From a virus (lineage: Duplodnaviria; Caudoviricetes), in IMG/VR virus record IMGVR_UViG_3300000942_000002, positions 1-64,000 of that record: a DNA stretch of 64,000 nt, one strand, 5' to 3'. A program made the translations under genes and the position numbers. Positions 1 through 64,000 of the stretch are shown here, one piece after another (positions within the stretch are counted from its first letter, which is position 1; each line of letters begins with the position of its first letter). Below the pieces are notes generated by a model that did not search any database, was not told the DNA's origin, and saw only the letters and a list, made by a program, of their open reading frames with translations.

Positions 1-58
1 TCACATTTTAACTTAATTACTATCTCTTAAAGTAAAAAGAGTAATTAGTGACACTAAA

Positions 59-78
59 AATTAGTGAGGGTATTGAGT
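59..78 (-). promoter_or_regulatory. Conserved 20-bp early-cassette motif, copy 1 (candidate phage/virion-RNAP promoter)
   Basis: + strand aattagtgagggtattgagt; 19/20 identical to the copy at 513-532; lies just downstream of a terminator and would precede a gene beyond the left edge. Confidence 0.6.
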
Positions 79-91
79 TAAGTTTTGTAAC

Positions 92-124
92 AAAAGAAAA
101 AGAGAATGCCTAATAGACACTCTC
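92..124 (-). terminator. Intrinsic terminator after 154..447
   Basis: Minus strand GAGAGTGTC-TATTA-GGCATTCTC followed by TTTTTCTTTT. Confidence 0.75.
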
Positions 125-153
125 CTAATCCTAACCTAAACAAACTACAATTA

Positions 154-447
154 TTATAGCGTAGTCTCCGCTGGAGAATACTTAACTATTCTATAAGCTG
201 TATACTCTCCCTGATCACCTTCTCTGGTTTCAGTTTGAATACCTAATGAGCTAATATTGGCATCAGCCTTTAACTCACCCACAAGCTCTTTGTGAATAGA
301 TACTGCAACACGATTATCATTATCCCAGTGGCGCATCCAATCAGTTGGATTCCCTTCTCCATCATTTGCTGTGTTTAACTCTAATTGCTCAATTCCTACT
401 TTTTCTTTAATTTGATCTAATGTCATCTTACTATAGTTTTTAGACAT
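154..447 (-). CDS. Small early-type protein, paralog A (97 aa; alternative start at Met8)
   Basis: 66/90 aa identical to 583..855; own upstream motif and downstream terminator. Confidence 0.9.
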   Translation of the reverse strand: MSKNYSKMTLDQIKEKVGIEQLELNTANDGEGNPTDWMRHWDNDNRVAVSIHKELVGELKADANISSLGIQTETREGDQGEYTAYRIVKYSPAETTL

Positions 448-512
448 AATGTGGCAAAATCGCCAGCTTATCTACCCTAATAAAAATAAAAAAGTAAATA
501 AGTAATACTAAT

Positions 513-532
513 AATTAGTGAGGGTTTTGAGT
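513..532 (-). promoter_or_regulatory. Conserved 20-bp early-cassette motif, copy 2
   Basis: + strand aattagtgagggttttgagt, 65 bp upstream of the 447 start. Confidence 0.65.
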
Positions 533-545
533 GGAGTTTTAAGGG

Positions 546-574
546 AAAAAGAGAAAGACCATTTCTGGTCTCTC
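546..574 (-). terminator. Intrinsic terminator after 583..855
   Basis: Minus strand GAGAGACC-AGAAAT-GGTCTTTC followed by TCTTTTT. Confidence 0.75.
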
Positions 575-582
575 CCCTAATA

Positions 583-855
583 CTATAGTGTCTCCTCTGC
601 TGGAGTGTACTTCACAATTCGGTATGCTTTATAAGGTCCTTTTGTTCCTTCTCTATCCTCAGACTGAAGCCCTAATGAGCTGATGTTTGAGTTAGCTTTG
701 ATCTCAGCTACTAATTCCTTGTGGATGCTAACAGCAACTCTGTTGTCATTGTCCCAATGTCTCATCCAATCTGTTGGCTTATCCTCTTTGTCCTTAGCTG
801 TGTTAAGCTCTAATGCTGGAATCTCTAATTGGTTTTTGATCTGTTTAAGTGTCAT
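583..855 (-). CDS. Small early-type protein, paralog B (90 aa)
   Basis: Paralog of 154..447 with invariant core PTDWMRHWDNDNRVAVSIHKELV despite synonymous DNA changes. Confidence 0.9.
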   Translation of the reverse strand: MTLKQIKNQLEIPALELNTAKDKEDKPTDWMRHWDNDNRVAVSIHKELVAEIKANSNISSLGLQSEDREGTKGPYKAYRIVKYTPAEETL

Positions 856-895
856 AATACTCGATTTAAGTTATAGATTGATTATTCAATCCAAT

Positions 896-915
896 AATAA
901 GTTAGGGTTTTGAGT
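896..915 (-). promoter_or_regulatory. Conserved 20-bp early-cassette motif, copy 3
   Basis: + strand aataagttagggttttgagt; 18/20 identical to copy 2; 40 bp upstream of the 855 start. Confidence 0.65.
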
Positions 916-928
916 TTGGCCTAATATA

Positions 929-953
929 GAATAAAGGAGAGCTATTGCCCTCC
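929..953 (-). terminator. Intrinsic terminator after the 28-aa micro-ORF
   Basis: Minus strand GGAGGGC-AATA-GCTCTCC followed by TTTATTCT. Confidence 0.65.
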
Positions 954-962
954 AATCCTAAT

Positions 963-1049
963 CTATCTATGAATAGCATGACTACATGCTGGTGCCCATT
1001 CCTTTAGGAACTTGTGAACTCTCTTGATCACTTTCTTTACTCTCTTCAT
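963..1049 (-). CDS. 28-aa basic microprotein MKRVKKVIKRVHKFLKEWAPACSHAIHR (not in ORF track)
   Basis: ATG-to-TAG frame with AT-rich leader, directly followed by a terminator. Confidence 0.5.
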   Translation of the reverse strand: MKRVKKVIKRVHKFLKEWAPACSHAIHR

Positions 1050-1085
1050 AATATAATGTATTAATAGGTTAAACGCTAATAGAGC

Positions 1086-1123
1086 AGCAAAGTACAACAA
1101 CAACTCTGAAGTTGTACTTTGCT
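1086..1123. other. Perfect 13-bp inverted repeat (hairpin) between two micro-ORFs
   Basis: agcaaagtacaac (1086-1098) / gttgtactttgct (1111-1123), 12-nt loop. Confidence 0.7.
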
Positions 1124-1133
1124 TTTCATACTT

Positions 1134-1232
1134 TTACTCACACACTTGAGTCCAGAGAACTTTGACATTCTCTCCAGTGTTCTGCATGTCACACACTGCT
1201 GCTTGCATTGCTTTGCTTTCCATTTTACTCAT
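1134..1232 (-). CDS. 32-aa microprotein MSKMESKAMQAAVCDMQNTGENVKVLWTQVCE (not in ORF track)
   Basis: ATG-to-TAA frame downstream of motif copy 4, AT-rich leader. Confidence 0.45.
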   Translation of the reverse strand: MSKMESKAMQAAVCDMQNTGENVKVLWTQVCE

Positions 1233-1315
1233 CTTGTATAGTATTAAGTTATTATTAATGCTCCCAGAAATTAATTCGTTTCAGAACTTTGGTAGGGGGA
1301 GTTTTCCTTTCCAGA

Positions 1316-1335
1316 AATGAGTGGGGGTTTTGAGT
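1316..1335 (-). promoter_or_regulatory. Conserved 20-bp early-cassette motif, copy 4
   Basis: + strand aatgagtgggggttttgagt; 18/20 identical to copy 2. Confidence 0.6.
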
Positions 1336-1339
1336 AGGG

Positions 1340-1850
1340 TAGTTTACACTCTCACAGAGCACATAAAAAATTTTTTCCTGGAAATTTTTTTGGGCAGCTA
1401 ATTATTGGCACTATATGTAGATTAGTGACGAATTATAGATTTATTTTTTTATAGTCATTATAGTGGTTATTTAGTAAACAGATATGTTTACTTTTTATGG
1501 GTTTTGTATACATATAAGTTTACACGTATATAGAAAATCCAATAACCTTTACATATAATAGATTATACCTTATCGCATATAATTTAAGGTAAAGTACAAT
1601 GTTTTATATGTTATCGGGTATAATGGGAAGTTTGAGTTCTACTAAAAGAAAGAAAAGAACCAAAAGAAAGAAAACTTTATTGTACTTCCCTTCTCTATAT
1701 TTATGCCTGCTGGCTAAGATTTTCTCCTGCACGCAGGAAAGAAAACTTTCTTTGTCAAAGGTATATGTTTCTGATCACAAAGTCAAGTAATCTGGATATA
1801 TTATTTTTCTATAGGTAAGTACATCTATATAGAAAAAATTTATAGTCTTT
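1340..1850. other. AT-rich divergent intergenic region with several inverted repeats
   Basis: No convincing CDS; IRs agtaaaca/tgtttact (1473-1492) and tttttctata/tatagaaaaa (1804-1837); gene orientation switches here. Confidence 0.5.
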
Positions 1851-1852
1851 AG

Positions 1853-1883
1853 TTTGGTAGTATTAATATTTTTATTAATTTTG
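1853..1883 (+). promoter_or_regulatory. Bacteroidota primary-sigma promoter (-33 TTTG / -7 TAnnTTTG) at the start of the virion module
   Basis: TTTG 1853-1856, 19-nt spacer, TAATTTTG 1876-1883, 22 nt before the first + strand ATG. Confidence 0.7.
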
Positions 1884-1905
1884 CTTCAGATAAAAATGAA
1901 ATAGT

Positions 1906-2229
1906 ATGATTGAAGAATTTTTGAAAGAGTTAAGAGACTCGGCAGATATACAGTTTAAGATCTTTACAGAAGGAAGTTGTTTTAGATTATACAAGATACT
2001 AAAGGTAGTATTTCCAGAAGCCAAAGCATACTGGTCTGATTTAGACAACCACTGTATAACAAAAATTAATGGAGAGTTTTATGACATTGGTGGGGCCGTG
2101 AAAAAGTCTTACATTAAAGATAGGTCTTATTACAAGATTCGTAAATCACAACTGAAAGGTTATTCTATTTTGAAATGGATGAATGATGAAGAGTCTATAG
2201 GAGCTAAAATTGAAAAATATAAAAACTGA
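1906..2229 (+). CDS. Hypothetical protein with conserved Cys/His/Asp pattern (papain/transglutaminase-like candidate)
   Basis: FTEGSC...FP...HC...YDIGG; paralogous to 3943..4227. Confidence 0.8.
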   Translation: MIEEFLKELRDSADIQFKIFTEGSCFRLYKILKVVFPEAKAYWSDLDNHCITKINGEFYDIGGAVKKSYIKDRSYYKIRKSQLKGYSILKWMNDEESIGAKIEKYKN

Positions 2230-2600
2230 TGCAAGTAATCACAAATGTAATCAAAGGAGACAAGTTCACCTACTACATTAAACACCTAGAGATATTGAAC
2301 ATCATACTTCCAGAGAAGAGTTTCCCAGAGAAGCTTACGAACAAGGAAGTTGAAGTTTTGGCTGCATTTATGTACCAAGATAAAAATTTGATCGAAGAGG
2401 ACATGTTTAATGGAGTGGTCCGTAAGAAGGTTATGGAGAAGCTTAGTCTTAAACCTGGAGGTCTTGGGAATCATATTAAATCTATGATCGACAAGAAATT
2501 TCTGGTAAAGAATGAACTAACTAGAAAAATTTCAGTAAAAGAGTTTTTAATTCCGGAAGAGAATAACCAAGGGTATAGAATTAAACTAGTAAAAGAATGA
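2229..2600 (+). CDS. Putative winged-helix DNA-binding protein
   Basis: LTNKEVEVLAAF...RKKVMEKLSLKPGGLGNHIKSMIDKKFL pattern; translationally coupled. Confidence 0.6.
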   Translation: MQVITNVIKGDKFTYYIKHLEILNIILPEKSFPEKLTNKEVEVLAAFMYQDKNLIEEDMFNGVVRKKVMEKLSLKPGGLGNHIKSMIDKKFLVKNELTRKISVKEFLIPEENNQGYRIKLVKE

Positions 2601-2848
2601 GACACCAATTAGGAATAGTAGCAAGTCTAGCATATGATATGACTTTACAAAGAGAAGATTATGGAGCAAAAATAGAAGTAAGTGAAGATGTTATAGAGTG
2701 GTTAGGACTGCATGATTCTAAATTAGATGAGAATGGATCTCGTATTTATATCTGCAACGCAATAGAATATATTTATTTAGGTCCGGTACCTGAAGTCAAA
2801 AAACTCCCAATTGATTTCTTTAACCCTGGTAAAGAGAATTTAGCATGA
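2597..2848 (+). CDS. Hypothetical protein
   Basis: Coupled ORF (ATGA overlap) in operon. Confidence 0.75.
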   Translation: MRHQLGIVASLAYDMTLQREDYGAKIEVSEDVIEWLGLHDSKLDENGSRIYICNAIEYIYLGPVPEVKKLPIDFFNPGKENLA

Positions 2849-3165
2849 TATTAAAGAATGACGAGTTATTGCATGAATTTTATGCGAGAGAGGGCCATAA
2901 GTATCCGGATTTAAACCTGGAGCAGTTTAAGGACATTGTGTTCACACCTTGGGTATTTTTACGTAAGGAAATGGAATCAGGAGAGCTGGGAACAGTTAGG
3001 ATGAAGTATTTTGGCACTTTTCAAGTGTATGAAGGTAGAGCTCGAAGAATGTTAACTAATATCAATGAAAGATTAAAGTTCAATAAAATAGAGCCTTCGC
3101 AGTATTTTAAGTTGAAAGACATGTTGGAAAAATTCTTAAACAAGAAAGATGGCAAGATTAATTAA
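2845..3165 (+). CDS. IHF/HU-like DNA-binding protein
   Basis: GTVRMKYFGTFQV beta-ribbon pattern typical of HU/IHF; crAss-like genomes carry such genes near the terminase. Confidence 0.6.
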   Translation: MILKNDELLHEFYAREGHKYPDLNLEQFKDIVFTPWVFLRKEMESGELGTVRMKYFGTFQVYEGRARRMLTNINERLKFNKIEPSQYFKLKDMLEKFLNKKDGKIN

Positions 3166-3346
3166 CATGCTAGTGGGGTACAAAAACCTGTTGACAGGGA
3201 AAGAAACTCCACAGGAAGAAAAGAGACTAAAGAAGTGTGGGAGATGTCCTCACCTCAAGAAAACTAAAGTATGTGGCAAGTGTGGCTGCTATATGCCTGC
3301 AAAGGTCAAAGCTCCACAAGCACGTTGCCCAATTAAAAAATGGTAA
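3149..3346 (+). CDS. Small Cys-rich (Zn-binding, DUF6171-like) protein
   Basis: CGRCP...CGKCGC...K...CPIKKW. Confidence 0.7.
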   Translation: MARLINMLVGYKNLLTGKETPQEEKRLKKCGRCPHLKKTKVCGKCGCYMPAKVKAPQARCPIKKW

Positions 3347-3349
3347 ATT

Positions 3350-3943
3350 ATGGCATATAAGCACACAAAAGTAAGAAATTACAGAGCACAAGAATTACTA
3401 GACAGAGTGAAATGTTTAGAATCATTTAAAGGGTTTCCACCTCAATATTGGATCCTGGGAGTACAATCTAAAGAAGATACATACAATCATTTTGATGATA
3501 AGTTCTATCTGTTTAGAGGAGAGAAGTTTATAATGGTAGTGACGGGCACCACGAATGCCGGGACGACTGGACTGATGAATTACGAGAAGTATAACAAAAA
3601 CGGAGTGTTGGTTGTTAAGACGGATGAATGGTATCATGGCCTTTGGAAGTATGGATTACACCGAGGGAAGATGCCAGCTCTAAGACAGATTAGACCTATT
3701 AAGTATTTCCGGGATTGGAACAAAAATAGAAAGATAGAAGAAATTGGGCCAGTAAGAAAAGGTATAAAGGGAATCAATTTCCACACAGTTTTGTATCAGA
3801 AAAATCTATCGTTTATCAGAAGATTGATTGGAGGCTGGAGTGTTGGTTGCCAGGTAGTAAATAATGTAGGTAAATACTATAGACTTTTAGATAAGGTGAA
3901 AAATCAGAAGTATGTTACATACTGTTTAATAAAAGAATTCTAG
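3350..3943 (+). CDS. Putative endolysin, L,D-transpeptidase (YkuD)-like Cys peptidase
   Basis: GINFH...WSVGCQVV catalytic-type motif; basic protein; no signal peptide. Confidence 0.6.
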   Translation: MAYKHTKVRNYRAQELLDRVKCLESFKGFPPQYWILGVQSKEDTYNHFDDKFYLFRGEKFIMVVTGTTNAGTTGLMNYEKYNKNGVLVVKTDEWYHGLWKYGLHRGKMPALRQIRPIKYFRDWNKNRKIEEIGPVRKGIKGINFHTVLYQKNLSFIRRLIGGWSVGCQVVNNVGKYYRLLDKVKNQKYVTYCLIKEF

Positions 3944-4227
3944 TGAGACAAATACATGAAATAGAAAATTTTATCAGTATAATAAGAGATTCTGTACCAA
4001 ATGCAGTTGAAGTATACACTAGAGGAAACTGTACTTCTTTTGCTAGAATATTAGAGATAACCTTCCCCGGAGGAAGAGTAATGCATAATATAAGTCATGC
4101 TTGTTACAAATATGCTGGACTTTGCTATGATATTACAGGTAATATTAAAGAACCAAAAAATTCCAGACCTATTGAAGATTTTGGTATTAGACAAATTATG
4201 ACTTTAACTAAAAACAATTATAAATAA
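3943..4227 (+). CDS. Hypothetical protein, Cys/His/Asp paralog of 1906..2229
   Basis: YTRGNC...FP...HA...YDITG. Confidence 0.8.
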   Translation: MRQIHEIENFISIIRDSVPNAVEVYTRGNCTSFARILEITFPGGRVMHNISHACYKYAGLCYDITGNIKEPKNSRPIEDFGIRQIMTLTKNNYK

Positions 4228-4799
4228 TGGCCTTCCTATTTAAAGTAACAGAAAAAACAGTTTTTCCAAATGAGGAAACTCTTCTTATTGAACCTTTCAA
4301 ATCTATTTGGTCCAGAGATAAATCAAAAGATAAATATAATGCCTTGGAAGAATTTGCTTATATTGAGTTTATGTCTTCTATGAAAAAGAGTAACCCTTAT
4401 AGACAGTATGGGGAAAATATGAAAGAAGAAAAAGTGAGACAAGCAGTTATTACCCGGGAAGATTGGGTACCAGATGAGTTGATCATACAAGCTATACATA
4501 AGGTAATGCAGTTTCAAAAAGAAGCTTCAACAACCTACAATTACTATATGGCTGCAAAGAAAGCTGCTGAGAAAATGCAGGAATTCTTTGAAGAGGTGGA
4601 CATCACAGCAGTGAACCCCAAGACATTTAACCCTATCTATAAACCTAGAGATATAACTAGTGCTTTAAATGACACAGAAAAAGTATTAAGTAACTTAAAA
4701 AGTCTTGAGAAAAAAGTTGAAGAAGAATTGTATGAAGAAACAAAGAATAGAAGTAATAAAGAGATTTCTTTCTTTGCAGATCCAGAAAGTTTAAAGTAA
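4227..4799 (+). CDS. Conserved protein directly upstream of the terminase; candidate terminase small subunit
   Basis: Position, helical and coiled-coil C-terminus; function is inferred. Confidence 0.45.
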   Translation: MAFLFKVTEKTVFPNEETLLIEPFKSIWSRDKSKDKYNALEEFAYIEFMSSMKKSNPYRQYGENMKEEKVRQAVITREDWVPDELIIQAIHKVMQFQKEASTTYNYYMAAKKAAEKMQEFFEEVDITAVNPKTFNPIYKPRDITSALNDTEKVLSNLKSLEKKVEEELYEETKNRSNKEISFFADPESLK

Positions 4800-4800
4800 T

Positions 4801-6963
4801 ATGACAGAATATAACAGTGGTAAATTAGAAGAAGTAAAAAATCCAGATGGTACTTGGATAAATTCTCAGGCTTTTAGAGAAGCTGGTAATCATTTTATGA
4901 AACATAGGTATTATATAGCTGATCCTTGGGGAACTCCGGATTGGCTTACCTATTGGAAAAATGAAAGAAAAAAGTGTATTGAAGGAGTAGAAATTGGTGG
5001 AGCTAGAATAACCGGAGAACACTATTCTTATTTGAATTACACACCTATACAAAAAGTAGGAGAGATATCTGGAAATAAAGCAAGTAAAGTGAAAGGATTT
5101 CCGGATTTCTGGGATGGAGATTATAATTATTTTTGGGTCAGACAGATAGCTAGAAATGGAATAATAGATGCTCTACTTAATGACGAAGAGAAAGAACTTG
5201 TTGTGAAAATGGACGACAAGAAGAAAGCTCTTGAAATGAAAAAATTATTTGAGAGTTTAAATCTTTACGTAGAAATAGAAGTAGACTACCTCACTGGAGG
5301 GTATAATTTGATTGTAGGTAAGAGTCGTCGTAAAGGATATTCGTACAAAGCTGCTGCAATTGGATCAAACAATTACTTTACAAAGCCTTTTTCTCTGACA
5401 ATTTTTGGTGCTCATGATAAAAAATATCTCTATCCAAATGGTATTTTTGGTATGGCATACAATAATATAAACTTCATTAATGAAAACACTGGCTGGGCCA
5501 TGCCTTCAGATGTTATTGACAGACTAGGTTCCGGGCACATTAAGTCTTCATACATACAATACAAAAATGGTATTAAATTAGAAAAAGGGTTTAAATCTGA
5601 GTTGTTGGCATTAACTTTTAAAGATAATCCAGATGCTGCCAGGGGGAAAGATGCTGAAGAAGTTTTCTTTGAAGAATCAGGAGCCTTTGGTACCCCGGGT
5701 CTTTTAAAACAATCCTACAAAGCAACTGAAGATTGTGTTATGGCCGGAGCAATAAAAACAGGATTAATAACTGTGTTTGGTACCTCTGGGGATATGGGAG
5801 GAGGAACAGCAGATTATGCAGATATGTTCAGTAGACCTCAAGCTTTTGATTTACTCCCATTCAAGAATATATGGGATGAGGATAGCCGAGATATGAGTGT
5901 TGGTTTCTTCCACCCAATTAACTGGAACATGGAAGGTTTCTATGATGAGCAAGGGAATTCGGATAAAGAAGGAGCCAAGAAACTTGAGCTTATGACAAGA
6001 GACAATCTAATAAAACATGGAGCAACCTCAGCAGAAATTCAACAAAGAATGCAAGAAAAACCTTTAGGTCCTAGTGAAGCCTTTGCTACTGTTTCTGTAA
6101 ATAACTTCCCTGTCGTTGAATTAAAAAGGCAATTACAAAAGGTAAAAGGCAAAGGTTGGCAGATGACAAAAGGGACTCCAGTTAATATATACTATAAGGA
6201 TGGTAAGATTGTTGCAGAACCTATTATGGATGGAACAGCAAATCCAATTACTAGCTATACAAATGTTCCCCAAGATCTTAGAGGATGCCCAATGATTTAT
6301 GAACAACCAATTTCAAATCCTCCTCAAGGTTTATATAAAATTGGTTATGACCCTATTAGACAAGATCAAGGTAGTTCTTTAGCTGCTATAGTTGTTTATA
6401 AAAGTCATCATATTGGTACTCAACATCACGATATTATTGTAGCTGAGTATATTGGTAGAATGGAGACTGCTTCAGATATTGATAGAATTGCAGAGATGTT
6501 TGCAGATTTATATGGAACAAAAATCATGTATGAAAATGAAGTAGTGGGAGTAAAGACATATTTCCAGAAGATTAAAAGATTGAATTTACTTGCAGCTCAA
6601 CCTGACAGAGTTATTAGTAAAAATATCAAAACTTCAAAAGTGGCAAGAGTTTATGGATGTCATATGAATCAACAACTTAAAGATGCAGGAGAAAGATATG
6701 TTAAGGATTGGTTACTTACAGTTTTAGATTATGATGAGAATGGGAATAAGATTACTGTTATAGATAAGATTTATTCTATAAGAATTTTAGAAGAGTTAAT
6801 TGCTTATAATAGAGATGGTAACTTTGATGCTATATCAGCTCTTTTCATGTGTATGTTTCAAGTAGAAGAAGAAGTGTTAGGAAAGCAGTTTGGAGATGGT
6901 GGAGAAAATAAAAAAGCAAAAAAACTTTTGGAAATGATGAAAAATATGTATAAAAAGAATTAA
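4801..6963 (+). CDS. terL: Terminase large subunit
   Basis: Walker A-like GKSRRKGYSY, Walker B VFFEESG, RNase H-like nuclease motif KIGYDP, C-terminal NFDAISA. Confidence 0.95.
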   Translation: MTEYNSGKLEEVKNPDGTWINSQAFREAGNHFMKHRYYIADPWGTPDWLTYWKNERKKCIEGVEIGGARITGEHYSYLNYTPIQKVGEISGNKASKVKGFPDFWDGDYNYFWVRQIARNGIIDALLNDEEKELVVKMDDKKKALEMKKLFESLNLYVEIEVDYLTGGYNLIVGKSRRKGYSYKAAAIGSNNYFTKPFSLTIFGAHDKKYLYPNGIFGMAYNNINFINENTGWAMPSDVIDRLGSGHIKSSYIQYKNGIKLEKGFKSELLALTFKDNPDAARGKDAEEVFFEESGAFGTPGLLKQSYKATEDCVMAGAIKTGLITVFGTSGDMGGGTADYADMFSRPQAFDLLPFKNIWDEDSRDMSVGFFHPINWNMEGFYDEQGNSDKEGAKKLELMTRDNLIKHGATSAEIQQRMQEKPLGPSEAFATVSVNNFPVVELKRQLQKVKGKGWQMTKGTPVNIYYKDGKIVAEPIMDGTANPITSYTNVPQDLRGCPMIYEQPISNPPQGLYKIGYDPIRQDQGSSLAAIVVYKSHHIGTQHHDIIVAEYIGRMETASDIDRIAEMFADLYGTKIMYENEVVGVKTYFQKIKRLNLLAAQPDRVISKNIKTSKVARVYGCHMNQQLKDAGERYVKDWLLTVLDYDENGNKITVIDKIYSIRILEELIAYNRDGNFDAISALFMCMFQVEEEVLGKQFGDGGENKKAKKLLEMMKNMYKKN

Positions 6964-6968
6964 CTTTG
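6961..6968 (+). promoter_or_regulatory. Candidate -7 element (TAACTTTG) before the portal gene
   Basis: Matches TAnnTTTG, 16 nt before ATG; no clear -33 element. Confidence 0.5.
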
Positions 6969-6984
6969 TAAAAAATTTGATTTA

Positions 6985-9426
6985 ATGGAGGAAAATAAAA
7001 CTAAGCCTAAACAAAATGAAAGGTTAAGTATTACTAAGAAGAATGCTAATAAAAAACAATGGTATAAAGATAAAGCTAACGAGCTCGATGCAGAGCACAA
7101 TGGTTTAACGATTTCTTATGGTGGAATATCTGACTATAAGAGGATGAAAGTTAATTACAATTTGTTTAACAACATTTTAGACCTTCAGGACTTTGAATAC
7201 GTATGCAAGCCATTTGGTGCAGAGGCAGGAGAACTTCCAGCAACTATGGTGAACAGGGATATCTCTTCTGGAAAGATAAAAGCTCTTTTAGGTATGGAAA
7301 TGAAGAGACCTTTTTCTTGGAGAGTTATAGCAACAAATTCAGAAGCCACTACAAGAAAAGAACAAGAAGAATTTGGGCAGATAAAAAACTTTGTGATCTC
7401 GGAAATTCTAGGGCCGATTAGGACAGAAATCGAAACACAGGTTGCCCAGGAAAATGCAGGTAAACAACTATCTGAAGAAGAGATGGCCGGGATTCAACAA
7501 AGAATCCAAGAAGAGTTAAATGCAAGAACTCCAGATCAAGTTAAAAAATATATGGAGAGGGAACATCAAGATCCCTCTGAAGTAATGAGTCATCAATTAT
7601 TAGAATACCTTATACAGAAAACTGATATCAGAAGAAAATTTAACGAAGCTTTTAAACACCTTAGTCTTTCAGCAAAAGAGGCTATGTACATAGGTATATT
7701 AAATGGCCACCCTGAAGTTTGGAATGTAAACTCCTTGAGAATAAATCCTAAACTATCAAGTATTTCTCCTTTTATTGAAGATAGTGAAGCTTTATCTGTA
7801 GAATATAGAATGACTCCTTCCGAGATTATACAATATTTTGGGGATGAATTATCTACAACAGAAATTGATAAGATATACTCTGAATATATAATGAGTAATT
7901 CTGAAGATGATCTTTTTGATATTGCAGAAAAAAATGATTCTCTTGATGGAGAGTACAGGGATTATTCAAATCTAAGAGTGGTCCACACTATGTGGAAAGC
8001 TCTTAGAAAATTAGCTTTTCTTACTTATTTAGATGAGAATGGTAAGGAGCAAATGATGATCGTTGATGAAAAGTATAAACTAGATGAAGAAGCTGGGGAT
8101 ATAAAAATAGAGTATGAGTGGTTACCAGAATCTTATGAAACTTGGAAAATAGGTCCAGACATTTATGTAAACATGAGGCCTATCCCAGGACAGTTCAAAG
8201 ATTTAGACAACCTCCACAATTGTAAATTTCCTTACTATGGAGTTTATGTAGATGATATGAACTCTGTCCCAACTGCCCCTATGGATAGATTAAAAGTTTA
8301 CCAGTATTACTATAACATAGTAATGTATCGTCTAGAATTACTTTTAGCCTCAGATAAAGGTAAAAAAGTAATGATGAATATAAATGCTGTGCCAGATAGT
8401 GCTGGGATAGATATAGAAAAGTGGCAATACTTTTTTGAAAGTTCTCCATTTATGTGGTTTGACCCAAATGAAGAGGGGACTGGATATGCTGATGTTAACA
8501 CAATGGCAAAGACTATTGATCTTTCTTTGGCATCTGATATTGGTAAATACATAGAATTTGCAGAGTACCTTAAAAGACAAGCTGGAGCATCAGTAGGAAT
8601 TACAGAAGCTGTTGAAGGTCAGGCAGGTCCTGGAGACTCTGTTGGGAATAATAGACAAAACTTAATACAAACTTCAAACATACTTGAACCGTATTTTGAT
8701 ATTCATAATTCATTTAAAAAGAATGTTTTAACTGCTCTCATTGAGACAGCAAAGATTGCTTATTCAAACAAAAAGTCTGTGAAGCTTTCTTATGTTTTAG
8801 ATGACATGTCAGTAAAAACTTTTGATTTAGATGTAAATCTTTTAGATAATTCTACACTAGGCCTGTTTGTTGCAAATTCTACAAAAGCTGAAGAAGCTAT
8901 GCAAACAATTAGACAATTAGCTCATGCAGCAATGCAAGGGCAAAAAGCAGAGTTATCTGATATTCTTTCTGTGATCAGACAAGAAGGTATAGTGGAAGCA
9001 GAAGAAACTCTTAAAGTAGCAGAGAAAGATAGAAAAGCTGAAGAGCAAGCTATGCAAGATAAAGCTGCTAAACAACAACAAGAACTTGAAAAACTTCAAC
9101 AACAAGGTAAACAACAAGAGCATGAAAATGAAAAAGAACTTATTGTTCTTAAAGAAACTGAAAGAAGAAAAACTGTTGTAGCTCAGTCTGCTCTTACTGG
9201 AATGTCTTTTAACCCTGATACTGATAATGACAATGATGGCGTTAATGATTTCTTAGAAGTAGCTAGACATGGTGTAGACGCTGAGATCAAAAGAGGTAAG
9301 AATCAGTTAGACAGAGAAAAATTTGAACATCAAAAAGGGGTTGACAAGGAAAAACTTAAGATAGAAAAGAAAAAAGCTGATAACCAAGTCAACAAAGGAA
9401 ATAAAGGAAACGCTATTACACACTAA
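6985..9426 (+). CDS. Portal protein
   Basis: 813 aa following terL; helical, coiled-coil C-terminus; crAss-like synteny. Confidence 0.88.
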   Translation: MEENKTKPKQNERLSITKKNANKKQWYKDKANELDAEHNGLTISYGGISDYKRMKVNYNLFNNILDLQDFEYVCKPFGAEAGELPATMVNRDISSGKIKALLGMEMKRPFSWRVIATNSEATTRKEQEEFGQIKNFVISEILGPIRTEIETQVAQENAGKQLSEEEMAGIQQRIQEELNARTPDQVKKYMEREHQDPSEVMSHQLLEYLIQKTDIRRKFNEAFKHLSLSAKEAMYIGILNGHPEVWNVNSLRINPKLSSISPFIEDSEALSVEYRMTPSEIIQYFGDELSTTEIDKIYSEYIMSNSEDDLFDIAEKNDSLDGEYRDYSNLRVVHTMWKALRKLAFLTYLDENGKEQMMIVDEKYKLDEEAGDIKIEYEWLPESYETWKIGPDIYVNMRPIPGQFKDLDNLHNCKFPYYGVYVDDMNSVPTAPMDRLKVYQYYYNIVMYRLELLLASDKGKKVMMNINAVPDSAGIDIEKWQYFFESSPFMWFDPNEEGTGYADVNTMAKTIDLSLASDIGKYIEFAEYLKRQAGASVGITEAVEGQAGPGDSVGNNRQNLIQTSNILEPYFDIHNSFKKNVLTALIETAKIAYSNKKSVKLSYVLDDMSVKTFDLDVNLLDNSTLGLFVANSTKAEEAMQTIRQLAHAAMQGQKAELSDILSVIRQEGIVEAEETLKVAEKDRKAEEQAMQDKAAKQQQELEKLQQQGKQQEHENEKELIVLKETERRKTVVAQSALTGMSFNPDTDNDNDGVNDFLEVARHGVDAEIKRGKNQLDREKFEHQKGVDKEKLKIEKKKADNQVNKGNKGNAITH

Positions 9427-9471
9427 ATAAAATTTTTTCACATTTATATTAATTATTATTAATATTTAATT

Positions 9472-9479
9472 TATATTTG
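9472..9479 (+). promoter_or_regulatory. Candidate -7 element (TATATTTG) before scaffold/capsid genes
   Basis: Matches TAnnTTTG in an AT-rich intergenic gap. Confidence 0.55.
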
Positions 9480-9484
9480 CACCT

Positions 9485-10663
9485 ATGGATGAAATAGATA
9501 ACAACGATGATTTTTCAGGTTTCATAGACACTGATGTATCTGATGTGGATTTTTTCACAGTAGAGGATAATCCGGAACCAGATGAAAAATCTAAAAAAGG
9601 GACTCCAGGTTCTGAAGATAGTAAGAACAATGGAGCAGAAGAAGAGGAAGAAACAGAAGAAATAGAGGATGACAATCTTTTTAACCAAGATGATAATGAA
9701 GATGATGACCCTGGAGAGGGTACTCAAGGAGGAGATGATGACGAAGAAGAGGAAGAAGAACAAGAAACTCCAGAAGGGAATTCAATAACAACTTTAAGTG
9801 TTCTACAAGATAAAGGCCTCATAGAATATGAACTAGAAGAAGGAGAAACTCTCACAGACGAAAAAGCAGCAGAAATTTTAGAGGATTCTTTAGACACCAT
9901 GTTTGAAGACCGTTTAGAAGAGTTATTTGAAAATGTACCTGATATTGTAAAAGAGATCAATAAATTTGTTATCAAAGGAGGAGATATAAATGCTTACCTT
10001 CAAGCAGTTTCAGTACAAAATCAAACAGGTTTAACTAAAGATTTGGATTTAGAGGAAGAAGCTAATCAAGAATTAGTGATCCGTCATGGGTTAAAAGAAG
10101 AAGGGTATGACGATGAATACATAACTGCTCAGATTGAATTTCTTAAAGATTCAAATCGATTAAAAAAACATTCAGAGACCCATTATAAAAAGTGGGACGA
10201 GAAAAGAAAAGAAGAACAAAAATCTATTCTTAAATCTCAAGAACAAGTTCAAAAGAGAGAGAAGGAACAGCGTAGAGCTCTAAAAGGTAAAGTAACAACT
10301 TTCCTAAAAGAGACTGAAGAAGTTACAGGATTCACTGTTACAAAACAAGATAGAAAAGTACTACCAAATTACATGTCTGACAGAAATGTTAAACTAGAAA
10401 ATGGTGGACAAATCACTGCAATGCAGAGAGATTTAATGAGAGTTTTAAATAGCCCTACAGGGTCTGTTCAGATTGCTAAATTATTACAAGCAGCAAGTGA
10501 GGACGGAGAATTAAATTTTGAAGAAATCAAAAAAGAGACAACAACAAAGGTAGCAAAGCAGGTTAGGGACAATGTTAGGCGAGATAAAAAAAGGATTATA
10601 ACAAATTCAGGGGGAGGAAAAAACTCAAAGCCAAAAAGACCTCTAGCTGATTATTTTAATTAA
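9485..10663 (+). CDS. Scaffold-like protein with acidic N-terminus
   Basis: Asp/Glu-rich N-terminus, coiled coil, immediately upstream of the major capsid gene. Confidence 0.7.
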   Translation: MDEIDNNDDFSGFIDTDVSDVDFFTVEDNPEPDEKSKKGTPGSEDSKNNGAEEEEETEEIEDDNLFNQDDNEDDDPGEGTQGGDDDEEEEEEQETPEGNSITTLSVLQDKGLIEYELEEGETLTDEKAAEILEDSLDTMFEDRLEELFENVPDIVKEINKFVIKGGDINAYLQAVSVQNQTGLTKDLDLEEEANQELVIRHGLKEEGYDDEYITAQIEFLKDSNRLKKHSETHYKKWDEKRKEEQKSILKSQEQVQKREKEQRRALKGKVTTFLKETEEVTGFTVTKQDRKVLPNYMSDRNVKLENGGQITAMQRDLMRVLNSPTGSVQIAKLLQAASEDGELNFEEIKKETTTKVAKQVRDNVRRDKKRIITNSGGGKNSKPKRPLADYFN

Positions 10664-10677
10664 AAACAAACAAATTT

Positions 10678-12168
10678 ATGGCAACAAGAATTAACAAATT
10701 GCAAGTTAGACAAGCAAAGTTCAATTCAACCAGAATGACAGATTTGAACCATTGGAGTAACCAACTGGCAATCAAACCTACTGTTTTTGAAGCTCCTACA
10801 AGAGCATTGTTTGCTTCAAAAACTAACAACCTTAACCTATCAACAGGTAATGTTCTTGAGGGTATCTTTGGTTTAGGTAAAACTAAATACATCGATGACT
10901 TGAACTGGTCTTGGAAAATGAAAGTTAAAGGTTTCAGACCAATGACTATTTTAGAAAACAGAACTGCTGGAGCAACTCCAGGAAAGTATCGTCAACCAAT
11001 TAAAGTTTTAGTTGATGTTGATATCTTTGCTATTGGAGAATCAATTAGTCCAGGTTCTTCTGATAAATCTCAAGTAGTTGTGGTTAAAGATAAAGTTAAA
11101 GAAGGAGCACGTGGATATGTTTACACTTTAGAAACATATACTGAAGGTGCTGAACACTTCATTAACCCTAAATATCTTAAGCCAGGAACTAAGTGGACAC
11201 GTATGTTTACTATGAGAGGTGAAGCTGCTGAAAGTGGTTCTCACACAGAAAACTACACTAACGTAGAGTACAAGAATTCTCTTGTTAAACTACGTAAAGA
11301 GTATAAAGTTACTGACTTTGCTGCTCAAGCTGTAGTAGAAATTGCTTTCCAAGACGATGATGGAAAAGTACGTAAGTCTTGGATGGACAAGCAAGAAGCA
11401 GATTATTACATGGCAATGAACAAAGAAATGGCTATCCATGCTCTTTATTCTCGTCTTGGTGATCAACCTCTTATTGACCCAGATTCAGGATACCCAATTA
11501 ACCCTGGTGCTGGAATGGAACAGCAAATTGGTTTTGGTGGAAATGTAGAACGTTATACTACAATGTCTGCTGAACTTATTGAAGCATTCTTTGATAGAAT
11601 TGTTTACTCTCGTATTAATCCAGGTGATTTAGGAGAAGTAATGGGTCTTTCAGGACACTATGGAATGAAAGAATATTCTAAAGCTCTTGATCTCTGGACA
11701 GGTGGAAAAGCTATTATCCGTGAGAGTTCTACCTTCATTAAAGATGGTAGTGGAGGAAAGAAAATCCATAATAATTCTCTAAGAACTGGGTACCAGTTTG
11801 TTACTTATGATCTTCCAAATGGAGGTAGTTTCAAATTAGTGCACAACCCATTGAATGATGATAAGTCTATTCACAGGGATATCGATCCTCTTACTGGAGT
11901 ACCTTTACAGTCTCAAAGAATCACAATTCTTGATGTAACTGGTGGTAGTGGAGACAGTCTTGCAAAAGATAACATCTGCTTAGTAAGAAAGAATAAAGTT
12001 TATGGTAGTACTCGTATCTTAGGTAGAGTTGGACCTGGAGGTGTAAGCACTGGTGACAGAGCTACGCACTCAGGAGACTACTACGAGGTACACATCAGTG
12101 ATAGTATTGGAGTTCAAATTACAGACTCTACTGTAACTGGAGAATTAGTAAAAACTGTAAACGAATAA
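10678..12168 (+). CDS. Major capsid protein (crAss-like)
   Basis: 496 aa after portal and scaffold; high-expression codon bias (cgt, ggt, gct). Confidence 0.88.
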   Translation: MATRINKLQVRQAKFNSTRMTDLNHWSNQLAIKPTVFEAPTRALFASKTNNLNLSTGNVLEGIFGLGKTKYIDDLNWSWKMKVKGFRPMTILENRTAGATPGKYRQPIKVLVDVDIFAIGESISPGSSDKSQVVVVKDKVKEGARGYVYTLETYTEGAEHFINPKYLKPGTKWTRMFTMRGEAAESGSHTENYTNVEYKNSLVKLRKEYKVTDFAAQAVVEIAFQDDDGKVRKSWMDKQEADYYMAMNKEMAIHALYSRLGDQPLIDPDSGYPINPGAGMEQQIGFGGNVERYTTMSAELIEAFFDRIVYSRINPGDLGEVMGLSGHYGMKEYSKALDLWTGGKAIIRESSTFIKDGSGGKKIHNNSLRTGYQFVTYDLPNGGSFKLVHNPLNDDKSIHRDIDPLTGVPLQSQRITILDVTGGSGDSLAKDNICLVRKNKVYGSTRILGRVGPGGVSTGDRATHSGDYYEVHISDSIGVQITDSTVTGELVKTVNE

Positions 12169-12185
12169 AAATTTAAAATATAAAC

Positions 12186-13007
12186 ATGGTAGATAAAGAT
12201 TTAAAAATAGAAATCAGACCAATACCAGGAAGAAATGGTATTAAAAGTTTTTCAGAGAACTTAGAATACTTTTCTCAAGCACATATTTTAGCTCCTTTTG
12301 TAAATCCTGTTACGTTGAAATACGTGACAGGGCTTACTGAGGAAGATAAGAAATATCTAGAAAAAGGGAACTTCCCTTACAACATAGAAGATACTTATCG
12401 AAAAGGTGTGCCTCATGAATTCTGGGAAAGTCAAATCGTAAAGGTAGAATTAAGAAATAGTCCAATCTTTTTATATCCAGGAAAAAATCAAATTGACTTC
12501 ATAAAATATAAATATTTGTTAGTAAATAACTATATTTACAATTCTGAAGAACAATTGAAAACTGGAAGTAAGCCCGAGGCTACACACTACATTTATAATG
12601 AAAGTACAGCCAACAAGCTAAAAGCTTCTAAACTTGAAAAAAGAAACTCGCTGATCAAAAGAATTGCTGATCTGTCATTAACAAGAAAAAGGCAAATTGT
12701 CTTGATTATTCTTAATGAAAACACAGATAACAAAGATGAGGATTATTTAACAGTAAGATTTGAGGACATAATTAAAAATAAAGAGTTATCTTTGGAACTT
12801 GAAATGTTACTCGACAAAGAATCTGATGAAATAACATTATCTGCTGATATAAAATCGGCTATTCAGAAAAATGTACTTAAACGTACAAAAAAAGGAATTT
12901 TTTATTTTGAAACTAACTTAGGTTTCACTGAGGAGGACGTAAGAAAAACATTAGGTTCTCCTGATAATCAAGAGATTTTATTAAACATAAAATCTAAAAT
13001 ACAATAA
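12186..13007 (+). CDS. Conserved crAss-like capsid-module protein
   Basis: Synteny directly after the major capsid gene; function unknown. Confidence 0.7.
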   Translation: MVDKDLKIEIRPIPGRNGIKSFSENLEYFSQAHILAPFVNPVTLKYVTGLTEEDKKYLEKGNFPYNIEDTYRKGVPHEFWESQIVKVELRNSPIFLYPGKNQIDFIKYKYLLVNNYIYNSEEQLKTGSKPEATHYIYNESTANKLKASKLEKRNSLIKRIADLSLTRKRQIVLIILNENTDNKDEDYLTVRFEDIIKNKELSLELEMLLDKESDEITLSADIKSAIQKNVLKRTKKGIFYFETNLGFTEEDVRKTLGSPDNQEILLNIKSKIQ

Positions 13008-13009
13008 TT

Positions 13010-14080
13010 ATGAGACATACAATAGCAGAAAATAAACAGCTTTTTAATGTTAAAGGGATTGCAGATGGTGTTACTTTAGATGCTCTAGCAGATGGTCAGC
13101 TTGGGATCTTTCCAGCAGATTCAGATACTAGTATTCCAGCAACAGCAATAGCTTTTGCAGATCTTCCAGAAGAATTTAGAATTGTTTCTAAATTAAATGG
13201 AGAGGTTTATTACAGTTTTGACACAATTAAAAAATCAGAAATTCGTCATTTCCAAAGTAAAGCTTATCAACCAGAGGTTGTTAACATTTGGAAAGGGGTT
13301 GTTGAACATTGTGACTGTATCAAGACAGCCTTAGTAAAGATTGGTATCGAAGAAGAATCTTTGATCCGCAGAAATGGTCTTACATGGGCAGACACTGATA
13401 ATATCGTTGAAGGTGCTCCAAAAGAACTGACTTGTGTTTGTGACTGTACTGGGAAACCTGTATATGATAATCACTTAATGACAAAAGCTCTTTGGAAAAA
13501 AATCAATTCAATTGATTCTCCTTTCTACCTTGCAAAAGTTGAAACTGAAGCAGGTGTAGCATTAGCAGATGAAGCAGCTATCGATGCATTTATTGCATTA
13601 CATGAAGCTGCTAATACAGATGACAATGAGATTAATGATAGTGAAAAACTAGTATTAGTTATTGAAGGTAAGCCAGCAGGTACCCGAAATTACAAGGACC
13701 TTGATGTAAATTATATCTTCCCTAGAGGAGTTAAATTATTCCCTTCTATTACTCTTAATGACGGTGCTTCTTGCATTGAATTGACAGAGACTCAAGATTT
13801 ATCTTATGAGTTAGGAGCTGGAGCAGATCTTAGAGCAGCAGAATTTGAGTGCATGTCATTATACACTCGTCTAAATTACTACCCTCAATTACATGACGGT
13901 ATTGCTCAAGAAGATTTGATTTATCAATTTGAAAACGGTGCTCAATATAACACTGTAGATTTTGAATTTTACACTGAGAAAGTAAATAGAAATGATGGTG
14001 ACAAACGTTCTTTTGGAGTTTGTTTAGCAACTGATGATGCTGCTATCTTTGGTAGACTAGAAACTTTATTTGCAGCCTAA
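13010..14080 (+). CDS. Putative auxiliary capsid (decoration) protein
   Basis: Capsid-like codon bias, beta-rich, position in module. Confidence 0.55.
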   Translation: MRHTIAENKQLFNVKGIADGVTLDALADGQLGIFPADSDTSIPATAIAFADLPEEFRIVSKLNGEVYYSFDTIKKSEIRHFQSKAYQPEVVNIWKGVVEHCDCIKTALVKIGIEEESLIRRNGLTWADTDNIVEGAPKELTCVCDCTGKPVYDNHLMTKALWKKINSIDSPFYLAKVETEAGVALADEAAIDAFIALHEAANTDDNEINDSEKLVLVIEGKPAGTRNYKDLDVNYIFPRGVKLFPSITLNDGASCIELTETQDLSYELGAGADLRAAEFECMSLYTRLNYYPQLHDGIAQEDLIYQFENGAQYNTVDFEFYTEKVNRNDGDKRSFGVCLATDDAAIFGRLETLFAA

Positions 14081-14096
14081 CTAAAAAACTGATCTT

Positions 14097-14798
14097 GTGA
14101 CTATAAAAGATATGCACTACGACTTCAAAACGAAGTTGAACAAAATAGACAGTCAACAATACAGGAATCTTCGGATCCCTGAAATTGATTGGAAGCTTAA
14201 TGAAGCATATGAACTTTTTGTTAAAATGGTCGCAAAACCTAGACTCAGAAATAAATTAGGCTTTGAGACTTCTCAAAGAAATATAGATGACATTAGAACA
14301 ATAGTTGTAAAAGACTATTGTTCTCCTGTTGTTGATGGGGTGGCCACACTACCTGATAATTACTGGCACTTTATAAGTGGAGATGCTATAATGGATAAAA
14401 ATAATTGTGTGGGATTTAAAGGTACTGTAAGAATTAGACAACATGATGATGAATTTGAAAATAGTCCTTTTGACAACTCTTCTTTTGAATGGAGAGAAGT
14501 TAATGGGGTTTTTTATGAAGAAGGTGTAAAACTTTTTACAGATGGTACTTTTACAAACAGGGATTTTTGTATGAATTATATAAAAAAGCTTCAATATATA
14601 CATAATGCTGAAGATTTTAGATCAGGAAGTTATAGACTTCCCTCTGGAATTCTACTATCAGGGTCTGTGGATTGTGAATTGCCAGAACAAACTCACAGAG
14701 AAATTGTAGATATTGCTGTGGCCTTAGCTTCTAGTGAGCTACAAAATCCAGACCATCAAACAAAATTACAAAAACTTAATCTTAACAATCTATTATAA
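14097..14798 (+). CDS. Tail ring (tubular) protein
   Basis: N-terminus MTIKDMHYDFKTKLNKIDS...EIDWKLNEA and C-terminal LPEQTHREIVDIAV are typical of crAss-like ring proteins; GTG start. Confidence 0.7.
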   Translation: MTIKDMHYDFKTKLNKIDSQQYRNLRIPEIDWKLNEAYELFVKMVAKPRLRNKLGFETSQRNIDDIRTIVVKDYCSPVVDGVATLPDNYWHFISGDAIMDKNNCVGFKGTVRIRQHDDEFENSPFDNSSFEWREVNGVFYEEGVKLFTDGTFTNRDFCMNYIKKLQYIHNAEDFRSGSYRLPSGILLSGSVDCELPEQTHREIVDIAVALASSELQNPDHQTKLQKLNLNNLL

Positions 14799-15841
14799 TG
14801 GCACAATTTAATTTTACAACAAAACAAGATACTTATTTAGTTACAAATGAAGAACCAACTGCCATTACTTTTGAAGTTAAAAAACTCTATGATTGTGTAG
14901 ATTATTTAACTGTGTTTGATGGAGTAATTCAACCTGGAGAAACCAGGAAATTTGAATTTAATGAAGACGCAGAATATCAAATTATTCTGGATGGAACTGA
15001 CACAATAATCATTAGACACTATCTCAGATTACTCACTTCAATTATTGAAGGTGTATTAGAAACAGTGTGTGATTGCAACTGTGGGTGTGATTGCAGTGAA
15101 GAAGAAGAAACAATGATGTGTAAACTGTTAATGCTTAGGGCAAAATTAGATTTATACAGAAAATTAAAAAATCCAGAAGGAGCTGTTTACTATAATGCAA
15201 TAGACACATATGCAAAAAGGTTAATTGAAGAGCCTGTTTATTGTGCAGTAAATAAGGAAATTATACTTGGGGAATCTGAGTGTAATTTAAAACTAGTGAA
15301 ACAATTAGTAGGTTTAGACTACTTAGCTATATATTTTAACGAGTTTTCTCAAGCTTATCTAACTGAAGATAAGCAATATGTTAGAGAAAAATTTAACACA
15401 AAAACAATTTTCTGTTGTATCCAATCTTTAGGGATAGATATTGGAGATATAGAAGACATTATAAATGACTATAATATGGGATTATTTACAATTAACAGTG
15501 GAGCTTACGTGAATCAACCACCTTCTGCTGTAGGAGATTATGAGCTAACTGTTGCAAATAGAGCTGTAACTGCTTTAACTTTAGCAATGTTTACAACTTT
15601 AACTACACCAGCTTTTTCAGACCCAGAAGGAGATGCTCCAGAGGCAGTGAGAATTGATAGCTTACCTATAGATGGAACTCTAAAATTAGGTATCACAAAT
15701 GTTACTGTAGGACAAGTTATATTAGCTGCTGATATTAATGCAGGTAATCTGACTTATGAATCTCCTAATCAAGATCTTTTAGATCAAGATACCTTTACTT
15801 TTTCTGTAAGTGATGTAGGATCAGGTTTATTTGCAAGTTAA
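14798..15841 (+). CDS. Putative tail hub / fibre-attachment protein with C-terminal cadherin/Ig-like domain
   Basis: Cys-rich middle (CDCNCGCDC); C-terminal NQPP...FSDPEGD...GTL...G.LTY...DTFTFSVSD. Confidence 0.55.
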   Translation: MAQFNFTTKQDTYLVTNEEPTAITFEVKKLYDCVDYLTVFDGVIQPGETRKFEFNEDAEYQIILDGTDTIIIRHYLRLLTSIIEGVLETVCDCNCGCDCSEEEETMMCKLLMLRAKLDLYRKLKNPEGAVYYNAIDTYAKRLIEEPVYCAVNKEIILGESECNLKLVKQLVGLDYLAIYFNEFSQAYLTEDKQYVREKFNTKTIFCCIQSLGIDIGDIEDIINDYNMGLFTINSGAYVNQPPSAVGDYELTVANRAVTALTLAMFTTLTTPAFSDPEGDAPEAVRIDSLPIDGTLKLGITNVTVGQVILAADINAGNLTYESPNQDLLDQDTFTFSVSDVGSGLFAS

Positions 15842-15844
15842 TTT

Positions 15845-17191
15845 ATGGCAGTATTTACAATAAATAGCGCAGAACTTAATGTAGTTCTAGAATCAATGAC
15901 CTTAAGTGTAGATAATGTCACAAGTTTAAGTTTTAGTTTGTGGGGTCTTAATGATGAAGAAGTTACAATAGAATGGGGAGATGGTACTTCTTCAAGTGCT
16001 ATTATTAAAAATACTTTCCCTAGTCCTACTTTTTCAAAAAGTTATGGAACTCCTTATACAGGAGTTATTACAGTTAAAGCTCAAGATCTTACAAATATTA
16101 CTAGATTTATTTCTGGAAGTAAGTGGGCCTACACTATGACAGAAATAGCTAATTTTGATGGACTACTTATTTTAAATAATAGCTCAAATACTACATCAAC
16201 TATTTCAGGGAATATTTCAGATCTTCCAAATACCTTAACAAATATTAGTCTATATGGTAACACTATAACTGGTAATATAAACACAAAACCTAATATTCAA
16301 ACTTTCCTTATTCAAGGAAATAATACTCTTAGTGGAGATATAGGTTTAATGCCTAATACAACTTATTTTGAGTTTTCTGGTCAAAATACAATTACAGGAG
16401 ATATAGGTTTAGTTAATGTTGCCACGACTTCTTTAAATATACATGGGCAAAACACTGTATTTGGAGATATAGTTAATATGCCCACATCTGTATCAACTTT
16501 GAGACTTTCTGGACTAAATACTGTGACAGGAAATATTAATAGTTTTAATCCAGATGCAGGAAATATGAGTATAAATGTAAGTGGGCAGAATACAATATTT
16601 GGGGATGTCACAACTATATTACCAACGATTAATGCTTTTAATATAGGAGGTTTAAACACTTTAACAGGAAATTTAGGTAATATGCCTCCTTCTTTTGGTT
16701 TTATGGATTTATCTGGTCCAAGCCATAATATATCGGGTACATTGACAAATATAGACTATCAGCTAACTTTAAATGGAGGTATAGGTACTATAACTGGGCC
16801 TGTAGATAATTATCAGGCTCCAAATAAAATAGATGTCAATGGATCCCATTCTGGTATCACTTTAAGTGATTTTGGTTTGATAGATAAGACACAAGGTAAA
16901 ATTGACTTCGGATTTCAAGCTGCTGGGTTTGCAGGAGATTTAACTTATACTGCTGGTTTATGGAATCTAGGTGCAACTAATAAAATAAGAATTTCTTGGA
17001 ATAGCACTGGGAATGGTATGAGTCCTGCTGAAAAAGATCAATTTTTAATCGATCTAAATAACTCAAACTTTGATAAAGGACCAAGTGTTATCTCTATGTC
17101 TACAAATTCTCTTCCTAGAACTTCTGCTTCTGATGCTGCTAGAGCACAACTTATTGCAGATGGAGTACTATTTTTAGGTTCAGATCTTTAA
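15845..17191 (+). CDS. Virion protein with PKD-like N-terminus and leucine-rich-repeat-like solenoid
   Basis: IEWGDG motif, about nine 22-23 aa G.NT[ILV][TSF]G[DN][ILV] repeats, capping motif RTSASDAARAQL. Confidence 0.65.
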   Translation: MAVFTINSAELNVVLESMTLSVDNVTSLSFSLWGLNDEEVTIEWGDGTSSSAIIKNTFPSPTFSKSYGTPYTGVITVKAQDLTNITRFISGSKWAYTMTEIANFDGLLILNNSSNTTSTISGNISDLPNTLTNISLYGNTITGNINTKPNIQTFLIQGNNTLSGDIGLMPNTTYFEFSGQNTITGDIGLVNVATTSLNIHGQNTVFGDIVNMPTSVSTLRLSGLNTVTGNINSFNPDAGNMSINVSGQNTIFGDVTTILPTINAFNIGGLNTLTGNLGNMPPSFGFMDLSGPSHNISGTLTNIDYQLTLNGGIGTITGPVDNYQAPNKIDVNGSHSGITLSDFGLIDKTQGKIDFGFQAAGFAGDLTYTAGLWNLGATNKIRISWNSTGNGMSPAEKDQFLIDLNNSNFDKGPSVISMSTNSLPRTSASDAARAQLIADGVLFLGSDL

Positions 17192-17202
17192 TCAATTTTA
17201 AT

Positions 17203-17424
17203 ATGTGTCAAAAGAGATTAGATAATTTAATTGGGAGAGTTTCAGCAATGGAACAAAATTGTAAGTGTACAGATTGTGAAGATCCAGGAGAAATTCCTAT
17301 ATTCGCAAATATAACTTTGGATCTAAAAGTAAATTTTCAACTTGGAGGACCTCAGTTTTTTGAAAATGTAACTTGGACTATTTTGTCAGAAACTAGTCCA
17401 GGAGTTTTTAGTCGGAAGACATAA
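17203..17424 (+). CDS. Short fibre-like module, possibly truncated
   Basis: N-terminal coiled coil RVSAMEQN resembles those of neighbouring modules. Confidence 0.55.
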   Translation: MCQKRLDNLIGRVSAMEQNCKCTDCEDPGEIPIFANITLDLKVNFQLGGPQFFENVTWTILSETSPGVFSRKT

Positions 17425-17480
17425 CAATTAATGCTTCTGTAGCCCCAGGTAATTCAGGGCCAATAAAAATATAAATAATT

Positions 17481-17897
17481 ATGATAAACACAAAAACAAT
17501 TTTACACAAAATAAAATGCTTGAAAAAAAGCCTTAAAAAATTAGTACAAAGAGTAGAAATTTTAGAAAATAATACAGGTGGTGGACCAAGTACTCCAGTA
17601 CCTTTTCAATCTTTAGATTTAAGTGGTTTTCCTTTTTCAGGAGGAACTGTTGAATATAGAGTAGTTGACAATTTTGCTCATATAAGATTTAGGAATTTTA
17701 GAACAGGTGCAATAGGCCCAGCAAATGTTGTAAATCTTCCTGCTGCTGTAAGACCTCCTGAAGATGTATATCTACTAGGTTATGATGATACAAATTTTAG
17801 TCAAGAGTCTTATTTTATAATTCAAGCAAACGGAGATATCATACAACCTGATGAAAATTTTTATTTAGATACAGATCATATATACCCTATAATATAA
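17481..17897 (+). CDS. Small fibre / receptor-binding-like protein 1
   Basis: Helical N-terminus plus GTVEYRV..NFAHIRF...LPAAVRP beta-domain typical of fibre tips. Confidence 0.65.
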   Translation: MINTKTILHKIKCLKKSLKKLVQRVEILENNTGGGPSTPVPFQSLDLSGFPFSGGTVEYRVVDNFAHIRFRNFRTGAIGPANVVNLPAAVRPPEDVYLLGYDDTNFSQESYFIIQANGDIIQPDENFYLDTDHIYPII

Positions 17898-18008
17898 ATG
17901 GACAAATTACTAAAACAAATAAAATGGGCCTATAAGAGGTATCAATTTTTCAGGATTAACTATAAGCTTACACCTTGCTTATGTAACTTTAACTTTTGCT
18001 TAATATGA
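17898..18008 (+). CDS. 36-aa microprotein MDKLLKQIKWAYKRYQFFRINYKLTPCLCNFNFCLI (not in ORF track)
   Basis: Starts immediately after the 17897 stop and ends in an ATGA overlap with the next start at 18005. Confidence 0.45.
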   Translation: MDKLLKQIKWAYKRYQFFRINYKLTPCLCNFNFCLI

Positions 18009-18415
18009 TAACGATAAACACAATAAAAAAATTAATTCATAAGGTAAAATGCCTTATGAAAAAAGTAGATACTTTAGAACAAAATTCCGGAACAGTAGCT
18101 TTACCTCAATTTAGTGCTTTTCAAAATGTTTCTTTAGATCTCACTTCTTCTGGTACAGTTCAATACAGAACAGATGGTAGAAGAGTGCATTTAAGATTTA
18201 TAAATTATATAAAACCAACAATAGGTTTTGACTCTCTTCCTTCCGTTATTGCCCCTGAACCTGGTAATCCAGAAGGAAGTTATTTTTTACATTTTGATAG
18301 CGAACTTACAGTAGACTTAATTAAAGTATTTTTAGGTGGGGGAATTATAAATCCTCAAGCTACAACTTCTCTAGATACTATTAATATTACTGCTGATTTC
18401 TACTATTTTATATAA
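18005..18415 (+). CDS. Small fibre / receptor-binding-like protein 2 (paralog of 17481..17897)
   Basis: Shared HK[IV]KCL.K N-terminus and GTV[EQ]YR...H[IL]RF motif; ATG at 18005 preferred over TTG at 17996. Confidence 0.65.
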   Translation: MITINTIKKLIHKVKCLMKKVDTLEQNSGTVALPQFSAFQNVSLDLTSSGTVQYRTDGRRVHLRFINYIKPTIGFDSLPSVIAPEPGNPEGSYFLHFDSELTVDLIKVFLGGGIINPQATTSLDTINITADFYYFI

Positions 18416-18426
18416 AACAGACCTGA

Positions 18427-19527
18427 ATGAAAAGTTTAGAAGATAGTATAAGACATTTACCCCAACTTGAGAGAACAATTAGATGCCTCAAGAAAGATTT
18501 TAATGCATTAGAATATGTAAAAGATCTTGTTGATATAACTTTTGATGCTTCTTATAATCTAGATATTTCATTTTTAGACCAAGAAGATGCAGTTCAAGTT
18601 ATCTCAACAAATCTGTCTTCTCTTGTCATCCCTACGGAATTCAGGCCAGATATAGTTGTAGATAATTATAATGAACTTTTAACAATAACAGGACAAGCAC
18701 TCTATGAGTTTGCCCAAGTTAATAATTCTCAAGGTTTTAGATGGATTCCAGGATCTTTTGGAGGAACTTATTATGGTTCAGGACTTTACTATTGGAATGG
18801 GACAAATTGGGTTCATGACAATGATGCTATATTTAATGCTTTCCAAGATTTTACTATATTACTAAATAACTTAACAACAGATTTAGCTCAAGAAGTAACT
18901 TTTAGAATAAGTGGTGACCAAAACCTTCAAACACAATTAGATAACCATATTGCTTTAACTAATCCTCATAATACTACTTTTACAGAAACTGTCACTGCTG
19001 ACCCAAATACAGATATAACACCAGCAGAAGCAGAGGAGTTGACTGATGGTAGTATTACTCAATTACATGATCATCCTTACAGATTTCAACTTTTTAGTAA
19101 AGTTATTTCTAATGATACTACAATTCCTGGAATAAATAATACTGATGTTCTTGCTGTTCATAACTCTATAGCTTTTACAAATACAGAATTTGGCCTGTAT
19201 GAAATAGATTGGGGATTTTTATGGAGTTTAAATTTTGGTGGAGATGATTTTATAGGAGAGATTAGAGTAGATGGTACTGCTATATGGCAATTCAGACAAG
19301 AGCCAAAAGATGTTACTGGAGGAGAAGGGATAGTTTTAGCTTTAGTTGGAGGAGGTACAGAACAAACTGGGACTAACCAAAGATCGTCAAATTCTGACTT
19401 TGATGTGGTGCCTTTAAATCCAGGCCCTCATACTATAGAGCTTTTATGGAGCTGTGCACCTGGTGGAGGTGGTGACAGAGCTACAATTTATCAATCAAAA
19501 TTACTAGTTAAACAAATAGGGAGATAA
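18427..19527 (+). CDS. Putative tail fibre / spike protein
   Basis: N-terminal IRCLKK helix, HIALTNPHNTT fibre-type repeat, beta-rich C-terminus. Confidence 0.6.
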   Translation: MKSLEDSIRHLPQLERTIRCLKKDFNALEYVKDLVDITFDASYNLDISFLDQEDAVQVISTNLSSLVIPTEFRPDIVVDNYNELLTITGQALYEFAQVNNSQGFRWIPGSFGGTYYGSGLYYWNGTNWVHDNDAIFNAFQDFTILLNNLTTDLAQEVTFRISGDQNLQTQLDNHIALTNPHNTTFTETVTADPNTDITPAEAEELTDGSITQLHDHPYRFQLFSKVISNDTTIPGINNTDVLAVHNSIAFTNTEFGLYEIDWGFLWSLNFGGDDFIGEIRVDGTAIWQFRQEPKDVTGGEGIVLALVGGGTEQTGTNQRSSNSDFDVVPLNPGPHTIELLWSCAPGGGGDRATIYQSKLLVKQIGR

Positions 19528-19528
19528 T

Positions 19529-20230
19529 ATGAGAATAGTACAAACACTTAGAATTTGGGATATACTTGAAGCCCTTGATTATGAATATTTATCTGAAGGG
19601 ATGCTTATGTCCCTTGATTTTACTTTACTTGGTTTAGAGCAAGTAGATTGGACAATAAAAAGAGGTAGAAGAGAAAACAGGTATTACTATAATGATAAAA
19701 ACGAACTTGTTGTAGAACATTTATACAACTATGAATACACACAATCAGGTAATGTTAAAAATTATACCCAAACAATAAATTGGTATAATAAACAAGGACA
19801 AATAGGTTTAACTAAAAATGTAAATGTAAAAAAAGGGTCTGGTAGTATTACTAGATTAAATAGGACAATTAGACAAAATCAAATTGATTTCTTAATAGAG
19901 GAAGGAGAAAATCTTCGTTATTTGGTTACTACTTTAACTTTAGATAATTTTGGAGGTAATCAAGCTTTAATGGATGGCACCATTGCTGCTTATTTAGACG
20001 TTGCAAATAGTTTAGATTTTCTTGTAAAATATTTTGATAAACAGATAAATTTGTATATACTTCGAGGAATAAAAGATTTCGAGAATAATGTAAGAGGGAT
20101 TATAGATGGTATTATCAATGAACCAGAGGTTAAAGAGAAACTGTTAAAATTTGTTGAAAAAGCCCCTAGCGAAAAATATCCAAATGTTAAAAGAGTATAT
20201 AATTCAATTTTAGAACAAATTGTTAATTAA
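19529..20230 (+). CDS. Hypothetical protein (possible fibre assembly factor)
   Basis: Long ORF coupled to the preceding fibre-like gene. Confidence 0.6.
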   Translation: MRIVQTLRIWDILEALDYEYLSEGMLMSLDFTLLGLEQVDWTIKRGRRENRYYYNDKNELVVEHLYNYEYTQSGNVKNYTQTINWYNKQGQIGLTKNVNVKKGSGSITRLNRTIRQNQIDFLIEEGENLRYLVTTLTLDNFGGNQALMDGTIAAYLDVANSLDFLVKYFDKQINLYILRGIKDFENNVRGIIDGIINEPEVKEKLLKFVEKAPSEKYPNVKRVYNSILEQIVN

Positions 20231-20237
20231 TTTTTTA

Positions 20238-20245
20238 TATATTTG
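20238..20245 (+). promoter_or_regulatory. Candidate -7 element (TATATTTG) before membrane/holin genes
   Basis: Matches TAnnTTTG in an intergenic gap. Confidence 0.5.
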
Positions 20246-20270
20246 CACTAGCACAAACCCAAAATAATCT

Positions 20271-20687
20271 ATGAAAAAATTTACTTCGGTTACATTTCAA
20301 TTATTATTAAATGGCTTACTAGCCTTTATTGCTGTAAAACTTTTGAAATATTTATTGATACCAGCAGTTATCACAACTCTTGTTATGTCTTTCTTTAGAA
20401 CTAAAGTAGGAGAAGGTTTTTTAAATGTCAGCCAATATCTAAGGGAAGTAGCTGTTTCAGTAGATCAACTAGGGAATGTTGTCTGTAGTGATCTCTTTGA
20501 TGTAACCTTAATTAAAAGAAAACAAGGTTACAGATTTGGAAATCCTGATGAGACAATAAGTGGAGTTTTAGGAAAAAATCAAAGACTTAATACTTTGAGT
20601 AAAGTAGGGAAAGCTTTAAACTTTATACTAAATAAGCTGGACCCTAATCACTCAATTAAATCTATAGAAGATGACGAAACAGTATAG
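20271..20687 (+). CDS. Conserved phage membrane protein
   Basis: Hydrophobic N-terminus; SVDQLGNV...FGNPDETISGVLGKN...LDPNH motif. Confidence 0.75.
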   Translation: MKKFTSVTFQLLLNGLLAFIAVKLLKYLLIPAVITTLVMSFFRTKVGEGFLNVSQYLREVAVSVDQLGNVVCSDLFDVTLIKRKQGYRFGNPDETISGVLGKNQRLNTLSKVGKALNFILNKLDPNHSIKSIEDDETV

Positions 20688-21201
20688 TTTTTTACAATTT
20701 TTTTCAAATTTTTCTTGGAAGAAGGCAATCGTTTTTCTTCCTACACCATTTTTAGCCCAAATTGAAACTGTGAAATATTCTTTAGTTGGACTTTTAATAG
20801 TCATATTTGCAGACTTGTTCACTGCACTAGTGTCACATTTTTATAAAATGCGAAAAGAACAAAAAAGAAAATTGACTTTTAATGATTACAGACATGGTAT
20901 AGTGTCAGGAGGATTAAGACAAACTATTAAAAAATCCTATCAATATGGAATGGCGATCATAGTCATTTTTGTTATTGAGGTCTTTGGTTTTGGAGGAAGA
21001 ATTAATTTCACAGTCCCTTTAATCAATGTTAATGCAAACCTAACGCAATTTTTTGCTTGGGCTTTTGCAATGATAGAAATGAAAAGTATAGATGAAAATT
21101 TAAAAGATGTATCAGGAAAATCTTTTATTGAGTCTATAGTAAACATCTTCAAATATCTTAGAGAAACTATTTCTCAAATCACAGGTAAAAATCAAAAATA
21201 A
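20671..21201 (+). CDS. Holin (phage holin family 4-like)
   Basis: Several TM segments; DLFTA...SGGLRQT..K...IEMKSIDEN pattern. Confidence 0.7.
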   Translation: MTKQYSFLQFFSNFSWKKAIVFLPTPFLAQIETVKYSLVGLLIVIFADLFTALVSHFYKMRKEQKRKLTFNDYRHGIVSGGLRQTIKKSYQYGMAIIVIFVIEVFGFGGRINFTVPLINVNANLTQFFAWAFAMIEMKSIDENLKDVSGKSFIESIVNIFKYLRETISQITGKNQK

Positions 21202-21212
21202 ATTTATTTTCA

Positions 21213-22532
21213 ATGGTAAAACAACAAATTATTAACCACCTTATTTCTAATGGTGGTAAATTGGCAGACGGAGAAACATGGTTGTCAATAGCAAAAACTT
21301 ATGGAATAGAAGTTTCAGATAAGAAAAGAGCAAAGAAAGATAAAGCTTATTATAAGAAGTCGATTTCAAGAACAGCTCAAAGGTATTGGGAGTCTTATGT
21401 TAAACAACAAAAGAAATTAGAACTGGCCAAACAAATTTATGTAGATGGTAAATTAAAATTTGAAACTTTTAAAAAGGGCCCTGAAAAAGCTCAATTACCA
21501 GAAAATCCAGAAGACTATGAAATTGAGAGAATTACTACAAATCCTTATGGAGGAGCCTGGACAAAATTCAAGAAAAGAGAAAAAAGTTTTGATGAAGAGC
21601 ACCTAGATAAACTAGAAAGCATACTAAAAGATATAACTCCGAGTGAGTATAAATACAATAAAACTCACACAAACAAAGCTGTATTCATATATGGGTCAGA
21701 TAAACATATAGGAGCTCTCACCAAAGCAGACTCTATCTACACAAATAAGTATGACAGAGAAGAAATTAAACGAAGACTAATTACAGGCACTTTAGATCAA
21801 ATTGAAGAATGGATTGACTTAATTGGTACTCCAGAAGCTCTATACATTATGGATTTTGGAGATGCTCTAGATGGTTTTAATCAGAAAACTACAGGAGGGC
21901 TTAGAGGTACCTCAACACATATTCTCCCTCAACAAATGAATAACAGAGAACAATCTGATTTCTATATTGAAGTTCACAAAGAATTATTTGATATTCTTGT
22001 GGAGAAACAGTATGCTAAAGACATATACTTTGTTACAACTAGTAACTCTAATCATGGTGGGGATTTTGAGTATCAAGCCATGAGAACTGTAGAAGAGTGG
22101 TTGAAAGTTAGGTATCCTTTTATAAAAACAAAAATAAACTACCTTCCTTTTAATCACTTTTTCTATGGAGAACATTGCATAATTTTTGGTCATGGTAAAG
22201 ATGAAGAGGATATGAAAAATGGTATGCCCTTAAATCTTACTGAAAAAGTTGAGAATTATATTAACGATTACATAAACAAGAACCAACTTCACGATAAAAA
22301 TGTCCATGTAATAACTGGGGATTTACATCAAAGTTCAGAAAATTATGGAAAGAATTTCAGATATAAAAAAGTTCTCTCTCAATATGGGTCAAGCAAGTGG
22401 ATGCATACAAATTTTGGTTCAGGAAGCCCCGGTTTATCCTCAGAAGTTATGATTAAAAATCAAAATAAAATTTACAAAGCAGACAAATTCTTTGCCATTG
22501 AAAATGAATCGAATACAGGTATAAGCTTTTAA
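21213..22532 (+). CDS. Calcineurin-like metallophosphoesterase with helical N-terminal domain
   Basis: DKHIG, GDALDG, SNHG, GHG and GDLHQ motifs in canonical order. Confidence 0.85.
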   Translation: MVKQQIINHLISNGGKLADGETWLSIAKTYGIEVSDKKRAKKDKAYYKKSISRTAQRYWESYVKQQKKLELAKQIYVDGKLKFETFKKGPEKAQLPENPEDYEIERITTNPYGGAWTKFKKREKSFDEEHLDKLESILKDITPSEYKYNKTHTNKAVFIYGSDKHIGALTKADSIYTNKYDREEIKRRLITGTLDQIEEWIDLIGTPEALYIMDFGDALDGFNQKTTGGLRGTSTHILPQQMNNREQSDFYIEVHKELFDILVEKQYAKDIYFVTTSNSNHGGDFEYQAMRTVEEWLKVRYPFIKTKINYLPFNHFFYGEHCIIFGHGKDEEDMKNGMPLNLTEKVENYINDYINKNQLHDKNVHVITGDLHQSSENYGKNFRYKKVLSQYGSSKWMHTNFGSGSPGLSSEVMIKNQNKIYKADKFFAIENESNTGISF

Positions 22533-22544
22533 ATTATTTTTTAC

Positions 22545-22552
22545 TATCTTTG
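22545..22552 (+). promoter_or_regulatory. Candidate -7 element (TATCTTTG)
   Basis: Matches TAnnTTTG just upstream of the nuclease gene. Confidence 0.45.
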
Positions 22553-22556
22553 TCAG

Positions 22557-23273
22557 ATGGAAAAAGACAAAAAAAGAATATTAAAATTTTTTGAAAAACT
22601 AGAGTTTGATGAAGGAAAACATTTATACTCTGTAAATGGAGACAAGATAAATTCATCTGTTTCTAAAATAATTAAGAATTTTGTTAAGCCTTTCGATGCA
22701 CAAAGAATTAGTAAAGGTGTAGCTGAAAAGGAAGGAGTATCACAAGAAGTAATACTCAAAAGATGGAAACAAGCTGGAAAGGAGGCCTGTGATAAAGGAA
22801 CTAGAGTTCATCTTTTTGGTGAACTCTACCCTTTTGATAGAAGTCTAAAACCTTCAGATGGTTTTGAAGAAGCTGTAATACAATTCTGGAATGATTTGCC
22901 GGAGCATATTGTTCCTGTAATCATGGAGCTTAGAATGTATCATAAAGACTATTTATTTGCAGGTACAGGGGATATACTCCTTTATAATAAATTGACAGGC
23001 AGATATATAATAGGAGATTACAAAACTAATAAAGATCTTTTTAAAAATCATAAAGGTAAAAAGATGTTAGGATTATTTGATGATCTTTTAGATATGCCTT
23101 TGAATCATTATCAGTTACAACTTTCTTTTTATCAAATTCTTTTTGAGCAAATTGGATTACAGGTAGAATCAAGAAAGATTATATGGTTAAAACCTAATGG
23201 TACCTATGACATGTATGATACAGAAAATTATACAGGTATTTTAAAAGATTACCTTAAACACAATAAAGTATGA
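22557..23273 (+). CDS. PD-(D/E)xK nuclease (RecB/Cas4-like fold)
   Basis: GTRVH...AGTGD...IIGDYKT...YQLQLSFY. Confidence 0.85.
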   Translation: MEKDKKRILKFFEKLEFDEGKHLYSVNGDKINSSVSKIIKNFVKPFDAQRISKGVAEKEGVSQEVILKRWKQAGKEACDKGTRVHLFGELYPFDRSLKPSDGFEEAVIQFWNDLPEHIVPVIMELRMYHKDYLFAGTGDILLYNKLTGRYIIGDYKTNKDLFKNHKGKKMLGLFDDLLDMPLNHYQLQLSFYQILFEQIGLQVESRKIIWLKPNGTYDMYDTENYTGILKDYLKHNKV

Positions 23274-23998
23274 AAATAAGAAATGCGATACAAAGGGTAC
23301 AATCTCTGTATTCCAGAGGAGTCCAATCAGATGATACTAGATTATCTCGTAGACATATTTATAGTAAACTTTTAACTGTTAGGTCTAAGCTTATCACTCA
23401 AAAAGCAAATAAAAGGCAACCTATAAGTCAATGGAATTACCAAACTTTAAATTGTGTAGAACTAGTAAAAGCAGAGCCTTATGAGTGTCCTTGTTTACCT
23501 TCTATAGGATGTGTTATCTTAAGAACAAAAGAAAAACTACCAAGACCAATGACAGGTATTATTGATGGGCATATGTTAGAATCTGTTACTACTTTAGATG
23601 GTAGTATTATCTTTTCTGAAACTACATGGAAAGATAAAAAGTACAAAAAAGGGAGCAAATACACTGCTGATAAGCCAGACTATTTTATTCGTGATGAATA
23701 TCTTTATGTAACAACCAAAAAGGGGCCAAAAGCCATAAGTATTACAGGATTATTTGAAGATCCTTTAGAAGCAGAAAGTTACCCTGGAATTTGCCCTCAA
23801 GAAATCTGTGGGGAAAGTACTCCAGAAGATGATTGTCCAGACTGTATTAGTCCATTAGACAAAGAATTACCAATCAGTAAAGATATGGTTGACACTTTAA
23901 TAGAAATGACAGCGCAAGAATTGATAGTGATGTTTTCTCAAAATAAAGAAGATATTACAAACAATACTCTCGATTCTTTAAAAGAAGAAACTAAGTAA
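23270..23998 (+). CDS. Tail ring protein (ring 2-like)
   Basis: crAss-like synteny upstream of IHF, ring 1 and muzzle. Confidence 0.65.
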   Translation: MKIRNAIQRVQSLYSRGVQSDDTRLSRRHIYSKLLTVRSKLITQKANKRQPISQWNYQTLNCVELVKAEPYECPCLPSIGCVILRTKEKLPRPMTGIIDGHMLESVTTLDGSIIFSETTWKDKKYKKGSKYTADKPDYFIRDEYLYVTTKKGPKAISITGLFEDPLEAESYPGICPQEICGESTPEDDCPDCISPLDKELPISKDMVDTLIEMTAQELIVMFSQNKEDITNNTLDSLKEETK

Positions 23999-24456
23999 TG
24001 AAGAATTTAAGAGAAAGCTATAAGCTTTATAAAAAATTAGTAGAAAATCCTGTAGATATTAAAGATTATCTTTTACTTTCTGCGGAATATAATAAATTTT
24101 TAGTAAATAAAGTTTTAGAAGGAAAAGAAGTGACATTGCCTTCTAGAATGGGAACTCTGTCTATTGTAGGAAAAGAACAGACTATAAAGTTTGATGATGA
24201 GGGAAAAGTTACAGGTTTAGCTCCAGATTGGGTTAAAACAAAAAAACTTTGGGAAGAAAATGAGCAAGCTAGAAAAGAGAAAAAATTAGTGTTTCATACA
24301 AATAGTCACACTGATAATGTAAGATATAAGTATTTATGGTCCAAGAAAAATGTTTTGGTAGAAAACAAAACTTTATATTCTTTGAGACTTACAAGAACAA
24401 ATAAAAGGGCTGTACACCAAAAAATCCTGGAAGGAGCTCAATACAAAACTCAGTAA
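23998..24456 (+). CDS. IHF/HU-like protein (second copy)
   Basis: EGKEVTLPSRMGTLSI motif; position between ring genes as in crAss-like phages. Confidence 0.65.
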   Translation: MKNLRESYKLYKKLVENPVDIKDYLLLSAEYNKFLVNKVLEGKEVTLPSRMGTLSIVGKEQTIKFDDEGKVTGLAPDWVKTKKLWEENEQARKEKKLVFHTNSHTDNVRYKYLWSKKNVLVENKTLYSLRLTRTNKRAVHQKILEGAQYKTQ

Positions 24457-24457
24457 C

Positions 24458-24715
24458 ATGATAGCAAAAGCAGACAACGTAAGCTTTGAAGGGAAAGATA
24501 AGACAAGTCTTCCCAAAGGAGCAAAAGTTATTAAAAAAGATGTCAGAGTAACTGTTGAGGAAATAGAAAACGGTTATATTGTTAAGAAGAATTATGATAT
24601 CAAGTATAGTTTAGGTAAAAATATAGATTATCTTTACTATACAAAAAAAGTATTTTCGGAGACTAATCCTGTTCAAATTAAAGAGGATAAAATGTTAGCC
24701 GATTATTTTGATTAA
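24458..24715 (+). CDS. Hypothetical protein
   Basis: Coupled ORF. Confidence 0.7.
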   Translation: MIAKADNVSFEGKDKTSLPKGAKVIKKDVRVTVEEIENGYIVKKNYDIKYSLGKNIDYLYYTKKVFSETNPVQIKEDKMLADYFD

Positions 24716-24726
24716 AAACAGATAAT

Positions 24727-25767
24727 ATGAGCATGTTAAATTATGTCACAATTGATAGAGTATTCTCTAAACTAAACAGGGATCTCAAAGGGACAGAACT
24801 AAATGAATCTGATGTTATAGAATGGATAGGAGAAGCTTTAGAATTTCTAGAGGTTCCTCAAGTTCTGGTAGAAGATGTTAAATTTCTGAAGGTTAAAGAC
24901 TACCATGCAGAAATCCCAGACAATCTTCATATGATAACACAGATTGCAAAAAGAATCGAGTACCCTTTTATTGACACAAATGAATTAGAAGATAATTGTC
25001 CTTCACCTCAAGAGGAATCAAGTTGCTATACTGGAGATGAAAATTTTGATTGTGACTCGGATCTTGTGTCTATTTGTGACAGTGACATATCTCAGTATGA
25101 GCACATGCCTGATAATTATACTCTTGCTTTTTTAAACGCAGAAGAAACAAAATATCTTGATTCCCTAGCTCTTAATCAATTAGATTTAGACTGGACTTAT
25201 ACAATTTGGACTTCCTCGGAATACTACAAAAGAAATTTTACTCCTGTTAGATTAGCTACTGGAACTTTCTTTAATTCTTTAGTTTGTAAAGAAAAAGATA
25301 AATCTCTTTATTTAACGTGTGATTATGAATACACAGTTGTAGGTCAAACAGAAAAAAGGTTAAGATTTAATTTTATAGACGGAGATGTGGCAATTAGCTA
25401 TTTAAAAAATTCTGTTGATAAAGAAACAGGTTACCCTTTAATTCCAGATAATATCTCTTATATTACAGCTATTGTTTATTTTATTAGATGGAAAATAGCT
25501 GAAATGTATGATTGGGCAGGTAGAGAAGGTTGGGCTGTAAAAGCAGAAAAAGCTGAAGCAAAATGGTTAAAATATTGTCGTCAAGCTAAAAACAATATGA
25601 AGATGCCTAAAACTTTAGATGAGCATCAAAATCTTTTAGAGCAGACTCACTACTTAATTCCAGATCACAATAAATACTATGGTTTCTTTGGTAATCTTGG
25701 AAAAAGAAAACTAAGAAATTTTAATACTCTTGATAGAACCCGAACTAGAACTAGAACATATCGTTAA
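24727..25767 (+). CDS. Tail ring protein 1 (tail tubular protein)
   Basis: YVTIDRVFSKLNRD...DVIEWIGEAL N-terminus; GYPLIPD; directly upstream of the muzzle gene. Confidence 0.75.
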   Translation: MSMLNYVTIDRVFSKLNRDLKGTELNESDVIEWIGEALEFLEVPQVLVEDVKFLKVKDYHAEIPDNLHMITQIAKRIEYPFIDTNELEDNCPSPQEESSCYTGDENFDCDSDLVSICDSDISQYEHMPDNYTLAFLNAEETKYLDSLALNQLDLDWTYTIWTSSEYYKRNFTPVRLATGTFFNSLVCKEKDKSLYLTCDYEYTVVGQTEKRLRFNFIDGDVAISYLKNSVDKETGYPLIPDNISYITAIVYFIRWKIAEMYDWAGREGWAVKAEKAEAKWLKYCRQAKNNMKMPKTLDEHQNLLEQTHYLIPDHNKYYGFFGNLGKRKLRNFNTLDRTRTRTRTYR

Positions 25768-28700
25768 TGAAAAAGAATGTAACTCAAACTAAAAAAGGAT
25801 TACACACTGATAATTCTCACATAGATATACCTAAAGGTACTTACCAATATGCCCTTAACGCTGTAAATGAAACAGAGGTAGGGGATTTATTTTTTGTTTC
25901 CAATGAAGAAAGTAATGAGCCTTGTGGCCCATTGCCAGATGGTTATGTACCATTAGGAAAAGTGTACATTGGGAATAATCAGACTTTAATATTTTCTGTA
26001 AAAGATGATGAAACTTCTTCAGAAATTGGTATTAGAGATGAAGAATGTAATTATACTACACAAGTTAATGGGGATCTTGGATTTAAACTAAATCATCAGA
26101 TTAGAGCTACGTATAGATTAAGAAGAGGTTGTGAAACTACTGTATATTGGGTAGATGGGATAAACAACAAACCTATGTATTATGTTGTTGAGAAACCAGA
26201 ACAGTTTCAAGATGCAGGAGGTAATTGGGACAAAAATAAGTTTGAGTTACAAAGAAGTTACAGTAGAGTACCTATTTTTCAAGATATAGAACTCCAAAAT
26301 TCAGGTGGTCAACTAGAACCTGGATCTTATAACATAGGTATACAATATTTAGATGAAAATTTGAATCCAACAGAATGGATTGTGACATCAGAGATTGTTA
26401 ATGTATATAATGATGATACTTCTGAAGCATTCTTAGACATTCGAGGAAGTATTAATATTGAAACTGGAGCTGATAACGAAGATTACAGAAATTTTTCTAC
26501 TACAGATAAATCTTTGAGAGTAGAGCTTTCTAATTTAGATGAAACTTTTTTATTCTATAGATTAGCTTTTATAGAAGCTACCTCTGGTAATGGTTTAGTT
26601 AATAATATTTATTATACAGAAAATTTACCTATAGAGAATAATATCTTCATTTATACAGGGGTTAATTTTGCAACAGAAGGTACAGAAGAAGAAATTAAAG
26701 CTTTTAACAATATAATAGAGTCAGCCAGTTCTATTGAGCAAGCTGATAATATGCTATTATTAGGAGATGTTCAAGGCAAGCAAATTAATTTTTGTAAACT
26801 GCAACAGTATGCATCTAGGATAAAAGCAGATATGACTACAAGGAAAGTTTTGAATAATCAGCTTATTGATAAAGCAAACACTAAAAGTCCTACAGCTCGC
26901 TTTGAAGGAATAGGATATATGCCTGGGGAAATCTATTCTTTTGGTATAGTCTATGTGTTTGCAGATGGAACTCAAAGCCCGGTATATCACATTCCAGGTA
27001 AAAGTCATAATATAATTGATACTGGAGGTAATGATGTCTCTGAAGACTTTGTTTTCAAACCGGGTACTGGTGGACAAAAAGTTTATCCAATGTCGATTGA
27101 TAATGAAAGTGTTAACAGTAGATATAATGATAATAGTACTTGTGAAAATGAAGATTATTGGGGAGTAGATTCTATGGGGGATTCTCTAAGATTTCAAAAA
27201 GTTAGACATCATAGATTTCCTTTAAGAAGTAAAATAAATCTAGATTTAGTAACTCTTGAAAACACTGTTGGAGGTACAAGTGAGTATTTTCAAATTAGAT
27301 TAAATATACAAGGTAATCTACTTACTCCTTGTACACAAGCTGATATAGATGATGGGGACTGTGGGGCTATAGTAGAAACACCTCCATATCAGGTTAGAGT
27401 TACTTATGAAGTTGACGGAGTACAAGATACTATGACTGTTAATGTTAATCCTAGTGATTATGCTAGTGCTCATCCTTCAGTAGCTGTAGATTTTGTAGAA
27501 CTTTCAAATTTTATTGTTTCTCCAAATATCACAATTCTTTCTATTGAAGAAGCTCAAAATGATAATTCTATATTTAATGTGGGAGTTGATAGTGGGAATG
27601 GGTCTGGCCAGCATGGTGCATTAACTTATACCGCTACTATTCAACCAGCAGAATTTACTGCTGAAACTAGAATATATTCTTCTGAAATATATGGAATACA
27701 GTTTTCTGGAATAGAGTTGCCACCTTTAAGTGAAACAGGGGGAGAACAGATAGTTGGTTATTACATAGTAAGAAATGAAAGGACTGAAACAGAAAAAACT
27801 ATATTAGATAGTGCTGTATTGGTGCCTTCAGTCACTAATGATAAATATGTATCTCATGGTTTACTATACCCCGAATTTGCTCAAGGGAGGAGAATATCTG
27901 ATAGAGTTTATGGTATGATACATCCTGAGTTCAAGTTTAATAATAAGAAATACCCTGAGTTTACAGAAATGATTCAGGAAGGGCAATTTGACGTTATAGA
28001 CAGAAAAAAGAGTAAAAGTAGATATAGAGATGTACAGGATGGTACTAGTTATGATCCTTCAGTACATAAAAGTGGAGGAGGTACTGATAGAGATGGATGG
28101 TCTCTTAAAGCTATCACAAGGGATAATATTACAGAATACTCTAGAGTTACAAATGGTTTTAATTTTATCCAAGATGATATTGAAGATACTTTCTATTTAG
28201 ATGCATTGCAAAGTAGAAATGTAGAGGAAGATACATTAACTATATACAATATTGCTGGAGACAACAAAACTGGAATTATACACCTTAAAGAAGATAATGA
28301 TGTAGCTATAGATAACAAGCTGCCTTATGTATACTTAAAAAGACCTATAGCAGATTCTTATTCTACTTTTAGATCTTTGCCTTACTATAAAACTAGTATA
28401 AACATGCATAACTTCTTTTTGGAGAATGGTAATCCGGACCCAAATAGTGATACTGCTGTTGAATTCAATGGGGATACTTATATAACTCCTATGAGGTACT
28501 TAAATACTATGTGGTGGGACAATAGAATAGCTCAAAGAGCAGGAAGAACATCAGTATGGAACTATATTATTGGAGGTATCTTACTTATTGTAGGAGCTGT
28601 GCTTTTAATATTTGGAGGATCTGGAGCTTTAGTTATTGGAGCAGGAATTGCCATTATTGGTGGAGGAGCTTTATTTATCTCTTCTGGTGTAAAAAGAGAT

Positions 28701-31580
28701 GCTTTAGTTAGAGCTTACTATGATGAATATGACAAAGGACTTAGGGAAACAACTCTGGATTCATGGGTAAGTTATGAATATCAAGGCTTACCCTGTACAG
28801 GATATGGTAGGACAAATTGTGATACACCTGAAGACGATGAAATAGAATGGATAGCAGATTGTGTTACTGACATGTGGTTTGAGTCTCAAGTTAATATTTC
28901 TTTACGTTATGGAATGACTACAGGAGTTCCTACATTCTTAGATGCTCCAGGCCGAGTAGAGACTGGTAATGATTTTATTGAAGGAGCCTATGAACATTTT
29001 GATATTTATAAACAACGTGATGTATCTATTTATCCTTTTACAAAATTAGATCGTCATGTAATGGAGAAACTTTTAGCTTTTAACCCAGAAAGAGAAGATA
29101 GCCGTGAATATATAGGTCATCCTCTAGGTGAATGGTATGAAGTGAATCCAGATTATAGCAGAATAAATAGTCAAAAAACTTTCTTTCATTTACCTATTGA
29201 GTATGATTGCTGTTCAAATTGTCAAGAAGATTTCCCTCATAGGGTTCATTATTCAGAGCAATCTTTCCAAGAAGAGCTTACAGATAACTTCAGAGTTTTT
29301 CTTCCTAACAATTACACAGATATTGAAGGAGAAACTGGAAGAATTACAGATATTTTTAGAATAAAAAATAATATCTATATTCACACTGAAGAAGGTCTTT
29401 GGCATCAGCCACAAAACTACCAAGAAAGGGTAACAGGAGATATTGTTTCTTTTATTGGAACTGGAGGATATTTTACTGTACCTCCAAGAAAAATACTAGA
29501 TGACAACAAGGCTTCTGGAGGAACTAAACATAGAGAGGCTACCATAAAAACTAAGCATGGGGTTTTCTATGTATCTGAAAATGAAAATAAAATATATCGT
29601 TTTGATGGTAATCAATTAGAAGCTATTAGTGATATTGGTATGACTAATTGGTTTAAAGAAAACACTAGATTACAATTGTTAGAAGATTACTATAATGCAA
29701 ATGGAGGACATTACCCTTACGATAATAATCCTTCTAATCCTTATGGAGTTGGATTTATATCTACTTACGATACTAAGAAAGAAAGATTAATATTTACTAA
29801 GAAAGATTCCATATTAGCAAGTGATATAACAGATAGCAATGATTTTGAAATATGCAGCCAAAATGGCGACCTAATTATTTTTGAAGGTTTTCAACAAACT
29901 ATCGATACTTATGCTGCTAGTGGTTGGAGATATGTGGGAATTGAGGAATGTAGGATGAAGTTTGAAAAAACTGGTTTCAACACAGAAGTCCAGATTGGAG
30001 AAGTTACTACAACTATTGTGATTCCTCCAGACACTATTGTAATTCCTTTCTTTGATACCACTTCTATGACAGGTAGTACAATTGACAATATTTCTGCGAC
30101 AATTGACGCTTGGTTCCCAGGTTTTAAAGCTTCAGTTAATGGTGGAGTAAATAATTTGACTCTTTTAAATCCTGGCACTTGGAATAGATGGGGAACAGAA
30201 AACTGGGTGCAAGATGTCCCTCAGTTAGCTTTAAATGCTGTTGGTCCAGGGAAAGATGTTTTGCTTTTAACTTTTGTGGATGAAGTAAACAATGGTTTTC
30301 ATGGAGGAAGTATCACATCTCCTATGAGTAGCCCTTCTCCAACTTATATGGCAAGTGTAAATAATTTTATTTCAAACATTCATCCTCAGTACGGTAATTT
30401 TATTGCAATAAATTACCCTATAGTTAGAGTTTCAAATGAATGTAAAGAATATTTACAACATGCCATAGCTGCTATTGAAGGGGAAAACATGACTGTTGCT
30501 CAAGTTGATGCTTTATCTCAAAATGGTAATTTTTCAAATGCGGAGTGGGATATAGTTAAAGCAAACTTACAATCAAATCCTTATTCTGCTTTACCAGCAC
30601 TTAAAGACTATGGTTGGTTATACAAAGAAAATAGAGTGGATGGTGTTGATAATAATGGCACTGTTGAATGCCCTGTAGATGGTGTGTCTGTATTAACTCC
30701 CTGCCAATTTACAAAAGATATAGAGGAGGTTTTAGTTACTCAAACTACTACAACTGTTACTCCTACTCCTGTAGAAGTTAGAGTACCATATATTCAGAAT
30801 ACCTATGTAGATGGGGAAGTAGTAGAGAATTTTGCTGACGGAGATAATTCATGGACAATGAGTTATTCTTTAAAAGCAAAGAGTTGGACTTCATGGCATT
30901 CATATTTACCAAATTTCTTTTACAATATTGCTGAGAAATTCTATTCTTGGGCATTTGGTAAAAAAGATGGTAATACAAATACTTTTTGGAGACATAATAG
31001 AAAAGGATATTATCAAAATTTCTATGGAGAGAGACATCCTTTTTCTGTGGAATATACAGCGATGTCAGAACCTCTAAAAACAAAAATATGGGATGACATA
31101 ACCTTACACACTGAGGCAAAGAGGTATAATCCAGAAATGAAGCAATACGTTGATGTGAGAGATGTAACTTTTAATAAAGGAATCTTTTATAATACTCGTC
31201 AATGTTCTGGTCTATTAAACTTAAAACCTAAGAATACTGATACACCTGATGAAGACTATATGATGCAACAAATTGTAAATGTAGATCCAGGAACAATTAT
31301 AATTGATAGAAACGAAAGAGATTGGTCTATTAATGATATTAGAGATATAAGAGTTGATTATGATCAACCTATATTTAATGCTGATATTCTTGCAAGACAA
31401 TCTGAATATTATACAGATAAAATCTTAAATGATTCATCTTTAGATGAAAATAAAGACTGGGATCAGTTGGAGAGTTTAAGGGATAAATATTTGGTAGTTA
31501 GGTTAATATTTGATACTTTTGACGATGTTAAGTTGATAATGAACTATTCTATTGAAAATGAAACAGATTCCTTTAGATAA
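25767..31580 (+). CDS. Muzzle / tail stabilisation protein with inserted domains (1937 aa)
   Basis: GLHTDNS..DIPKGTYQYALN beta-propeller-type start, KHGVFYV, WTSWHSYLP C-terminus; synteny. Confidence 0.8.
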   Translation: MKKNVTQTKKGLHTDNSHIDIPKGTYQYALNAVNETEVGDLFFVSNEESNEPCGPLPDGYVPLGKVYIGNNQTLIFSVKDDETSSEIGIRDEECNYTTQVNGDLGFKLNHQIRATYRLRRGCETTVYWVDGINNKPMYYVVEKPEQFQDAGGNWDKNKFELQRSYSRVPIFQDIELQNSGGQLEPGSYNIGIQYLDENLNPTEWIVTSEIVNVYNDDTSEAFLDIRGSINIETGADNEDYRNFSTTDKSLRVELSNLDETFLFYRLAFIEATSGNGLVNNIYYTENLPIENNIFIYTGVNFATEGTEEEIKAFNNIIESASSIEQADNMLLLGDVQGKQINFCKLQQYASRIKADMTTRKVLNNQLIDKANTKSPTARFEGIGYMPGEIYSFGIVYVFADGTQSPVYHIPGKSHNIIDTGGNDVSEDFVFKPGTGGQKVYPMSIDNESVNSRYNDNSTCENEDYWGVDSMGDSLRFQKVRHHRFPLRSKINLDLVTLENTVGGTSEYFQIRLNIQGNLLTPCTQADIDDGDCGAIVETPPYQVRVTYEVDGVQDTMTVNVNPSDYASAHPSVAVDFVELSNFIVSPNITILSIEEAQNDNSIFNVGVDSGNGSGQHGALTYTATIQPAEFTAETRIYSSEIYGIQFSGIELPPLSETGGEQIVGYYIVRNERTETEKTILDSAVLVPSVTNDKYVSHGLLYPEFAQGRRISDRVYGMIHPEFKFNNKKYPEFTEMIQEGQFDVIDRKKSKSRYRDVQDGTSYDPSVHKSGGGTDRDGWSLKAITRDNITEYSRVTNGFNFIQDDIEDTFYLDALQSRNVEEDTLTIYNIAGDNKTGIIHLKEDNDVAIDNKLPYVYLKRPIADSYSTFRSLPYYKTSINMHNFFLENGNPDPNSDTAVEFNGDTYITPMRYLNTMWWDNRIAQRAGRTSVWNYIIGGILLIVGAVLLIFGGSGALVIGAGIAIIGGGALFISSGVKRDALVRAYYDEYDKGLRETTLDSWVSYEYQGLPCTGYGRTNCDTPEDDEIEWIADCVTDMWFESQVNISLRYGMTTGVPTFLDAPGRVETGNDFIEGAYEHFDIYKQRDVSIYPFTKLDRHVMEKLLAFNPEREDSREYIGHPLGEWYEVNPDYSRINSQKTFFHLPIEYDCCSNCQEDFPHRVHYSEQSFQEELTDNFRVFLPNNYTDIEGETGRITDIFRIKNNIYIHTEEGLWHQPQNYQERVTGDIVSFIGTGGYFTVPPRKILDDNKASGGTKHREATIKTKHGVFYVSENENKIYRFDGNQLEAISDIGMTNWFKENTRLQLLEDYYNANGGHYPYDNNPSNPYGVGFISTYDTKKERLIFTKKDSILASDITDSNDFEICSQNGDLIIFEGFQQTIDTYAASGWRYVGIEECRMKFEKTGFNTEVQIGEVTTTIVIPPDTIVIPFFDTTSMTGSTIDNISATIDAWFPGFKASVNGGVNNLTLLNPGTWNRWGTENWVQDVPQLALNAVGPGKDVLLLTFVDEVNNGFHGGSITSPMSSPSPTYMASVNNFISNIHPQYGNFIAINYPIVRVSNECKEYLQHAIAAIEGENMTVAQVDALSQNGNFSNAEWDIVKANLQSNPYSALPALKDYGWLYKENRVDGVDNNGTVECPVDGVSVLTPCQFTKDIEEVLVTQTTTTVTPTPVEVRVPYIQNTYVDGEVVENFADGDNSWTMSYSLKAKSWTSWHSYLPNFFYNIAEKFYSWAFGKKDGNTNTFWRHNRKGYYQNFYGERHPFSVEYTAMSEPLKTKIWDDITLHTEAKRYNPEMKQYVDVRDVTFNKGIFYNTRQCSGLLNLKPKNTDTPDEDYMMQQIVNVDPGTIIIDRNERDWSINDIRDIRVDYDQPIFNADILARQSEYYTDKILNDSSLDENKDWDQLESLRDKYLVVRLIFDTFDDVKLIMNYSIENETDSFR

Positions 31581-31608
31581 ACATTAAACTTAACTAATTA
31601 ATAAAATT

Positions 31609-34011
31609 ATGAAAAGAAAGAAAAAGAAAAAATATTCTTTAGGAACTGGTAAAAATGGTGTTGTAAGACATTATATCGAGTCTCCAAATGAAACCTTAGT
31701 AGAGAATGATATTGCTATGGCAAGAGCCAGAGAGAAAGCAAACAATAATGCTTGGGGCCAAGGTTTAGATCTTTTCGGTAATATGGCTATGCAGTATGGT
31801 CTCAGCATGGCAGGAGGAAGTGGAGGTGCTGCTAAAGGAATAGGCCAAGGTTTTGGTAATATTTTTGGTGGTGCACAGCAAATGGGTAATGGAGGAAAAG
31901 TGAAAAAGAATCCTGGGGCAGATAAAAAGTCTATAAAAGTTCTTCAACGTAGGTTAAAAGAAGAAGGTTTATACACAGGCAAAATTGATGGCCTTTTTGG
32001 TAAGAATACTCAAGCAGCCTATGAAGCTTTTGAAGCTAAGGCTGCTGAAGGAGGACAAGAATCTGGATTTATACCTTTAAATATTAAGAGTCTTTTTAAT
32101 GATGTAGCTGGCAGTAAAAGTGATATTACTCGTAAATCTTTATCTGAGGATGAATTAGCAGCTCTACAAGATATTGTGAGGACAAATCTTTCTCAAGGTA
32201 GAAATACGATTTCTTATGATGATTTTAAAACAGATGAACTTCCTTCAGCTAAAGGAGAAAAACCTAAAACAGAAGGCAAATTAAGTGTTTACGATAAGTT
32301 AACTGATCCTTATTACAAATTAAAAACTACTGTAGGTAGAGCAAATATTGTTACTACTCCTACAGACACCTTAGTTATTGATACTTATGATTTCAATGAT
32401 GCAAAAAAAGAAAAAGGATCTTTTGATAATTATATAAAAAATTTGAAAGAAAATCCATCTTTATATAATGCAGCCAGAGGTCTTGGGACAAATTTTGGTA
32501 GTGCAGATGGAGAAGGAGCTTCAGTAATCATAAATACAAATGCAAATAAAAAAGCTGTAACAAAACAAGCTTCTTCAGAGGAAGAGGAAGAAGGATTTTT
32601 TATGTCCTTGTTTAACAGTGTATTTGGAGATGAAGAAAAAGCTTATGGAGGAAAAGTACAGGGAGCTAGAGTAGAGGTTGAAGGAGGAGAAGTAGGAGAA
32701 GCTCCTAATGGGCAAATGATTGACTTTAAAGGACCCTCACATGAGAATGGAGGGATAGGAGTTGAATTACCTGAAGGTACAGAAATATTCTCTAAAAGAA
32801 TTAAAGTTGGAGGAAAAACTATGGCAGAAAGAAAGAAAGCACGTAGAAAGAAAATAGTCAGTTTAGAAAAACTTTTAGAAAAGAATGGAGATGATATTGT
32901 ATTAAAAAATACAGTTAAAAGAACAAAAAGGTCTAACGAAATAGAGGAACAAAAAGATCAAGAGCTACAAGAAATGGTAGGAGCAATGCAAGAAGTAGCT
33001 TCTTTTGCTTATGGTACAGGTAAAAATGGAGTGAGAAAAATGGAGTATGCAAATGGTGGTACTATCTTTGGAAATCTTTTTAGTAAAATATTTGGAGGAA
33101 AACAGACAGGCCCAGTTTATAATGAAGATGGTTTCTTGGATCCTTCTAGTGTAAACTTTAAAAGTGACAATGCTAGTAATGATCTAGGTATTTCGGACTC
33201 TACTTTAACTCCAGGGGTAAATGACTTCAGTTATGGAGATGAAACTATATTAGGTGAAAATGTCCTGCCTGGAGAAAAATCTTCTATGAACTTCCCGAAT
33301 TTCACAGGAGGAGACTTAGTAGGTATGGCTGGAACTATATATTCTGCTTTTGAGCCTATGAAAAATACTCAAGCAAACAGAGCAGGAGACACTCCTAACA
33401 TAAATATGTTCAAGGATTTTGGTAATGATGCTTTAGACAGAATAGAAGAAGCTAAAGGATATGTTGGCCAACAAAGAGACAAAGCTTTAAAGGACTTAGA
33501 AACCAGTAGAACTAGAACTACAAGAGCTAACAGAAATACTGCTAGAGGGGTGAATACCTTAAGAGCATTAGATCTAGCTACTGATGTAAATGCCAATGAA
33601 GCTCAAGCTGACATCTATGATAACTTCTCTAAGAACATGATGGATTTATTGTCTAAACAAGCTGGCTTTGAAAACCAACAAGACCAAGCTGTGATGTCTG
33701 GAGAGCAAGCTAGAGATTTAGCTGACAGACAAGACCGTGATAATTATTACACTCAAATAGCTGAAGATATTGCAACTAAAGGCCAAGGTATACAACAAAT
33801 AGGAAAAATGTTGAATCAAAATAAATACAACACAGCAGCAGAGCAAGCTGTTAATGATTCTTCAGTAAACTTTCAATATGATAATGGAGTATTAACTGAC
33901 AAAGCTGGAAATCCTGTAATGTCCCAAGTGGAATTAGAGCAAGCAGCTAAGTCAATGGGAATTACTGTTGATCAGTATATTAGTTTATTAAACCAACAAA
34001 ATAATGGGTAG
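31609..34011 (+). CDS. Internal cargo (ejection) protein 1 with peptidoglycan-binding domain
   Basis: EVEGGE...GPSHENGG motif; LQRRLKEEGLYTGKIDGLFGKNTQAA (PG_binding_1-like). Confidence 0.7.
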   Translation: MKRKKKKKYSLGTGKNGVVRHYIESPNETLVENDIAMARAREKANNNAWGQGLDLFGNMAMQYGLSMAGGSGGAAKGIGQGFGNIFGGAQQMGNGGKVKKNPGADKKSIKVLQRRLKEEGLYTGKIDGLFGKNTQAAYEAFEAKAAEGGQESGFIPLNIKSLFNDVAGSKSDITRKSLSEDELAALQDIVRTNLSQGRNTISYDDFKTDELPSAKGEKPKTEGKLSVYDKLTDPYYKLKTTVGRANIVTTPTDTLVIDTYDFNDAKKEKGSFDNYIKNLKENPSLYNAARGLGTNFGSADGEGASVIINTNANKKAVTKQASSEEEEEGFFMSLFNSVFGDEEKAYGGKVQGARVEVEGGEVGEAPNGQMIDFKGPSHENGGIGVELPEGTEIFSKRIKVGGKTMAERKKARRKKIVSLEKLLEKNGDDIVLKNTVKRTKRSNEIEEQKDQELQEMVGAMQEVASFAYGTGKNGVRKMEYANGGTIFGNLFSKIFGGKQTGPVYNEDGFLDPSSVNFKSDNASNDLGISDSTLTPGVNDFSYGDETILGENVLPGEKSSMNFPNFTGGDLVGMAGTIYSAFEPMKNTQANRAGDTPNINMFKDFGNDALDRIEEAKGYVGQQRDKALKDLETSRTRTTRANRNTARGVNTLRALDLATDVNANEAQADIYDNFSKNMMDLLSKQAGFENQQDQAVMSGEQARDLADRQDRDNYYTQIAEDIATKGQGIQQIGKMLNQNKYNTAAEQAVNDSSVNFQYDNGVLTDKAGNPVMSQVELEQAAKSMGITVDQYISLLNQQNNG
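31889..32657 (+). repeat. 13-bp direct repeat atggaggaaaagt flanking an in-frame 252-codon module
   Basis: Copies at 31889-31901 and 32645-32657, 756 bp apart. Confidence 0.7.
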
Positions 34012-35866
34012 ATTTTATAAAACAGCTAAACCTACTTTTGTAGATGATATTATATATCAAGCACCTCATGAATTAATGCTTAACGCTTTAAAAACTCAGG
34101 ATGCAGCTTTTGATAAACAACAAAAAGAATTAGATGCATTCGATACTATGGGGGATCTTCTAGATTTTGTTGATAAAGACAGAGGAGCCAGAAATGAACG
34201 TCTTGATTATCACAGAGGAAGAGCCAGTGAAATAGCTGAAAAGATATCTAAAAACCCAGCCCTCTATAAGAATTATTTAGGTGAGATTAATCGAGCTAAA
34301 AAAGAGTTTCAGCAGGATATTAAATCTGGAGATCTTTTTGAAATGGACAGAACTGCAAAAAGAAGAACTAAACTTATTGATCAAATTAATAAAAATAAGA
34401 ATATTAGTGAAGAAGCAAGAAATCAAGCTTTACTAACTATTGATAGAAATTATAAAGGGGTTGGCCAAGGAGATTTTGCAGAGAATATCCATATATATGA
34501 TCAAATAGATGAAACTCAGTTTCAAAAAGATTTGAAAGCCATTATCAATGTAGATACAGAAGGAACTAGTACAACAGTACCTAAAAGTGGTTATCTGATA
34601 ACTGATGGAGAAACAAAGACATATTTAACTGATGAAAGGCTTTCTCAGATTGTTGAGAATGATCCTACTATGGATAAATGGAAAAGAGAACAACTACAAA
34701 CTCTAACAAGAAGATTAGAGAATGGGGAGTTTGATTCAGAAGGAGATATGCAAAACGAATACAGAAGAAGGTTAGAAAATTTCAAGCAGAATACTATTGA
34801 TAAGTTAGGGTATAAAAAAGTTAGTAATGTACATGATCTAAAAACAGATAGTGCATACTGGCAGAAGAAAAGACTTGGATTAGACTGGGCTAAATTTAAT
34901 CATCAGAAACAAAAAGATGAAGCTGGACTTAATTCTTATCAAGTAGAAATGGCAGGAAACTATGAAAACCTTGATGACAATAAAATCAACCAATTGTATG
35001 GTATGGGTGAACCTACTAGAGCTGAGGGGCCTGCCAATCCTGCTACAGGACAATTCCCAAGTGTCCCTCTATCTACTGCTGAGAAAAGACAAAGATTAGA
35101 GGCTGAAAAGAAAACACTTAATGATAAACTTACTAAACTAGGGATGACTCCAGAGGATTTCAGAAGTAAGATGATGACTCATGAAGGAAGAATACAATTA
35201 GCAGAAACTTTAGGTATGTCTAAAGAGAAGTTGGCTAGACAAGCCAATTACAATAAGAACTATGCTTTCCATAGTGTTAAGTCTCCTGTAGAAGAAGGAC
35301 AAAATGTAATTGAGAATGCTAAATATTTGAAAACTGTTACGAACACTTTTAATAATCTTCCTCCAAATGAAAAAGTTAAAGTAAAAATAATTGACTCAAA
35401 AGGTAACGTAGAAACAGAAAATACCTTATCTTTGGGCGAAGCTTTTGAAAAAGGTTATGTTCAAGGACAAACTTCAGCTCAAAATGAAAGAGATTTAGTT
35501 TGGGATGGTAACCTTCAAGGATATGCTGCTGGGAATGGTGGAATCGTAATGATGCCTAACCCTAATCATGATCCTGATGATGAAGATTCAGATGAAGAAA
35601 TTCCAGCTACTAAAGAATACGCTTTATCTAGTGGAAGAGCAAAATCAAAAATGGTAAAAGTTCAAAAATTCGATGCTACAAAACCGTTACTACATATTCA
35701 ATCAGATCAAGTGTCTCAGTCCAAAGAAAGAAATTTTGGAAATGGGAGAACCAAAGCTACAGAAAAAGACATGCACAACATTCACACATCTAAAATAATA
35801 GATGGTGAGTTAAAGACTATCGTAATCAGTAAGGAACTAAAAATAGATCCTTTAAAAACACAATAA
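34004..35866 (+). CDS. Internal cargo protein 2
   Basis: Helical, charged; position between cargo 1 and the virion RNAP. Confidence 0.6.
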   Translation: MGRFYKTAKPTFVDDIIYQAPHELMLNALKTQDAAFDKQQKELDAFDTMGDLLDFVDKDRGARNERLDYHRGRASEIAEKISKNPALYKNYLGEINRAKKEFQQDIKSGDLFEMDRTAKRRTKLIDQINKNKNISEEARNQALLTIDRNYKGVGQGDFAENIHIYDQIDETQFQKDLKAIINVDTEGTSTTVPKSGYLITDGETKTYLTDERLSQIVENDPTMDKWKREQLQTLTRRLENGEFDSEGDMQNEYRRRLENFKQNTIDKLGYKKVSNVHDLKTDSAYWQKKRLGLDWAKFNHQKQKDEAGLNSYQVEMAGNYENLDDNKINQLYGMGEPTRAEGPANPATGQFPSVPLSTAEKRQRLEAEKKTLNDKLTKLGMTPEDFRSKMMTHEGRIQLAETLGMSKEKLARQANYNKNYAFHSVKSPVEEGQNVIENAKYLKTVTNTFNNLPPNEKVKVKIIDSKGNVETENTLSLGEAFEKGYVQGQTSAQNERDLVWDGNLQGYAAGNGGIVMMPNPNHDPDDEDSDEEIPATKEYALSSGRAKSKMVKVQKFDATKPLLHIQSDQVSQSKERNFGNGRTKATEKDMHNIHTSKIIDGELKTIVISKELKIDPLKTQ

Positions 35867-35871
35867 TAAAT

Positions 35872-38800
35872 ATGGATGAATTTCAAATCAAAGTACTAGA
35901 AGCCAACGGATATTCTTATGTTGATGGAGGTATAGTAGATGCAGAGGGAAATTATATTTCCTCTGTTGAGTTAAATGGAGAACTGTATAATTCTGAATCA
36001 GATCAGGATTTATGGAATAGAGGACAAGCTTTAGAAAGAAAATATTCAGAGCCTGTTGATCCATATAAAAACTTAAAAGAATTTGAAAAAGATCCTCTTA
36101 ATACTGTATTAACAGAAGAGGATAGAAATTTTTACCCATTGTATTCTGAAGAACAAGAAGAGAATGATATTCCTACTTATGATAATGTAGATATTTTTCA
36201 GAAGGAAATGGAAGATAAAGCTATTCAAGAAAGTGATAACACTTATTTTGAGATGCTTAGACAATTTCAAGAAGCAGGACATGATAACATCACAGATGAA
36301 TTTATAAATGAGAATAAAAGAAATGAATCTGTAATTAAAAAATATCAAAATTCTGATAAAGATGTGGATACCATTATGCAAGATATTCTTGATGAAGGCC
36401 CGGTACCTCACACTCCAGACCCTAATGATAATGCTGTGATAGCTTATCTGAAAGATCCAAATAGAAATGTATTTACTAGGATGGGAGATTGGATGTGGGA
36501 AAGAATCTACAGTGGGATTGCTCATGTTACTCCTACTGGTGTAGGTATGGATGGTACTGAGGAAGAGATTCAAGAATACAAAGATGCTGTCACAAAAAGA
36601 AAAGAACTTCAAACACCTGTTCTAGAGATAGTTGATTCTATGCATGAGCAAAAGCAAAAGGTTTTACAAGATCAGTGGGATAATATGTCTTTTGCTGAAA
36701 AGTACAATCCTTTTGACAGAGAAAATAGACTTGTTGAATATGGTCTAGGAGAAGTTAATGCAGAAAGAGATAGAATAAAAGATTACGTAGAAGGTAGTCA
36801 TATATACAATCCTCTAAACAAAGATTTCTTAGGAGATTTTGCTACACTAGGTATAGGAGATGCTTATGATATGTATTTTTACAATTCTTACCTACATGAT
36901 AAAATAAATAAAGGGGAGGAGCTAACTGAAAAAGAGCAGTTAGTTGCTGAGACCTTGGCCGGAATACATCAATCTAAAGGTGTAAAAATGGATCAGAAAG
37001 GTCTTTATAACATTACTGCTGGGACATTTGAAAGTGCTTCTTTCTTATTAGGAGGGGCACCAGGTAGATTAGCTTTAAGAGGAACAACTAAAGCTATTAC
37101 TAGAAACGTTGCAAAATCTTTATCTGGGGCTGGTATGTCTACAGGGACAGCAAATGTTTTTGGAAAGGTTGCTGGAGAAACAGTAAATATGTTTGGTCAA
37201 GCAGTTCTTCATCCTGATGCTCATGTTAAAGCTCTTAATAAGTACTATGGTGATATACAGTTTGATAAAAACGATAAAGGAGAAATTGAACTAACTACAG
37301 ACAGAAGGACCTATAAGACATTAATGGATGAAGTGGAAATCAATCGAAACAGAATTGAAGATGCTTTGGCAAAAGAAACAGACCCAGAGAAAATTGCACA
37401 GCTTAAAACTCAATTAAATAAAATTGAAGATTATAGTGATAGTATCAAAGCTCCTGAAACGGTATTTGATTCTGCTGCTTATGGACTAACAGAAGTCTTA
37501 AAAGAAAATGTAATCGAAAATTATGGAGGGCAATTAGCAAATAAAGTTGTAAACAATAGGTTTACTAAAAAACTAGCTACAAAACCTTGGGCTCAATCTA
37601 TAGCTAATTCTGGGGTTGCACAAAATATTAAAAAAGCAAACAATCTTTTTGGTAGTGTAAAAAATAAATTCAATACATTAACAGGCAATAAAGGATCCAA
37701 ACTTGTAGGAAATAATTTGGAAGAGATGGCTGAAGAAGTAATGACTCAGTTAGTACCTGTTTGGGGAGAAACAGAAGAAGAAGCGAAGCAAAGAAAAGGA
37801 GAACTTTTAGAAGGAAGTTTTTATGGACAAGTTGCAGGTCAAACTCTATTGATGGGGGGATTGATGAAGGCTTTATATTCACCTCTTTCTGGTTATCAAG
37901 CTTATCAGAAATCTAAAAACTTAAGAGATAAAAGAAAAGCTTTTAAGGACATGATCTCTGATTTTAATAAAGAGAATATATCTGATTCTCAAGTCGAAGA
38001 ATTATTAATGTCTGCCGGAGAAGGAAATTTCTCTATCCAAGAATTTGATAACAAAATTGCAAAATTAAGAGATAAAGGACAACATGATAAAGCTAATGAA
38101 TTAGAGAGAAATAAAGTATTTAATATTGGGAAATCTTTAGTATCTATTGGTAGAGGAAAAGAGTTCGTAAGAAATATGAATAATGTGATATCTTCTGGGA
38201 ATGTTACCCCAGAAAGTATTGCTAGTATTCAAGAGGCAGTACAAGAAGTAAAAGTTCTTGAAGCTGATATGAAGGATCACGGAAATTTAAAAAACAGAGA
38301 TTATGTTCTAGAATTAAAATCAAAACTAAGATATAATCAAAAACAAAAAGAAAATCTTGAAAAAAGGAAGTCTGAACTTAATGGCCAAGAGCAATCTCAA
38401 GAAAGAGATGCAGAAGTAGATGCAATTGATTTGGCTCTTAAAGATATAAATAATCATGAAGGTCAGTTAAAGAAAGCTATCAATCATGAGACTTCTTCTA
38501 AAATGGTAGATAAGCTAAGAAAAGAGGAAGAAGTGACAAACTCTATTATCAAGGAGTATAGAAAACTTGTTAAAGAGAATGATGCTACAGACTCTTCTGC
38601 TCTAAGAGATAAGGCTATTGAAAACACAAAACAAAAGTATGGCAAGACTATCAGTAATGGTACTTATTCAAAATCAATTAAAGATGTAGATAGATACTTA
38701 CTGAAAGAGACTTTAAGAGAGGAAATAGCTTTAGAACAAAAAGAATCTAAAATTGAAGCTCAAATTGAGGAGGTAACTCCGGAAAAAGAAGAGACTCAAA

Positions 38801-41800
38801 AACATGTTGAGGAAATTGGACAAAATGTAGATCAAGTAACTGAGCTTGCAGAGCAACAGGAAATAAGCTTTCAAGCCCCTGATAATAAGAAAGGTGTGGA
38901 TGATTTAGATTATGCTGGTCCAGCTTTTGATCCAGATGTAGAAACAGATTCTTTTGAAGATATAGATGATGCTTTCTTTGATGATATGCCGGTACAGAAA
39001 GATGGTTCTTTTGAAAATCAAGCTTTTAACAATTTAGTAGAGACAGTAAAAAATAGAGTAAATCTAATTGAAAAAAGAGATAAGACTAAGCCCTCTTTCA
39101 AAGATTATGTAGAGGATCTTATTGACAATGGGGATGTTCCTATTGAAAATTTCAGAGGTCATATGAGAGCTTTAGCCTTGGCTTGGAGTGGGGCCAAACT
39201 AGGTAAGACTAATTGGAGACAATTATATAATGAATTATTTGAAGACACTCAAGCTGTACTTAATAGAAAAGAAAATCAGAATACTTCTGAAGCTATAAAA
39301 ACTCCTCAAATCGAAGAGGTACAAGAAAGAAGTGAAGAACAAGTAACTAATAAGAATAGTTTAAGTGAGCCTATAAAATATGAAGAAACAAGTGGAGCAC
39401 CAGTTCATGTGACTCCAAATTCTAATAAAACTTATGGTACAGAACATAAGCTTAACTTTTCTGCTATAGAATATAATGAAGTAATTGAAAATGTAAATGG
39501 AAAGAAAGTTTTTCGTAAAATAAATAGTCCTATACCTAAACTAAATGAAAATAGTGGTGTATCGTTTAAAGATTTGGTAAATCCAAATAAGAATAATATT
39601 GGAGATAAGCTTTTTCCTGAAGTTTTAGATGGAGAAGATTTAGCTAACACTTCTGTAGCTGTCAGAGATAAATATGGAAGACAAACTGGGACTATTACTT
39701 TTGCAGAATGGGTAGAAGGAGCTAGACCAGAGGGGATGTCTTTTGAAGCTTTTCAACAAACAAGAGAATACAAAGATAAAGTTCCTATGGTCTACAGGGA
39801 CTCTCAAGGTACTGCTGTAGCATATGTACCCGAGGTAGAATGGTTTAGTGTTACTTCTGTAGGTGATAGCACAAAAGATGTGGATGAAGTAGATCTTGAT
39901 AACCCAAGTGAAAGTCTTAGAAAAGATATTCAACAGAATAGAGAACAAGCTTCTAACTTGAGAGAGGAAGTTATAAATGGTACTATTGAAGAGGTAGAGA
40001 TTATTGATAATCTTTCTTTTCCTCCTTTACAAAAAATTGCAAAATCTGATGATAACGGAGTTCCTATACCTACAAAATCTTTAAGTGAAGTTGCTCCAGA
40101 TAGTCAGATAGTTTGGATGAAAGCTTCTGGTACCATTGTAGATATGAATGGTAGAACTATAGAGATGGAAAATATTTTAAACTTGGGGGATGAATCTGAA
40201 GGGTTCTTGATGACTAAAGTTATAGAAGAAGATGGCATAAAAAAGAAATTACCTATCAACAGAAACCGTACTCATTATTTAGTTCACACTGCCACTATTT
40301 CTGGGGTAAAAAAATATATAGCTCTTAATGTCCAAAGAAAAAATGAAAATGGATTAGATTCTGCTTATTCAGAAGATATTGAAACAGCTAGGTGGATTGC
40401 TGCTATTAACAATGTCACCAAATTCCATGATACAAACTCAGGTAGTGAAATACTTACCAATAGTTCTCACCCTCTTCATATGTCTTTAGAACAAGCTGAG
40501 GACTTGAGAAGACAAATAAAAGAAGTTACAGGGACAGATGTTAAATCTAAATACACTGATCTAATAGAAGCTCTTATAGCTTACCAAACACCAGACAAAG
40601 ATGGCCAGGTTGGGCAGAAAATTACTTTTGGTAGTGAACTAAGTAAAATACTAAGAGCTTATAATAAAGATACAGGTAAGTTTAAAAATGCAGATATTAA
40701 TTTTAGACAAAACACTTCTTTAAGAATGTTGAATAAACCTATGATCAAGATAGCAAAAACTGAAAATGGTTTTGTTGTAGAAAAGATTGCAGATTCTTAT
40801 GATCAACACTTAAAGAATAGATTGTCTACAAATGTGATGGGGTATAATGTTGGAACAAAAGAAAATCCAGTGTACACTATTGCAGTTCAGCAAAAAGTTA
40901 AAATTAGACCTCTTTCTACTAAAAAAGAAACTTTAGAAGAAAAAGTAGAAGAGAATAAACAGGATACACAAGTTCAAGAAAAAGTTGTTGAAGTAGAAAC
41001 TATTGAAACTCCAGGAGAACTAACTGAAGATCAAAAGCAAAAGAGAAAGCAATTAGTTGAAGAAGCTACTGCTTTAGCAAAAGAATTGAATTTAGATATT
41101 AGAGGTATCAAGGAGATAGATGATCTTATTGCCTCAGAATTAACTACTACAGAAAATGTAGACAACTCTATTCTTATTACTGAAGGTCTTACTATTAAAC
41201 AAGAAGAAGATATAATCAAATGGTTATTTAGTAAACTTGCAAATAAAGAAACTAATTTTCAAGAAGTTAAAGAAGATTTGAATAAAGAATTTTCAAGTAA
41301 AGCAGACAAATTAGCAACATCTATTTCAAACCTTAATGAATTTAAAGATAATGAGGTTGTGGACAATTTGATTACTACTTTAGAATCTGCATTAAGTCAA
41401 ATAGAAAATGCTTTGGAGAATTCTGATAGTCTTCTTGCTGAAGCTTCTATGAGAGCTGTTAATACTTCTTTTATTACTGATGAGTTTGAAGTAGACGAAA
41501 TAAACGAAAATATAAAAGATTTTAGTAAAGCTAGTAATGAAAACAAACCTATTGATAAAGTAGGTACTGCTTTGAAAAGAATTTTTGCTCAAGTTACTGA
41601 TGGTAGTACCGGATTTATGGGGTTAGATACTTATGCTTCTTTTAAACAGATGTATGATACAGTTTCTTTAGCTTTATCTAGTGATTCTAATCTTGAACCA
41701 AATTTTAATGAGATGATAGCTCTCTTAAGAAAAAGAGAAAATTCAACACCTTGGATGAAACCTTTAATTGAAAGATTAGAGCAAGCTGATGACCAAGTAA

Positions 41801-44800
41801 AAAATCAATTTGTATATAATACCTATAAACAAAAAGTTTATGCAAAATTTGCAACACTTACTTTTGATAATGATGGAGGAGTAAACAGTAACATTTATGA
41901 TAGTAATTCTAATGAAGCAAAAAGAGCTGTAGTAGATAGATGGAGAGAAAATTTTAAAAGAGCTCCTATCAATAAAGAAGGAAAAATTGATACAAAAGTT
42001 CTTAATAAAGTTGTTGAAGAATGGAACAGTTGGTTTGATTCTGGGACTTCAAATCAGAGTGATACTACTTATAAAAATTGGTTAAGTAACTTTGGAATAG
42101 AATTATCTGACTCAACTTTCACAGCATTAAGAAATGGAGAACTTAATATTTCTGAAGGTGGGGGTAAATTGAAAAAAGCTAGATTCAAAGATCTATTTGA
42201 AGGATTAACTGGGAGTAGCTCAAAAAACAGAACAGGTCTACTGTTTACAAACCTTATGAAATATTCTTTGATGAACAAGGATAAACAAGAGGTAGAGTTC
42301 TATGACAATATAAAAAATCATCCTTTTGAGGATATGAATACTATCTTAAGTCAGTTGGCTGAATTAGAAGTAAAATATAATCCTAGTTATGGTAGTACCT
42401 CTAGATATATTTCTGGAAAAAGTGTAACAGAGATTGAGTCTTTTAATTATTTCTATGAGCAGTTTAAAAAATTAAAAAGTTCCTCTTTAAGTGAGGATAA
42501 AGCTTATCTAAAAGATTTAGAAAACCTAAGTTTTAGCCAAGACTCTTTTCTTTTAAAAATGCTTAAAGAAGATGATGTGTTTGCAAATCAATTTGGGCAT
42601 GGTCTAGTTGATCTAATGTCTTTAAAAGAACTTTATAAAAAGTCTCCAATGTTTGCAGGCATTGATGAATTAAGTTCTATTGATTATATGTTTGCTCAGA
42701 GAGCTATGTTCCAAAATAGGAATCAAGGAGCTGAAAAAGAAGTAATTGGACTTCCTTTTGAAGTTAGAATGGCTCACATGAATACTTTAACTAATTCTGA
42801 TAAAGGAAGAATGATGTTGTTGAAAACTGCTGTATTTGATTTCTATAAACAATCAGAAGCAGCTTTCGAGATTAATGAAGAAGGAGATATAAAATTCAAA
42901 GAAGACCTAAACAATTTACTTTATGATAATTTAGTGGTACCAGAATTGAGAAGAATGGTCAACTTTATCACAAATGTGAAAAACACAAACATAAAAGGAT
43001 ATGATAAAGGAGCAGTCCGTTTTAATCTTATCCCTGGTATTAATACTTTAACTGATAAGAAAGGAAGAAGTGTTTCAGAATTAATTTCAGTTATTGAAGG
43101 AAAGTCTCAAGAAGAGATAATGGAAAATGTGAAAGAAATATTTGGTGCAGATATTTCTACTTTTATACAAGATAATGTTATTAAAGAAGCTTTAGATAAT
43201 GTTAAAGATCTAAATCAGTTTAATAGTAAAATAGATGGTTTCAATAATGCAGAATATTTAAAGCAAAGAAAAGGTACTGTTGACGAGAACATGAAGATTG
43301 CCGAGTTAGATTTTATCTTAAATTCTATGTTGACAAATATGAATTACATGCAACTTATGACAGGGGATCCAGCTCTTTATTATAAATCTAAAGGAGATGT
43401 GAAATCTAAAGACCTTAAAGCTCAAACTAAAATTTCCCAGCAACTAGCTATCAACTTAGGGAAGAGAATGGCTTCTATGATAGCCCCAGGGAGTGTGTTA
43501 GCTGATTCAAATAATAATTCTTATCTACAAGTATTCCTTGAGGACGTTAATGGAGTAGCTGACAATATTTTAGATATTGTCGAATGGCATTATAGCAAGA
43601 AAGAATTAAATGAAAAGCATGGTAATGGACTTACGTATAAAGAAATGTTTGAATCTTCTAAAAAAGGTAATAGAGAATTTATTGATTTATTATCTGAAAG
43701 ATTTGAAAGAGTTGCGGAGTTTATAGACATTGAGAGCACTGATGCACAAGAGTACACAACTCTTAATGAGCATATATACGTTATGTTGAAACAAGGAAGA
43801 ATTTCTGAAGATAAATATAAAACTATCCAAGATAAAATAAAGAAAGAAGAGGATTTAACAAAAGAGGAGTTAGACTTAGTATTGCAGCCTATTAAACCTG
43901 TTTATACCGGAACCATTTATGATTCTGAACAAGATGTTAATAGAATGATGTATATCAAGTCTTCTTCTTTCCCTCTTATACCTCAACTAACAAAAGGTAG
44001 AAAGTTGGATGATCTTAGAAAAAATATGGAAGAAGTTGAAAAAGTATACAGCACCACTGTAAGAGCTTCCTATCAAACAGCAAATAAGGTTGGGGCTTTA
44101 ACTTCTGAGAATACTATAAAAGATTTTTCACAACCTATAGTAGACAATAATATCATAAAATTAGAAAGAGCTCATTTTAAAATACAACAGGATGTTCCTT
44201 TTAAATCAAAAAAGGTTCAAGATGACACTGTCTCTATGGGTACTCAAATATTTAAACTTTTGATGGGAGACGGTATAATGGATATTGATGGATTTGAATT
44301 TGAAGGCCAAGAATATAATGGTAAAGAATTACAAAACAAATTCCACGAAATATTTAAAGATATGGTTTCTCTTAAAAGAGACAAGTTTCTAGATTCTCTA
44401 GGGCTTAATGCTGATATGAGTGCAAAAGACCCAAAAGAAACTATTAAGAAGCTGCAAAAACTTCTTATTAAAGAAGCAAAAAGTAGAGGGTTCTCTAAAC
44501 AAGATTTAAAAATACTTTCTCTGGTAGATAATGGACAAGGAGAAATGACTTTTAAATTACCTCTTTGGTTAACAGGAAATAGTAACAAGTATGAATCTAT
44601 GTTGAATGCTCTTATAAATAACAAAATATTTAAGCAGAAGCTGCCGGGGAATAAATTTGTTACAGGATCAGAAGCAGGGTTTGATGTATCAGAAACTACT
44701 GAAGGTATTGATGAAAGCAGAATAATTCATGTGGGAGATTTTGAAGGGGGTGTACTACAAAGTACTAGAAAGCAGGATAAAAGCATATCAAAAGCTCAAA

Positions 44801-47800
44801 TATTGGTTCCCTCTAAATTTAAACTTAACGGAGAACTTATCAATCTTTTTGAAGAATTTAATGGAGAAGAGGGATTATATATTCAAAAGGTAGATGGAAT
44901 TGTAAGAATAAAGGAAGACATGTTTGATAAAAACTTGTTGGAGCAATTTGTATTTAGAATACCTACATCTTCTCATGGTCTTGGGTCTTCTGTTGAGGTA
45001 GTAGGATTTTTACCTCCAGAATCAGGAGACTTGATTATCACCCCTAAAGGGTTTATTGCTCAAATGGGGCAAGATTTTGATATTGATAGTTTAACAGCTT
45101 ATCAGTATAATCATGTAGTTATGCAAGATGGAGCAGTTAAAGAGTTGACTGAAGAAAATAAAGAGGCTTATTTAACAGAAGTTTCAAACAGAATCAATTA
45201 TTTAGAGCAATTAGTTAAAGAAGATAAACTTGATATTTATAATAATCTTCTTTCCTCTATACCTGGATTAAATTTAGAAGATCTAAATAAGGAAGATATA
45301 CTAGAAGAGTTGGCTATAGCTAAAAAGAGTATTTCAAAAGAGTTTGATCTTAAGTTATTAGAGAATAAATTTATAAAGGTTCATAACTCAGTATATTCAA
45401 ATGAGAAAAGCCAAAAACATATAAATAAGGTTTTATCTATGGTTTTTGCTGAGAAGCAAGCGGATGAGATTGAAAGCCTAACTGAGAATACCTCAAATAC
45501 TTTTAATATCTTATCCCCTAAATATCAGATGATAAAAATGAATGCTGGGTCTACAGGGCAAGATGCTATTGGTATCTATGCAAAAGGAGTAACTTTACAT
45601 AGTTTAGTACAACAAGCAAAAAGTTCTGGAACTAAAGTAGGTCTTGGGACAAAAGATCAATCTAAGCAAATACGTATTGGTAATCTAGTTAGTGATGGTA
45701 GTCTAGGAAATATGTTGGCTATACCTTCTAAAAATCAGGTATTCAAAGGTTTAACTAGAAGAATATCTACAATCCTAGATGAAAGAACAAATACAGGAAC
45801 AGATAACGAAAAAGCTCAGATACTAGGTAGAACTGGATTGAATCATAAAGATGCTATTGCAGTTGACAATCTACTTTCTCTTCTAGGTTTTGATGCAGAG
45901 TACACTCAAATTACTAAAGAAGATTTTGATAAGGATAAAGCTTTCCACAGATCTACTAATATAGATGGGAAAGAGGTTTATTACACAGAACATTCTGTAC
46001 CTTATTTATTACATTCTCAACCTATAGTAAAAGAGTTCTTTTCAATCATCAATGATAAAGAGTCTATTACAACAGAATTTAGTGCAAGAGCAAAGCAAGA
46101 GGCCATCAATGAATTACTTTCTAAGTATGGTAAAAAAGAACAGGATGTTTATAAAGGAAAATTAGGTATTTGGCAGAGAAAAGGAGATAAAGACATTTTT
46201 GTTTCAGAACAAGATAATACAAAGTTTAATGCTCAAATGCTTCAGAATCAAATTGTTTTAAATTCTCAGGCAGATAAAAATTCTCAACTAGAAATCTTGG
46301 CTATTTATCTTGATCTAATTGATGAAGCCAAAAAAGTTAAAACTATGATGCAACATGTAGATTTAAACAATCTTGGAAAGTCTATGTGGGAGTCTGGCAC
46401 CAAAGCAAAAGATTTCAAAGAATTCTTTACAAACTTAGATAGTGTTGGAATAACAGGAGCTGAGGCTTTAGTAGGAGATATTACAGAAAGAGGGGAAACT
46501 CTAGAAGAAGGCCAAATAGATTTAGGAGATGGTTTAGTTTTAACTCCAACCACTAATCAAGGTGTTATGGTGGGAACTGCTCTATCTTTAAGTGAGTCTT
46601 TATTTACTAACTTGTTCCCTGCAAAAAATAAATATATAAATTCTATCATTGAGAATATATTCAAAGAGGGGAATTTAAACACTGATAATAGTTTTGCTGT
46701 TATCAAAGCAAAAGAACAAGTTTTCCAAGAGATCAAAAAGTATTTAACTAGTGCAGAAGGTCTAGGAATTTTTAACAAGTCTACAAAAGAAGTAAGAGAA
46801 GATCTTTATTTGGATAGATTTAATGAGAACCACCTATCCTTAAGTTCTTATGTTGGAAACTTATTCAATAGTGAAAGTAATGAATATGCAAATGGGTTAA
46901 GAAAAGTTAAAAACAATTTATTCTTAAACAACTTGAAATACAATGTGGGTGAAAATGGAAAACCATCTTTAATCACTTTTAACAATCAAGAATCTTTTGA
47001 AGCAAACCAAGAAGCTATTTATTCTTCTTTTAAAGAACTAATTTCAGAAGACCTTTCATTACCGAGAAAGAATGGAGAATTCTTTTCTACAAGATTGCTT
47101 GCACAAGAGTTAATAGCTTATTCTTATTCTAGTGGAGGTATAGTCCAAGGGGCTCTAGAATTCCATAAGTTTTTGCCAATTGAGTACTTAGATGATATGA
47201 CCTACAAAAATAAAAAAGGTCAAGATATTCCTATTAGTGCTAGGCTGAGATCTTATAACACTTTTAATAGAGTAGAGGGCAATCAAAACATTCTTGGAAG
47301 ATTTACCAGGCAATACTTCCAAAATAACCCTGAGAGTTTAGTTCAGATGGAAATGAAAGAAGTTACACTTGGTAATGAAGTAAAAATTTATACTCCAAAA
47401 GAAAATACATCTTTGGCTTATATTGCCAACAAAGTAAAAACTAAGAGTAAACTTAAACAAGATAGATGGAAAATATTTGAAAAGATAGAAGGAGAAAAAT
47501 ACTACAAAGAGATCGATGTTTTAGGTGAAACAGGTATGGCAGAATATGAGTTTGGAGTAGAAGAGCTAACATCTAATTTAGGTAAAGATAAAACTCCTGT
47601 AACTAAAATCTCCTCTCTAGAATTAGATACTATTAATGATGAAAATCTTGGGATTATTCCTAAGAATGGTTCTGAAGTATCTTCTTTTCTAAAAGCTATT
47701 GCTACAGGAGAGTATGGAGACTACTCAAACATAAAAGATATCGCTCAATACCTAGTTAATTTTGTTCCAGAAGGAAAAACTTTTAACTATAAAGAAGGCA

Positions 47801-48585
47801 ATTTCAAAGGAAGATTTAGAGAGGGAGAAATTTTCTTAAATTTAGATAGAATAGAAAACAATTCAGATCTTGCAGTAACTTTTATGCATGAAGCAGTACA
47901 TAGTTTAACCTCTCCTTATATTAATCAGTATTTAGATGAGTTTGGAGAGTTAACTGGAAACGCTCCTAGTGAATTAATTGGTTTAAATAATGTTCTTAAC
48001 GAGTACAAAAATAAATTAAAAGCTAAAGATGTCGATAAATATGTTAACTTTGCAAATAAGTGGGCCAAGTATAAAAAGGACTTAAGTTCTAATATACCTA
48101 GCAACATAGAGTTTACTCAAGAAGAAATAGGTATTTACTATCCTACAGTAAACTTAAAAGAATTTGTAGCTACTGCTCTAGGAAACAATAAAGAATTTAA
48201 AGCTGTAGCTGGCGACATGCAATATTTAGAAACTAAGGGGTCTATTCTTAGAAAATTTGGACATTTTATCTCTCAATTAATAAAGAGAATAGGAAAAACT
48301 GAAGGAATTAAAGAAGACTCTATAGCTTTACAAGCTATTGCAAGAAGTTTAGATTTAGTGGAAATAGCTTCTAAAACTAAGAAGCAGGAACAGACTCCTG
48401 TAGAAGAAGCTCCTCAAATGTCAAAAGAAGAAGTGGAACAATTGAATAAACAATATCAAAATGAACCAGGACTTTTTGAAGACACTTCTGGAGATAACTT
48501 AGACTTAGAAGGCCCTTATAAAGGTACAGATCCATCAACATCTTTACTACCTTTGATGAAGATAACAAAAAACAAATGTAAATAA
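35872..48585 (+). CDS. Single-chain virion-packaged DNA-dependent RNA polymerase (crAss-like two-barrel) with C-terminal zincin motif
   Basis: 4237 aa; catalytic GQDFDIDS (DFDID at 45073-45087) preceded by FRIP; TDAQEY and YIKSSSFPL beta-like motifs; HEAVH at 47887-47901. Confidence 0.9.
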   Translation: MDEFQIKVLEANGYSYVDGGIVDAEGNYISSVELNGELYNSESDQDLWNRGQALERKYSEPVDPYKNLKEFEKDPLNTVLTEEDRNFYPLYSEEQEENDIPTYDNVDIFQKEMEDKAIQESDNTYFEMLRQFQEAGHDNITDEFINENKRNESVIKKYQNSDKDVDTIMQDILDEGPVPHTPDPNDNAVIAYLKDPNRNVFTRMGDWMWERIYSGIAHVTPTGVGMDGTEEEIQEYKDAVTKRKELQTPVLEIVDSMHEQKQKVLQDQWDNMSFAEKYNPFDRENRLVEYGLGEVNAERDRIKDYVEGSHIYNPLNKDFLGDFATLGIGDAYDMYFYNSYLHDKINKGEELTEKEQLVAETLAGIHQSKGVKMDQKGLYNITAGTFESASFLLGGAPGRLALRGTTKAITRNVAKSLSGAGMSTGTANVFGKVAGETVNMFGQAVLHPDAHVKALNKYYGDIQFDKNDKGEIELTTDRRTYKTLMDEVEINRNRIEDALAKETDPEKIAQLKTQLNKIEDYSDSIKAPETVFDSAAYGLTEVLKENVIENYGGQLANKVVNNRFTKKLATKPWAQSIANSGVAQNIKKANNLFGSVKNKFNTLTGNKGSKLVGNNLEEMAEEVMTQLVPVWGETEEEAKQRKGELLEGSFYGQVAGQTLLMGGLMKALYSPLSGYQAYQKSKNLRDKRKAFKDMISDFNKENISDSQVEELLMSAGEGNFSIQEFDNKIAKLRDKGQHDKANELERNKVFNIGKSLVSIGRGKEFVRNMNNVISSGNVTPESIASIQEAVQEVKVLEADMKDHGNLKNRDYVLELKSKLRYNQKQKENLEKRKSELNGQEQSQERDAEVDAIDLALKDINNHEGQLKKAINHETSSKMVDKLRKEEEVTNSIIKEYRKLVKENDATDSSALRDKAIENTKQKYGKTISNGTYSKSIKDVDRYLLKETLREEIALEQKESKIEAQIEEVTPEKEETQKHVEEIGQNVDQVTELAEQQEISFQAPDNKKGVDDLDYAGPAFDPDVETDSFEDIDDAFFDDMPVQKDGSFENQAFNNLVETVKNRVNLIEKRDKTKPSFKDYVEDLIDNGDVPIENFRGHMRALALAWSGAKLGKTNWRQLYNELFEDTQAVLNRKENQNTSEAIKTPQIEEVQERSEEQVTNKNSLSEPIKYEETSGAPVHVTPNSNKTYGTEHKLNFSAIEYNEVIENVNGKKVFRKINSPIPKLNENSGVSFKDLVNPNKNNIGDKLFPEVLDGEDLANTSVAVRDKYGRQTGTITFAEWVEGARPEGMSFEAFQQTREYKDKVPMVYRDSQGTAVAYVPEVEWFSVTSVGDSTKDVDEVDLDNPSESLRKDIQQNREQASNLREEVINGTIEEVEIIDNLSFPPLQKIAKSDDNGVPIPTKSLSEVAPDSQIVWMKASGTIVDMNGRTIEMENILNLGDESEGFLMTKVIEEDGIKKKLPINRNRTHYLVHTATISGVKKYIALNVQRKNENGLDSAYSEDIETARWIAAINNVTKFHDTNSGSEILTNSSHPLHMSLEQAEDLRRQIKEVTGTDVKSKYTDLIEALIAYQTPDKDGQVGQKITFGSELSKILRAYNKDTGKFKNADINFRQNTSLRMLNKPMIKIAKTENGFVVEKIADSYDQHLKNRLSTNVMGYNVGTKENPVYTIAVQQKVKIRPLSTKKETLEEKVEENKQDTQVQEKVVEVETIETPGELTEDQKQKRKQLVEEATALAKELNLDIRGIKEIDDLIASELTTTENVDNSILITEGLTIKQEEDIIKWLFSKLANKETNFQEVKEDLNKEFSSKADKLATSISNLNEFKDNEVVDNLITTLESALSQIENALENSDSLLAEASMRAVNTSFITDEFEVDEINENIKDFSKASNENKPIDKVGTALKRIFAQVTDGSTGFMGLDTYASFKQMYDTVSLALSSDSNLEPNFNEMIALLRKRENSTPWMKPLIERLEQADDQVKNQFVYNTYKQKVYAKFATLTFDNDGGVNSNIYDSNSNEAKRAVVDRWRENFKRAPINKEGKIDTKVLNKVVEEWNSWFDSGTSNQSDTTYKNWLSNFGIELSDSTFTALRNGELNISEGGGKLKKARFKDLFEGLTGSSSKNRTGLLFTNLMKYSLMNKDKQEVEFYDNIKNHPFEDMNTILSQLAELEVKYNPSYGSTSRYISGKSVTEIESFNYFYEQFKKLKSSSLSEDKAYLKDLENLSFSQDSFLLKMLKEDDVFANQFGHGLVDLMSLKELYKKSPMFAGIDELSSIDYMFAQRAMFQNRNQGAEKEVIGLPFEVRMAHMNTLTNSDKGRMMLLKTAVFDFYKQSEAAFEINEEGDIKFKEDLNNLLYDNLVVPELRRMVNFITNVKNTNIKGYDKGAVRFNLIPGINTLTDKKGRSVSELISVIEGKSQEEIMENVKEIFGADISTFIQDNVIKEALDNVKDLNQFNSKIDGFNNAEYLKQRKGTVDENMKIAELDFILNSMLTNMNYMQLMTGDPALYYKSKGDVKSKDLKAQTKISQQLAINLGKRMASMIAPGSVLADSNNNSYLQVFLEDVNGVADNILDIVEWHYSKKELNEKHGNGLTYKEMFESSKKGNREFIDLLSERFERVAEFIDIESTDAQEYTTLNEHIYVMLKQGRISEDKYKTIQDKIKKEEDLTKEELDLVLQPIKPVYTGTIYDSEQDVNRMMYIKSSSFPLIPQLTKGRKLDDLRKNMEEVEKVYSTTVRASYQTANKVGALTSENTIKDFSQPIVDNNIIKLERAHFKIQQDVPFKSKKVQDDTVSMGTQIFKLLMGDGIMDIDGFEFEGQEYNGKELQNKFHEIFKDMVSLKRDKFLDSLGLNADMSAKDPKETIKKLQKLLIKEAKSRGFSKQDLKILSLVDNGQGEMTFKLPLWLTGNSNKYESMLNALINNKIFKQKLPGNKFVTGSEAGFDVSETTEGIDESRIIHVGDFEGGVLQSTRKQDKSISKAQILVPSKFKLNGELINLFEEFNGEEGLYIQKVDGIVRIKEDMFDKNLLEQFVFRIPTSSHGLGSSVEVVGFLPPESGDLIITPKGFIAQMGQDFDIDSLTAYQYNHVVMQDGAVKELTEENKEAYLTEVSNRINYLEQLVKEDKLDIYNNLLSSIPGLNLEDLNKEDILEELAIAKKSISKEFDLKLLENKFIKVHNSVYSNEKSQKHINKVLSMVFAEKQADEIESLTENTSNTFNILSPKYQMIKMNAGSTGQDAIGIYAKGVTLHSLVQQAKSSGTKVGLGTKDQSKQIRIGNLVSDGSLGNMLAIPSKNQVFKGLTRRISTILDERTNTGTDNEKAQILGRTGLNHKDAIAVDNLLSLLGFDAEYTQITKEDFDKDKAFHRSTNIDGKEVYYTEHSVPYLLHSQPIVKEFFSIINDKESITTEFSARAKQEAINELLSKYGKKEQDVYKGKLGIWQRKGDKDIFVSEQDNTKFNAQMLQNQIVLNSQADKNSQLEILAIYLDLIDEAKKVKTMMQHVDLNNLGKSMWESGTKAKDFKEFFTNLDSVGITGAEALVGDITERGETLEEGQIDLGDGLVLTPTTNQGVMVGTALSLSESLFTNLFPAKNKYINSIIENIFKEGNLNTDNSFAVIKAKEQVFQEIKKYLTSAEGLGIFNKSTKEVREDLYLDRFNENHLSLSSYVGNLFNSESNEYANGLRKVKNNLFLNNLKYNVGENGKPSLITFNNQESFEANQEAIYSSFKELISEDLSLPRKNGEFFSTRLLAQELIAYSYSSGGIVQGALEFHKFLPIEYLDDMTYKNKKGQDIPISARLRSYNTFNRVEGNQNILGRFTRQYFQNNPESLVQMEMKEVTLGNEVKIYTPKENTSLAYIANKVKTKSKLKQDRWKIFEKIEGEKYYKEIDVLGETGMAEYEFGVEELTSNLGKDKTPVTKISSLELDTINDENLGIIPKNGSEVSSFLKAIATGEYGDYSNIKDIAQYLVNFVPEGKTFNYKEGNFKGRFREGEIFLNLDRIENNSDLAVTFMHEAVHSLTSPYINQYLDEFGELTGNAPSELIGLNNVLNEYKNKLKAKDVDKYVNFANKWAKYKKDLSSNIPSNIEFTQEEIGIYYPTVNLKEFVATALGNNKEFKAVAGDMQYLETKGSILRKFGHFISQLIKRIGKTEGIKEDSIALQAIARSLDLVEIASKTKKQEQTPVEEAPQMSKEEVEQLNKQYQNEPGLFEDTSGDNLDLEGPYKGTDPSTSLLPLMKITKNKCK

Positions 48586-48586
48586 T

Positions 48587-51500
48587 ATGGCAAGATGTAA
48601 AGAGCAAGAATTAGAAGTGACTCAACTGGTTGAAGATAAAATTCAAGAAGCAGTTGAGTTTCTTTCTAATAAATCTTTGAAAGAAGCTATAACTTTAGCC
48701 CAAAGAATAAACAATAATCAATTTTTTGGTAGCCCGGTTATAACAGTTTCTTCAAACACTACAAGTAGAGAAGACGGTATCCCAGAAGTGTCTTTTTCTC
48801 AAGAAGCAAAATTAGAGGCTATTAATGCAAAAATAGTTAAAGATAATGAATTACAATTAGATGAAAGAGTTCAGGAATTGATTGCAGGTAATAATTATTT
48901 CTTTGATGATCTTCCTGCTCAATCTGAAATCTATGATGAATTTGATTATTCATCTGTGATTAGTAATAAAATGCTTCTGAAGGAAAAGCTTGAAAAGCAA
49001 AGAGACCTATTAAAAAATAAGGGAAAAAGTAAGGAACAGTTAGAACAGATCGAATATCTTAACGAGACTATACGTAAACTGTATATTGATATCACAAAAC
49101 TTCAAAGAGGAGAAGAATCTTTAGATCACTACTTAAAAAGTGTAGAAAAAGATATAAATAATGTGGAAGAATTGCTTAAAAACCCCACCCTAGACAATAT
49201 CCAGGCTATAAATAATTATCTTGAGGTACTTTCATTACTTACTGATGAAGGACCAGGAGGCTTTTTAAAAGAGCCTCTTTCAGATATTAAAGATAAAGAA
49301 AGTGAAATATGGCAAAAACTTGCTGATGTTCATTCAAAAATAGGTATTCTTAAATCAGAAACAGATACAAAAATCAAATTGATTATAAAGGATACTATTA
49401 AATTTCATTTAGAACAAAAAGAAGAGAATTCTAACTGGGATCAAGAGCAATTAGAAAATGAAGTGGAAAGACTCTATGAGAACCAGATCACAGAAAGTAT
49501 AGGAAAAATGAGTTGGCTTAAATCTCAAGTTACTATGTTAGATGATCAGGAAGAGAGAAATGTATTAGTATCTGTTCTCTATAAAGTGTACACTGATGCT
49601 TTGGCCACAAATAATAACAAGGAAAAAAGAAAGCAGCTTTCAAATATTAAAGATAAAACCTTAAGAGAATTAAAAAGATTAGGAAAAACAACTGGATCCG
49701 GATTTAATAAAAGGCCAGATCAATCTGTTTTCCTAAGAAAATCAGAAACTTCTCATCAGTTGATTGGTAAATTTTCTGAGAATTGGGTAAACTTTAAAAG
49801 AAAAGCTGAATCAGATCAGAGTAAAATCTCTAAAATTTTGTATAAAGGGGATAAAAGCCAACAGGAAATAAAAGATATTCAGAAACAATTTGACACTTTG
49901 AATGATAATGTTGATTTCTTAGATGTGACCCGGGTACCAGAAATTATAGAAGATGGGGATTTTAGTCATTACTCTTCTTCTTTTATGTCAAAAGAAGATG
50001 CAAATACATACCGTAAAGAATTAGTTTCTAAAATTGGAGAAAGAGAATATAATAAACTTGTAGAACAACAGAAGCAAAATATTTATTCTTATCAAATTTT
50101 TAAATCAGTGAGAGAAGCTCGTTTAAGAGATAAGCATGATTTAACTTCAGAGCAAAATATTCAAGATAATATTCCAGAAAAAGAATGGAATTCTCATCTT
50201 CATTTTTTATATTCAAAATCTCCTTTTATTTTCTCTGAAAATTACAGAAATAAAGGAAATAATACTATTACAAAGCCCTACTATGTTTCAGGTAAAAAAT
50301 ATCTTTCTGAAAATACTCCTGCTGATTTGGAATTTATATCATATAGTCCAAAGAAACCTGAACATTTTGATTCTAATTTTACCGAAATAGAGAATAATAA
50401 AGTTCTTAATGAGGCTTGGAATTATATGGCAGATCTTGTAGAGTATAACAATAATAATGGTTTTAACCAAAATCCAGATAATCTTACAGAATATAGTCTT
50501 GCCAGTCAAGAAAAAAGAGTAAAATCTTTTCCTTTGAGAATGTTAGGTTTACTCTCTCGAAAAACTTTAGATACTATCCACAATGCTTTAACTGTAGATA
50601 GATACAAAAATCCAGATAAAGAATACAATGTTGCTGGGCAAATTTCAAATGTCGATCAAGAAATTGAAAGACTCTATAATGCAATGATCAAGAAATATAG
50701 AGAACCTTCAAATGACACTAAATCAGAAGTACTGGCCCAAGCAAAAAAAGTAGTTATGGCTAGACAAGATACTGATCTTATTGATAACATATTGGCCTCA
50801 ACTGAAATTACTGAGACTTTTAAAGCAAAAAGAGAAATTGAAAATAAAGTTAATTTCATTAGAAAACATATAGAGGAACAAACAGACAGAAAAAGATACA
50901 AAGATCTTGTTAACTTTTTTGCTGATAAAGAATTATATCAAATAAACAACAGAGCTAATTTTAATAGAGTAGGAAAAGGTTTTAATTTTTCAGATTTAAA
51001 AGGAGCAGCTTGGACAAGATTTTATACACAAAAAGAAAGAGAAGTTAGAGATGCTTCAAAAGAATCTCTTAAAGCTTTGAAACAACATTTAAAAGAGGCA
51101 ACTACTCAAGAAGAAAAGAATAGTATTAATCGAGAAATAAAGGCTATCGAAGATTTTCTAGATAGTGGAGGTAAAGTTGTTACACCTGGTTCTTTGATAG
51201 AAGGGTGGGTTATAAAACTTTCCCGAGTAGCTGCATTCTCCTTAAACTTTTCTGCACAGATCACGAATAAGGCTATTGCATCTTTAAATGCTTGGGAAGT
51301 AGATGGAAGATTAGGTTTCTGGCAACCTGGAGTTTACCATGATGCTATGTCTTTTTCTAGAAAATGGAAAGGAGCTCTAGGTAATAAAGAAACAAAAGAG
51401 CAAATTAAAGTTGGAGAGCTTTTACTTCAGAGACTCCAATTATTTCAGAATAGTTCAAATGAAATATTTAAGTTAGAGAAATCAAGAGCTGCTACTACTT

Positions 51501-53059
51501 TAGGAGCTATTCTTGAAAATCCTATGAACTTTGTTAGTGAGGTAGAGAAAACTATTCAAAGACCACAAATATTTGCTTTAATTTCAGAAATAAAAATGAA
51601 AGATAAAGAAAGTAATGAAGTCCCTATGTTTGACCCAAAAGCTAGATCTTTCCCGGCTTTTAAAACAGTGGATGGAAACCTAGAACTAAGAGAAGAATTT
51701 GATACTCCAGAAAACAGAGAAACTTTCTTAACCAACACTTCTCAAGAGTATGCAAATCTATTTGGAGATGGAGGTAGGATACCAAAAGCAATTGCATATA
51801 TTAATGGTGACTATCGAAATACTAGTACTTATTTGTTTGAGAAAAACACCTTAACAGCAATTATGATGCTCTTTAAAAGATGGTCTGTAATGACAGTAAG
51901 TAAAAAATTTGGTGTTCTCAAAAGATTAGGAGAAAATGAACATTCCGGATTAGGAAATACTGCTTTAGCTTTAAAAGCAGGAGCATATTCTTTTGCAACT
52001 GGAGCTTTATTTGGTCCAGTAGGTATGGCTTCAAGTTTAGCTCTATACACAACTTATCATGGATATAAAAGTGTCAGAAGAGAGATGAAAGATGATGTAG
52101 GATTTATTAAAGCAGCTCAAAGAGCTTTAGTAAATGCTAGAATTGTTCCAACTAGAGCTGGTTTTGAAAGAAATATCAGATTAAGTTTAGCCACTAGTGC
52201 ACAAGCTTTATCTATGGTAATTGACCCTTTAACTAAAAAACAATATATCAATAGTGAGCATATCAAAAGAATTATAAAAGTTAAAGATAAAAAGAAAGAT
52301 GGAGAAGAATTTACTCCAGAAGAAATTCGAGAAATCAAAGAAGACATCTACTTCTTAACTACTTCTGTAGCTGCTACTCTTAAATTTTTAGCTCTTAGAT
52401 ATTTAGTAATGATGGCTCTTTATCCAGACGGAGAAGAAGAGGAAGAATATAAAGAAAAAGTAAAAGAAGGACAAAAATTCTGGACTAGAGTGGCCTCAGA
52501 TCCGGATACAGCAATGTACTATACACTAGAAAATATGTTGTCTGGCTTCATTGATGATAGTAATATGCTAGTTAATCTTGAAGGTCTTCAAAGAATGGGA
52601 GACCTTCAAGGAGATAAGTATGGTACTTATGTTAAGGATATTGAAAAGATGATCAAGGGAGATGGAGATTTAAAGTCTGGTCCTAATCAAGGAGAAAATG
52701 CTTTGAAAGTACACTTACTTAGATACAACACTCCTTCTGTATTAAAAGATGGTGTATCATTAGGTTTTGGATCCAAATCAAGAAGAGACTTTGACACTCG
52801 TAATTTCATTGACCAGGTAAAAAGACCTGAAATAGAAAAGATTAATGAGGCTAGAAAAGAAGCTTATAGAGCTGAGAAAAAAGAAATGATGGAAAGTAAA
52901 AAACTAGCAAAAATGCCTAAGAAGGCCAGAAAGAAATACGTAAATTCCTTCTTAGCTAAAAAATACCCTGTGATTAAAGATATTCATATGGATAAAAAAG
53001 GTAAAGTAAGAAAAGTATATAGACCACTATATAAACATTACTGGGATGATTCACGGTAA
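48587..53059 (+). CDS. Large internal cargo protein 4
   Basis: 1490 aa helical protein with hydrophobic segments near the C-terminus; last gene of the virion module. Confidence 0.65.
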   Translation: MARCKEQELEVTQLVEDKIQEAVEFLSNKSLKEAITLAQRINNNQFFGSPVITVSSNTTSREDGIPEVSFSQEAKLEAINAKIVKDNELQLDERVQELIAGNNYFFDDLPAQSEIYDEFDYSSVISNKMLLKEKLEKQRDLLKNKGKSKEQLEQIEYLNETIRKLYIDITKLQRGEESLDHYLKSVEKDINNVEELLKNPTLDNIQAINNYLEVLSLLTDEGPGGFLKEPLSDIKDKESEIWQKLADVHSKIGILKSETDTKIKLIIKDTIKFHLEQKEENSNWDQEQLENEVERLYENQITESIGKMSWLKSQVTMLDDQEERNVLVSVLYKVYTDALATNNNKEKRKQLSNIKDKTLRELKRLGKTTGSGFNKRPDQSVFLRKSETSHQLIGKFSENWVNFKRKAESDQSKISKILYKGDKSQQEIKDIQKQFDTLNDNVDFLDVTRVPEIIEDGDFSHYSSSFMSKEDANTYRKELVSKIGEREYNKLVEQQKQNIYSYQIFKSVREARLRDKHDLTSEQNIQDNIPEKEWNSHLHFLYSKSPFIFSENYRNKGNNTITKPYYVSGKKYLSENTPADLEFISYSPKKPEHFDSNFTEIENNKVLNEAWNYMADLVEYNNNNGFNQNPDNLTEYSLASQEKRVKSFPLRMLGLLSRKTLDTIHNALTVDRYKNPDKEYNVAGQISNVDQEIERLYNAMIKKYREPSNDTKSEVLAQAKKVVMARQDTDLIDNILASTEITETFKAKREIENKVNFIRKHIEEQTDRKRYKDLVNFFADKELYQINNRANFNRVGKGFNFSDLKGAAWTRFYTQKEREVRDASKESLKALKQHLKEATTQEEKNSINREIKAIEDFLDSGGKVVTPGSLIEGWVIKLSRVAAFSLNFSAQITNKAIASLNAWEVDGRLGFWQPGVYHDAMSFSRKWKGALGNKETKEQIKVGELLLQRLQLFQNSSNEIFKLEKSRAATTLGAILENPMNFVSEVEKTIQRPQIFALISEIKMKDKESNEVPMFDPKARSFPAFKTVDGNLELREEFDTPENRETFLTNTSQEYANLFGDGGRIPKAIAYINGDYRNTSTYLFEKNTLTAIMMLFKRWSVMTVSKKFGVLKRLGENEHSGLGNTALALKAGAYSFATGALFGPVGMASSLALYTTYHGYKSVRREMKDDVGFIKAAQRALVNARIVPTRAGFERNIRLSLATSAQALSMVIDPLTKKQYINSEHIKRIIKVKDKKKDGEEFTPEEIREIKEDIYFLTTSVAATLKFLALRYLVMMALYPDGEEEEEYKEKVKEGQKFWTRVASDPDTAMYYTLENMLSGFIDDSNMLVNLEGLQRMGDLQGDKYGTYVKDIEKMIKGDGDLKSGPNQGENALKVHLLRYNTPSVLKDGVSLGFGSKSRRDFDTRNFIDQVKRPEIEKINEARKEAYRAEKKEMMESKKLAKMPKKARKKYVNSFLAKKYPVIKDIHMDKKGKVRKVYRPLYKHYWDDSR

Positions 53060-53066
53060 GATAAAT

Positions 53067-53096
53067 AAAAAAGGGAGCCTAATTGCTCCCTTTTCC
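53067..53096. terminator. Bidirectional intrinsic terminator between convergent modules
   Basis: aaaaaagggagc-ctaatt-gctccctttt; A-tract and T-tract flank the stem. Confidence 0.85.
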
Positions 53097-53097
53097 T

Positions 53098-53372
53098 TTA
53101 TAATGTTGTTTCTGCTTCTCCGTGTTCTCTAATTCTACCTAACTCCATTCCTAGCCACATTCTTGCTTCAGTTAAGTTAGTATAAATATTAGACAAACAT
53201 AAGTTTGTATGAACTATTTGTTTTGGCTCTAAGTTATGTTCATTTTCTTGTAATCTTTGGCCATCTGTAATTGTGTACTGGTCTTAGCTAAAGCAGTTTC
53301 TCTACTTGATCTAATTTCATCAAAGGTATTAGCTAAAACTATCATACCTCTTCTTAATTCTTTGAAATTCAT
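53098..53372 (-). pseudogene. Frameshifted or internally deleted small helical protein (not in ORF track)
   Basis: Coupled start (TAATG) gives 47 aa to TAG at 53229; an overlapping -1 frame (53283-53098) with no own start encodes ...SNIYTNLTEARMWLGMELGRIRE... Confidence 0.5.
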
Positions 53373-53869
53373 TATAAATTGTTGATTATTAAATTTTTAA
53401 TTTTTTTGCAGTTTGGATGATCATTTGGGTGTTTTTCCCAGGCACATCCTTTTAGCTTTGATAAACCTCGTTTTTTAGCAATAAGAACTCTGTGATATCC
53501 ATCAACTAAATGATTTTCAATCTCCATTTCTGGGCTTTCATGAAAATATCCATCATCAAGAGGAACAGCTCCAATATATTCGTGTTCCATTTTTACAACA
53601 CTGATTATACCAAAGTCTTCCAAACCTTCATAGGATTTAAGTTCCTCTTTGCATTTCTTAATTCTGGATTCTGACATCTCTAGACTTTGTACCCAGAATT
53701 CTTCCATAGTTAAATCCCATTCTTCAAGTTTGAAAAGCATTCCAAACCATTCTTGAAAGTTGTCTTCATATTGAAAATTAATAGCTTCCTCACAGTCTGG
53801 GAAAATCTCAATAAGTAAAGGCTTTATTTGATCCTTTACCTTTATTAAGGTATTTACAATATTTGCCAT
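53372..53869 (-). CDS. ParB/Srx-like domain protein
   Basis: LVDGYHRVLIAKKRG motif. Confidence 0.6.
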   Translation of the reverse strand: MANIVNTLIKVKDQIKPLLIEIFPDCEEAINFQYEDNFQEWFGMLFKLEEWDLTMEEFWVQSLEMSESRIKKCKEELKSYEGLEDFGIISVVKMEHEYIGAVPLDDGYFHESPEMEIENHLVDGYHRVLIAKKRGLSKLKGCAWEKHPNDHPNCKKIKNLIINNL

Positions 53870-53870
53870 G

Positions 53871-54611
53871 TTAAAATTCTTTGAGTTTATAAGTTATACC
53901 AATTCCTGCTTGCCATCCCAACTTAACATCAGATCCTATTACAGTTGCTCCATATCCAACATAAGGCCCAACTACAAATCTTTTGTAATCATCTTTTACA
54001 TTGTATATACGCATTTCTTTGATATTTGAATTTGGGTTTGCATCCTTGGCCACAGCAAAACTTTTTGGTCTTTTAAATAACCCTTGACTTTCAGATCCCA
54101 TTACTAAACTCATACTATGAAAAGTTTTTAATTGGACTTTTGTTGTGTCAATTGAAGCTATAGTTTTTATATCAAACCATTTACTCTTGATATTGGAACT
54201 ATAGATAGGGTTTTTTAAAGAGTCTTTAGCTACTCTGGTAACCCCAGATGTATCAATTGTAGTTTCTGACCGGATTATACCAGCAGCACCTTTATGATCT
54301 CTAAAATAGCTTCTATTTTCTTTTACCAATTGTTGTAATTCTTGGATTGTACTATCTTGACTTTTAAAAGCTAAGAAAGTCTCTTTCTTCTCAGTTTCTA
54401 GAACTTGAATTTTTGCTACATTTTCTCCATCTTTGTTTTTCCAAACTTGAAGTTCACTGTTAGCAGCCTCTATAAGAGTTTCCTGTTCTATACGAGAATC
54501 TTTTTCTCCAAAATACATTCTCAACATTATGAAAAAAGCAATAATTAAAACGGCACTCTTTAATGTACTAAAGAGTGAATAGGATCCAAAATTAATCTGT
54601 CTGTCTTTCAT
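53871..54611 (-). CDS. Membrane-anchored coiled-coil protein with C-terminal beta strands (spanin-like candidate)
   Basis: N-terminal TM, coiled coil, VVGPYVGYG...GIGITY C-terminus. Confidence 0.5.
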   Translation of the reverse strand: MKDRQINFGSYSLFSTLKSAVLIIAFFIMLRMYFGEKDSRIEQETLIEAANSELQVWKNKDGENVAKIQVLETEKKETFLAFKSQDSTIQELQQLVKENRSYFRDHKGAAGIIRSETTIDTSGVTRVAKDSLKNPIYSSNIKSKWFDIKTIASIDTTKVQLKTFHSMSLVMGSESQGLFKRPKSFAVAKDANPNSNIKEMRIYNVKDDYKRFVVGPYVGYGATVIGSDVKLGWQAGIGITYKLKEF

Positions 54612-54627
54612 AATGTTGAATTTTTGT

Positions 54628-54864
54628 TTAGTTGTCTAAAAATTTAATAATTTGATTATCAGTAAAACTACTAGAAAAATCAATTGTATTACCTTTAGCA
54701 TCTATCAAAGATACCAAATTGCTTTTTGTGTCAATTTTTACTTGCTTTCCACTATAAGGTTCTGTGAAATAATTCAAATTTGTTTCTCCTATGTCATGAA
54801 AAGTTAGGCCTGCACCTAATAAATAGTCTTTTAATTCTTGATTTGCTCTATAAAATTTTCCCAT
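54628..54864 (-). CDS. Hypothetical protein
   Basis: In-operon ORF. Confidence 0.7.
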   Translation of the reverse strand: MGKFYRANQELKDYLLGAGLTFHDIGETNLNYFTEPYSGKQVKIDTKSNLVSLIDAKGNTIDFSSSFTDNQIIKFLDN

Positions 54865-54865
54865 T

Positions 54866-55366
54866 TTATAATAATAGTAATAAATTTTTGTTTAAAAACT
54901 CTTTATCATTTTGAAATAACCATGAAGGCAGATTTTCCAATTGCCCAGATATTGTGTTTTTTCCTGAAATAATAGGCTCATACTTTATAGGATAAGGTTT
55001 TACTCTTATTGTTTCATATTCTTCTTTTCCTTCAAGTATTTTGGCTCTTAATTTATTATGCCTTGGTCCTAAATAGTCTACTTTTATATAAACACCTTGA
55101 TCTTCATACTCTCTACAAATCTGTGCTATATAACGACTAATAGTGTATTTAGCTTTATCATGATTGTATGAATCTACATGATGATCATGAAGTTCAATTA
55201 CCTTGCCTGACTCTATTGCAGTCTCTAATAAAATCTTTGAAAGAATAAAAGTTCTTCCAGTTCTCCTATACCCTATGTTATTTCCTTTTCTCTCTCCTTC
55301 GTCAAAAGAATAGAAAGCTTTTAATTTTTTACAGAATTCTGCATCGAAAATATTCTCTCTTTTCAT
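54866..55366 (-). CDS. Hypothetical protein with degenerate P-loop-like RRTGRT
   Basis: In-operon ORF; motif only suggestive. Confidence 0.65.
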   Translation of the reverse strand: MKRENIFDAEFCKKLKAFYSFDEGERKGNNIGYRRTGRTFILSKILLETAIESGKVIELHDHHVDSYNHDKAKYTISRYIAQICREYEDQGVYIKVDYLGPRHNKLRAKILEGKEEYETIRVKPYPIKYEPIISGKNTISGQLENLPSWLFQNDKEFLNKNLLLLL

Positions 55367-55371
55367 GTTTT

Positions 55372-55887
55372 TTAATTTTGACCAGTGCTCCCAAACCCAG
55401 CAGAACCTCGTCCTTCTCCTTCTTCGTAAGCATCTAACCCTACTTCGTAGATAGCTGGTCTTGCCACTTCAGCAGCAACTAATTGTGCAATCCTTTCTCC
55501 CTTGTCTACTCGATTTAGAAAAGGTGTAGAGTTATACAAGATAACTCCTATTTCTCCAGTATAATCTGCATCTACAGTTCCTGGAGAATTTAATACAGAA
55601 AGGCCTCTTTTAAGACTAATTCCACTCCTTGATCTAACCTGTAGTTCTAAATTATCTGGTATATCAGCTTTTAATCCAGTCCCAAAAAGAATTCTTTCAA
55701 GAGATCTTAATTTAATGTAACCTCTTTTTTCAAATCCTTCTTGTACTTTTTTAAGATTTTCAGGCTCGATTTCTCTATCTCCTCTAAAAACCTTCAAAAT
55801 CTTAAATGCTGTGACATCCATTCCTGAAGCTAATTCAGACCCATATTTAGGCAGGGATGCTCCTTTTTCTACTAAAAATTTTACCAT
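55372..55887 (-). CDS. dut: dUTPase (trimeric)
   Basis: Motifs SGMDV, RSRSG, GTVDADYTGEI, RIAQLV, RGSAGFGSTG. Confidence 0.95.
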   Translation of the reverse strand: MVKFLVEKGASLPKYGSELASGMDVTAFKILKVFRGDREIEPENLKKVQEGFEKRGYIKLRSLERILFGTGLKADIPDNLELQVRSRSGISLKRGLSVLNSPGTVDADYTGEIGVILYNSTPFLNRVDKGERIAQLVAAEVARPAIYEVGLDAYEEGEGRGSAGFGSTGQN

Positions 55888-55958
55888 TTTACTTTTTTAA
55901 TTTTTCTTGTATATAAAGGGTGTAGATCCAATCGTCCACACCCATATAGCTAAAAACT

Positions 55959-56192
55959 TTATTCTCCACCATATTGAATCTCATCTTTATGAGCTATGGT
56001 GTATACCCCGTCACTAGTTATAAACTGGTGCCCTTTTACTGCAAAAATTTCAAATCCCATATCTTCAATTTCTTTACGGAATTTTTCAACTTGAGCTTCG
56101 TGTTTATCACTTTGAGGCAAATCATCAGTTTCAAAACACTTTTGTGTCAAGTCTAAACCTTTGATCTTTTTTATTATACTCCACTCTTGCAT
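55959..56192 (-). CDS. Hypothetical protein
   Basis: In-operon ORF. Confidence 0.7.
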   Translation of the reverse strand: MQEWSIIKKIKGLDLTQKCFETDDLPQSDKHEAQVEKFRKEIEDMGFEIFAVKGHQFITSDGVYTIAHKDEIQYGGE

Positions 56193-56201
56193 TTTCTTTG
56201 T

Positions 56202-58091
56202 TTATAAGATTTCACAGCTACCACCACTACAAGCAAGGTTCTCTTTCTGTGAAGTGTTATCCTTTTTTTCAACTATTAAAGTTAAATCAATAGGATTGGT
56301 TTCTATGTATTTTAATTTTCTGTTAAAAACTTCTTCTGGCACTTCTTCAAAAGGTGCATTTTTATATGTTCCCCCATCAAAAGGAAGAACAGATAACCCA
56401 TTATAATTGTGACGATTTTTCCACATCCATTCACCAACTTCTTTCCACTCCTTTTCTTTTACAGAAACTGTTGCAGAAACATTATTAGTGTTTGGGCCTC
56501 TCCTATGCCCTACATGTACCCACTCTAAATTCAATCGTTTTACTCTTTCAAGAAAATCAATAGCAGTTTCATTCTGTCTTAAAATTGCTTCTTGAGGAGC
56601 TTTTTGTGGGATACCAATCACTGCACTCATCGGATCATATTCCATGATATCTATAAGCTCTGGGTGATAAGTGTTGAAGAAATTGTATAAATCATCTCCA
56701 ACTCTACATTGCATATTTCTAATATATTGAGGGCCATGCCAAGCATGTGCTCCTGAAGCAGTCCCCACTACACAAGAAGTTGTTCCTGCTGGTTTAATAG
56801 TAGTGTTTCTTGCTGCCGGATTTATTCCAATTATTTTTGCTACTCTTTTGTTTTCCTCCATTCCCACAATTGCAGAATGAGTCCAATCTAAAGATTCAAT
56901 TTTACCATCTCCTACACCTGTAATTCCAATACCTATCAAAGCATCTTTCTCTGTGTTTACTCTCCAAATATTTCTTAAGTAATGGAAATCTGTAAACCCA
57001 GCCTGCAAAGTACCAAAGAATCCAGCTACTTTTGCTCTTTTATCTAAATTTTCTTGACTTTCTATAGTTCCTGCATTGATTTCAGTGAGATTACAAAAAG
57101 TAAAAGGTCTTAGTGAAATTTCACAACAAGGATTGGTACCGTATTCTGGGTCATTTGTAAAATATATTCCAGGTTCCCCAGAATTTGAATCTACAACCAT
57201 TTTCCAAAGAGTATCAAATTCTCCTTTTTTTACTCGATTTCTTAAGATAGTGGCAGAATTATTTGCTCTTCCTAACTCTGGATATTTTTCCCACCAGTTT
57301 CCATGTTTACAGGTGGCCATTATTCTGTCATCCATAGAGAACAAAGAAATTAACGCTGCCCTTCTTATTCCTCCAGCTAAAACTGCATCAGCAATAAGAC
57401 AACAAATTCTATGCACTTCAAAAGGAGTAAGTTTATCTCCATTTTCTTTCTGGCTTAACATTGACTCTATCTTAGTCAAACAAATTCTTAATGGCTCTGG
57501 CCCGGGAGCTTTTCCTCCTGCTGTAACTAACATAGCCCCTTTTTCTCTAATATCTGAATAGTCAAATCTAGGTTTAACTTTTGTTATACCATAATAAGAT
57601 TTCATCAATTGCTTAACAGCATCAGACCACCCTTCAATAGAGTCGCCTATTAGATACTTAGCTTGTTTTGTAGGTTTTTGTATTTCCGGTAATTCTTCTA
57701 CATGATGATATTGTACAGAATACCCTGCACCAGTTCCACCAAGTAATAAGAACATCAATTCACTAAAAGCTCTATAATCATTCATTGGCATATAACTACA
57801 GTTATAACCTCTTGCTTCATTCTTTTCAATAGCTGGTCCAGCAAACTGGAGAGCTCTCATAGAAGGAAGAACTTTTTTAGTATACAGATATTGAGCATTT
57901 TTTAAAATCTCTTTTTGTAAATCAACACGAATAACATTGCCTTTATCATCTAGGCAATACCTTTTTATCATCATGTCAATATATCTGTCTACAATTTCTG
58001 ACCAGGTTTCTCTTCTTTGCAAATCTGGACGATATTTTGCATACTTATTGTATACAACAATGTTACTTAGTAACTCTTGCGTTTGATTCAT
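56202..58091 (-). CDS. nrdJ: Class II (adenosylcobalamin-dependent, monomeric-type) ribonucleotide reductase
   Basis: LPSMRALQFAG, YNCSY, GGIRRAALI, GTNPCCEI, TIKPAGT, C-terminal ACSGGSCEI; start MNQTQ at 58091 preferred. Confidence 0.9.
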   Translation of the reverse strand: MNQTQELLSNIVVYNKYAKYRPDLQRRETWSEIVDRYIDMMIKRYCLDDKGNVIRVDLQKEILKNAQYLYTKKVLPSMRALQFAGPAIEKNEARGYNCSYMPMNDYRAFSELMFLLLGGTGAGYSVQYHHVEELPEIQKPTKQAKYLIGDSIEGWSDAVKQLMKSYYGITKVKPRFDYSDIREKGAMLVTAGGKAPGPEPLRICLTKIESMLSQKENGDKLTPFEVHRICCLIADAVLAGGIRRAALISLFSMDDRIMATCKHGNWWEKYPELGRANNSATILRNRVKKGEFDTLWKMVVDSNSGEPGIYFTNDPEYGTNPCCEISLRPFTFCNLTEINAGTIESQENLDKRAKVAGFFGTLQAGFTDFHYLRNIWRVNTEKDALIGIGITGVGDGKIESLDWTHSAIVGMEENKRVAKIIGINPAARNTTIKPAGTTSCVVGTASGAHAWHGPQYIRNMQCRVGDDLYNFFNTYHPELIDIMEYDPMSAVIGIPQKAPQEAILRQNETAIDFLERVKRLNLEWVHVGHRRGPNTNNVSATVSVKEKEWKEVGEWMWKNRHNYNGLSVLPFDGGTYKNAPFEEVPEEVFNRKLKYIETNPIDLTLIVEKKDNTSQKENLACSGGSCEIL

Positions 58092-58112
58092 ATATTTTTT
58101 AAGGGTTAAAGA

Positions 58113-58153
58113 TAAATTTGTGGTTTCTAAAAAATATAGAAACCACAAATTTA
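58113..58153. promoter_or_regulatory. Perfect 17-bp inverted repeat containing a TAnnTTTG element, upstream of nrdJ
   Basis: taaatttgtggtttcta (58113-58129) / tagaaaccacaaattta (58137-58153). Confidence 0.7.
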
Positions 58154-58180
58154 CTTAAAATTTATTGTAGTTTATAAAAC

Positions 58181-59248
58181 TTAACTCTTTCTTTTGATAA
58201 ATTTTACATCCACTCTTCTTGCAAAAGCGTGATTAATTTCTTCAACCTGAGTTCTATCAATACCTTGAGGAGATTCTATAATTCTACTTGCTTCAACACC
58301 TTTTGATATTAATAAAGCTTTCATTATTGCAGTTCTCTTTTTTGGTAATTCTACTCTATTGTAATAGGACTCACTAGATAGGCATGACCAACCTTCCAAA
58401 ACAATGTCATACTGAGGATTTTGCTTTGCAAACAAAGTGACCTTCTCAGAAGCATTTCTAGACCTTGGTTTAATTTCATTACTATCGAAATCAAAGAAAA
58501 TATGTTCTGCTACGGGAACAGGCACTATTTCTTTAATAGAGTATGTTGTTGAGGTTATGTTAACATTTTGTTGGCAACAGTCCTCTTTTTTTGTTGTTTC
58601 TTTTTCAAGACTTTTCACACTAACCGGAACTTCTCCCCAATCTACATGAGGTTTTCTTCTACCATTATCCAAGTATATTCCAACCCTTAAAACAAAATCT
58701 TGTTTAAAGGCTTGAATAGGGTTTCCTGTAGCATCAAAATTACTATTAAGAGTTTTTTCTTGAGTTGTGTTTGCTGTTCCTCTAAATTCCAGACCAACAA
58801 ATCCCCAAGGATTTTTCTTCTGTCCTAAAGAATACAGGACATTTCCTGCTGCTGTATAATTAAACACTCTTTCTTTTAGATTATCTCTTAACCAATAATA
58901 AGTTCCTCCAAATCCAGCAGTTCCGTTAATAGAGAATCTACCTATTCTTGCTATATTTCTGAACATTTCTATTCGGAAACCTTGGGAATAAGCTCTATAT
59001 TCACATTCTGGGTGACCAGGATGGTCTTTTGATCTCAAGACATCAAATTGCCAGTTACCCTGTAAACCAAATTTAGGTGTAAACATATATCTATACCCAG
59101 CATTAACTAGAATCGAGGATCTAGAAGTTCCAAGACCATCATGATACAAGTTTTGCCCTACTCCCATTTCAAGACTCTGCCTTGCAAAATCTTGTGCATT
59201 AATGTTAATAAATATCAACATTGGTAATAAAAATATCAACTTTTTCAT
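58181..59248 (-). CDS. OmpA-family outer-membrane protein (signal peptide, beta-barrel, OmpA-C-like domain)
   Basis: Signal peptide ending INA-Q; alternating beta strands; IFFDFDSNEI...EGW...N..L...R...RRVDVK. Confidence 0.85.
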   Translation of the reverse strand: MKKLIFLLPMLIFININAQDFARQSLEMGVGQNLYHDGLGTSRSSILVNAGYRYMFTPKFGLQGNWQFDVLRSKDHPGHPECEYRAYSQGFRIEMFRNIARIGRFSINGTAGFGGTYYWLRDNLKERVFNYTAAGNVLYSLGQKKNPWGFVGLEFRGTANTTQEKTLNSNFDATGNPIQAFKQDFVLRVGIYLDNGRRKPHVDWGEVPVSVKSLEKETTKKEDCCQQNVNITSTTYSIKEIVPVPVAEHIFFDFDSNEIKPRSRNASEKVTLFAKQNPQYDIVLEGWSCLSSESYYNRVELPKKRTAIMKALLISKGVEASRIIESPQGIDRTQVEEINHAFARRVDVKFIKRKS

Positions 59249-59250
59249 AA

Positions 59251-60195
59251 TTAAATTCTTTGTGGTATTAATATACTTTTATTTGCTGAAGACCTACAGA
59301 TATTAAAATTGAAATCCCCTAAGCATTGTCCATGACCTCCTGTGATAAACCATCCAGAGGCACTCAAAACATTTTCACTAGATGTGACATTTGCTCCAAT
59401 ACCCACTTGAAAAGGTTCAGCTCCAGGTCTGATAGATATAGTATAAATAGGTGATCCATCAACATCTTTCATAGTTCCTGTTATTGTAGAATATTGTCTC
59501 CAGTCAGAATTGTCCACTGTAAGACATTGGTGGTCTTTAACAGTTGAAGAAACTAAATCACTGAAAGTTACATCTAACAAATAAGTTTTATTTGAATTAT
59601 GCTTAGTAACCTTTCCGTATAATCTAGCAGTCCCATCTTCAAATTCTCTGAAGGTTAGATCTTCATTATAATAATAAATATTATCAATCCACATAACATA
59701 TACAGCATCATTGGAACAATGATTTGTATCATAAACATCAATACATTCATGATCACATTTATCTAAACACCATTTAACACGATTTGTTATTTCATTGTCT
59801 TCTAGAGTATTGTTTCTATTTCTGTCCAAACCTATTAACAACCATTTTCCACCGTGTTCACAATCTGCTCCTGGTTCAATAGTTTCAATTCTAATTAAAG
59901 AATTATACCCATTTTCACCATTATTACCTTGTGTTGAACAAATCTCTGGAGAATTTCCTACTTCTCTTTCTTCATATTCTTGGTATCCCCATTCTTCTCC
60001 ATCTTCATGATACTGAAATAAAACATAACAGTCTTCTGAAGTGTATGTGTACCAAAGAGATAATCCATTTTCACCTGGAATTCCTACTCCTGGAGGTCCT
60101 TGTGGACCTGGAGTTTCTGGTACTTCTTCTTTAATTTCACTGATGCTGCAACTTATCAGCAACAATGATAAAAATAAATATAATCCTTTTTTCAT
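59251..60195 (-). CDS. Lipoprotein with collagen-like Gly-X-Y segment
   Basis: Lipobox LISC; GPQGPPGVGIPGENG; PGADCEHGG...GLDRNRNNTLEDNE motif. Confidence 0.75.
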   Translation of the reverse strand: MKKGLYLFLSLLLISCSISEIKEEVPETPGPQGPPGVGIPGENGLSLWYTYTSEDCYVLFQYHEDGEEWGYQEYEEREVGNSPEICSTQGNNGENGYNSLIRIETIEPGADCEHGGKWLLIGLDRNRNNTLEDNEITNRVKWCLDKCDHECIDVYDTNHCSNDAVYVMWIDNIYYYNEDLTFREFEDGTARLYGKVTKHNSNKTYLLDVTFSDLVSSTVKDHQCLTVDNSDWRQYSTITGTMKDVDGSPIYTISIRPGAEPFQVGIGANVTSSENVLSASGWFITGGHGQCLGDFNFNICRSSANKSILIPQRI

Positions 60196-60217
60196 TTTTT
60201 CCTAATTTTTGTAATTT

Positions 60218-60892
60218 TTACATAAACATGCCTTCTCTCCAATCAATTGTTCCAAAAACTTTTGGCATCTCTTCTTCAAGAGTTTCCCCAATAATTCTGG
60301 CAATTAATCTAGCTTCCTTTTGAGTGTGCTCATCTAATCTTACATTAAGAAAAGCAAGCCAACTCCTTAAAGAACCATTCATAGTAAGGGTTGTTGTAGT
60401 ACATCCCGGGAGTATTTCTCTAGCACATTCTTTAGCCACACCTTTTTCTAATAAAGAAAAATAAAGTTGTTGAACTTGTTCTAGATGATCAAATATTGCT
60501 CGATCTGCTAACATGTGGCTATATTCTCCAGCATTATTTCCCAACATAGGATTAAAAACCTCAGTACTAGACTGTCTATTTGTAGAATGCTCCATTCTTA
60601 ACTCAATTGTCTCAAAAGAAACTTTATTTGAATACCTTTGAGAATGTTCTTGAGGTTTTATGCTCCAGTGTCTAAGAAGTTGTCTTCCTATACTACGAGA
60701 AGTCTCAATTTCAAAATTAAAGTTAATCATATCTAAAGGGCTCCAATGTTTGTTGTCCATAAGATGTTTAACTAATTTACCATTATCTTCTTTGATTGTT
60801 CCATGCCTGGCAATTGCAGCCAAGATTTCCTCAGAGGTAAGCTTTTCATATTTGCCTACCCCTGTGGTTTTTGTTACTAGAGTTACTTTCAT
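60218..60892 (-). CDS. thyX: Flavin-dependent thymidylate synthase
   Basis: HWSP, RQLLRHWS...EHSQRYS, AKECAREILP, R....TQKE. Confidence 0.93.
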   Translation of the reverse strand: MKVTLVTKTTGVGKYEKLTSEEILAAIARHGTIKEDNGKLVKHLMDNKHWSPLDMINFNFEIETSRSIGRQLLRHWSIKPQEHSQRYSNKVSFETIELRMEHSTNRQSSTEVFNPMLGNNAGEYSHMLADRAIFDHLEQVQQLYFSLLEKGVAKECAREILPGCTTTTLTMNGSLRSWLAFLNVRLDEHTQKEARLIARIIGETLEEEMPKVFGTIDWREGMFM

Positions 60893-61116
60893 TACTCAGT
60901 TTCTTCAGTTTTTGGTTGTGGAAACCTAGAAATTCTTCTTTCTAAAGCTTGAGAATAAATGTTCATTGCTGATAATTGAGTCTTTAAATCTGCTTTTTCA
61001 GCAGGAATTAAATTCTTATAGTGAGCAGCATCCTCAACTATAAACTTTTCTAAAGCTTCAATTTTTACGTCTAGTTCTTCTTTTTCTGCTAGAGCTCTTT
61101 CTTGAAATTTTTCCAT
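60892..61116 (-). CDS. Small conserved phage protein (crAss001_48-like)
   Basis: FQERALAEKEELDVKIEAL..F...QL.AM..Y...LERRI pattern. Confidence 0.7.
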   Translation of the reverse strand: MEKFQERALAEKEELDVKIEALEKFIVEDAAHYKNLIPAEKADLKTQLSAMNIYSQALERRISRFPQPKTEETE

Positions 61117-61119
61117 TTT

Positions 61120-62733
61120 TTATGTAAATTTAGTTGTTGTTGTGTCATCTTTATTGATGACTGCATAATTACTCGTTAGCAATGTACCTACTATAGATAC
61201 AGCACTTTCTAACCCAATTCTTACTACTTTAAAAGGATCAATAATATTACCTTCAAACATGTTTTCAACATATTCTCCTTTTTTAACATCATATCCTCTT
61301 TGTTCTTCAAATCGAGCTAATTCATTTTCTATAACATCTGGGCTTTCTCCAGCATTTAAAAGAATTTGTCTGAAAGGAGCTTTTACAGACTCTAGTAAAC
61401 TTTTGTATCCGGCTTGAACACTTTCCGTTACTACAGGTTTGAAAGCTTTTCTCTCTAAATGTTTACTTGCATAATAAAGAGCCATACCTCCTCCTTCAAT
61501 CACTCCTTCTGCCAAAGCAGATCTTACTGCACATTTACAATCTTCTACTCTATCTAGTAATTCTTTACCTTCTTCTCTGGAAAGAGCACCCACTTTGATC
61601 ATAGCAACACCACTAGATAATTTACCAAGTCTCTCTTCTAAGATATCTACTTCGTATTTATTCCCTTTGTAATGTTCTAATTGAGATTGAATAAATCTCA
61701 TTCTCTCATTGATTATCTCCTGATCTCCAGCTCCTCCAATAAAAGCAGTATCTAAATTGGTAATTTCTGCTCTTTGAGCTTCTCCAAGATCATCAGGGTT
61801 GAATTGTTCTGGATCAGAATTTTCATCAAATACTTCTCCTCCAAACAATGCTGCCATATCTTTCAATCTAGCAGACCTTTTCTTACCATACCCCGGAGAC
61901 TGCACAATAGCAGATCTTACATTACCTTGGGCATGATTTATAACAAGCCCTCTAAGAGCACTTTCTTGAACATTTTCTGCGACAACTATTAATGGCCTTC
62001 CTTTTTGTCCTGCATATTCTACAGCTTGGAATATTTGTTTGAACTCAGAGATCTTACCATCATAAAGAAAAATGAAAGGATTCTCAAGATCTGCTTTCAT
62101 TTTTATTTTATCTGTCACACAGTAAGGAGAAATGTATCCTCTGTCAAACTGCATACCTTTTACCATATTTACTGTGGTTTCCATGCTATCTCCCTGTACT
62201 ACAGAGATTACAGCATTTATACCAAGCTCTTTGTAAATATTGGTTACAGTTTCAGCAATTTCTTCATCTCCATTTGAAGACACTAAAGCAACTGCTTTCA
62301 ATTCTGGACTATCTGGGCTAACATCACGTTTCTTACCTTCAAGATATTTAAGAATATCAATGCTGGCGATCTTAACTCCTTTTTTGAATTCTAAAGCTTT
62401 TCTTCCTAGATCTAGGTGTTTGATCCCATCATTATAGATGGCTTGAGATAGTACAGTAGCAGTGGTGGTTCCATCTCCAGCTAAATTGTTAGCCCTCATA
62501 GATATGTTTTTGACCAGCTCTGCACCTAAATATTCAATTGAGTTTGAATCAAAATGAATGTCTTCGGCTACACTAACACCATCTTTAGTGATATTGATTT
62601 CTCCAAAAGGGTTTTTAATAACAACTGTATTACCCATTGGCCCCAAAGTGTCCTTTACAGCATCAGCTAACTCGTTAATTCCTCTTTGAATTCCATCTCT
62701 GAATTCTCTTCCTTTTACTAATTTTTCAGTCAT
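61120..62733 (-). CDS. groL: Chaperonin GroEL
   Basis: TLGPMG, ITKDGVSVA, GDGTTTATV, GMQFDRGYISPY, SPGYG, EGGG, IIDPFKV. Confidence 0.95.
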   Translation of the reverse strand: MTEKLVKGREFRDGIQRGINELADAVKDTLGPMGNTVVIKNPFGEINITKDGVSVAEDIHFDSNSIEYLGAELVKNISMRANNLAGDGTTTATVLSQAIYNDGIKHLDLGRKALEFKKGVKIASIDILKYLEGKKRDVSPDSPELKAVALVSSNGDEEIAETVTNIYKELGINAVISVVQGDSMETTVNMVKGMQFDRGYISPYCVTDKIKMKADLENPFIFLYDGKISEFKQIFQAVEYAGQKGRPLIVVAENVQESALRGLVINHAQGNVRSAIVQSPGYGKKRSARLKDMAALFGGEVFDENSDPEQFNPDDLGEAQRAEITNLDTAFIGGAGDQEIINERMRFIQSQLEHYKGNKYEVDILEERLGKLSSGVAMIKVGALSREEGKELLDRVEDCKCAVRSALAEGVIEGGGMALYYASKHLERKAFKPVVTESVQAGYKSLLESVKAPFRQILLNAGESPDVIENELARFEEQRGYDVKKGEYVENMFEGNIIDPFKVVRIGLESAVSIVGTLLTSNYAVINKDDTTTTKFT

Positions 62734-63000
62734 TTACAATATAATTAATATGTCCTGGTAACTCATCACTATATAGTTTTTTCCTTCTATAGTAATTTCT
62801 GCACCGTCATAATACTCTTTGTATTCTACTGTAGGTTTAGAATTCAATTTATTCTTTACCTCAGCAGGAACAGCTTCCCCATATCTAACTACAACTCCTT
62901 TTCTTTCTGGAACTATATCAGACTCAGGTAATAAAACTCCTCCTTTTTCTTTTGCAATCTCTGGTATTTCTACCAAAACATTTTCATGTATTACATTCAT
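62734..63000 (-). CDS. groS: Co-chaperonin GroES
   Basis: NVLV...GGVLLP mobile loop, GVVV.YG, IEGKNYIVM...DIL; abuts groL. Confidence 0.85.
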   Translation of the reverse strand: MNVIHENVLVEIPEIAKEKGGVLLPESDIVPERKGVVVRYGEAVPAEVKNKLNSKPTVEYKEYYDGAEITIEGKNYIVMSYQDILIIL

Positions 63001-63362
63001 AGTTCTAATTTTACTTCTGTGATATCTTTTTGTTCAACTTTAATAAAATATACAGGTTTTCCTGTATTTTTTGCATACTTGATTTCTGCCATTACTCCTA
63101 CAGATTCTTTTATCTTTTCTTCACCTTCTTTAGGTATAAGAACCCAAACTTCATTTGAAAAATCTATAAATTGATAATCAACTTTTTCCCAAAAATTCCA
63201 AGTTCCAGGAAGCTTATGTTCTTTTGCAATAGTATGACAATGGCTAATAGGACTAAACACATTTATATTCTTATTAAGAATAATAGCAGCAGCTTCGTTT
63301 GCCTGTTCAAAACTGCTTTCTTCTATACCTGTATAAGGTATTGCGAGATAAACTTTTTTCAT
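62997..63362 (-). CDS. DUF1937-like protein (nucleoside 2'-deoxyribosyltransferase-like fold)
   Basis: KVYLAIPY...VFSPISH...SVGVMAEI.YA...GKPV. Confidence 0.7.
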   Translation of the reverse strand: MKKVYLAIPYTGIEESSFEQANEAAAIILNKNINVFSPISHCHTIAKEHKLPGTWNFWEKVDYQFIDFSNEVWVLIPKEGEEKIKESVGVMAEIKYAKNTGKPVYFIKVEQKDITEVKLEL

Positions 63363-63532
63363 AACTTTGGGATTTCTTCTTTAACAACTCGACATTTTGG
63401 GTAAGCTAGTTGTAACCCTTTAACCAAACCATCTACATAATCTTCTGATCTGTCAATAGTTCTTTCAGATAAAACAGGCTCATGTCCAAAAATATTTTCA
63501 TATTGTTCTACTCTTACGATATAGTCTTTCAT
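63359..63532 (-). CDS. 57-aa hypothetical protein (not in ORF track)
   Basis: MKDYIVRVEQ...KEEIPKL; ATGA overlap with the 63362 start. Confidence 0.65.
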   Translation of the reverse strand: MKDYIVRVEQYENIFGHEPVLSERTIDRSEDYVDGLVKGLQLAYPKCRVVKEEIPKL

Positions 63533-63558
63533 GGTTTTCTATTTAATTTTTTTAATAC

Positions 63559-64000
63559 TTATAGATTTAGATAATACAATTCTTTTTTAGCTCTACTTCT
63601 TGCAACGTATTTAAGATTCTTCTCTTGTTTTAGTTGCTCTGGAGAAGTGGCAAATTTTGAAGGAATCAAGTTCTCATTTAAAATATAAACTATATCTGCC
63701 TCTAAACCTTTAGCTTTATGAATAGTGCACAGCATTGTAGCTTTTGATTTAACTTTGAAAAGATTTTTAATTTTCTCTAGTAAAACCTTGATCACTTCAT
63801 AGTCAGTGCTCATATTTGACACCAAAGCTTTAAAATTGGCATAATTCTCTTTAAACATGTATAACTTCATTCGTCCTTTATCAGTTTTATCTGCTTGAAG
63901 GTCTTCCAATTTATAGAGAAGTTCTGATTTAGTCCCGGCCACAGTATAATTCATATAAGGTTTAAGAAACCTAGTTATGGAAGATAAAATATCATCCCCT
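63559..64000 (-). CDS. UvrD/SF1 helicase C-terminal part (gene continues beyond the window)
   Basis: TIHKAKGLEADIV and NLKYVARSRAK motifs; frame open to position 64000. Confidence 0.85.
   Translation of the reverse strand, partial: GDDILSSITRFLKPYMNYTVAGTKSELLYKLEDLQADKTDKGRMKLYMFKENYANFKALVSNMSTDYEVIKVLLEKIKNLFKVKSKATMLCTIHKAKGLEADIVYILNENLIPSKFATSPEQLKQEKNLKYVARSRAKKELYYLNL

Follow-up and report, generated by a model that had tools for sequence, protein, structure and literature searches.

A linear motif heading the leftward gene cassettes of a clade of Flavobacteriia phages: a candidate start signal for a crAss-type virion RNA polymerase

The first 1.3 kb of a 64,000-nucleotide stretch of Caudoviricetes DNA (positions 1 to 64,000 of IMG/VR record IMGVR_UViG_3300000942_000002, here called the window) hold a row of small minus-strand genes, and the question arises which signal starts their transcription and which RNA polymerase reads it. 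An initial annotation had located four minus-strand copies of a 20-mer at 59, 513, 896 and 1316 and had proposed them as early promoters of a packaged polymerase. Exact counting confirmed the copies: ACTCAAWACCCYMACTHATT had exactly four matches in the window (59-78, 513-532, 896-915 and 1316-1335), all on the minus strand. The expectation from shuffled sequence was 0.19 (≤3 mismatches), and four copies were reached in none of 100 shuffles. The identity of 18-19/20 to copy 2 was borne out as well, with one difference in copy 1 and two each in copies 3 and 4. Neither a further copy at ≤4 mismatches nor another occurrence of the 9-mer TCAAWACCC was found anywhere in the whole record of 89,011 bp, which represents a 92% complete genome; all copies lie on a single strand within 1.3 kb and the rest of the 89 kb is empty. 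The copies, all of them intergenic, and the conserved elements next to the first copy are as follows.

1309-1335, minus strand: motif copy 4, first in transcription order (20-mer at 1316-1335, extended so as to include the purine-G conserved at motif positions 24-25)
889-915, minus strand: motif copy 3 (20-mer at 896-915)
506-532, minus strand: motif copy 2 (20-mer at 513-532), containing AACCCTCACTAA
52-78, minus strand: motif copy 1 (20-mer at 59-78), whose transcription unit runs past the contig end
1336-1392, minus strand: upstream extension of the first copy only, with an A-run/T-run tract and then a GTGAGAGTGTAAACTACCCT box (seen in the consensus from 31 first copies)
1295-1299, minus strand: second C-box, located 28 nt downstream from the first copy's CCC; 27 sequences show C37-C39 without variation

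Copy 4 carries a CCCCC variant, the form typical of the first copy in every relative, and the second C-box may be a degenerate tandem half-copy. The genes and terminators between the copies were assigned as listed here.

1134-1232, minus strand: 32-aa ORF, first gene of unit 1 (34-aa counterpart at the same place in related contig L005)
1086-1123, minus strand: inverted repeat of 13 perfectly matched bp that lies between the small ORFs of unit 1 and lacks a following T run
963-1049, minus strand: 28-aa ORF, second gene of unit 1, weakly conserved
936-953, minus strand: terminator-like hairpin with T run ending unit 1 (terminator scan)
583-855, minus strand: gene of a 90-aa putative early protein of a strongly conserved unnamed family with 142 relatives
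549-578, minus strand: terminator-like hairpin of 13 pairs with T run ending unit 2 (terminator scan)
154-447, minus strand: gene of a 97-aa paralog of the 90-aa protein (sequence comparison)
100-126, minus strand: terminator-like hairpin of 12 pairs with T run ending unit 3 (terminator scan)

Three of the four copies have their downstream gene on the contig, and the distance from motif to ATG is 83 nt for copy 4 (ATG at 1232), 40 nt for copy 3 (ATG at 855) and 65 nt for copy 2 (ATG at 447), in agreement with the claim that copies 2-4 lie shortly upstream of small minus-strand ORFs. Copies 1-3 had further been placed just past a terminator. The scan found four terminator-like hairpins with T runs against 0.9 expected, and the terminator stems end 21, 16 and 20 nt ahead of copies 1, 2 and 3, respectively.

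Conservation was analyzed by a matrix scan of about 1.1 Mb from >35 related contigs, whose TerL proteins are 58-100% identical and which include the cultured Flavobacterium phage FpV4. The scan yielded 134 matches on the early-arm strand and 2 on the opposite strand, and reversed controls gave 1-3 matches. For the clade the consensus reads TCAAaACCCtCACTaATTnnT(A/G)G; the signal is contiguous, spans about 27 nt, has its highest information content at positions 3-27 and drops to background on either side. At positions 12-13, TC, CC and AC variants occur. Matches lie 2.9-9.8 kb upstream of TerL with one exception, repeated in three near-identical contigs. In FpV4 and five complete or near-complete relatives, the good copies, those with 0-1 mismatch, cluster together on a single strand, and the few 2-mismatch matches outside the cluster in these genomes correspond to control level. 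FpV4 has five copies, at record positions 379, 262, 3, 87794 and 83696. In FpV4 and L079 a tmRNA gene is located 0.6-1.3 kb downstream of the distal copy; a link of this copy to the tmRNA gene was rejected, as the arrangement is missing in other relatives.

The order of terminator, motif and gene is likewise conserved. At 33 of 112 sites the motif is preceded by a strict terminator-like hairpin ending 15-39 nt upstream, as compared to 14 of 360 random positions, and 31 of these 33 hairpins end within 15-26 nt; for the 112 sites the ATG follows the motif at a median of 56 nt. Furthermore, 18 metagenome contigs retrieved via the 90-aa protein contained 65 matches on the gene strand and none on the opposite strand, with one copy always 33-90 nt before the gene of the 90-aa protein. 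Contig L064 carries five copies of a diverged form, ACCAGACAACCCCATC, at the same place, which fits the expectation for a co-evolving pair of polymerase and promoter. A nucleotide search of the window region against GenBank phages gave no match, and a metagenome scan for transcript-like contigs with start-site ends returned ordinary DNA contigs only. Conservation throughout the clade fits a phage-specific promoter. Very probably, the element is a promoter of some kind and specific to the phage, as the sequence comparisons suggest.

Repeats of this kind could also be remnants of tandem cassette duplication or recombination sites without a role in transcription. Two of the four cassettes do contain paralogous genes, copies 1 and 2 are similar over 58 nt, and relatives have between 3 and 7 copies. 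This variation in number would fit the gain or loss of cassettes through the repeats that the initial annotation had considered possible. However, copies 3 and 4 head unrelated genes, complete relatives have further copies 3-7 kb along the arm (two such copies in FpV4 precede long unannotated stretches), and the near-invariant motif positions are kept in phages with only 58% TerL identity, their flanks being randomised. We regard this explanation as very improbable.

Primary-sigma promoters of Bacteroidota consist of a -33 TTG and a -7 TAnnTTTG element about 19-20 nt apart. Such elements occur in the same control region as the motif, and host-type -7 boxes precede the late-arm genes:

1756-1786, minus strand: leftward host-type promoter (TTG, 20 nt, TACCTTTG), 421 nt upstream of the first motif copy
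1876-1883, plus strand: rightward -7 element of host type, TAATTTTG, located 22 nt ahead of the plus strand's first gene (ATG at 1906)

The leftward promoter is separate from the motif but shares its control region; about 14 of 30 lineages conserve it, at distances of 210-430 nt upstream from the first copy. In contrast, the motif consensus contains neither a -33 TTG nor a -7 TAnnTTTG block, as the initial annotation had stated for the latter, and minus-strand TAnnTTTG was absent from the early region of the window (1-1335). The best-conserved bases, CCC and CAC, fall where a two-block sigma promoter has its spacer. Additionally, an 18-mer of the consensus was searched in 596 Gb of bacterial and archaeal genomes and gave 26 scattered matches, two of them in Flavobacteriia; 25 were single and one contig had two. 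A host promoter class was rejected, since the consensus was not enriched in these 185,579 species genomes.

The host RNA polymerase might nevertheless read the motif with the help of a phage factor, delivered with the virion or made earlier, or of a minor host sigma factor; the cassettes would then be delayed-early or middle genes. Phage sigma-like factors and activators often escape Pfam, and domain searches routinely miss small specificity factors; failure to detect one, as was the case for Sigma70_r2 and Sigma70_r4_2 domains in this genome, is therefore weak evidence. The conserved leftward host-type promoter just upstream of the array could provide the first transcript for such a factor, and in phi14:2, a crAss-like phage, middle and late promoters with an extended tripartite motif are read by the host enzyme (10.1101/2020.03.07.982082). 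Against this possibility, the motif has no host-type block and its most conserved bases occupy the would-be sigma spacer, Flavobacteriia genomes show no enrichment of the consensus, the searches for sigma domains were negative, and no convincing ORF that could encode a factor was found between the leftward host-type promoter and the first copy. Reading by the host polymerase thus appears possible but rather unlikely. Given the leftward host-type promoter ahead of the first copy in about half of the lineages, host polymerase may also enter the arm.

The motif might alternatively be an operator for a regulator or an RNA-level signal for processing or antitermination, located on a long transcript from the host-type promoter upstream of the entire array. 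Copy 2 holds a perfect palindrome, ACTAAT-T-ATTAGT, as would be expected for a dimer site, and the virion polymerase of Thermus phage P23-45 terminates at sites marked by a conserved 26-nt motif (10.1101/2022.12.01.518664). Few copies have the palindrome, however, and the element lacks symmetry and keeps strictly to one strand. Intrinsic terminators 15-26 nt upstream should prevent upstream transcripts from reaching most copies, and the gap between terminator and motif is too small for another promoter. The first copy precedes the first gene, a position unfit for a terminator. Neither conserved RNA structure nor covariation was found: RNAalifold predicted no pairs for the leader of the first copy, and GG...CC stems spotted there by eye were rejected because they are out of register. 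An operator or RNA signal is accordingly improbable.

Small stems at copies 1 and 2 had been compared with the hairpin promoters of coliphage N4, in which single-stranded template DNA forms a 5-7 bp hairpin with a loop of 3 nt. The stems exist, but DNA folding gave only -3.3 and -1.3 kcal/mol; copies 3 and 4 lack them at that position, copy 3 folding into a different hairpin and copy 4 into none. Among 112 unique sites all five pairs were complete in only 4, and pairing frequencies equalled the expectation from column make-up without covariation; a conserved N4-like hairpin was therefore rejected.

The preferred reading, a promoter specific to the phage, requires an enzyme that recognizes it. 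One candidate was found:

35872-48585, plus strand: 4237-aa virion protein (DFDID at residue 3068), a crAss-type RNA polymerase and the candidate reader

Its DFDID region matched the RNA polymerases of crAss001 and crAss002 by tblastn at 3e-9 and 2e-8 and RNAP regions of other crAss-like phages down to 7e-22. The 4237-aa protein had no sequence match in Pfam or PDB. This enzyme is the sole phage-encoded RNA polymerase that was found; the other large ORFs encode rIIA/B, DNA polymerase, helicases, primase and ligase. A phage sigma factor as reader was not detected by the domain searches.

The near-invariant CAC-T-A of the motif matches the core common to T7-group promoters, and both types of signal are contiguous and about 23-27 nt long. 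The phage T3 promoter, printed under this name in 67 papers, is AATTAACCCTCACTAAAGGG, and AACCCTCACTAA in copy 2 equals 12 consecutive bases of its core. The conserved purine-G, however, is located 4-5 nt downstream of where the T3 start site would fall, and unlike the T7 group neither this genome nor the complete FpV4 revealed a gene for a T7-like polymerase. The T7-like RNAP domain PF00940 was not found in either genome, with control genomes likewise giving no match, and T7-type motifs B or C were not found in the 4237-aa protein. A hidden T7-like polymerase that would account for the T3-like core was found neither by these searches nor among the remaining large ORFs.

Virion polymerases of other phages provide a comparison. 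The N4 virion enzyme is a T7-like single-subunit polymerase and N4 promoters are defined by the hairpin, whereas the sole candidate enzyme of the present phage is a two-barrel DFDID polymerase. Like the motif described here, the early promoters P1-P3 of N4 occur in a handful of copies heading the early region and are unlike host promoters. They drive small early genes, as the motif would do here. A capsid-delivered polymerase is the proposed reader of the motif, and P1-P3 are read by the injected virion enzyme (PMC4496689).

A parallel in enzyme class is P23-45. Its virion polymerase, also a two-barrel enzyme (gp96), has been linked to a linear motif that is conserved upstream of 14 mapped starts and that the authors propose as the promoter of this polymerase (10.1101/2022.12.01.518664). 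The pre-early P23-45 motif and ours are both linear, clustered in the earliest region and common to relatives, and relatives sharing the motif carry the virion polymerase; that of P23-45 lies directly upstream of mapped starts. The two sequences are unrelated, AT-rich in P23-45 and with a C-rich core here, and P23-45 is a Thermus siphovirus with its polymerase fused to the tape measure protein. Its promoters are backed by cappable-seq and ChIP-seq, whereas the candidates here come from sequence comparison.

Phage phi14:2 has a polymerase of the same family, small early genes with non-coding stretches, and host-read middle and late promoters. Its early transcripts are made by the virion polymerase gp66 and showed no common upstream motif, and the enzyme showed only non-specific transcription, of denatured DNA (10.1101/2020.03.07.982082). 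No clear copy of our motif was present in phi14:2, where 2-mismatch matches were at control level. The literature contained no description that we could find of the motif or of crAss early promoters. Since no common early motif was reported for phi14:2, the motif would represent an undescribed promoter class.

From these results we infer promoter activity, a start site, early expression and a reader enzyme. The signal, contiguous over about 27 nt and lacking conserved secondary structure, would act as a phage-specific promoter, and transcription would start at the conserved purine-G (motif positions 24-25) or close to it. The first leftward units would each begin at a copy and close at an intrinsic terminator located 15-26 nt ahead of the following copy. 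The cassettes would be the earliest genes, read by the virion-delivered crAss-type polymerase before phage proteins are synthesized. For this complete reading, an early phage-specific promoter read by the crAss-type virion RNA polymerase, we estimate a probability of roughly 0.55, and the motif is the best candidate for the start signal of the injected RNA polymerase in these flavobacterial crAss-like phages.

The chances seem about even that it is the first sequence-defined promoter class of a crAss-type virion polymerase: a linear element some 27 nt long with a T3-like core, used by a single-chain two-barrel enzyme without sigma factor or hairpin across a large environmental clade of Flavobacteriia phages. 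The identity of 12 bases with the T3 core, in a genome in which no T7-like polymerase was found, is an unexplained curiosity. The motif is present in a cultivable pair, FpV4 and Flavobacterium psychrophilum, can be used for annotation of early genes in metagenomic crassviruses, and offers a concrete template for in vitro initiation assays and structures of initiation complexes.

The window comprises bases 1-64000 of a linear virus record of 89,011 bp, which was rated 92% complete. PHROG matches identified a crAss-type terminase, portal, major head protein and a 1937-aa virion protein, and also a ribonucleotide reductase and GroEL; the remaining large ORFs of the genome encode rIIA/B, DNA polymerase, helicases, primase and ligase. 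The closest cultured relatives are the Flavobacterium psychrophilum phages of the FpV4 group (TerL 59% identical). The crAss-type virion RNA polymerase, a 4237-aa ORF (35872-48585, plus strand), carries DFDID at residue 3068, and in tblastn this region matched the annotated RNA polymerases of crAss001 (3e-9) and crAss002 (2e-8) and RNAP regions of further crassviruses (down to 7e-22). Four motif cassettes form the head of the minus-strand arm.

Features of the two arms and of the motif array (positions of the record; copies numbered by position, copy 4 being first in transcription order)
1906-53059, plus strand: arm with structural genes and polymerase
89011-53372, minus strand: arm with replication genes
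1906-1336, read on the minus strand: divergent control region, 570 bp
1786-1756, minus strand: leftward host-type promoter, canonical Bacteroidota type (TTG, 20 nt, TACCTTTG)
1295-1392, minus strand: extended conserved frame of the first copy, from comparison of relatives
Unit 1, minus strand: copy 4, 32-aa ORF, 13-bp perfect hairpin, 28-aa ORF, terminator 953-936
Unit 2, minus strand: copy 3, 90-aa ORF, terminator 578-549
Unit 3, minus strand: copy 2, 97-aa paralog of the 90-aa ORF, terminator 126-100
Minus strand: copy 1, then the contig end

The four copies of a degenerate 20-mer reported in the initial annotation were recovered as the only matches in the window, all on the minus strand (59, 513, 896 and 1316); shuffling predicted 0.19 matches, and none of 100 shuffles reached four. 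In the remainder of the 89,011-bp record, no further copy was detected (≤4 mismatches allowed), and the 9-mer TCAAWACCC did not recur. A terminator scan found four minus-strand sites versus 0.9 expected. Three of these four stems end 16-21 nt ahead of a motif copy, in agreement with the terminators described there before, so that no space is left for another promoter between terminator and motif. This proximity is the main structural argument for the motif itself being the promoter.

A search of the full genome and its relatives revealed a positionally biased, strand-specific element present throughout the clade, not a scattered one. Using TerL, 80 IMG/VR loci (58-91% identity) were retrieved and a position matrix was refined on them. 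Over about 1.1 Mb, the matrix hit the minus strand 134 times and the plus strand twice; reversed-sequence controls gave 1-3 hits. Almost all loci with more than about 4.5 kb of upstream DNA contained 3-7 copies, 2.9-9.8 kb upstream of TerL; most loci without hits lacked this DNA. In five complete or near-complete relatives, good copies (0-1 mismatch) formed one cluster on one strand, usually with 3-4 copies inside 1.5 kb and one more 3-7 kb farther on. FpV4 has five copies on one strand (record 379, 262, 3, 87794 and 83696), three at the arm head and two farther along the arm. The arrangement was unchanged in two contigs retrieved via the 97-aa protein, with four or five copies each. Furthermore, in 18 metagenome contigs retrieved independently via the 90-aa protein, all 65 hits fell on the gene strand, and one copy always lay 33-90 nt ahead of the 90-aa protein gene. 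A GC-richer relative, L064 (TerL 60% identical), carries the diverged form ACCAGACAACCCCATC five times at equal position and orientation (3160-6425, minus strand), a divergence of the kind that a polymerase and its promoter are expected to undergo as a pair. Contig L023 (TerL 78% identical) has no motif across the 10 kb that precede TerL; internally repeated, coding-looking stretches occur there (1-8000), so the arm order may differ in L023.

Alignment of 112 unique sites yielded the consensus TCAAaACCCtCACTaATT, followed by two weak T positions, T(A/G)G and an A-rich/T-rich stretch of loose conservation. No variation occurs at C9, C10 and C15, C11 is retained in 111 sites, A5, A6, A8, A14 and A18 are each conserved to >94%, and C13 (83%) and T19 (89%) strongly; G25 is present in 81 sites. 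Information content exceeds background only from position 3 to about position 27, and the T-rich positions -20 to -12 are tails of upstream terminators. A strict terminator-like hairpin ends 15-39 nt ahead of 33 of the 112 sites, as compared to 14 of 360 random positions, with a spacing of 15-26 nt in 31 of the 33. The next ATG-led ORF begins a median of 56 nt after the motif end; at nine sites none was found within 600 nt, two of them in FpV4, ahead of long unannotated stretches. The coding strand is nearly free of G up to the conserved purine-G at positions 24-25, where we infer transcription would most likely start.

The initial annotation had also proposed a hairpin promoter like those of phage N4. 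Weak stems do exist at copies 1 and 2 (-3.3 and -1.3 kcal/mol); copy 3 folds at another place and copy 4 is unfolded. All five pairs are complete in only 4 of 112 sites, and Watson-Crick combinations per pair equal the number expected from column make-up; there is therefore no covariation. The apparent stem arises because the conserved blocks ACTAAT and TTAGT happen to be complementary in some copies, and the hairpin promoter was rejected on these grounds. Twelve consecutive bases of the T3 promoter (AACCCTCACTAA) are identical in copy 2, and the near-invariant CAC-T-A matches the core that T7-group promoters share. The 4237-aa protein contains neither motif B nor motif C of the T7 type, and the likeness to T3 may be coincidence or convergence.

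As to the polymerase that would read the motif, the dissimilarity of the motif to host elements was borne out: it contains neither a -33 TTG nor a -7 TAnnTTTG, and its best-conserved bases fall at the spacer position of a two-block promoter. TAnnTTTG was not found on the minus strand of window 1-1335; boxes of this type precede late-arm genes at 1906, 9485 and 20271. Only 26 scattered stretches of bacterial and archaeal genomes (596 Gb) contained the 18-mer consensus, 25 of them with one hit and one with two; two of the 26 are in Flavobacteriia. A domain search of this genome found no Sigma70_r2 or r4_2 domain, and no T7-like polymerase was found here or in complete FpV4. The virion polymerase is thus left as the only identified candidate. 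A precedent is Thermus phage P23-45, for which the authors assigned a linear motif, conserved upstream of 14 mapped start sites, to the virion two-barrel polymerase (10.1101/2022.12.01.518664). Several points call for caution. Early transcripts of phi14:2, which is a crAss-like phage, were reported without a common upstream motif (10.1101/2020.03.07.982082), and phi14:2 lacks the motif of this clade; domain searches can miss small specificity factors. Moreover, the leftward host-type promoter is conserved as cTTGAc...TAaCTTTG in about half of the related lineages (~14 of 30, this one included), 210-430 nt upstream of the first copy (here 421 nt, down to 1336), and the host polymerase may hence also enter the arm. 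Weighing the evidence against a host-type promoter and the missing other readers against these cautions, we put the probability that the motif is a promoter at about 85%; that the virion polymerase reads it seems slightly better than an even chance.

The copy nearest the divergent region has the CCCCC core form in all 27-31 genomes examined, with an A-run/T-run tract and then a tGAGnGTGTGA box upstream; 28 nt downstream of its CCC follows another invariant CCC box. RNAalifold found no conserved structure at this copy, which may be a tandem or reinforced promoter. Neither a convincing ORF nor an Rfam match was found in the stretch between it and the leftward promoter, which may specify a small RNA.

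Copies 1 and 2 are similar over 58 nt and two of the cassettes are paralogous; together with the 3-7 copies in relatives, this fits duplication of whole promoter-gene-terminator units. A part of the motif itself in mediating the duplication, as suggested initially, is conjectural.

Several observations concern the arm itself. The 90-aa early protein (583-855, minus strand; paralog 154-447, minus strand) had no Pfam or PHROG match. Its family is unnamed and has at least 142 members (89-98 aa), which come from environmental contigs; the best 120 are 55-84% identical to it, a conservation comparable to or above that of TerL across the clade. The perfect inverted repeat between the 32-aa and 28-aa ORFs (1086-1123; 13 bp, loop 12 nt) is not followed by a T run and has an equivalent in the related contig L005. 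Many small arm genes have a comparable A/T-rich sequence ahead of them (cttaatacattatatt-ATG; window 1050-1068 and 856-873; L005 5540-5560 and 7860-7883), which may be a signal for translation initiation. In nine independent cases the contig or record ends 3-503 nt downstream of a motif copy (window 1, FpV4 record 1, L067, L068, L017, L027, L025, L093 and L050), and L005 DNA past its last copy shares no similarity with this genome; the array may lie next to a hypervariable region or to a physical end of the genome. Rfam identified a tmRNA gene (58 bits) at L014 1948-2362 (minus strand), corresponding to FpV4 NC_041872.1 81947-82361, in a 2.3-kb RefSeq stretch that carries no annotation, 1.3 kb downstream of the fifth copy; the tmRNA of L079 (168-572, minus strand) lies 0.6 kb downstream of its distal copy.

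Full-text literature searches returned no description of the motif or of any crAss early promoter. The element would be a phage-polymerase-specific early promoter, of a kind already known and in a form undescribed in the literature searched. The predicted promoter is directly testable in the cultured phage FpV4.
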